Part shown: one piece after another, positions 1 through 24,444 of the stretch | Layout of the letters: each line of letters starts with the position of its first letter | Position numbering within the stretch: the first letter of the stretch is position 1 | NCBI GenBank assembly: GCA_905178155.1 | Contig: CAJINV010000039.1 | Coordinates: 1-24,444 of the forward strand | From: Amoebophrya sp. A120 | Lineage: Eukaryota; Protista; Dinoflagellata | Direction of reading: 5' to 3' | Length of the DNA stretch: 24,444 bases | Program-made: the position numbers and the translations under genes | The notes under the pieces: model-generated | Told to the model about the DNA's origin: nothing | Seen by the model: the letters and a program-made list of their open reading frames with translations, nothing else | Databases searched by the model: none

Positions 1-2
1 AA

Positions 3-1192
3 GAGTCCGTGTGGCCGTGCGAGTTGCACTTTCAACTTCCGTCCACGATCGAGCAAGTTAGCTGGCGGCGCGAGCGGTGTGACGCATGTACTACCGGAGT
101 GCTTAGCAGTCTAGGCTCCTCAGATTCGGTCATCACTACAAACCCTATTCTTACCTACAACGAGAAAGGACGAGCTTGGGAATGGATTGAAGCCGAAGTG
201 CTAGGTCGCGTGACGGAAGTGGACACGACAACGGTGCGCATCCAGTTCTCAGGTTTTGCAGGAATGCGGTGCGTCTTTGGTCATTATCTCACGGGACGGC
301 TCGATCACGCACTCGAGAAGATCGAGCGGCGCGGTGTCCAGGTACAAGGCTTGCCGTGGCCGCATTTGAATGGCGAGTACGTGGTAACTAACCTGTCCAA
401 CTCGCGCTCGGGCACCATCCTGTCACATGTTGACAGCCATATCAGTCACACGACATTCGCCTCTCCACCCGCGAGAACCGCCCGCTTTGAGATGTCCGAC
501 GGCGTGTGGCGCCTTGTCGAGAAAGTCCAGAACAGGGTATCCATTCTAGCAGAAGGCAAACCGGGCGTCCGAGACTCGTATCAGTACTTGCGGACGACTG
601 GATCGTGGCAAACTGGCCAAAACTTTTTGGGCAGTACGGGGCAATTGTTTTTCTCTCCAGCTGGCGTGCAAATTTGGACCTCCGGCGTCACGAAGACCGA
701 AAATTTCGCCCAGGTTGTGATCTTCGCAATCGGGGAGCACTTGCATTTCCCGTACAAACCGCATGAGCCAGCTACTGGGAGCGGATTTTCGCCCAGCGCC
801 GCACCGTCGCGTGGAGCTGGGCCTTGGGCCAGTGTTGAGGCTCCTCCCCTGCAACTACCCTGGAAATGGATTGTGGACGGCGCCGACTGGCAATCACGAC
901 AAGGCGTGGTGCCGGGCACGTTTGTGTTGCAACCCCCGACCGTGGCACGCTATATCAAAGAACACTACGATCCTGATCCCGATTTTCTCAGCACAGAAAC
1001 GGAAACGCAAACGGAACTGGAGACGCCAAGTACAGCACGAGACAGCCCGCAGCCTCGATACTTGGTGTGGTTACGCGACACAACGACGACTCACGTCGGA
1101 CTACCACTTATCAACGAGAGCGGCTGCGCATACCGCACTGAGAGCGCTTTCTTTCCTCAGACTGGCAGCGAAGAAAGTGGCTGCCTGGAAAG
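3..1192 (+). CDS. Exon of giant SecA-like gene (5'-truncated; unknown N-terminal region)
   Basis: Frame is open from the window start through ORF 9..1229 and joins the next ORF in frame across an IR-bounded intron. No recognisable domain. Confidence 0.6.
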
Positions 1193-1599
1193 TTATCACA
1201 TTGAAAGGATTCCTCTAATTTCTTCTTAACTACCGACGAAAAGACCACCACCACTTTCATCTCCGGTGTAGAGTGCTCTAGGAATAAATTATTTGTTGCC
1301 TTGACGGACTTGTTGCTTCCGTCCGCACGTCAGGAAAGTAACGCCCTGAACCTTCGTAGTTTGTATTGATTCAAAGCCAAGTACTGGTATGCATGCAGTC
1401 CGAACACTATTTAATCGAATGCTGGTTTGTGATTGCAGCATGCACTCCTTTTTTTGCAGATCAATCTATGGACCTATTCTTGCCATTGCTTAGCTTCCCC
1501 GCATTTCCAGGTGTTGAAGCATTGGGAGATTGATACGCATGTTCCCCTTAGTTAGCATGACATGAATTGGGCGAGCAACAGCTTTTAAGGTGATAATAG
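1193..1599 (+). mobile_element. IR-bounded intron (introner-like)
   Basis: ttatcacattgaaag (1193-1207) matches the reverse complement of 1582-1596 at 13/15. Removing 1193..1599 (DR ag) gives CLERDIEFIIV. A GT-AG alternative 1192..1601 is also in frame. Confidence 0.65.
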
Positions 1600-2801
1600 A
1601 GACATAGAGTTCATCATAGTGACGGCCACTCCAGTGTTGTCTTTTCCGTCGTCAACGGCAGCTGCTCCCGAAAATTTTGTTCACGTAGACAAGATATGGG
1701 ATTGGCAGGTTCGAATTTACAGCTACACCGGTTATTGGGAAACGGAAAGTGGCGCGTTGCGTGCGAAGGAATTCGACTTTCACACGAAAGGTGGCCTTGT
1801 CTGGTTTTACGTCGACGCCCGCGAAGACAACTTCTATTTTGGCCGCGTTGATGTCACATTGTCGGCAGTGAAATACGAAGTTGGACGAACCGAGTCTGGT
1901 ACCAGTAAGCCAGGCCGCAGTACAAGGCTCGTTAGTGGACCAGCACTTCCCGACGTCGACGTCGGAGACACCGTGAGCAGCCACTCCTGCGCCAGCTGCG
2001 ACAAAAGAAACGTGACGAACGAAGAAGCCAAATCAAGCGCGTCAGTTGAAAAGTGCTGCTTGCCAGCAAAAGCGAGATCTTCGGTTGCCGCGGGCGATGT
2101 GGGTCTGGGTGACGCGACAGAATACAAAATAACGTCCTCTGATGAAGATCCTGCACCTGATACAGCCCTGGATTCTCTATTCCGGCTTCGCGGCCCTGCA
2201 GTTTTGGGGATCAATGCTGGGAAAATTGCTTCTGTATTGGCTTCCAAAAGGGTCGGGGAGATTTGCGTGCACCAGGCAAGAACTGCTCGTCTTGAAAATG
2301 AGCCAATAGCTCCACTAAAGTGCGTTGCGGAGCAACTGAAAAACCTCGCGGAGGCGGACTTTCTCGACGATGTTTCCAGTCCTGCTAATTGCTGGAGACG
2401 GTGGAAAAAAATGGCTCACGAAAAGTTTCCGAGCCTGACGAAGTACTTCGAGGAGATTATGGGAGGCGGGAAATCAAACGGGGCACAGGACGAAATCGTC
2501 AGTGTTTTCTCGCTCGCACTTTGCAAGTACTCCAGAGACGATGGCTCTGACGCGGCGAAGGACGCTCTTGTGTTGCTGGTAAAAGAAGGGTTGCCCTCGT
2601 TGCATGCGGCGTCGGAAGTAGCGAACTACTTCGACACCATAGAAGCCGGGATGAATTTTTGGCGCCTGCGGGAAAATCGCTCTCGTACGTTCTTACGAAA
2701 TGTCGTCAATGACATGGTGGTAGCGATAAACAACATTCAACCGCACCGCCGGTCGCTGCGGAAACTTCTCTTTACAATGGCGGCAATTGCTGAGAGGATA
2801 T
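1600..2801 (+). CDS. Exon of giant gene (aromatic beta-rich segment, then helical segment)
   Basis: Lies in ORF 1619..2839, whose frame is open back to 1589. Confidence 0.65.
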
Positions 2802-3442
2802 CCACCACATCACTAAGACCTCCACACACGTTAATGTAGTGCACTACTCTACAAGTAGTTGTAGTTGCTATTCGTCAAACAAGCACGGCGAAGAAAGCAC
2901 TTTACGGGTGGTACACTTGCACGATTATCTGTAAATAAAATATCCCACTTTCCTTGCAGCTCCTGTAGGTGTAAACGAGGTACCACATATTGTATTTTGT
3001 TTCTCTCGTCTCTCTCTCTCTCTCTCTTTGCCTTCGTACTTGCCAATCTGTCACCGTCAACGGTCGTCCCTAGAAGTAGCAGCCTCTGTGTATAAGGTAT
3101 CGCGACATTGCTGACGCTTGGGTGAGGTCTAATCATGCATACAGCAGCTCGCTTGTTCACGCAAATGCTACATGGTTTGAGGATGTTGACTCGATACACC
3201 GTGGCGGCTCAGAATACTCAGTGCCTCTGCACCGAGGATCCATGTTATGGACGGCAACACCGAACGAGTAACTGTAGCTGCATTGTGGATGTGTACACGT
3301 CGAAACGCTGCGCAATGTTTGAGTGTCGTGTGCGCAAAAAGTGCAATTGCCAATTGTGCATGATGTGCGCGCAAGAAGTGCATTCCCGATGGCCAAGTGT
3401 GCGCGTGGAGCAATTGTGCGCGCCAAAAGAAGTGGTGGATAT
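2802..3442 (+). mobile_element. Non-canonical intron with IR and 6-nt DR (introner-like)
   Basis: Perfect 11-nt IR atatccaccac (2798-2808) / gtggtggatat (3432-3442). DR ggatat at 2796-2801 and 3437-3442. Removal gives in-frame AERICQKTKK. Confidence 0.7.
3009..3026. repeat. (TC)9 microsatellite within intron
   Basis: Read directly from the sequence. Confidence 0.85.
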
Positions 3443-5928
3443 GCCAAAAGACAAAAAAATCGCAGCACTCGTACAGTCTTGTCGCTTCATGCAGAACCAT
3501 CGAATCCCTGCGGACAGCCATCTTGGACTATGGCATTGCAACCGATGATGAGAAGTCGAACTTTAGCCTTCGCAGTTCATCATCCCAAGCAGCGGAAGCC
3601 CCTCCTGGATATGTCGTGGAGCTGCATTACGCAGATCCGCTCTCCTTCGCCAGCACCGGATGGGACATTGGAGCCGGTGTAGTTTTGCGAAGTTCACAAA
3701 TTTGCGGGGTCGCAAACTCAGCCGCGGCAAAGGATCGCAAAACGCTCACAGCAAGTTTATCGAAGCACTGCACACAAGCAGGGAAAGCGAAGCAATTGAG
3801 ATCTCCTATACCACACCAGGAGCACGAGGAGAATATGTTCTACCCCGCGCATAGCACGGATGACGCCGCCCTTGGTCCTTTGCTTCACTTCGTTGTGTAC
3901 AGCCTCGATTTGAAAAGTTACCTGGGAACGCGAAACACCCGTGGCGCCGAGCGCCGAGACGAACACCAGGTTGTTGTGGAGAACGCGTGGACAGGAGAGC
4001 CATTATTGGCGCAGCCTCTCAGCCTGGCCTTCAAGTGGTCGAAGGAAGTGCCCGCCCTGACAACGGTGCAGCTCGCTTGGGACGAGCTACACCAGCAGTT
4101 GCTAGAGAAAGTTCTGCGTCTTCAAATCGAAAGTGCAACAACTGATCGCGCTGTTGATTACGAAGTTGTTGTACATGGCTCCTCCATCACGAAAGGGCTT
4201 CTTCGAAACGCAAGCCCCGACGGTACTCCTGCGGACAGCGCCGGGGGAAGCGCCGATGTTCTTGATGCCCAATCAGAAGGAGGAACAGCTCGCAACCAAC
4301 TGGCATTGGCACTAAACGGGCCTGCGGGTGCACTGTTTCTGCCTGAATCCCGGATTCGGTCTCTGGCCAATGACCACGATGCCTTCTGGCGCTGGGTTGT
4401 CGCACGAGACACAACTCGGTCGCGTGCTGTTTTTTTGCCTGCGACTGACAAGATCACTCTCAGATGGGATGCGAGGCCATCATCGATTACCGTTGCGTTG
4501 GCAGTACCCAACCTGCAGAAGAACGGCTCGGAAGCACTAGAAATTTCTGCACGTATGCCGCCTTTATCTCCATTTGGCGCCGCGGCCGAACTTCCAGCCA
4601 CTTTTCGTGAAGAGATCGTAGACGAGATATTCCGAAAAAGCCCCATTTTGAAGCAGTGCCCCCAGTTCCGTGTAATGCTAGATCCCGTACCAGGAGAAGA
4701 CACGACGAGTTCTCCGACCTCAACGTCAGCGTCTAGCGAGGGACCTGATGGGAACAGCATTCTCTTCGCACCCGGAGCAGCGACCCCGTACTTCGCGCTC
4801 GCTCCACGGGGCAATGGTGTGTCCAATGTCAGGGTGCGGTTTTTTCGTCCCGAGGTTTTTGCGGCGGAAGTGCCTTTCGGACCGACCAGGGTCTTGGAAG
4901 GCGACTTGATGCGGTCTTTCAGCACAAGTGACTTTATTGGTTTCACGAGAATCTCTTTGCCCACAGTCGCTGCTGATCGCACAAAAGCCAGATCCTCCTT
5001 GATCACTGCTGTGTGTTCCAAGCTGAGCGAATTTGCTGCGACAAACCACGGCCGACACGACGAGCGGTGTAGCGAAATGGAGGGAGGCGAAGATGGCATT
5101 CGCAAAAATCTCGCTATTTATCAAAGGCAGCAGGTGGGACAAGACGCCGATAAGCTTGTGCTGCTTCACTCCGAAGAAGGTCAGCACTCCTCTCCGTGGC
5201 TTTTTTCTGACGGGGAGGAGCTAGTCCTCCGCTTTCCCCGTCGCGAAGGAACCGCTGTCGAAGTGAGTTTCGAATTCCAGATTGGCGACGCGTCGGCAGC
5301 AACGCCTGCTGTTTCACTGGGCAAAGTGAGCGCAGTCGCGAACAATCACAGTGCAGCAAGCACAGTTTCGACGCAGTGGATTGCTGCCTTTCTGGGCGAC
5401 CTCACGAAATCTGTACCTGACGACGCTGCAACCGCGCAAAGGGTCGGTGTTGTTTTGCAAGCCTTAGCTGTTCTCTACCGACCATGGGATGAGAATGCCA
5501 CCCTTCGCCGAGCGGCACCACTGGAACTCGGCCTACTTCAAAGCCTTGAGAAACTTTTAATTCATTGCACATATCCTGGCTCGCCGGCTGCAGATGGCCC
5601 TCCGAGGAAAAGGCTCCGAAGAAAAACGGCTTCACGAGACTTCTTGGCGCGCAGTTCACCCGCTATGAAAACAAATACTGGTGGGTCTTCATCGGATGAC
5701 GACAGTGCCGCTGCACTCATCGCGCTCGAAGAGGACGTATTCGGCCGAAGATCTGTTGCGGATGCGTGGCGCAATGTATGCCACCTTGAGCATCGTGCGG
5801 CACCGACAAAAGCTGCGCCGGAGCCCACATCCACAATCCTCCGCAGAGGCGAAGCCTTTGGCTTTGCTCTTGCAGCTGGTGACAAATTTACATTGAAACT
5901 TATGCAAGATGTGACACTTTCTCACTCA
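3443..5928 (+). CDS. Exon of giant gene (~830 aa, unknown function)
   Basis: Lies in the 859-aa ORF 3397..5976. Confidence 0.7.
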
Positions 5929-6249
5929 AAGTCAAGGCACCCTCTGCTTGGCAATCGCTTGGACTCTGTAGGATGATTGTCGTCACACTTCAATACGCAT
6001 CTTTGCGCATGTGTGTGAGCATAGCAGTCGTGGTAGCCATCTTCTTACTCGACCTCTGCATTCGCGCTAGACCAGCGGGCAAGAGCATCAAACTAAGTAG
6101 TTCATCAACATGAACTAGTAGATGACGATGACTCTGCGCCATTATTTTCCCATGCTCTCTAATTGTGCCATCATCCTGATCGACAAAGGTGAAAAGTGAA
6201 ACTCAACCTCAGGCGACTTCGCGCTATCAGAGGTGCGTGGTGGCACTCA
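5929..6249 (+). mobile_element. Intron with degenerate IR and 6-nt DR (introner-like)
   Basis: DR cactca at 5923-5928 and 6244-6249. Nested IR blocks gcaccctctg/cagaggtgc and aggatgat/atcatcct. A GT-AG alternative 5931..6263 is also in frame. Confidence 0.6.
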
Positions 6250-6276
6250 GCCACCTCTTCCAGATTGCTATTGATA
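6250..6276 (+). CDS. Putative micro-exon (ATSSRLLLI)
   Basis: Same frame as ORF 6355. Followed by a 66-nt GT-AG intron (6277..6342) containing in-frame stops. The join reads SRLLLIYELHVTPP. Confidence 0.45.
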
Positions 6277-6342
6277 GTTTAGGTATCAAGAGCGCGGCTC
6301 TAAGTAAAGATCAGCAACCATTGTGAGTGCCGCAGCTGCTAG

Positions 6343-8013
6343 TACGAACTGCATGTGACTCCACCAAGCGATGGCACCCAAACAGTGCTGGGCGAGTTTC
6401 CTTTCCTCCCCTCGATAAAAATCGCAGATGGGCCTGTGGCGAAAGTATTTCAGAATCTGATCGCAGAGATGACAGCGCGCGTCTCGGGGCGCGGGCAAAA
6501 GCGGACTGCGGACAACGTAGAAGTTCATCAGGACCTCAGTGGATCGACACGATGGGTTTTCAGTTTGGAAACTTACTTGATGCAGGAGAAGAAGAAGAAG
6601 GTTGGGTAGCTGGTGCCGTCCGTCGATTCGCAGTCGCACGATTTGCTCGGCCAGTCGATCCAGCAGCAGCTGCAGATCGCTCTCGTACTCCTCACTGCAC
6701 TCCCGGTAGAGTCTGTTTTGGATGAGGCCCGCAAATTGTGGACCTTCGTGTGGGACTGCTTTGGGAGCGTTGCGCGATCTGTCGCAGATTATAGAACATC
6801 CCTCATTTCAACTTCGTATTTGATCGTGTGGATCTCCGCGGTGCAGGAATTTTCGGAGTCTATTGACGAAGTTCTGGTTGAAAACCACTTCCGACTTGCC
6901 ATGTTGCGGGCAGAAAAAGACAAAATTGTGAATACCACGTCGCAGGGAAGTTGCACGCGCAACGCCGACGGGGGGACAGGGACGTCTACCACAAGTGGAA
7001 CCAATCCTCCTGCAAAGGTTAATCTGGTACGTGGAAGCCCGCTCGATTTCCTGCTCCTGGAGAAAACTGCAATCGGGCACATAGCGACCCTGCTCACTTT
7101 CGACGGCTTGTTCACAGATCGGCACTTTGCCTCCGTTGTAGAGGACACACGACCGTCGAGATCGGATGCCCATCTCGCCGCTGGAGAGTCGAACAGGGCA
7201 CGCCCCCAAAAAGAGTCCAGCCGCCTCCTCGAGTTGCTGGTCTCTTCAAATTTTCAAGGTGACGAGGAAATGCTGCCCACTGCCTACTTGCCGGCCTTGT
7301 TTCAGGATACGCGAGCAAAGCTTGTCAAGATTCTCAAAGACCAGGTTCGAAAGCATGTCTCAAGCGGAGAAGCAGCCTACAAACGCCTGCGGGAAGGGCC
7401 ACACGCAATCGCGACATTGAAGCAGGTGTGTGGCGATGCCGATAATAACTCAGCGCGTATTCGCCTCGAAGCTTTGTTTGCACTCGAGCACGAAGCTAAA
7501 GAGAACCGCATTTCGGGGACCGAGTTGAAATCGTGGCTGCAAAAATTCAAATTTGAAACTAGAACAGGAACCACTACGACTACGTGTGCGGGCACGACGG
7601 CCGGTAGTTCGACGACACCAAGTTTCGTAGAGGCAAACTTTTCCGAATTGTGGGATCGACTGTCCAGTTCGTGGAACCAAGCTGCTCTGAATTCGCGACC
7701 CGTTCTTCCTGCAACACACGACGTTGGCACCGTTCGCTCCTCTACTGATTTTGCGATTTTTCGGCAACCGATCGTAGGAACTGAAAACACCGTCGCAGCG
7801 GTCGCGGATCAATTTATGCGAAGATGGGCGTCTATTCGTAATACTGAGGAACTCCACCGCAATTCCGCAGAAAAGCGCTTTTTGGAGTTTTGCAAGACGT
7901 CACGAGTGGACATGCAGAGCCGCTTCGCGGTGAAGCAATGGCTTGCAGCAGAGTTTGTGTCCTGGGTGAAAACCGCCGATCCTCCGGTTCCAAATTCCGA
8001 TATCAGAATGAAG
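6343..8013 (+). CDS. Exon(s) of giant gene; in-frame TAG at 6607-6609 is probably inside a short intron
   Basis: ORFs 6355..6609 and 6613..8043 share a frame. Candidate donor AAG|GT at 6601 with in-frame CAG acceptors at 6633, 6654, 6663, 6666 and 6669. Confidence 0.6.
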
Positions 8014-8173
8014 GTATCTGCAGACAGACTGTGGAACAAGTAGTTGAAGAGCACACGACAGCAGGGCAGTGCAAGAAGCCCGCCTTTTTGAAAAAAGCAT
8101 ACGAATGATCCGTCATACACTGACACCTTGTAGAAAAGCACATGTCTGATATTTCGACTTCTGCGCACTTCAG
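8014..8173 (+). other. GT-AG intron (donor 8014 or 7987)
   Basis: AAG|GTATCT ... CTTCAG|GCA, phase 0. IR atatcaga (8000-8007) / tctgatat (8145-8152) would favour the earlier donor at 7987. Confidence 0.6.
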
Positions 8174-8694
8174 GCAGTCATTCGCACGCGGCTAAAAGAT
8201 GCGAACAAAGGGCTGACGCTGAGTTGCTTTTCACATGAAAACAACAACACTGCTAGCACGACCTTGCACGATGAGGATCTCCCGCTCGTTTCGTCTGCGT
8301 CATTTACTCGCATAGAAAAATCACTGAATCTAGAAGAGCTTGATGCCATGCAAGAGAATATCGAATTTTCAGCCTTCCTGGACCTGCTGACTCGCAACCT
8401 CCCAGTTTTGCAGCTTGTTGTATGGGCGCCAGGCGGCGGTGAAACGACCGCGGATCGATGGAAAATTGATAGCATCTGGAAGCAGCGAGCGCCCCAAAAT
8501 ACGCAGAACGCCTTGCCCCCAGGCAGCGACAGTGATGAGCCTGTGCTAGAATTTCACTTCTTCAAGGAAGACCGAGAACTTGTAGTACAACCTGCAGCAA
8601 CGACGGATGGCGGAGACCCGGCTCAGCCTACGCCTAAACCGCAAACTAATAGCTCTGACGGTGAGGCTGCGCCGAAGCCACAGCCTCGAAATAT
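8174..8694 (+). CDS. Exon of giant gene
   Basis: Frame of ORF 8264..8728 is open back past 8174. Confidence 0.6.
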
Positions 8695-9074
8695 CGCATG
8701 TGAGTGGCGTCTTGATGTTTCCCACTAAGCTAAGCGACTAGTACTGGCAAATAATACACAGCAAAAAGACGAAGGGAAGATGCAAAGGTGCTCCGACGGA
8801 CTGAGCTTCAATGATCTTATGTTGCATCGTGTAGGTACAGCCAGTAGCGGTCCGGAACCCACAGTAATGCATGATACTGCAAAAGGAAACCCCGAGAAAG
8901 GAGTTGCGTCGGTGAGGCCTGAGCCGCTACCAGGAGATGCTGTTGATGTAGATTGCTTAACAAAAAACTCTGGTGCAGCGGCATGCCTGTTCCTTTGTTG
9001 TTGTGCTGGCTAAGTATGTATATTCGTAACAAAACTTTTAGGCTGCTGGAGAAACATCACACTTGAACTTCGAT
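8695..9074 (+). mobile_element. IR-bounded intron (introner-like)
   Basis: Perfect IR tgatgtttc (8713-8721) / gaaacatca (9051-9059), plus terminal atcg/cgat. DR at gives in-frame PRNMLLLAL. A GTGAGT donor at 8700 is an alternative. Confidence 0.55.
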
Positions 9075-10216
9075 GCTGCTTCTTGCACTACATTCCCTGG
9101 TATTGCTTCCGGAAGCGGCTTCAGTAACGGAAGGCGAGTCTGTCTCGGTGTCGGAGGATCAGAAGAGCTCGCACTCAAATGAGAAGCCTGCCGTTCGTGG
9201 ACAAGTTTGGTGGATGTGGAAGCTCCTAACACAGGTTCTCACAACGCTCATGGGAGGGCTTCCAGCGCCCTCGGCTGACTACCTCCAGACGAGATTTTTG
9301 GGTGCGCCCAGTACGATGCCGGAGCCCACACAGCAGCTGGGTCTAGAGTACATGTTTTCCGAGCTCAGCACAACGATTGTGCACACACACAAGCTCGACA
9401 GTACGAAGATGGAGGGCAGCGGCTTTCCTGAAGCTAATTCTGCGTGGTCCCACCTGCAGACCCACGTTAGGGATGAAATTTGCGTTGTGGCACGCGACAG
9501 GGCTGCTTGTGCCGTATCAAAACTGGAGGGGGTGCTTGCAGCAACGCTGGTTTGGGCAAACACTCCAAAAAATCTGCAGGTGCTGAAGGAAGCTTCTGTC
9601 GCAAAAGAGAAGGGTGAGGAAGCTACCAATACTGACTCTTCAAAAAGAGATCCACTCTCACAGCCTCAAAGCACTAGCCCCGCTCCGAATATGCGACCTT
9701 CACCTGCCGCTGCGCCCCATGGCCATTCGTCGAGCGGCACGCAAAATTCTGCAACTGCAATGGGTGCAAGTGCTGGCTCTCTACCTGGCGCACAAACAGA
9801 ATATGTCGGCTTTCACGACGTGGCAGAACTATTCCGGCTGCTCCAAGTGTCACGCCATGCTGGCGCTTTTGAACAGGCTTTCACTTTGTTATCCGATGGC
9901 ATGCCGCAGGACGGCGTTCAGGCACTTACTGCGGAGCTTCAGGTGATATGGCTTGCGGACCAGCTGCGGCACGCGAATCCTCGGCCGTCCGATATCGCTG
10001 GCATTGACAAGCATATTCGAAACCGCACGAAAACCATTCAGCAGTCTACTTCTTCCGCCGACGACTATACCTACGGCAATTTATCCAGCATAGAACTTGT
10101 CGTTTCCCTAGCAGTCTCCCCGTTCGCGGTAGAAGAAGTAGCGCAGTTTTTTGAGATCCTCGCTGCGCATACAGAAATTCTTACACCCGCTAAGGTTCTG
10201 GCAAAAATTAGAAGAT
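9075..10216 (+). CDS. Exon of giant gene (helical region)
   Basis: Lies in ORF 9073..10320. Confidence 0.7.
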
Positions 10217-10597
10217 GCGAAGTATCTCAAAGCCAATCACGATTATTCGCACCCGCACGCTCTCACTGCAGATTTACGTGCCTGCTTGTAATGCAGTTTG
10301 CATTGAAATGCGCAATGTAGTCCTGAATGCCCAAGAAAAAGAATTTGTATGTTCACTATGTATGCATTGATGTCTCTCGCGCGATGAGAGACCCTCCCCC
10401 TCCGTTGTTGTGACTATGAATAGCGTGCTTCCAAAATATAGCTGTACGGACACGCAAGATAAAACGCAATCTCTTCGCACCGGGACGGAGTCGGAACGGA
10501 TGCCCAGCACTGATCTTCCTTGTGTGCATGCTGAGCTCGCCTTTAGGTACTGCGGTGTGCCGGGTGCGAAGCTATGTTTTTCCATTTCGATACGCAT
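10217..10597 (+). mobile_element. IR-bounded non-canonical intron (introner-like)
   Basis: IR ttcgcacccg (10246-10255) / cgggtgcgaa (10561-10570), plus terminal gatgcg/cgcatc. DR at gives in-frame KIRRSAVSRG. Confidence 0.65.
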
Positions 10598-11546
10598 CCG
10601 CTGTGTCAAGAGGGGCGCCAATCTCGCTGAGAAACTGCAGCCAAAAGCTGATCAAGCTGGTCCTTGAACCGGCCCTAGAAGGATGGAATCTGCGCAAAGA
10701 TGAAAAAGAGCGCAAGGCACTCGACAGTCTCACATACGAACTTACTGGCGCCTGGCGTTCGCAGGAGGTCATGGCCGTGATCAAGCGCTTGCGGGACTCA
10801 GTGGCGGCGTTTCCAGAGGTTCGAGGGGTGCTAGAACTCTTGAATGATTACCAAATGGCAGAGGATTGGCGGCCTCTCGGAACTGGCATGCTAGGCCAGG
10901 AGCGCGATGACAGCAAAAATGCCACCCTGGTTAGTGTTCGCAGCGTGCAAGCGACCATCACAGAGTTCTTGAAAGTGACCGAACCTGCGAAGTGGAGCAC
11001 AGTCCTCCATTCGAAATTTGTGGCCATTCTTTTCCCCGGAAGCACAGAACTTTCTCCCGGAGCTGTCGCTGGGCACATCGAAAACGAGGCACGGACGCGA
11101 GCGGGCAGCACCAACTCGGAATTTTTGAAATCTGCAGGAGTGAACCTGCCGGCTAAGCACGACGAGATTGCGAGATTCCCCGTTGCCGATTCCCTTAACT
11201 GGAAAACTTGGGCAGACACCGTGCGCAGCAAGTTTGCTGCTGGAGAGGAAGTGGACATGGTCGAGGTTCTCGCTGTGCTAAAGTCTGGCTGGCACAAGAC
11301 TTTCCACGAAGAACTACGCGCTACACAAATGTTTGCTGTGATCACCCACCTTGACGCGTACAAATCCGGAACAAAAGGCAGACTCGGACAGGTTCCAACG
11401 GGTGAAGGCAAGACAGCCATCGTCGGCGTCCTCGCTGCTGCTTTGTCTCTGCACGGAAAAAAAGTCGACGTTATCACATCCTCGTCGGAACTCGCCAAGC
11501 CCCAAGCAGGGAAGCTAAGCCAATTTTTTCGCCGATTCGGCGTACG
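10598..11546 (+). CDS. Exon with SecA-like DEAD domain start and Walker A
   Basis: LRATQ ... GRLGQVPTGEGKT ... GKKVDVITSSSELA matches SecA xPxxVQ ... AEMxTGEGKT ... GxxVHVVTVNDYLA. Confidence 0.88.
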
Positions 11547-12007
11547 ATGAGCAAAAACAAGGATTGGTTTTGTCATGCGTTTCTACATCATACTTATTAT
11601 AGTATTAATACCCACGAGATAATTGCAACATAGCACAATAGCCTTGATGAACATATGAGAGCGAAATTTGATCGGCACAATTCGGTAGAAATAATCTCGG
11701 CGTTTCTATCCGAAGAAAGAAAAACGTCAGTCAAAGTCAAAAAGAGAAGCAAGATGCGACACACAATTGCCATGAAAGATGACGCAATACGTGCCGTTGC
11801 CGCCAGCAACCATGACTTTGCAGCGCAATACATGCTGCTGTTACGCTCATGGAAATCATTCTGCGTCAAAGGAAGATGAAGACGCAGGCAATGTTGAACA
11901 ACAACTGTAATTCTACATCATGAGTCTCATAGATACTAGTCGGACTCAGACTTTTCTCTCTTTTCTTTTCATACTCAACCTGCCTTGTTTTTTTTCGCGC
12001 AATGCCG
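11547..12007 (+). mobile_element. IR-bounded intron (introner-like)
   Basis: IR aaaaacaagg (11553-11562) / ccttgttttt (11983-11992). DR cg gives FGVRIGSDY. The exact junction is uncertain. Confidence 0.55.
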
Positions 12008-12679
12008 TATTGGGTCAGATTACATTCGGACTCCGAACAAGAAGGTGCGCTCGACTGGGACGAACACTAGATTTGCAGGCAGCGACGTGGTGTATGGTTC
12101 TCCCAGTCTTTTCCAGTGGGCTGACCTGCGACACCGATTCTCTCGAGAACAAGTTGAGGCACGGGATCGCGACACGCGGCCATACGACATTGCAATTATT
12201 GATGAGAGCGACTCTCTCATGGTTGACGGGACGGCGTCACAAGCATTGCTGTCAAGCCCGTTGATGGGCGCTCACCATCTACACAACTTCATGGCTTCCG
12301 TGTGGTTAATTGTGAAAGCGCAAAAGCAACATCTCAAGCAGTTCGAGGTGGACGGAGAGCTTTTAACTTTCGAAGTGCCACCACAGCTCCACACGATAGA
12401 GACTTGGGAAACATACAAGGACGTGCTAAAGGCGCACAACGTCTCCGTTCACGAGTCCCAAGCGATCGAAAACCGACGGGATCCGGAAACGGGGGAGCGT
12501 TTATACAAGTGTTGGACGGACTTTCTCACACAGAAGGTGGAGGAGGTGCTACGCAAGAGCGTCCGCGACTTCGAGTGGCACGCTAAGAGCCACCTGCCGG
12601 GAAAGAAGCTTACAGATGAGCAGATTTCGCAGGTCAGGCAAGGTGACGATCCGAACAACAACGACGTGGCTCCATATCA
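12008..12679 (+). CDS. Exon with SecA-like Walker B
   Basis: DVVYGSPSLFQWADLR (SecA DITYGTNNEFGFDYLR) and AIIDESDSLMVD (SecA AIVDEVDSILID). Confidence 0.88.
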
Positions 12680-13155
12680 GCGGCTCCATCACTTGAATCA
12701 TTATCATGATGGAAGTATCTTCCCTGCCAAGAGTCGGGCTGCAGCAACGTGAAGAACCTGCATTAACAAAAGCGTTGAGGTGCATGCATTTTTCAACTCG
12801 CGACACAGCCTTTCGCACCCCTTGCCTCTCTAGCGGAACTAGAGCGCCATATTTCCCTCTGTGAACATTTGTATAAATGTTAAAGTCTACTTTGACTATA
12901 AATCTGCCGGGCATGAGTCGCTCTAGGTGAACATGCATTTTTCTCGTCGGTGGCCACTACTTTGCTCAAGAGAATATAGAAGAAGCACGGTACGTCTTCG
13001 GCAGCGCTCCTAGATTTGATCTACTTACGCTTTTTTGAAAGATCACCCTTTTGCTCATGCAAGTGGAAGTGGCATGATGAAGTTATAAGCACAACTAGAC
13101 CGCTTTCGTTACGTACACCCTTGGAGGGAATAAGTTTTTGCCGCGATTGTGATCA
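12680..13155 (+). other. Intron, probably non-canonical with DR atca
   Basis: atca at 12676-12679 and 13152-13155 gives in-frame VAPYHRKFIVE. The IR is only gcggc/gccgc, and other in-frame junctions exist. Confidence 0.5.
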
Positions 13156-13363
13156 TCGAAAATTCATCGTGGAGCGAGGCATTTATGACTGGTCCAGAAA
13201 TTGCGTACACGCGCAGTTTATCTATGAACCTGGTGTGCAGTACCAACTTCGGGGGAAAGGCGACGGCACGAACATGGAGCTCAGCACGGTGGACGCCGAC
13301 AATACGGGCACTATCTCCGACTACCAGCAATACAGTGGTGGGCTGCACCAGATTTTGCAAATC
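13156..13363 (+). CDS. Exon matching the end of the SecA preprotein-crosslinking region
   Basis: VDADNTGTISDYQQYSGGLHQILQI resembles SecA VDEFTGRxMxGRRWSDGLHQAxEA. Confidence 0.88.
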
Positions 13364-13697
13364 TATGGCCCGGACATATCGTTTTTTTTCATCTCGTTCG
13401 ACATTTTTGAATAGCTATTTTGCATGCAGCTTCTGAGCTGAAAAAATGCATGAATGTGCTGGACAATTCACAATCTGATGACTACACATGTAGCTACACC
13501 TGTGAACTAGTCAGCCTGAAGCTATCTAGTCTTGTGGAATCGTGGGAAGCCAGAAGACTAGATAGCTTGAGATTAACTAGCTAGCTCATGACGTTGATTT
13601 ATAATATATTCGCACAAGCCAGCTCATGGCGATTATCCACGGCCGCAAATTTTTTCGAACGAGTTCGAAAAAAACCATCTGTCCGGGCCATAAAATC
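13364..13697 (+). mobile_element. Non-canonical fold-back intron / MITE-like introner with 5-nt DR
   Basis: Terminal IR tatggcccggaca / tgtccgggccata (13 nt perfect, ~37 nt imperfect). DR aaatc at 13359-13363 and 13693-13697. Removal restores GLHQILQI|KHGL. No register gives GT-AG. Confidence 0.92.
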
Positions 13698-16412
13698 AAA
13701 CATGGCCTCCGTATGGAGCAGCCTCAAAGTTTTAGCACCAACTTTCTGTCGAACGTCAAGTTCTTCAAGGGCTATGATCATGTGTTTGGACTGACAGGGA
13801 CGCTCGGTGATCAGGCTACGCTGAAGCTCATGCACGAAGTGTACGGATTAGACTTTTTTTTCGCGCCCGGCTTTAAGCAAAAGCAGTTTTACACTCTCCG
13901 GGGTGTTGCTCTGCACGGTAAGGACGCCGGAAAGACCTGGCTTGAGACCGTGGTTCGGCGCGGCCGCGCTGAAGCATTTTTGGGACGTGCGGTTCTGGTG
14001 GTGTGCGAATCCATCAAGAAAGCGGATGCCATACACCAGGCCTTCGAAAAAGCGGCAAAAGATGCAGCCGACCATGAGTCGGAGGGTGGGCCTGAATTGC
14101 CCGACGGCTCCAGACATAACGTATCCCTGTTCAGGTACACCGCAGAAGAGGAACGCGATGCTGCCGTAGAAAGGATCGTCCAGGCGGGTGACGTCATAAT
14201 TGCCACAAATATTTCCGGACGGGGCACTGACATCAAGCTTTCGGACGAGGTGGAAAAGAATGGGGGTATGCACGTCAGCGTTACGTTTATTCCAAGAAAC
14301 AAAAGAGTTCAGGAACAAAATTTCGGTAGAACTGCGCGGACAGGGCTTCGGGGCACAGCCCAGTTGATTGCGGAAGCAGAGAGAGATGTCCCTCCATCTT
14401 TGGGAACGGACGACGGTCGGGACACCCTGCTGCAGTGGCTTTTGGCACGACGCGACGCGCACGAGCGTAACAGCATTCGAAACGCACCAGAAGACATCCG
14501 GAAGACACTGAATAAGGACAAGGTGTTTGACTCCGCTCTGGCAATGCTTGCAGAGCTTTCGCTCGTCAGGCCGAAACCCAAACCAAACGCCCCCAAACCC
14601 GTTTTGGGAGACGAGTCCTGGAAGTCGATAAATCGCCTTGCCTTCGAGGAGCGGTTTGCTCTATGGCTGCTCGCAAGGGGCGCCGCGCTCGAAGACGCAG
14701 ATGACCCCGAGGTTTTCTTTGAGGAAGATTTTGCGAAACCCTTGCGGCAAGAGAAGGTCGGCAAAACTAGGGCCTCGTCGCCTTGTTTGCGACGACCACT
14801 ATACCCGCTCGTCACGAACCCGTACCACCTTGTCAAACAGGCAAACGAGGAGATAAAGTCGGGGCTCTATGATTGCGCCTTGCTTTTGCTCTCAAAGGCG
14901 TCCGAGCTGGACGCTGAATTCAGCGAAAACTGCAGCGGTGGTATGTGTGTTGAGGCCCGATACTCTCGCGGGTTCGCCCACGTCGCAAAACATAACAAGG
15001 AGAAGCCTGAAACCGAGTCCTCGTGCGAGACCCAGTACCCAAAAGTTCTTGCTGTTCTCAAAGAAAAAATTCTTCCACCATTAGACGCTGTAGATATGTG
15101 TTGCCATGGTGCTGGCAATGAGCAGGGTGTCTGTATCAAGGACCTTTTGCATCGTCAGGTCGACCAGCATCGTGCGATCTATCACGGAATGGTGCAACAA
15201 GTACAGTCTGTCATAGGAGATCCGGAGGCCGATTTTGATAAACGAAGGGAGCGGATTTCTGAGCAAATAGACAAAGCTGAAGACACGCTTCGAAAAAGCC
15301 GGAAGGAACGCGCAGAGTACGACAAGATGAGTGACGACGACCGCGTGAAATTTGTAAAAGACAGAGGGATAGAGAATTCCAAGCCTACCGACGAGGACCT
15401 CCGTAATCATCCGCACTTAAAAACCAAGACTGGTGCTTTGCTCGCCTTCGAAGTGCACGTAGTCATCAAAGACGACGAAATTGCAAACGTTGAAGAACAA
15501 CGCCGAGAGTTGCGCAGATCCCGATCCTCGCTAAGGAAAGAAAAACGACAATGCCGCAAAGAGGAATCCGCAGGAACCGCGCAATCGAAAAGAGTCTTGG
15601 GGCTGCTCCGTTGGGCTCGGGAGAACAACCAGGAACTCGGGTTCAAGCGAGTTCTCGACATTACACAAAAAGATGGCTTCAGGTATTTTGTCGGGCCAGA
15701 CCAGGACCACTCTGAGTTTGAAGCAGTTTCGAACATGCATAAAAAGTGGGGGTTAATTGGAGCGCCCGAGTTCGAGGTGTGTCCTCCGTTTGACCGGGGC
15801 GCCTTCGCAGTGTTGATTATTATAGGGGTGACGCAGATGATTGGAGGTGCGGCTCTTGCTGTTTTTACCCTGGGCGCCGCAGCCAACTTCGGTGTGGGCC
15901 TTGTGGCAGAGGGCGTGAGCGATATAATCACAGCGGTCAAGGATATCTTGATCAATCGGTCTTTCGACTGGGGTCGCTGGGGCGCGGAAAAAGCGGTAAG
16001 TCTGGTGTTGAGCCTCGTTACCGCCGGAGTGGGCGTGCTCAAAGAAGCGGCCCGAGTTGCGAACGCTGTGGTCAAGGGCACTGTGGAGTTGAGCAAGCGG
16101 ACCTTAACGGAGGGCGTAAAAGTCGTGGCCCGTACCGCTTTTAAAGTGATCATCAACGAAGGTGTGCAAGTTCTGGCGAAAGTCGCGGTATCGGACGGAC
16201 TCATGCCGCATCTAAAAACTGCAATCAAGGTGCACTTGAAAGATAAGGTGAAAGCTTTGTTGTCAAGCTCTGCTGAATTCGAAGCGCTGAAAGAGGCGGA
16301 TAGTGCGGCTGGAAACAGACAGAACGTGTCGAACGTTACAAAGGCTATTGAAAGTTTGTTACGCCCGGGACAGAATGTAAGTCAGGTCTTTCAGACTCTG
16401 GCAGGGGAAATG
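13698..16412 (+). CDS. Exon with SecA-like helicase C lobe, TPR-like and coiled region, and hydrophobic Gly/Ala-rich segment
   Basis: Motifs GLTGTLG, GRAVLVVCESI, IIATNISGRGTDIKL, GGMHV and RVQEQNFGRTARTGLRG (SecA GMTGTA, ATNMAGRGTDI, GGLxV, QLRGRxGRQGDPG). Hydrophobic stretch at ~15801-16034. Confidence 0.92.
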
Positions 16413-16920
16413 GTACCAAAACATGGACGCCCGCACCGCTCTATCATATTCATATACATGTGATTGTATCTTGGCAGGCGTTTCAGCTGCGACTTCCTAA
16501 TTAGTTTTATTGTCGCACTTTTTCAATGTCGGCGTAATCTCATTGCCATTTGTGCATAATGCGCGCTGCAGCATGTTCCTTCATACGATGGCTGCAGATG
16601 ACCGCTGCATGAGGAATACGCATGATCATCAAGATATGTGTTTCCCAGTGCTCACTACTAAGTGAGTCTGCGAACCAACTCAGCCACCACCTCTCTAGTG
16701 CATATTGGAATTTTCCAACACCAGCGAAAGGAATTATCTCCTTGCACCTGACTATCAGCACACAACAGTACGCGGAAAGATGATTCGCTAAGAATCATAC
16801 GTCGTACAGTTGCAGTGTGGGAGGGAGAGTTGCAGTCTCCTTTAGTCAAAACACCACAAGAATATCATGATAGAGCGGGGGGGGGGCGTTTGAGTGTAAT
16901 ACGATTTTGGATGCGACCAG
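16413..16920 (+). mobile_element. GT-AG intron with subterminal IR
   Basis: Perfect 12-nt IR ccgctctatcat (16436-16447) / atgatagagcgg (16867-16878), flanked by acgccc/gggcgt and ccaaaa/ttttgg. ATG|GT ... CAG|AGA, phase 0. Confidence 0.7.
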
Positions 16921-17147
16921 AGAGTCGCAGGAGCGCTCACGAAGCTCGGCTCGGGCTTAGCAAGTGCCACGAGACCGAGAGCCGGCGAGGCAATACAGGC
17001 AATAAACCTTGCGTTGACAGTAACAGAAGCCACGGCGCAGGTGACGCAAATCGCAACGAATCTAGAACCGCAACTGCTCAGTGTGATTCGGACGCTGCAT
17101 GACGAGCACAAAAAGGTTCTCGAATACGTAGAGGGACACTACCAAAG
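16921..17147 (+). CDS. Exon of giant gene missed by the ORF track (amphipathic helices)
   Basis: Open frame RVAGALTKLGSGLASAT...VLEYVEGHYQ bounded by AG and GT. Confidence 0.65.
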
Positions 17148-17810
17148 GTGCAGTGTTTTTTTCATTTCATCATGAATTGATATGCTAGTCGGGAAATGCC
17201 ATTATGATGCTGATGGATAATCAACTTTCACCAAAATAATTCATTTGACGACGCTTTCGCCTAAGAAAAAGATTTAGCATACAATGCGCAGCATCACTCG
17301 ATGATATCAAATGCGCAAGCAAGTGCTAAGGGGTGTACACATCCCGGCAACGGGGTGGTAGCCCAACATCAAGCGATATCAGCTGAGCGTGTGAGCCCTG
17401 CGCGGGGCGCCTGGCGACTCAGCTGCTGGGGCGTCTGCGCAACACTCCGCGTACGTGTCTCTATTCCAAGGAATTTTTCCTGGATGAGTTGCGAAATGAA
17501 GCAGACACTTATTGCACCCGCCAGACAGGAGTAAAGATACGAAATCGGATTTGTTTCAGTTTGGGGATGGCGCGCTTGGCCTTGTATGTCTCGCAGTTAT
17601 TGTGGTACAATCTCGCAGAGGGCCTCCGCTTCCGCATTTCCGATGATGCAGTGGCGGTGCCTGTCTGTGTTTCTCCTGACCTACTTCTTCATTGTGAGAT
17701 AAATCGCAGCCGAACCTTCCGACCTTTTTCATTCCGAACCATTTCCATTCAAGGCATTCTTGTGACACCAAAAAAAAAAAGTTTGGAAAAATAGAAAATA
17801 CAATATACAG
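17148..17810 (+). other. GT-AG intron with weak terminal complementarity
   Basis: AAG|GTGCAG ... TACAG|T, phase 2, gives HYQSARTS in frame with ORF 17941. Confidence 0.7.
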
Positions 17811-18600
17811 TGCGAGGACCAGCGTCGAGGCAGCAAATCCGCAAGGTGATGGGGACTCAGACCCGATCATACTAGCAAATAAGATAACCCGCGAAACGCA
17901 AAGAAGGATTCAGGCTGAGATAGGAGCTCCAAACGCAAGGATGTCGGCGCAGTGGCTTAAGAAATTGGAGCCAAACCAGATAAAGACCTATGTGAGTCTT
18001 GCTCATTATCATGAAGAGAAAAAGGCGGGGAGGGCCGGCCACGCCGCTTGTTTGACCACAGCATCAACTGTATTAAGCAACCAAAACCAAAACAGTACCA
18101 CTACTGGCGGAGCCGTTGAAATCCAGTCTGTGCCGCCACCACTTTCTCCTCCTGGTCGTTGGGACGCCAATTTTCACGCCGACGACGGACCGCAAGCGAG
18201 AGCCTCGATAAAACGCATGGGCCGCGGCGACGCCGAAGAGGAGCTTTCGGAGAAAGCAGCTCAGGGGGTAACAAATATCGTCGAGGGAGCAACGCTTGCA
18301 GTGTCGTCGACTGCTGCAAGCGCGTGGTGCGCGAAGCGCTTTAAAGATTTTGATGCAAAAACGATGCAGTCTCTCGATCAGGTGCATTCCGTCAACCGCA
18401 TCACTGCTAATTCCGCTTCCAGCGACAACGCCGCGCAACAGCATGCGCAAGCACACGCGGCCGAGACCCAGGCAGCTGCATTGGCCGGCTTATCCAAACA
18501 AGAGCGACGCGAGGCTAAGCGCGCAATGAAAAAAGCGGATATGCAAGTGGCTGGAGACGTTGCCGCCGGGCTTACGAATGATGGCGAAGCGGGTCTTCAT
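17811..18600 (+). CDS. Exon of giant gene (linker before protease-like domain)
   Basis: Frame of ORF 17941..18630 is open back past 17811. Confidence 0.7.
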
Positions 18601-18888
18601 ATCATATGTAAAAACGTCCCCACCCCATAGTCAAGATGGCAAATCTGCTACACAAATCTCCAAGTTTTGGAAGTTGTGCATGACAAGTGTGCCCCTGCAG
18701 TGTAGTGCTGTTTAGCAAGGGAAACTGCATAAGTAAGCCGTTTTGTCATCCTGTTTACAGCGTCACAAATTTTTCCAAAACACGGTCGGAAATAGCTCTC
18801 TTGGTGGAGCTGCGCATTATAAATGTTCGCGTCATTGCACATTTGCGTGACAACTGGGGTGGGGACATTTTTCCTCAGGATACTTCAT
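18601..18888 (+). mobile_element. Non-canonical intron with IR and 6-nt DR (introner-like)
   Basis: IR gtccccacccca (18616-18627) / tggggtggggac (18855-18866), extending to aaaaa/ttttt and tatc/gata. DR cttcat at 18595-18600 and 18883-18888. The join gives EAGLH|HLGEAAHVVGRPIVV. No GT-AG register. Confidence 0.88.
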
Positions 18889-20013
18889 CACCTTGGCGAG
18901 GCTGCGCACGTCGTCGGGCGACCAATCGTCGTGCGCGACAAGAACGGAGACTACGTCACCACACTGGGAAAGGGGCTTCCCGGGGAGCCGGTAGACCTAT
19001 CGCACAGCGTGAATGCCGATGGATCGGGACACTGGTCGCTAACGCGCGAGGTCCGGAACCCAAACTATTCACCCCCTGGTCAGGCGGGAGGCGTAAATAA
19101 TTGCGCTTTCAATGCTATCGCTGCTGCCGTCTACGGGGATCAAGGTCGTGGTGGAGAACTTCGAGGCAAGACTGTGGCTGCTATTGCGAAATCGCCGGGC
19201 CGCATCGCAGCTGTTGCCTCAGATATACGCCGCTACCAGCACTACATGGGAGGAAACTGGAAGAAAGAAAACGGCCACTACATGGTGCTATCCAAAAAAT
19301 CTCCCATGTGGACAGACATCGTGAAAAAGGCCCGAGCAAAAAACGCTTTGTTTGAGGATATCGACGATAGCAAAGTCGAATTCATCGAGATTCATTTTTC
19401 AGCGAAGGGAACCACAGGCACGGGGGCCGATGATTTTGGATGTCACCTTACCGGCGTCCCTTTTTGGTCAAAGCAAACGGGCACGCACAAGAGGCACGTC
19501 AAGGAAAAGATGCACTGCCACTACGAAGCCAACACGAAGACGCACACAGAACATGGACGCGCTGCGGATGCCAAGAACTACGGAAATAATATAATTGTCT
19601 ACGCGCCCGCTCACAGAATGAGCCCAAGCCAAGCTGCGATGAATACCGAATGGCCGAAGCACGGCTCTCTTTATAATGATAGCAGTCACCTAGCGCGCTT
19701 TCACCGAGAAATCCTACAACAGGCGAGGCTCAATTTATTGAATGGACTGCAAAATGCCTATGCGAACAGCAAAGGGCGTGGGAAGCCGCCATACCCGATG
19801 GGTCCCGATCCAGATGGAAAGGTGATTGGATTTCCGAAAACCAAAGCAATTGCGAAGCATGCGGCGAACATCTTCGGAGCTAACCCCAACGCGTTTCTCG
19901 GAGACCGGAACGCCAAAGATGCAATTTTTTTTCTAATGCAACACATGGAGGACGGCCGGTTTTTAAACCAGCCTGTCGGATTCTGGAAACAGGTCCAAGG
20001 ACAACGTCGGTAA
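18889..20013 (+). CDS. Last exon: permuted OTU-like protease, GG motif, His-rich C-terminal domain
   Basis: GRPIVV ... GHW (His at 19030) ... NNCAFNAIA (Cys at 19102) ... ELR ... YMGG (GG at 19249-19254). Stop TAA at 20011-20013. Confidence 0.78.
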   Translation, partial: HLGEAAHVVGRPIVVRDKNGDYVTTLGKGLPGEPVDLSHSVNADGSGHWSLTREVRNPNYSPPGQAGGVNNCAFNAIAAAVYGDQGRGGELRGKTVAAIAKSPGRIAAVASDIRRYQHYMGGNWKKENGHYMVLSKKSPMWTDIVKKARAKNALFEDIDDSKVEFIEIHFSAKGTTGTGADDFGCHLTGVPFWSKQTGTHKRHVKEKMHCHYEANTKTHTEHGRAADAKNYGNNIIVYAPAHRMSPSQAAMNTEWPKHGSLYNDSSHLARFHREILQQARLNLLNGLQNAYANSKGRGKPPYPMGPDPDGKVIGFPKTKAIAKHAANIFGANPNAFLGDRNAKDAIFFLMQHMEDGRFLNQPVGFWKQVQGQRR

Positions 20014-21602
20014 GCTGCAACTCAATCTGGGATGGGCTTTCCGGTGCTCGCCCCTCCTTCAGGGGTGTCCATGTGGCGAGAGGTGGTCGTTGATATATAT
20101 GAATATCATTCCTGCGCGAGGTCCCGCTCCACGGCTATCGCTAGCTCTTAGCAATGTCGGAGTATGCAGCAACGAATATTTTGTCTTTTCGTGAGTGCAA
20201 CCGCACCCTCATCAAGTCTTCTTCTCGGAATACTCGCACGATTAGCGATACGAGTCTATGATCGCTATTTTTTTTTCCCCTGATCGGCGTAATGCTTCAT
20301 AAATTCAATTTGTGAATTGTTCTCCGATTGCTTGGGGTTTCGTTACTATGTACAATATTTTTTTGGGCCAAGGCTACTACTCTGGAACATGTGTTTTGCC
20401 TGCACGTTTTGCATTTTTTCGTCTCAAAACGCATTGCAAAAATCGTAGAGGCCACACTAGAAAGCATGTATCGACCACCTGTACAATGTCACTACTCAGA
20501 GTAGAGTTGTTTTAGTTTTTTCCTTGAGAAGATTTATTTTAGATACAAATGACCAACTTCAATACTTGGTTGAAGGAATTGATATACGCTGCTTCTGAAA
20601 GAGAAAGACCCAGTTTCCAATAACAATGAACACGTCGTCAGCATCTAGATAGATCCATAGCCATACGATTGGCAATTCATCGTATGAGGAAGATTTTATC
20701 TATCTTCCTGTCTGCACAAGCCAACGCATTATATAGTGGAGGACCGCCTCATGATCTAGCGTGGAGAGTTTTCAAATCACTATGAATTGAGTTCTACAAT
20801 GGACAATTCAAATTCTTGTGCCTGAGTGCTAGTTTCCATCTTGCCATGCATGCTCAGCTTTTGCTTGCGCATAGCATGTGCTGCGCTTACTTACACGTAT
20901 GCTACTGCTACACAAAGATCAGTTTCAGTTTCAACCTTTGGAAAATGTAGTGAGAACAGTCTATAGTTCCTTTTTTCTGCATCCCAAGTGACATACAGGA
21001 TATCAAATTGTGGACAATTGCAGTGGTTTTCTTGAAATTAGAGTCCCTGTGGTCCATAGAGGCAGAAGTTGAGGTATTTCTGATCATTATGCCAACGCCT
21101 CCCGTGGAATATGATTTTTGATTCGCCGCCTAAGAAGACAAGTACTTGACGTGAACAAGTATGCGCAAAGCAACTCGCGGTGATTTTGAGGCTTCATCCG
21201 GAGATCAACCGTGAAGGATTGTGACGCGCAGGCAAACTGTCACTTATTTCGGTTTCCCTCGTTTTTTCTTCCTTCCTAGTATGTCAGTTATGAATACCTG
21301 ACCTGGTGGAAGTAGCGGCGCAAGCAAAATGAAAGAGAGTGAAAGCGACTTGTTCTGATTTCCGGAGGACAGTGTAGTTCCTGGCATAGACTTCTCATCT
21401 TGAGTAGAATTCTCGCACTTCGCACGAATATCGTATTTGTAATCTCCAATTTTAAGCCATGTTCAGCAGTGCTCGCTTCGTGTTGGTCATGTGATCTAAA
21501 CCCTACCTCCACGAAAGACTGAAGCTTCTATGAGATCCCGAAATGCCTGTTCTCCAAATGCAAATGATGAAGAATTTGAAGAAATCAGGCTCTCTTGGTT
21601 AG

Positions 21603-21667
21603 GATTTTACTCAGACCCGGCGGCCCCGGTAAAATCTTTACCGGGGACCCCCGACCCCGGTAAAATC
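21603..21667. repeat. Cluster of alternating direct and inverted copies of ccccggtaaaatc
   Basis: Direct copies at 21624-21636 and 21655-21667. Inverted partial copies at 21637-21646 and 21603-21610. Confidence 0.85.
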
Positions 21668-21975
21668 GTGAGCATACAGAGCGAGAAGTAGGTCCCAGAA
21701 TGACTAGTGATCTGGATCCTTAGAGTCTGTGATGAGTGGATGACGACCATGATGAAACTTGAATGATGAATCTTCACAGGATGCAACGCAGCCAGAGGCT
21801 TTCGCCCTGTCTGCTGAGAGATTGAAGTGTTTGTGGTGTTTGAAGAACCTTTTCAGGTAGAAGCTTGAGTCACTCAGTGTGGCAGGTGTGTTCAAAGTCC
21901 AACACTGCGCTGCGACTTAGACGCCAATCTGTGCTACTTCACACTAGTGACAGTAGATTCATTGAAGAAAACAAG

Positions 21976-22590
21976 ATGACTGCGGTATCCGCAGAGATCG
22001 CTGCGAAGCTGCCGGATGCGACTGGCTGGATCGAATGGGATCGCTCTGTCCGTGAGGAGGTCGAGCGCCTCGGACTTAGCGTCTACTTCGACAACGTCAT
22101 CGTCAATCTCGGTCAGCCCGGCCTCCCCGGAGGTGCCGGTCAGCAGGCTGAGGCGGTTGCTCAGAAATGGCGCAACCTGAAGGCCGCGATGCTGAAGTCC
22201 TTGACTGGTTCTTGTAAGACCTGGCTGCACGCTCGCCCGAATTACAACGCTCTGAATGCTGGAGAGTTGTATTTGGAGTTGCGTGACATTGGTCATTACG
22301 ACCAGCAGAACAGGACCCAGCAGAAAATCCGTGTTGCTTGTCTCGAATCGATGAAATTCGATGACCGCGACCAACAGCAGGACCCGCCTTCCTTTCTCGC
22401 CAAGGTCAAGCGCGTCATGGACCAGTCCCCTGCGGTGTTTCCGCCCGACCAAGCTCGTCCCGCTGAAGATCGTCAGGCCCAGAACATCTTAGACTACCTG
22501 CCCAAGATGTTTTCCAAGGGTTTCAAGGACACGATCGCGCGCATGGTCGAGGACGGTGCCCAGTTGACGATGCAGCGAGCAGATGGGTGA
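21976..22590 (+). CDS. gag: Gag, N-terminal (capsid-like) part
   Basis: First ATG of ORF 21865..22590 is at 21976. It overlaps the CCHC-containing ORF in the +1 frame and has the same C/G-ending codon style. Confidence 0.7.
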   Translation: MTAVSAEIAAKLPDATGWIEWDRSVREEVERLGLSVYFDNVIVNLGQPGLPGGAGQQAEAVAQKWRNLKAAMLKSLTGSCKTWLHARPNYNALNAGELYLELRDIGHYDQQNRTQQKIRVACLESMKFDDRDQQQDPPSFLAKVKRVMDQSPAVFPPDQARPAEDRQAQNILDYLPKMFSKGFKDTIARMVEDGAQLTMQRADG

Positions 22591-23119
22591 CAAGTTGGCG
22601 ACCCGTCTGCAGGCCATGATCAAGGACGGTGAGTACAAGGTGGAGAGCTCCAGCTTCGGCAAGGCGTTCCCGACGGTTGAGTACGACGAGGACAAGACTG
22701 CCGCTTCCAAGAAGCGCCCCCAGGCTAGTGGTAATGATGAGGACGGTAAAACTTTCATGTCTGCGACTGCTCTCAAGCGGTTCAAGGCTAAACTGAAAAA
22801 GAAAGTTACCGCCGAAGTCCACGCAAGCCAGGGTGGTGATTCTTCTACCCGTAAGAAGGGGAAGGGCAAGAAGGACAAGAAGTTCAAGGATTACAAGAAG
22901 AATATCCAGTGCTACAAGTGCTATGACTGGGGTCACTACGCGCGGGAGTGTCCTACCGCTGCTGCGTCTACGGGTGGGAAACCCAAAGGCAAAGGCAAAG
23001 GAGGGGGCAACGCGTACACCGGCTTCGGTGAACCCACGGTCTACCAGGACTGGGGTGGTGCCTGGGTCTGGCATGATGCTAGCGCTGGATCGGGATCCGG
23101 AAAGCCCGGAACGAGCTGA
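22586..23119 (+). CDS. gag: Gag, C-terminal nucleocapsid part with zinc knuckle
   Basis: CYKCYDWGHYAREC (CX2CX4HX4C) at 22910-22951, with Lys/Gly-rich flanks. Confidence 0.85.
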   Translation, partial: GDKLATRLQAMIKDGEYKVESSSFGKAFPTVEYDEDKTAASKKRPQASGNDEDGKTFMSATALKRFKAKLKKKVTAEVHASQGGDSSTRKKGKGKKDKKFKDYKKNIQCYKCYDWGHYARECPTAAASTGGKPKGKGKGGGNAYTGFGEPTVYQDWGGAWVWHDASAGSGSGKPGTS

Positions 23120-24444
23120 GATGAGGATCAAGATCCGGAACGGGGAAGATGTTGTTTGAACTTTGAGGCGGATGAAGTGCATTACAAGAGTTTCGTAGAT
23201 TCGGTTAACTCTGCTGCTACTATGTTGTCTGTTGTTGATTATTGTGCAGCCAGTTACCTAGGTGTAAAGCAGGTAAACCTAGTTGACAGCTGTGCAAATA
23301 GATACTTATCCAAGCACGCTGATGATTTTAAGAACATCACGGGCCGACGCTGTACCATCAACGGAACAGCTGGCGCACGGGATGGATTTATAGGAGAATT
23401 GCAACCCAACCAATTAAACCTGCGACATGGTGTTTATTTTAAAGATCTACCGAAGGACATTGATAGGATTTTGCCTTGGCTCGGTGAAGGTAACATGTCA
23501 CAAGTAGGATGGGAGCTTACCTTTCACAGCACCGGCGGAACCATTGCTCACACTGGTACCGGCCGCGTGTTGGACATAAAGAATCGTCCCAGAATGTGCC
23601 TTCCCGTCCTTGGTTGCCACTTGTTTGACCTGCAGGAGGCAGATGCTGCGGACGGCTTTGTCTGTACTTCTGTCGCCGAGGTATCCACTAGTAGTTGTTA
23701 CTTGACTAAGTTAGAGCTACATAGACGTCTTGGACATTTCCATGTGGACGGGCTCAACGTCAGTTGTCCCGAATGCGATAGAACTAAAGGACAGAGGAAC
23801 CCACATGCGAAAGTAAGAAATGTTGAGAATTATAAACCTCAACCACTAAAACTATTAGCGTTTGACTTCGGTGTCGGTGTGAAGCCCATGTCTATCATGA
23901 AGCACACCTGTGTCCTTGTTGGTATCTGTGACGCCATCAAGAAGTGTTTTGTCAGGCCTCTTTTGTACAAGAGCGACTGCGTGGAGGAGTTGGAAGACAT
24001 TATCAAAGGCATTCGCGCAGACTGGTCATTGTCCTTGGATGGCAAGGTCGTTTGGTTCCTGAGACGGGACAATGAGCCAGTTCTGGGCAGTGAGCACATG
24101 ACCAAGGTCATGCAATCGCTGCAGATCTGTGACGCTCCAATTGTTCCTCACAATCCAGAGCAAAACGGAACCTGCGAACGTTTTATGCGGACGCTGTTCG
24201 GCTCCTGCCGTACACTGTTGGTTCACGTCGATCGCCGTCCGTGGTCCTATGCCATAGTCTACAGCGGTGATTGTTGGGACCGGCTGCCGCATAAATATGC
24301 AAAGATGCCAGAGCATGACGGAGAGACTCCGATAGAGATCCTTGAGAAGAGGACAGGAAGGAACAGTGCGAAGCAAGGCATTGGCCTGCTCAGGCGTTTT
24401 GGTTGTCTTGTTTACTTTCGTGAACAAATCAAGACGGACAGAGA
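23120..24444 (+). CDS. pol: Pol (aspartic protease, HHCC, DDE integrase), partial; absent from the ORF track
   Basis: Stop-free frame to the window end. LVDSCA (Asp at 23285), HRRLGH...CPEC (23720-23776), and D 23864, D 24068, E 24176 with D(35)E spacing. Confidence 0.92.

Follow-up and report, generated by a model that had tools for sequence, protein, structure and literature searches.

Host Gene and Reading Frames

The stretch of DNA analyzed here, a window of 24,444 nucleotides on contig CAJINV010000039.1 of Amoebophrya sp. A120, raises the question of how a coding sequence broken repeatedly by inserts could still give a continuous message, and whether the repeats at the ends of these inserts take part in their removal. 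In our view, the window probably carries a giant SecA_DEAD-like gene from which 12 inserts are likely spliced, at least three to four of them with inverted-repeat ends and a likely origin as introner insertions, and one lacking any GT/GC-AG option near its homology-based junction, with pairing of the insert ends likely assisting the process.

On the + strand, 13 long reading frames are separated by 12 breaks, with inserts of ∼150–700 nt, eight of which change the frame. The breaks are numbered B1–B11 and B13, the candidate B12 having been dropped as it lay within B11. The gene and its inserts are as follows (IR, inverted repeat, with the share of matching positions in brackets; DR, direct repeat).

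3–20013, + strand: SecA_DEAD-like giant gene, modeled with 13 exons, its 5′ end beyond the window
1192–1601, + strand: insert B1, IR 1193–1207/1582–1596 (13/15), TAT-N7-AAA at both ends
2796–3442, + strand: insert B2, IR 2798–2811/3429–3442 (13/14), 6-nt DR GGATAT overlapping the IR
5901–6609, + strand: insert B3, IR no better than chance, GT-AG available in frame at 5911–6609
8001–8173, + strand: insert B4, TAT...ATA at 8001–8151, 8-bp IR, 5-of-6 DR, 157-nt removal
8692–9100, + strand: insert B5, 9-bp IR 8713–8721/9051–9059 inside a longer imperfect stem, no DR
10223–10573, + strand: insert B6, perfect 10-bp IR 10246–10255/10561–10570 continuing inward, DR of at most 3 nt
11542–12044, + strand: insert B7, within the SecA_DEAD domain, 10-bp IR 11553–11562/11983–11992 and a longer G-U-containing stem
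12697–13156, + strand: insert B8, degenerate IR, 5-nt DR ATCAT
13359–13697, + strand: insert B9, the clearest element, with DR AAATC, a TAT...ATA element at 13364–13692, and DR AAATC again
13507–13580, + strand: 31-bp hairpin inside B9
16413–16920, + strand: insert B10, subterminal IR 16430–16447/16867–16884 (16/18), no DR beside the IR
17148–17810, + strand: insert B11, without an IR, the best reading being a canonical GT-AG intron
18595–18888, + strand: insert B13, DR CTTCA(T), TAT...ATA element at 18600–18882, 28-bp IR (23/28)

The working model comprises 4,891 codons with zero internal stops and has all helicase (catalytic) motifs intact. It matches the Pfam families PF07517 (SecA_DEAD) with 40.2 and 26.3 bits against a curated cutoff of 24.6, and PF21090 (P-loop_SecA) with 34.9 bits against a cutoff of 27. 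Its best protein relatives are the SecA_DEAD-like g19694 and g10264 of Amoebophrya sp. AT5.2 (41–44% identity in the core), and most frames are collinear with two AT5.2 proteins (P0002 and P0003) from ∼9200 to 19250, across breaks B6–B13; the inserted stretches are absent from the relatives. Looking for an annotated protein belonging to the window itself gave no result. This is likely a giant SecA_DEAD-like gene of an Amoebophrya-type parasite. The window contains no marker gene, and among the matches listed in a literature search on the host gene family, no paper was found for the term “SecA DEAD”. A retroelement lies directly downstream of the gene.

Nearer the 5′ end, P0002 and P0003 give weak matches at 5164 and 7348, the second frame (1589–2836) has no relative among 7,990 candidates, and the third (3364–5973) has no match in the Atlas. 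The first two or three exons presumably belong to the same gene. As no relatives were detected for the first frames, B1–B3 could be gene borders, which lends some weight to a reading of the frames as several separate genes; alternatively, stop codon reassignment, which the available part of PMC11453091 reports in a single strain of Amoebophrya, might let the breaks be read through. We regard such readings as highly improbable, since 8 of the 12 inserts shift the frame while the exons contain no in-frame stops, the relatives do not have the inserted stretches, and the first Met comes only at codon 275 in the frame after B1 and at codon 158 in the frame after B2, as in internal exons.

It is likewise very unlikely that the gene is a dead copy gathering MITE insertions that are never spliced. 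B9 and B13 do resemble ordinary MITEs with target duplications, and the retroelement is an immediate neighbor. However, every one of the 12 breaks is a long insert, and across about 4,890 codons there is neither an isolated stop nor a small frameshift, where 17–37 stops would be expected at 3–7% neutral drift (as estimated from arm divergence, assuming initially identical arms), and the catalytic motifs are undamaged.

Repeat Enrichment at the Breaks

An earlier note on this DNA had described about ten IR-bounded introns in one gene. Taking 132 mismatched end pairs as the control for IRs joining both ends of one break, same-break IRs lie at the 95th percentile or above in 7 of 12 cases (Mann–Whitney p = 6 × 10⁻⁴). 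Those of B2, B9, and B13 exceed all 132 controls (3/12), and those of B1, B6, and B7 lie near the 95th percentile (for B1 alone, p is about 0.06). With wider zones, 8/12 reach the 95th percentile and 4/12 exceed all controls, B10 being added (p = 6 × 10⁻⁶). Taken singly, the IRs of B4, B5, and B8 are within background, and B3 and B11 have no IR above that of the mismatched pairs. The enrichment holds for the breaks taken together, but only three to four of them are individually significant. Four further IR pairs (a 12-bp IR at 8068/9089, and those at 12502/12875, 15944/16636, and 18276/19369) were taken as chance, having an arm in a homologue-supported exon or spanning an exon.

The direct repeats are perfect over 5–6 nt at B9, B13, and B2, over 4 nt at B1, and at 5/6 positions at B4; B5, B7, and B10 have no DR adjoining the IR. 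The same note had placed an IR with a 2–6 nt DR at most breaks, which 11/12 breaks do show under a loose criterion (IR score ≥8, DR of 2–3 nt; binomial p = 5 × 10⁻⁵ with DR ≥3), but so do 44–62 of the 132 mismatched pairs, such that this criterion is not diagnostic for any single break. Its further statement that removing the element plus one DR restores the frame stands for four breaks (B1, B2, B9, and B13), where an IR scoring ≥10 is joined by a DR of at least 4 nt that restores the frame and lies no more than 8 nt from either IR arm, a combination found in 0/132 mismatched pairs. As a general statement it goes too far: for each break, ∼10,500 junction classes restore the frame, and ∼800 of them have canonical ends or a DR ≥2 nt.

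A TAT...ATA IR is abutted by a perfect 5-nt DR at B9 (AAATC) and B13 (CTTCA), and by a 5-of-6 DR at B4. These are the only three such combinations seen, all at breaks, compared to a mean of 0.1 and a maximum of 1 in 200 shuffles. We note that this null is somewhat lenient because, of the seven TAT...ATA IRs scoring at least 9, three lie away from breaks, in excess of the shuffle mean of 0.8. In addition, a codon model blind to the repeats places exon ends no farther than ∼12 nt from the DR or left arm in the case of B1, B2, B5, B7, B8, B9, B10, and B13, but it missed the acceptor of B9 (13608 vs 13693) and set the donor of B6 ∼40 nt ahead of the IR.

Canonical and Non-canonical Junctions

B9, with a 38-bp IR (33/38 matching) and a 334-nt removal, provides the firmest case for a non-canonical junction, judged by protein homology. 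Here, the DR junction ranks first of 4,245 by pairwise homology and first of 3,871 against a 196-sequence profile, at 119.2 bits compared to 101.3 bits for the best GT-AG, and GT/GC-AG options rank near 400 of about 4,000. The junction has six equivalent registers, every one of them neither GT/GC-AG nor AT-AC. Judged from protein sequences, 138 of the 203 relatives fetched run through this site without interruption, and 49 carry identical residues there.

Non-canonical junctions are also favored at B8 and B13. At B8, homology favors a 449–473 nt removal with non-canonical ends, the best canonical junction ranking 402 of 8,370 (pairwise); the profile gives a rank of 100 of 6,161. At B13, where the 288-nt removal has non-canonical ends, the DR junction ranks 6 of 3,512 (pairwise) compared to 51 for the best GC-AG, and the profile gives ranks 42 and 61 of 2,957. 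Homology further favors removal of ∼493 nt at B10. This ranking covered B4–B11 and B13 and was uninformative for B4, B5, and B6.

B11, in turn, is best read with ordinary GT-AG sites, its junction ranking 5 of 4,161 by homology and the codon-model signal shifting at 17146 and 17808. A short exon at 17513–17791, suggested by an IR at 17152/17509 with DR TGCA, was rejected, since homology and codon model favor the single intron 17148–17810. Elsewhere, the choice is wider. The B1 junction is ambiguous between GT-AG at 1192–1589, GT-AG at 1192–1601, and a DR-based cut. At B2, a 641-nt removal with non-canonical ends restores the frame, GT-AG alternatives lie 30–50 nt off, and no homologue anchors the junction. 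The B3 insert may harbor an extra internal exon. B4 has a consensus-like GT-AG alternative at 8014–8173 (160 nt) and B5 several GT-AG options, whereas B6 has zero in-frame GT-AG and six GC-AG options. At B7, the candidates are non-canonical removals of ∼467–476 nt or GT-AG at 11542–12044. With ordinary GT-AG sites in use at B11 at least, and perhaps also at B1, B3, B4, and B7, the gene would be mixed in junction type. Overall, in-frame GT-AG options lie near 10/12 breaks and GC-AG options near 11/12 (with the windows for B6 and B9 set by hand). Thus, the claim that many of the introns are non-GT-AG is borne out firmly at B9 and favored at B8 and B13, but as a general statement it is unproven.

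These observations bear on a further reading, in which the IRs and DRs are merely DNA-level transposon footprints, and nearby GT/GC-AG sites, either borne by the elements or co-opted, are spliced while the hairpin is idle. In its favor are the in-frame GT-AG sites close to 10 of the 12 breaks, the canonical B11, the consensus-like GT-AG pair at B4 and two GT-AG pairs at the IR ends of B1, as well as arms without G-U bias. Set against this, B9 has no nearby GT/GC-AG, the best such option costing 18 bits and breaking a conserved motif, non-canonical junctions rank higher at B8 and B13 too, and non-canonical introns make up more than 60% of those with RNA support in strains A25 and A120. We therefore consider this reading unlikely, though by no means far-fetched; its idle-hairpin half would be compatible even with non-canonical junctions.

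End Motifs and Kinship of the Inserts

Apart from a single match of 25 nt that links inserts 2 and 10 (E ∼ 10⁻³), the insert bodies are unrelated, which makes independent insertion plausible, and no second copy of any insert was found in insert–insert comparison or in one metagenome scan for the B9 end motifs. The three metagenome loci matching both of these motifs had no likeness beyond the pattern and were dismissed as chance. The ends, however, have more in common than the earlier note allowed in stating that no IR was seen to be shared between introns and suggesting independent insertions from different families. The left arms of B1, B4, and B13 agree at 10, 10, and 8 of 13 positions, TATC(A) recurs at several insert ends, and TAT-N7-AAA, the motif published for A120, occurs in the correct orientation at each end of B1 and of B13, accounting for 4 of its 13 matches in the window, where it is only mildly enriched (13 vs 8.05, with 13 reached in 5/100 shuffles). 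At B2, B4, and B9, TAT...ATA occurs without AAA. In 9/12 cases, TATC lies within the 80 nt that close the upstream frame (p = 5 × 10⁻⁴ against non-coding background), a motif chosen post hoc and with at least one match (B7) exonic; TAT alone is not significant against the non-coding background (p = 0.18). The shared TATC(A) ends argue against wholly unrelated families and suggest that the elements are related or have a mobilizing or recognition signal in common.

Proposed RNA Pairing and Origin

The splicing of the inserts with help from pairing of their ends, which we prefer, could have arisen as follows. Small TIR elements, non-autonomous and ending in TAT...ATA, would have entered coding DNA, each insertion duplicating ∼5 nt of target. 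Since a copy of the duplication stands on either side, cutting at any point within the duplication takes out the element and one copy, and the original message is restored. A TIR with a 5-nt duplication, as in MITEs, is present at B9 and B13. At B4–B8 and B10, presumably older insertions, arms and DRs would have decayed. A hairpin may then join the ends for a permissive spliceosome; in the available part of PMC7789003, U1 snRNA is undetected in the Amoebophrya spliceosome.

Terminal stems are predicted in 7 of 11 folded inserts, with arms preselected as the best IR and no matched control, and whole-insert folding was excluded as independent support. Duplex energies are enriched overall (p = 0.003, with 4/12 below p = 0.05) as a consequence of the IRs. 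Among the 15 mismatches between IR arms, two are G-U compatible, two A-C, and 11 other, and with so few G-U compatible the arms bear no sign of RNA-level selection. These observations neither demonstrate nor exclude the suggestion that RNA pairing of the intron ends defines the splice sites. A more specific proposal, which we consider doubtful, is that TATC(A)...(T)GATA ends together with an end-to-end RNA stem would form the splice signal of a U1-independent route, retained though the DRs decayed. If so, one gene would span the range from fresh elements (B9, B13) to eroded introns (B5–B8, B10) removed by structure and not by GT-AG.

Comparison with Known Systems

The phenomenon is already known from the available parts of PMC7789003 and PMC12130899, including 16 introners in one gene, so that this locus mainly contributes a clean example, as well as an illustration that standard gene finders would break up such genes. 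How Amoebophrya removes non-canonical introns is still an open question in the parts of PMC7789003 (section 16) and PMC11282704 drawn on here. B9 would be a good test substrate, because a conserved motif fixes its junction, no canonical alternative lies nearby, and the 38-bp stem suits compensatory changes.

The closest parallel is provided by the introners and non-canonical introns of Amoebophrya A25 and A120 (Farhat et al. 2021, PMC7789003, as far as its text was available). The earlier reading as Amoebophrya introners is supported, with AT5.2 proteins closest and the IR/DR layout and TAT...AAA ends as in that work. Shared features are an IR at both ends, a short boundary DR, variable ends (non-GT-AG at B9 and probably at B8 and B13), a length of a few hundred nucleotides, a mixture of canonical and non-canonical introns in the same gene, and the A120 IR motif TAT-N7-AAA, carried here by B1 and B13 at each end. 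In contrast, the arms of B9 and B13 are 38 and 28 bp rather than 8–20 nt, the DRs 5–6 rather than 3–5 nt, and the density ∼0.8 rather than 1.4 introns for each kb of coding sequence; moreover, the published introners are RNA-supported and repeated in the genome, whereas the present inserts are known from the DNA of one window.

Many introners within one gene are likewise described for A120 by Gozashti et al. 2025 (PMC12130899), the available part of which includes a single gene with 16 introners of seven families and lists families of the TIR type whose ends are mostly non-canonical; of two window motifs, neither occurs in the portion of its supplement covered (file 9 and rows of files 7 and 8). 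The available text of PMC12787238 adds nothing on introners.

Outside this genus, the nonconventional introns of euglenids and the TIR/TSD introns of Fritillaria (PMC11282704, in part) resemble the inserts in their TIR-paired ends, TSD-like repeats, and non-canonical junctions, but their consensus ends (CAG/CTG and AG-AC/AT, respectively) are not seen here. The classical introners of Micromonas and Aureococcus (available parts of PMC7789003 and PMC11282704) are similar in being MITE-like, with TIR and TSD within coding sequence; they retain canonical splice sites, unlike B9, which has none near its junction, whereas B1 and B4 could be of this canonical type.

The Host Gene and Its Frames

The plus strand between positions 3 and 20013 holds 13 long open frames separated by 12 gaps, the breaks B1 to B11 and B13, with the DNA at each break referred to as the insert of that number. 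Three of these frames exceed the Pfam cut-offs for SecA_DEAD or P-loop_SecA, and the closest relatives, once a record that is labelled as ostracod and repeats a domain is set aside, are the Amoebophrya sp. AT5.2 proteins P0002 and P0003, which are collinear with the window from ~9200 to 19250 and match weakly at 5164 and 7348. Homology searches detected no relatives of the first frames, and their putative assignment to this SecA-like gene rests on a late first Met and on the inverted repeats (IRs) joining the insert ends at B1 and B2. A spliced model, with junctions that are illustrative except at B9, comprises 4,891 codons with no internal stops and with every helicase motif present; its inserts sum to 5,335 nt (GC 46%, vs 54% in the exons), and 8 of the 12 change the frame. 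Had the exons drifted by 3–7%, the divergence of the IR arms on the premise that these were identical at the start, 17–37 stops would be expected, and since none is present the gene is likely alive.

By source names, this giant SecA-like family is patchy among the relatives fetched (P0001–P0203), spanning protists, animals, and Rickettsiales-type bacteria, with varied additional domains (PF14414, PF12639, PF13930, PF02338, and PF02902). The last exon, within 18823–20010, gave no match in a Pfam search; it holds an Asn-Cys motif, also present in P0003, that may resemble OTU-type proteases.

Repeats at the Breaks

The earlier note had described IRs and flanking direct repeats (DRs) at most breaks. 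Because IR scores of 9–10 are common throughout the window, and 2-nt DRs with frame restoration are trivial to find, we paired the left zone of each break with the right zones of all others, giving 132 mismatched controls. The true IR pairs outscore these (p = 6e-4, or 6e-6 when the zones are widened), with 7–8 of the 12 breaks reaching the 95th percentile and 3–4 exceeding all controls. A strong IR with a frame-restoring DR of at least 4 nt occurs at 4/12 breaks and 0/132 controls, while a loose criterion (IR ≥8, DR ≥3) captures 11/12 breaks, yet also 44/132 controls. Stems of TAT...ATA form, using the start published for strain A120, carry a flanking DR in three cases, all at breaks (B4, B9, and B13), against a shuffle mean of 0.1 (n = 200), a null that is somewhat lenient because 3 of 7 strong stems sit away from breaks. 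The earlier observation is real, though overstated: 3–4 elements are clear and 4–5 suggestive, but at B3 and B11 the control revealed no IR above background.

The insert bodies are mutually unrelated, bar a single stretch of 25 nt on which inserts 2 and 10 match (88%, 3346–3370 vs 16542–16566, E about 1e-3), the insert 2 copy lying in a degenerate repeat region directly inward of the right arm. The claim that no IR is shared holds only in part: the left arms of B1, B4, and B13 match one another at 10, 10, and 8 positions out of 13, and TAT-N7-AAA stands at both ends of B1 and of B13, with TAT...ATA ends also in B2 and B9. Since bodies are unrelated but ends partly alike, the sequences fit several element families inside one terminal-motif class. 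A single metagenome scan turned up no B9 copy; an IR-bounded element on a metagenome contig (L003, 57–409) has 12–13 nt in common with the B9 arms but was judged not to be kin, given an IR that reaches farther outward and a body of different sequence.

Further features lie within individual inserts. At 12712–12982, insert 8 has a weak TAT...ATA stem (12716–12978) between perfect GAAG repeats, followed by ~60 open codons that lack a match in the relatives, and may be composite. At 11654–11973, insert 7 has TAT-N7-AAA motifs in facing orientation, possibly a nested element. In the 2950–3030 part of insert 2, a pyrimidine tract, AG at 2958 and 2967, GT at 2969–2981, and a CT microsatellite make a canonical micro-exon possible.

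Splice Junctions and Proposed Removal

Frame-restoring junctions were ranked by similarity to relatives at 9 of the 12 breaks and by profile at four. At B9 (13359–13697, 38-bp IR), removing the element and one AAATC ranks 1 of 4,245 by similarity and 1 of 3,871 by profile, vs 397 and 401 for the best GT/GC-AG options; the junction is non-canonical in all six equivalent registers, and 138 of 203 relatives are uninterrupted there. On this sequence comparison, we firmly assign B9 a non-canonical junction. At B13 (18595–18888, 28-bp IR), the DR junction ranks 6 of 3,512 vs 51 for GC-AG by similarity, but the profile, built from two sequences, places it only at 42 vs 61 of 2,957. Non-canonical joins are also favored at B8 (best canonical rank 402 of 8,370 and 100 of 6,161). 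B11 is best read as a GT-AG intron, 17148–17810 (rank 5 of 4,161), with which a codon model agrees, and the similarity ranking was uninformative at B4–B6. B7 has two candidate readings, a non-canonical removal of ~467–476 nt and a GT-AG intron 11542–12044, and at B10 homology favors ~493 nt. The proposal that many of the introns are non-GT-AG is firm for one junction; elsewhere, non-canonical ends are at most candidates on DNA evidence, as in-frame GT-AG pairs lie close to 10 of the 12 breaks.

We infer that the elements are mobile: small non-autonomous TIR elements likely entered coding DNA, duplicating about 5 nt, an architecture seen at B9 and B13. A cut anywhere inside the duplication would restore the message exactly, and removal is likely spliceosomal, with an end-to-end stem probably aiding it. 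Folding of 11 inserts predicts such stems in 7, as expected since the arms had been chosen as IRs, and mismatches between the arms are not skewed toward G-U (2 G-U, 2 A-C, 11 other); the earlier note's suggestion that pairing of the RNA ends defines the splice sites is therefore a hypothesis.

Comparison with Known Introners

Downstream of the gene lies a retroelement-like region (21844–24442, plus strand), with a 38-bp hairpin upstream of its frames (21596–21674):

21844–22587 and 22568–23116, plus strand, gag-like frames overlapping in different frames, weak zinc knuckle
23120–24442, plus strand, pol-like frame separated from the gag-like frames by a single TGA, weak integrase core

Together, frames and hairpin may recall the TIR-flanked Copia-like family 38 mentioned in PMC12130899.

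That introners are known from Amoebophrya is borne out by the literature. Farhat et al. (PMC7789003) describe introns that are >60% non-canonical in A25 and A120 and nearly all canonical in AT5, IR/DR-bounded introners (252 families in A25, 1,954 in A120), the A120 motif TAT...AAA, genes mixing both intron kinds, hairpins bringing exon ends together, and U1 snRNA as undetected there. Gozashti et al. (PMC12130899) present a single A120 gene with 16 introners from 7 families, and euglenids and Fritillaria appear as parallel cases in the review PMC11282704. The locus is a new example of this already described system.

Follow-up and report, generated by a model that had tools for sequence, protein, structure and literature searches.

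A giant SecA-like protein of Amoebophrya with a predicted permuted OTU protease and an exchangeable C-terminal tail: a candidate polymorphic effector precursor

What might a SecA-like ATPase do in a eukaryote when it is joined in one chain to a hydrophobic segment, a protease and a C-terminal tip of no known family? This question is raised by a locus of Amoebophrya sp. A120, which lies in a stretch of 24,444 nucleotides of contig CAJINV010000039.1 (hereafter, the window). Giant eukaryote-type SecA proteins have been described: Wolbachia wBol1_1092/1091 and homologues from insects, Daphnia, Tetrahymena and Amoebophilus, which form a published clade of eukaryotes and endosymbionts apart from bacterial SecA (PMC3639933, PMC5062602). 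The protein encoded in the window resembles them in its great length and its divergent SecA domain. What these two papers say of the proteins concerns the SecA domain and gene transfer, with no mention in the passages considered of a permuted OTU, of a GG, or of a hydrophobic segment or a tip that varies. We propose that the SecA/hydrophobic/permuted-OTU core and its exchangeable tail after the GG are likely a polymorphic effector precursor, which would cut itself after the GG and the tail of which is a predicted toxin.

The spliced model from 9067 to 20013 (Table 1) encodes 2626 aa without a stop. Splicing was judged from transcript-like contigs of runs X1–X4, which come from two samples of one study and are presumed to represent RNA. 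Six of seven joints (10220>10596, 12699>13152, 13358>13693, 16412>16906, 17145>17809 and 18594>18883) were seen in these contigs. The reading frame is kept across all six, for which the chance is about 1 in 730, and none of the six was present in the DNA run X5. The seventh joint is absent from the contigs; it was placed at about 11541>12003, where the frame would also be kept. The single reading frame of the preliminary description is supported at six joints; no contig from X1–X4 covers the transcript in full. Among raw RNA runs, X7 and X8 gave no reads on the window and X9 gave eight, every one on the repeated intron. The intron at 18595–18882 is high-copy in the genome (X5 depth 9519 in its bin versus about 44 elsewhere).

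The preliminary description placed the start of the gene at 10598. This is wrong, because a further exon is spliced on at the 5′ side and weak matches to the N-terminus of an Amoebophrya relative reach, in ORFs, as far back as about 5160. The joint 10220>10596 was seen in one X1 contig, with 33 letters on its short side, and the exon that it adds matches residues 868–1245 of the Amoebophrya relative P0022 (E 2e-9). The ORFs farther upstream align weakly, and in collinear order, with the N-terminal part of P0022 (E 0.002 each), and short inverted repeats lie on both sides of the gaps between them. The gene probably begins farther 5′ than 9067; with these ORFs the protein would comprise about 4200 aa, and about 4600 aa if ORF 1589–2839 is added. 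Because upstream exons probably precede it, a putative leader at 9073 was set aside as an N-terminal signal. On the other side of the gene, a retrotransposon is located from about 21840.

Table 1. Features of the SecA-like gene in the window
Feature	Position	Strand	Evidence and remarks
Probable further 5′ exons of this gene	ORFs 3364-5976, 6343-8043, 8150-8728 (span 3364..8728)	+	Weak matches to P0022; no RNA joint seen
Exon 5′ of the first-reported start, N-terminal helical region	9067..10220	+	In-frame joint 10220>10596 in X1; 5′ edge uncertain
Exon, start of SecA-like motor, Walker A 11398	10596..11541	+	SecA_DEAD (PF07517) E 3e-10; 3′ edge inferred
Inferred intron, GT..AA	11542..12002	+	10-nt terminal inverted repeat, 11553-11562 / 11983-11992
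Exon, Walker B DESD 12201	12003..12699	+	SecA_DEAD (PF07517) E 5.5e-6; joint 12699>13152 in X1, X3
Exon, end of preprotein-binding-like insert and GLHQ	13152..13358	+	Both joints on a single X3 contig
Long exon: second motor domain, TPR-like/coiled region, hydrophobic segment	13693..16412	+	P-loop_SecA (PF21090) E 1.6e-8; 10 long relatives
Gly/Ala-rich hydrophobic segment, conserved; predicted membrane-inserting helices	15783..16067	+	Kyte-Doolittle peak 2.26; alignment with relatives
Exon, helical linker	16906..17145	+	Both joints in X1, X2, X3, X4
Exon, linker with terminal GEAG = start of protease module	17809..18594	+	Joints in X1-X4
Introner-type intron, CT..TA	18595..18882	+	Terminal inverted repeats, arms 18600-18627 / 18855-18882
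Last exon, protease part ending in GG	18883..19254	+	Joint 18594>18883; model and alignment
Last exon, variable tip, 252 aa	19255..20013	+	His-rich; stop at 20013

The full set of SecA motifs was found in one spliced frame, as had been described: Walker A TGEGKT (11398), DESD (12201), GLHQ (13340), GLTGT (13788), TNISGRGTD (near 14205) and motif VI QNFGRTAR (14316). Pfam SecA_DEAD matched two exons and P-loop_SecA the long exon (E values in Table 1). There was no Pfam match on exon 13152..13358 or on the last three exons of the window's gene; the preprotein-binding family PF01043 was matched in 9 of 10 relatives. Identity to E. coli SecA is about 24–26% in two stretches, and the long exon, on which the NCBIfam scan was run, scored far under every cut-off of the SecA models. 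In SecA, the scaffold/wing part holds the two-helix finger that pushes. This part (PF07516) had no row in the Pfam scans of the window's protein and its relatives and was found on none of three plasmids that bear such genes. When the region 3′ of motif VI was compared with the SecA scaffold/wing, the hhalign probability was 0.18, against 0.06–0.38 for 15 shuffles. An initial alignment of the TPR-like region with the two-helix finger was rejected, since it did not persist once this region by itself was compared with shuffles. At the level of sequence, therefore, no scaffold/wing appears to be detectable after motif VI. In a quick tree, which contained no plastid SecA, a branch with SH-aLRT 100 separates the 11 bacterial rows (SecA, SecA2 and secondary SecA_DEAD) from the rest, and the window's motor clusters with butterfly, rotifer and Rickettsiaceae proteins. 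Clustering with canonical SecA, which the preliminary description had named as the contrary outcome, did not occur against these bacterial rows, and the motor seems to fall outside canonical bacterial SecA. The protein is thus like canonical SecA and SecA2 in its motor motifs and, in relatives, in part of the preprotein-binding domain, and unlike them in its separate clade and apparently missing scaffold/wing. Because of these two differences, threading of its own C-terminus by the motor, as first suggested, may be possible and is so far unsupported.

After the motor there is a TPR-like/coiled part. The TPR assignment in the preliminary description was borne out in relatives, in which Pfam called TPR, but not in the window's own protein. 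The Gly/Ala-rich hydrophobic segment was confirmed in the same frame, with hydrophobic stretches at 15798–15906 and 15984–16050, and the corresponding segment supplies the most hydrophobic 19-mer in 28 of 29 carrier proteins. In P0007 and a Legionella plasmid gene, the segment is present and the protease is absent.

The last exon contains His (19030), Cys (19102) and the GG (19249–19254). In 32 aligned rows the His and Cys are invariant, and the two glycines are kept in 30 and 31 rows, respectively. The OTU-like Cys/His pair reported earlier is conserved in a predicted OTU-type protease, but in the order His then Cys in all 32 rows; canonical OTU proteases have Cys before His. The residue at His+2 is Ser or Thr in most rows, where an acidic residue or Asn is usual in OTU. 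Folding of the last exon from its sequence alone gave no usable model (pLDDT 35.6). The structure model of the protease had a pLDDT of 83, with a low-confidence GG region (about 55). Its top structural match was EschOTU of Escherichia albertii (PDB 6w9s; Z 6.5, middling by the tool's own note, rmsd 3.8, 103 aligned), and the second match was also an OTU (Z 3.3). Foldseek with this model gave no match at E<=0.001; the weak rows (E 0.3–2.4) include many OTU chains. Furthermore, the Pfam OTU halves were matched in reversed order, profile positions 50–119 on the first part of P0025 and 5–41 on the later part of P0012, both below cut-off. The fold is therefore predicted to be a circularly permuted OTU. 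EschOTU is a trans-acting deubiquitinase and was reported in 2020 to be the sole OTU structure with such threading (PMC7396840). The modelled domain shares with it the predicted permuted topology and the His-before-Cys order; however, identity is 11% and the window's domain has its own GG directly after it.

The core is conserved and the C-terminal domain is replaced at a fixed junction just after the GG. In 17 long relatives, C-terminal BLAST alignments stop at residues 2369–2384 in 16, and the GG is at residues 2373–2374. Mean identity to the window's protein drops at the GG, from 32% in the part that ends there to 5% over the following 10 residues. Close pairs swap tips: P0034 and P0037 share 88.6% identity in the motor, 74.4% in the protease and 5.0% in the tip, and the values for P0017 and P0026 are 74.2, 55.2 and 2.5%. 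In all, 36 tips fell into 17 unrelated groups, and in the quick tree the same classes of tip reappear on different branches, which have strong support. The conserved core with a varying sequence after the GG that had been foreseen is thus found, and an invariant tip is not. When the last exon was used as query, 18 of 20 matches covered the protease part only and one the tip only. The window's tip, described as about 250 aa of no known family, is 252 aa and matched nothing in Pfam, NCBIfam, PADLOC or PDB. Its one relative is P0011 of the same A120 strain (40–43% identity), which starts at MGG and may be a split gene model; neither P0011 nor the last exon had a usable Atlas match.

As for other tips, an Ntox33 tip is linked to OTU-GG in P0028 (E 1.7e-23). 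This record (561 aa) lacks SecA and has a lipoprotein-like leader at its start; therefore it supports the cassette and not the SecA fusion. The P0002 tip gave a borderline Peptidase_M91 match (E 4e-5, 24.4 bits versus a cut-off of 25). When 13 tips were searched by themselves in Pfam, none had a convincing match. By their motifs, other tips may resemble BECR-type RNases, HNH or ParB-like nucleases and a papain-like enzyme. Among the ORFs of at least 80 aa in the window, there was no immunity-like ORF or orphan tip downstream of the gene, and none was annotated beside three plasmid genes.

We hold with good confidence that these features make up a self-cleaving cassette with a variable effector. 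The protease would cleave in cis after the GG, because OTU proteases read Gly-Gly and the permutation sets the C-terminus of the domain near the substrate site, and the tail set free may act as a toxin. The hydrophobic segment may enter a membrane, and the ATPase could provide force or unfolding that moves the protease-tail part across it without SecYEG. Given the cassette, we rate such motor-driven delivery at slightly short of an even chance. The complete proposal is of single-chain self-delivering toxins of eukaryotes and endosymbionts, in which a SecA-derived, SecYEG-free motor would push its own C-terminus through its own membrane segment and a permuted OTU, with its tail led into its own active site, would free swappable toxin tips; it is tentative and seems to us possible rather than probable. 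In Amoebophrya, an intracellular parasite, the target is likely either the cell of the host or a co-resident microbe.

Three other explanations were weighed. The protein might act inside its own cell: the variable N-terminus would sense an invader, the SecA-like ATPase would be the switch, the segment would anchor in or perforate a membrane of that cell, and the freed tip would kill the cell or the invader with no threading. N-termini do vary, with HEAT repeats and Ulp1/RickCE-like proteases among them, single rotifer species have several paralogues that differ in their tips, and the window's gene has neither a neighbouring immunity gene nor a detectable scaffold/wing; nevertheless, we judge this explanation unlikely, since the same order is carried by plasmids of intracellular bacteria, for which an action on the host is more plausible, and PADLOC matched 0 of 7 proteins, although its library covers anti-phage systems only. 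It is very improbable that the protein is a membrane-anchored deubiquitinase/ATPase, with an OTU that acts on ubiquitin in trans, a GG that stays uncut as a structural or auto-inhibitory mimic and a tail that serves as a variable domain for targeting. The closest fold is that of a deubiquitinase, and CE-clan protease domains occur at other places in many relatives, but a swap exactly after the GG and enzyme-type tips suit released cargo better than targeting modules. An artefact, in which neighbouring genes or an ordinary plastid-type translocase were wrongly spliced together, is hardly credible, because even with one joint unseen, no full-length transcript and the public annotation of a close relative broken into pieces (P0055, P0011), the observed joints are in frame, bacterial relatives are single ORFs and the motor belongs to a clade separate from bacterial SecA.

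The self-cleaving precursor that we prefer may be compared with known systems. Polymorphic toxins have a conserved N-terminal part, a processing peptidase and a variable C-terminal domain; OTU peptidases occur in them in processing and toxin positions, and Ntox33 is one of their toxin domains (PMC3482391). The toxin layout of the preliminary description was recovered in the conserved core, the predicted processing peptidase of OTU type and the tip swapped directly after it at the GG. Unlike polymorphic toxins, the window's gene is eukaryotic and spliced, neither an immunity gene nor an orphan cassette was seen with it, and a SecA motor takes the place of T5/T6/T7SS, RHS or PVC parts as the candidate means of delivery. 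It is closer to the immunity-free, host-directed effectors described for Amoebophilus (PMC3482391). Self-export has been proposed for giant Omnitrophota proteins with SecA_DEAD (bioRxiv 10.1101/2023.11.21.568195). These also combine membrane segments and peptidases with a SecA motor that lacks the scaffold/wing; however, they are bacterial, tens of thousands of residues long and carry other cargo. In the literature searched, there was no prior description of the SecA-hydrophobic-permuted-OTU-GG-tip cassette.

For the giant SecA-like proteins, which have been on record since 2013 from insects, rotifers, protists and endosymbionts with no function assigned, our proposal gives a candidate job. 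If it is true, tip-swapping polymorphic effectors extend to spliced eukaryotic genes, and the rare permuted OTU is a widespread self-processing module. It also names a candidate effector for Amoebophrya, which kills bloom-forming dinoflagellates, and the GG offers an exact boundary for mining many enzyme tips of no known family.

No relative turned up when viral, genome and metagenome contigs were scanned by pattern, or among phage records. The PDB sequence searches were uninformative; their one strong match was to an NHL repeat, unrelated to the parts described here, with which P0029 begins. Relatives that keep the order of SecA motor, TPR-like/coiled region, hydrophobic segment, protease, GG and tip come from rotifers, a butterfly and intracellular bacteria as well as from Amoebophrya, and the whole order is present in single ORFs of intron-less bacterial genes (P0002, Megaera WPX99843). 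As in the published giant SecA proteins, a long and a short gene stand in tandem on Megaera and Rickettsia plasmids (5225+1589 aa and 4927+1475 aa).

The stretch is eukaryotic DNA; on its plus strand, long ORFs alternate with gaps of lower GC content. The preliminary description joined the SecA and protease parts in one spliced frame, and this was borne out. Six splice joints were observed in X1-X4, four transcript-like assemblies from two samples of one study (their RNA nature is a guess and their source possibly that of the window), and the reading frame is kept across all six. X5, a DNA run, shows none of these joints and reads straight through one intron. A further joint, seen in none of the transcript-like assemblies, was provisionally placed where a terminal inverted repeat and the reading frame suggested it. 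With eight exons, the model encodes 2626 aa (2242 aa counted from 10596) with no internal stops. The hydrophobic segment lies on the same exon as the second motor domain, and observed joints tie this exon to the protease and tip; no contig of X1-X4 spans the whole transcript. We conclude that the gene is real and looks transcribed. As placed, none of the seven introns within 10221-18882 has GT-AG ends, though one allows such a reading; five have clear terminal inverted repeats. They resemble the non-canonical, inverted-repeat introners of Amoebophrya, as described in the accessible text of PMC7789003. The nearest relatives of the protein are Amoebophrya proteins.

The gene does not start at 10598, as had been proposed, but upstream, where one contig splices on another exon. 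ORFs further upstream weakly match the N-terminus of P0022, a related Amoebophrya protein, and by sequence the full-length protein would probably comprise 4200-4600 aa. At the other end, transcript-like contigs continue beyond 20600 (in X1 about 1.1 kb past the stop), and a long 3' untranslated region follows the stop. Among the listed differences of X1 and X2 from the window, 13 of 15 fall on a window A; this concentration hints at an assembly artefact.

Coordinates of features (window positions unless stated otherwise)
Feature	Position	Remark
Two long ORFs	3-1229; 1589-2839	no Pfam matches
ORFs matching P0022 N-terminus	from about 5160	collinear, weak (E 0.002, twice)
Stop separating two same-frame ORFs	6607-6609	another letter in X5
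Upstream exon	9067-10220	
Observed joints	10220>10596; 12699>13152; 13358>13693; 16412>16906; 17145>17809; 18594>18883	
Putative joint	about 11541>12003	
Intron read through by X5	16413-16905	
GG	19249-19254	
Stop after tip	20013	
LTR-retrotransposon-like ORFs	21844-24442	zinc knuckle (E 9e-4); weak integrase core (E 0.017)
Hydrophobic segment	residues 1699-1793 of the protein	strongly conserved
Long, then short SecA-like gene, Rickettsiaceae plasmid L001	347-20815	
Long, then short SecA-like gene, Rickettsiaceae plasmid L003	1615-20872	

The full set of SecA motor motifs expected after splicing was found, and it is kept in relatives. In a quick 40-row motor tree with long branches and without plastid SecA, a branch with SH-aLRT 100 sets apart 11 bacterial rows (SecA, SecA2 and secondary SecA_DEAD). 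The window protein is not among them, and so does not cluster with canonical bacterial SecA; it joins two Amoebophrya proteins (100), and the clade around them (27 rows, 99) contains proteins of rotifers, a butterfly, Rickettsiaceae and Legionella as well as unnamed ones. Nine of ten relatives, but not the window's own exon, gave a match to part of the preprotein-binding domain. A family profile seemed to extend into the E. coli scaffold region; when this region was compared on its own (25 family versus 8 canonical segments), the scores were at the level of shuffles. Therefore, the polypeptide-pushing part of SecA is not detectable by sequence. X5 contigs fragment in 9000-15500, and their depth rises in some motor bins.

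The Gly/Ala-rich hydrophobic segment noted after the motor proved to be conserved in eight of the ten relatives found with the motor exon. Of these eight, seven have the protease too, truncated in one and weak in another; the two ankyrin-type relatives have neither. The most hydrophobic 19-mer lies in the segment in 28 of 29 carriers.

The Cys/His pair had been called OTU-like. Both residues are invariant in 32 of 32 aligned rows and the best structural match is an OTU, but the order is reversed, His preceding Cys. The two Gly are kept in 30 and 31 of the 32 rows. The protease model (mean pLDDT 83; about 55 at GG) had one match with Z of at least 5 among 48,161 chains: EschOTU (Z 6.5, rmsd 3.8, 103 aligned). 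Yeast Otu2 was second (Z 3.3, first 58 residues). Foldseek gave weak rows only, many of them OTU domains aligned to half of the model, as a permutation would produce. Cis cleavage at the GG that follows would be plausible. P0003, P0004 and P0005 carry a second, degenerate protease module without the catalytic pair within the tip. In P0028, a protease-GG-Ntox33 cassette follows a lipoprotein-like leader without SecA; thus the cassette travels with other N-termini.

When the last exon was searched against 1.84 billion representatives, 20 matches were obtained: 18 to the protease part, one to a canonical OTU protein (Cys half) and one to the tip only (P0011). Tips were taken as the sequence behind the GG in 35 proteins with the protease; P0011 was added, and P0001 (truncated) and P0021 (canonical OTU) were excluded. 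BLAST (E<=1e-3) sorted these 36 tips into 17 groups, three of which contain tips of <70 aa that may be gene-model errors; the GG choice for P0022 is doubtful, and the link of P0020 to the bacterial P0002 sits in a downstream segment. Of 13 pairs selected for comparison, some have kept their tip (P0033/P0037, 85%). In others it is replaced while the motor is 74-89% identical: P0034/P0037 (5%), P0034/P0033 (6%), P0016/P0034 (10%) and P0017/P0026 (2.5%). Thus, the core is conserved and the sequence after the GG varies, as predicted; no invariant tip was seen. On the motor tree, the largest tip class needs five changes, four forced by starred branches, and tips overall are still more clustered than shuffles. 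Few tips have names (Ntox33; borderline, M91 peptidase), and the window tip has no match in Pfam, NCBIfam, PADLOC, PDB or Atlas. The A120 protein P0055 is 90-93% identical to the window protein over two motor exons, and not identical to it. P0011 lies two locus tags from P0055, and its tip is 40% identical to the window tip. We infer that P0055 and P0011 are one gene, either a close paralogue or an allele, whose tip changes faster.

The protein belongs to a known, functionally unexplained SecA clade. As far as the accessible texts go, PMC3639933 describes a giant eukaryote-type secA clade with transfer to Wolbachia and Amoebophilus, PMC5062602 places these genes under secretion, and PMC3482391 lists OTU and SecA-like domains in Amoebophilus effectors, with OTUs among processing peptidases. 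Self-export was proposed for SecA-bearing Omnitrophota giant proteins (bioRxiv 10.1101/2023.11.21.568195), secondary bacterial SecA_DEAD proteins are the topic of PMC4452313, and the accessible parts of PMC9111745 and PMC3417536 add nothing further. Our literature search, which reached few subscription journals, found no paper that combines SecA with a hydrophobic segment, a permuted OTU, the GG and a variable tip. The protein carries an apparently undescribed, tip-swapping cassette with predicted self-processing. Its architecture resembles that of polymorphic toxins, of which it is an incomplete member: toxicity and delivery are predictions, and the window shows no immunity gene.

We regard the protein as a likely precursor, in which the protease would quite probably cut after the GG to free an exchangeable effector and the hydrophobic segment would contact a membrane. 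Given this predicted cleavage, the chance that the motor moves or unfolds the C-terminal part across the membrane seems slightly below even. The chief alternative is that the protein is an intracellular sensor-executioner, with the ATPase serving as a switch. Neither the window nor the neighbourhood of three plasmid genes showed an immunity gene or an orphan tip, which agrees with a protein that acts on another organism or is strictly controlled by its cleavage. In the Rickettsiaceae plasmids, the long SecA-like genes have the hydrophobic segment, with protease-GG clear in Megaera and recognized by eye in Rickettsia. The short SecA-like genes lack both and could encode a helper motor.

What the first reader, a model, noticed from the sequence alone, without database searches (positions are those of the whole stretch)
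13359..13697. Clearest case: fold-back intron splitting a conserved SecA motif, with no possible GT-AG ends
The conserved LQI|KHG join fixes the junction to within the aaatc DR, and all six registers give non-canonical dinucleotides. The ~37-nt TIR plus TSD-like DR looks like a DNA-transposon-derived MITE acting as an intron.
Basis: seen in the sequence. Interest (0 to 1): 0.7.

Follow-up and report, generated by a model that had tools for sequence, protein, structure and literature searches.

The report
Transposon-like intron in Amoebophrya gene
A 334-base hairpin element, likely a small transposon, sits inside a working gene of the marine parasite Amoebophrya and is missing to the base from a transcript-like assembly although it has no normal splice signals; this kind of intron is already published for the organism, but neighbouring introns suggest the cut is placed at a fixed distance from the hairpin.

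Summary
Observation confirmed. A 329-bp element (13364-13692) with 38-nt inverted ends sits between two AAATC copies. None of the six equivalent cuts is GT-AG. One RNA-like contig joins 13358>13693 without mismatch; two DNA-like runs keep the element and show related copies at other sites, one apparently with its own 5-bp duplication (CTCAA). Removing this and six other introns opens a 2,624-codon frame, so the gene is intact. The window matches Amoebophrya sp. A120: NCBI protein P0002 already has this junction, and Farhat 2021 (PMC7789003) describes such TAT-ended 'introner elements' as MITE-like.

Added here: older introns of the same gene, whose duplications have decayed, allow only one shared register, 1 nt before the 5' repeat and 4 nt after the 3' repeat (5 of 5 RNA-seen joints; 8 of 1,500 random controls). 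This predicts ends CT..AT (13363-13696), where the paper text calls the position variable. The likely remover is a U1-less spliceosome guided by the hairpin (untested). No transposase partner was found.

The parts
13359..13363 (+). Left copy of the 5-bp direct repeat AAATC (likely target-site duplication)
13364..13401 (+). 5' terminal inverted repeat, starts TATGG; outer 13 nt perfect
13507..13580 (+). Inner hairpin, 31-nt arms, 84% complementary
   Evidence: only a sub-threshold Rfam hit
13655..13692 (+). 3' terminal inverted repeat, ends CCATA
13693..13697 (+). Right copy of the direct repeat AAATC
13363..13696 (+). The intron, 334 nt. Length is shown; this register (CT..AT) is inferred from the other introns of the gene
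   Evidence: joint 13358>13693 with 5 letters fitting either side; register
13153..13362 (+). Upstream exon, ends in ...GGLHQILQI
   Evidence: X5 contig piece 13152-13358; P0002
13697..16412 (+). Downstream exon, begins KHGL..., holds the SecA P-loop domain
10222..10596 (+). Older non-canonical intron with decayed repeats (GT..CA in the 1+4 register; AG..GC also allowed)
   Evidence: joint 10220>10596 in X3, flagged 'between: not known'
11542..12008 (+). Non-canonical intron implied by annotation only (three registers give P0002)
   Evidence: no RNA cover seen
12701..13152 (+). Older non-canonical intron with decayed repeats (TT..GA in the 1+4 register)
   Evidence: joint 12699>13152 in X3; loose end of the X5 contig
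16413..16905 (+). Non-canonical intron with no junction repeat; unique cut GT..AT, 1 nt before and 4 nt after a decayed inverted repeat
   Evidence: joint in X3 and X4 with 0 shared letters
17148..17810 (+). Canonical GT-AG intron without terminal repeats (internal control)
   Evidence: joint in X3 and X4, flagged 'between: not known'
18599..18886 (+). Second young element of another family: TAT-ended inverted repeat 18600-18882, 5-bp duplication CTTCA
   Evidence: joint in X3 and X4
9067..20013 (+). Host reading frame: 2,624 codons without a stop after seven introns are removed; SecA_DEAD and P-loop_SecA domains; true start not mapped

Best explanation
The stretch is a 334-nt non-canonical intron, missing to the base from an RNA-like contig, that likely arose when a non-autonomous DNA transposon inserted into an exon and is likely removed by a modified spliceosome that measures its cuts from the element's terminal hairpin. 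Shown: inverted ends, 5-bp duplication, presence in DNA runs, absence from the spliced contig, related copies elsewhere, open frame after removal. Inferred, step 1: an integrase-like DDE transposase encoded elsewhere inserted the TA..TA-ended element and duplicated AAATC. Inferred, step 2: in the pre-mRNA the two ends pair and bring the exons together. Inferred, step 3: the cuts fall 1 nt before the 5' arm and 4 nt after the 3' arm, so exactly one copy of the duplication leaves with the element and the old exon is restored; the intron would read C|UAUGG...CCAUA|AAAU, with the repeat's first U always at position +2. Inferred, step 4: the catalyst is the U2/U5/U6 spliceosome of A120, which appears to lack U1, with the first and last bases relaxed. 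My odds: real intron of transposon origin 0.92; fixed 1+4 register 0.7; spliceosomal catalysis 0.55-0.6.
For: Splicing: the X5 contig (450 nt, depth 4.4, 0 other letters, 81 nt on the short side) joins 13358>13693, and its loose end equals window 12670-12699, so it also lacks the upstream intron; DNA-like runs X1 and X7 show no such joint and X1 carries the element. P0002, named Amoebophrya sp. A120, has the join letter for letter. Keeping the intron stops the frame at codon 1018; removing all seven opens 2,624 codons. Mobility: loose ends in X1 at 13364 (ending CTCAA) and in X1 and X7 at 13692 (starting CTCAA), another foreign flank at 13362, and diverged interior copies. Register: (1,4) is the only offset pair allowed by all 5 of 5 RNA-seen non-canonical joints and is unique at 16413-16905; random pseudo-introns allow it in 8 of 1,500. 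All 9 'predominant' A120 splice pairs in Table S4 of PMC7789003 start NT. Introner fam2 in PMC12130899 has 6,681 of 9,716 5' ends NT, only 392 TA, and 6,598 3' ends AN. In the yeast P complex U(+2) pairs with U6 A51, A(-2) with the branch A, and G(+1) with G(-1) (10.1101/212811, passages), so NT..AN is what would remain if only the terminal pair were relaxed. A120 keeps U2, U4, U5 and U6, U1 undetected. Transposase class: A120 fam38 is listed as '5-bp TSD, TA/TA termini' and has integrase-like homology.
Against: Only 1 of 6 RNA or RNA-like runs laid bridges this junction, by one assembled contig; X9 and X10 laid 0 reads, and the RNA label of X5 is the tool's guess. The register of this intron cannot be read from its own junction. 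Only 3 of the 5 joints are informative (the two with intact duplications allow every register), one of these is flagged 'between: not known', and the ranking rule was set after I had seen the data. For the annotated intron 11542-12008 the top-ranked repeat placement did not give (1,4); the second-ranked did. Only 2 of 6 non-canonical introns of this gene have A at -2 in that register. Published dinucleotide tallies depend on how an aligner slides within the duplication (CT..AC is the reverse complement of GT..AG). A 38-bp stem over both ends must be opened for a branch site to dock; the nearest branch-like motifs are at 13573 and 13594. Farhat et al. found no transposase in A120 and argue against general transposase mobilisation. 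The CTCAA flanks lie on separate contigs, so one locus is assumed.
Confidence: 0.62

Rival explanations
1. [quoted passage not shown]
For: The cut is set by distance from a stem and tolerates varied end bases. U1 is undetected. Euglenid introns with TIR stems offset from the ends leave as full-length circles, mechanism unknown (PMC11282704 section 6). 4 of 6 introns here lack A(-2).
Against: 3 of the 4 introns with decayed duplications start GT in the 1+4 register, against 0 of 2 young ones (tiny sample). Genome-wide NT..AN bias in published tallies. Introns whose stems have largely decayed are still removed exactly. Fritillaria's transposon-derived non-canonical introns appear spliceosomal.
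Confidence: 0.27
2. [quoted passage not shown]
For: A stable hairpin flanked by short direct repeats is the known recipe for 'falsitrons' (PMC8240250 passages). All RNA evidence here is cDNA-derived and rests on one contig.
Against: The neighbour 16413-16905 is skipped with no repeat at all, in two runs. No RNA-like contig covers the element interior in X5 or X6. A 2,624-codon frame stays open across seven introns, each of which would stop it if kept. More than 60% of A120 introns are non-canonical.
Confidence: 0.04
3. The element is absent at the DNA level in some cells or strains (excision or an empty allele), and contig X5 is DNA from such an allele.
For: X5 is only guessed to be RNA and is from another sample than X1. 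Precise loss of the element plus one duplication copy is what an empty site looks like.
Against: The same contig lacks a second, older intron. Runs filed under the same study code lack a canonical GT-AG intron too. X1 and X7 show no empty-site joint.
Confidence: 0.03
4. The direct repeat itself defines the cut, so any register within it is used and there is no fixed offset from the hairpin (the 'variable' position of the 2021 paper).
For: Fig. 3 legend of PMC7789003 calls splice sites variable relative to the hairpin, and the text reports DRs of 3-5 nt. About 31% of fam2 5' ends are not NT.
Against: Introns with 0-2 shared letters at the junction are removed exactly, all at offsets that sum to 5 and include (1,4).
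Confidence: 0.2

Closest known systems
Introner elements (IEs) among the non-canonical introns of Amoebophrya sp. A120 (Farhat et al. 2021, PMC7789003)
   Same: Same organism by protein match (P0002, 100% identity). Non-canonical ends, terminal IR starting TAT, 3-5-nt DR at the boundary, hairpin, repeated copies, MITE likeness; 29,850 IEs reported in A120.
   Different: The IR here runs 38 nt (paper: 8-20-nt motifs) and reads ACA where the consensus has three As. The paper's text and legends leave the cut position variable or unknown; I infer a fixed 1+4 register. I could not see its figures.
TIR DNA introner families of A120, especially fam38 (PMC12130899, file sd07.xlsx and Figs 2F, S9)
   Same: fam38 is listed with 5-bp TSD and TA/TA termini; several other families are about 300-350 bp with TIRs and 5-bp TSD (fam160, fam183).
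   Different: fam38 is about 810 bp with ORFs similar to Copia/Gypsy integrase regions; this element is 329 bp with no ORF.
IS3EU/GingerRoot DNA transposons (PMC10045372, PMC12730594)
   Same: Termini TAYGG..CCRTA and TIRs over 30 bp match this element's TATGG..CCATA and 38-nt arms.
   Different: IS3EU duplications are usually 6 bp; this one is 5 bp at two sites. No transposase to compare.
Nonconventional introns of euglenids (review PMC11282704)
   Same: Non-canonical ends brought together by a TIR stem set a few bases inside the intron, TSD-like repeats, probable MITE origin.
   Different: Other lineage; stem at +4..+6/-8..-6 with CAG/CTG versus +2/-5 with TAT/ATA here; circles are shown there and untested here.
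Transposon-derived non-canonical introns of the tunicate Fritillaria borealis (review PMC11282704)
   Same: TIR plus TSD introns without GT-AG, apparently removed by an altered spliceosome.
   Different: Mostly AG-AC and AG-AT ends; no such fixed dinucleotide pair here.

Membership tests
Amoebophrya A120 introner element (Farhat 2021) | Lies in the A120 genome | tested here: met
   P0002, named Amoebophrya sp. A120, is 100% identical over the shared part and is rebuilt letter for letter from the window
Amoebophrya A120 introner element (Farhat 2021) | RNA-supported intron with ends other than GT-AG | tested here: met
   Joint 13358>13693 in X5; six registers non-canonical. One contig, not the paper's three-read criterion
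Amoebophrya A120 introner element (Farhat 2021) | Inverted repeat of 8-20 nt pairing the two ends | tested here: met
   13 nt perfect, 38 nt at 87%
Amoebophrya A120 introner element (Farhat 2021) | Direct repeat of 3-5 nt at the boundaries | tested here: met
   AAATC
Amoebophrya A120 introner element (Farhat 2021) | IR motif TAT + 7 nt + at least three A | tested here: inconclusive
   TAT and spacing fit; positions 11-13 read ACA. The logo (Fig. S25) could not be seen
Amoebophrya A120 introner element (Farhat 2021) | Repeated in the genome | tested here: met
   Foreign flanks at 13362, 13364 and 13692 and diverged interior contigs in X1 and X7; copy number not measured
MITE (non-autonomous TIR DNA transposon) | Short, TIR-bounded, TSD-flanked, no coding capacity | tested here: met
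   329 bp; longest stop-free stretch 57 codons in six frames
MITE (non-autonomous TIR DNA transposon) | TSD differs between insertion sites at constant length | tested here: met
   AAATC here, CTCAA at a second site (the two flanks are on separate contigs, one locus assumed)
MITE (non-autonomous TIR DNA transposon) | Cognate autonomous element with the same TIR | not testable with these tools
   No genome held; metagenome scan for the TIR gave 0
IS3EU/GingerRoot | Termini TAYGG..CCRTA, TIR over 30 bp | tested here: met
   TATGG..CCATA, 38 nt
IS3EU/GingerRoot | 6-bp TSD | tested here: not met
   5 bp at both sites seen versus usually 6 bp; not filed as a member
IS3EU/GingerRoot | DDE transposase of that clade | not testable with these tools
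   Element is non-coding; partner unknown
U2-type spliceosomal intron | GT/GC-AG ends | tested here: not met
U2-type spliceosomal intron | Lariat with a branch adenosine; dependence on U2/U5/U6 | not testable with these tools
   Contigs cannot show lariats; raw-read runs X9 and X10 laid 0 reads
Euglenid-type nonconventional intron | CAG/CTG stem at +4..+6 / -8..-6 | tested here: not met
   Stem begins TAT/ATA
Euglenid-type nonconventional intron | Release as full-length circle | not testable with these tools
   Needs RNase R RNA data

The most novel reading that the evidence does not exclude
Across A120, the transposon's TAT...ATA hairpin is itself the splice signal: cuts are measured 1 nt before and 4 nt after the stem, whatever the end bases. 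Any 5-bp-duplicating insertion, in either orientation, is then removed without a scar. This would replace GT-AG recognition for tens of thousands of introns, and let a U1-less spliceosome (or an unknown enzyme) read a transposon end driven by an IS3EU-like or integrase-like transposase.
Probability: 0.45. Interest if true: 0.62.

Novelty: already known. Interest (0 to 1): 0.32.

Why it matters
The intron and its class are published, so the finding itself adds no new kind of element. How Amoebophrya removes these introns is still open in the papers I read (PMC7789003 section 16; PMC11282704 section 6). A fixed 1+4 register would give exact predicted intron ends, which makes lariat-versus-circle tests and re-annotation straightforward. 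The paralogue's public model (P0001) appears to read into the 3' repeat and lose the conserved exon, which shows what the missing rule costs.

Tried and rejected
Whole-genome copy count: no genome is held for this window. Metagenome scan for the TIR motif: 0 matches; this says nothing about A120 itself. 2026 RNA runs X9 and X10: 0 reads laid, no test; the run search listed no holder on record as RNA. Nearby in-frame GT-AG, GC-AG, GA-AG and AT-AC pairs: 14 listed, 7 scored, all below the observed join (149-171 vs 189). My first frame choice was wrong, so its empty list of alternatives is void; one search replaces it. The 'ungapped 1 of 110' figure reflects a one-residue insertion 7-9 residues after the junction, specific to this gene copy; one search tests the core motif. 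Rfam: only mir-28 at 22.7 bits against a cut-off of 64, rejected. Testing the 1+4 rule on upstream gaps without RNA cover was inconclusive: top pairs were in frame in 4 of 7 gap pairings against a background near one third, and the clearest pair (1194-1595) is out of frame with the ORF at 721. 'TATGGCCC' was absent from the Farhat supplement and from files 1-12 of 14 of the PNAS 2025 supplement. Roy et al. 2023 (PMID 36543167) is not held. Scan notes by sequence and by genome: none.

Full report
Observation. The window shows AAATC at 13359-13363, an element from 13364 to 13692, and AAATC again at 13693-13697. The arms 13364-13401 and 13655-13692 are 87% complementary over 38 nt, the longest inverted repeat in the window. 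The strand folds at -122.3 kcal/mol, z = -8.62, with 0 of 100 shuffles as stable. A perfect 13-nt inverted repeat alone is unremarkable (59 of 200 resampled windows), but none of 200 had one flanked by a 5-nt direct repeat. Removing 334 nt in any of six registers gives the same product; the ends are AA..TA, AA..AA, AT..AA, TC..AA, CT..AT or TA..TC. The element has no stop-free stretch over 57 codons and no Rfam match above threshold.

The join. The spliced frame reads GGLHQILQI|KHGL. Of 421 relatives found with the downstream exon, 120 were listed; 119 matched the joined peptide, 113 covered the motif and 111 of these without a gap. Q66 and K71 are kept in 108 and 104 of 110. Canonical pairs exist nearby, including an in-frame GT-AG pair of the same length (13396-13729), but the seven alternatives scored all fall below the observed join.

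Organism and prior annotation. The four best hits are named Amoebophrya sp. A120. P0002 is rebuilt letter for letter from the window when this intron and two others are removed, so the public gene model already has the junction. P0001, an 86% paralogue, reads ICPGHKIKHGL, the translation of the 3' repeat. DNA contigs with paralogue-like differences also run into the element. The element therefore probably predates the duplication, and the paralogue's model appears mis-spliced.

RNA and DNA evidence. One contig of run X5 (RNA by the tool's guess; 450 nt, depth 4.4, no mismatch) joins 13358 to 13693, with five letters fitting either side. Its loose end equals window 12670-12699, so it lacks the upstream intron too. 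X1 and X7 show no such joint, and X1 contigs cover the element and both borders without mismatch. Of six RNA or RNA-like runs laid, only X5 bridges the site; X9 and X10 laid 0 reads. X3 and X4 show five further joints in the gene, one of them GT-AG. Removing seven introns leaves 2,624 codons without a stop from 9067 to 20013; keeping any one gives an early stop. The gene is not a pseudogene.

Mobility. In X1, one contig meets the 5' repeat with a foreign flank ending CTCAA; in X1 and X7 a contig leaves the 3' repeat into a flank starting CTCAA. Another foreign flank appears at 13362, and interior contigs differ at up to 26 positions. This indicates at least two further sites besides the paralogue, and a 5-bp duplication that changes with the site, assuming the two CTCAA flanks are one locus. 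Copy number could not be counted, since no genome is held.

Where the cut falls. This intron's own junction cannot tell. Older introns of the gene can, because their duplications have decayed while the TAT/TAC-started repeats remain visible. Placing the repeats by the published motif, the offsets between cut and repeat sum to 5 in all 5 RNA-seen non-canonical introns. The only pair allowed by all is 1 nt before the 5' arm and 4 nt after the 3' arm; at 16413-16905 it is the only possibility. The same procedure allows (1,4) in 8 of 1,500 random pseudo-introns and gives a sum of 5 in 81. Against it: only three joints are informative; the ranking was fixed after seeing the data; the annotated intron 11542-12008 fits only with the second-ranked placement; and a test on upstream gaps was inconclusive. 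Published tallies lean the same way: all 9 predominant A120 pairs in Table S4 start NT, and fam2 of the 2025 dataset has 6,681 of 9,716 NT starts, 392 TA starts and 6,598 AN ends. Aligner preferences may inflate those. The predicted intron is 13363-13696, CT..AT.

Mechanism. The transposon origin is inferred from anatomy and copies. A 5-bp duplication with TA..TA ends is listed for A120 fam38, whose ORFs resemble LTR integrase regions, and TATGG..CCATA matches IS3EU termini, though IS3EU usually makes 6 bp. An integrase-like DDE transposase acting in trans is thus my guess; Farhat et al. found none in A120. For removal I favour the spliceosome (0.55-0.6). In the yeast P complex U(+2) pairs with U6 A51, A(-2) with the branch A and G(+1) with G(-1), so an NT..AN pattern fits a relaxed terminal pair. 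A120 keeps U2, U4, U5 and U6, with U1 undetected. Three of the four older introns start GT in the 1+4 register. Against: only 2 of 6 have A(-2), and the stem must open for catalysis. A structure-guided endonuclease and ligase is the main rival (0.27). Template switching across a hairpin with direct repeats is a real artefact, but it does not explain a skip with no repeat or the long open frame.

What is known. PMC7789003 (abstract, passages, sections 10, 11, 12 and 16, supplement passages and Table S4 rows; figures not visible) reports over 60% non-canonical introns, IRs starting TAT, 3-5-nt DRs and the MITE likeness. PMC12130899 (passages; all 58 A120 rows of file sd07; files 13-14 not searched) classes most A120 families as TIR DNA introners. 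PMC11282704 (passages, section 6) reviews the tunicate and euglenid parallels. PMC10045372, PMC12730594, PMC8240250, 10.1101/212811 and 10.1101/2024.09.05.611473 were seen as passages; the last says another Amoebophrya uses GT-AG and has U1. Three searches on Amoebophrya introns listed no paper whose title or read passages state a fixed register. The figures of PMC7789003 and Roy et al. 2023 (not held) may do so. Seven earlier scan notes describe similar hairpin introns in other genomes; they are unchecked and lend no support.

Verdict. The 1+4 register is the only addition; it is moderately supported and directly testable. Interest 0.32.

Noticed in passing
window 9067-20013 (+), possibly from 721 or earlier: The host is a giant multi-exon protein with SecA_DEAD and P-loop_SecA domains; relatives of similar build occur in fungi, ciliates, insects and Orientia. 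The last exon holds an NCAFNAI motif that recalls an OTU-type protease site (recalled; Pfam found nothing; homologue P0019 carries PF02338).
   Followed up: partly
window 18600-18882: Second young element of another family with TAT ends and a CTTCA duplication; loose ends in X4 point to other copies.
   Followed up: partly
P0001 and X1 contigs over 13228-13760: A paralogue appears to carry the same element at the same site; its public model reads through the 3' repeat and lacks the conserved upstream exon.
   Followed up: partly
window 21844-24444 (+): LTR-retrotransposon-like region: gag-like ORFs split by one stop at about 22590, a CCHC zinc knuckle, then a long frame with HHCC and weak integrase match. 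An inverted repeat at 21596-21674 lies just upstream.
   Followed up: partly
window 1194-1595: Another TAT-ended inverted pair with the A-run, likely an intron; no RNA cover, and the 1+4 cut is out of frame with the ORF at 721.
   Followed up: partly
window 13351-13355 and 13693-13697: In the fold with exon flanks, upstream exon GAUUU pairs with the right AAAUC copy and extends the stem, bulging the left copy; may be chance.
   Followed up: no
window 18427 and 19071: X3 and X4 both read C for A at 18427 and T for A at 19071: strain difference, assembly error or editing; not resolved.
   Followed up: no
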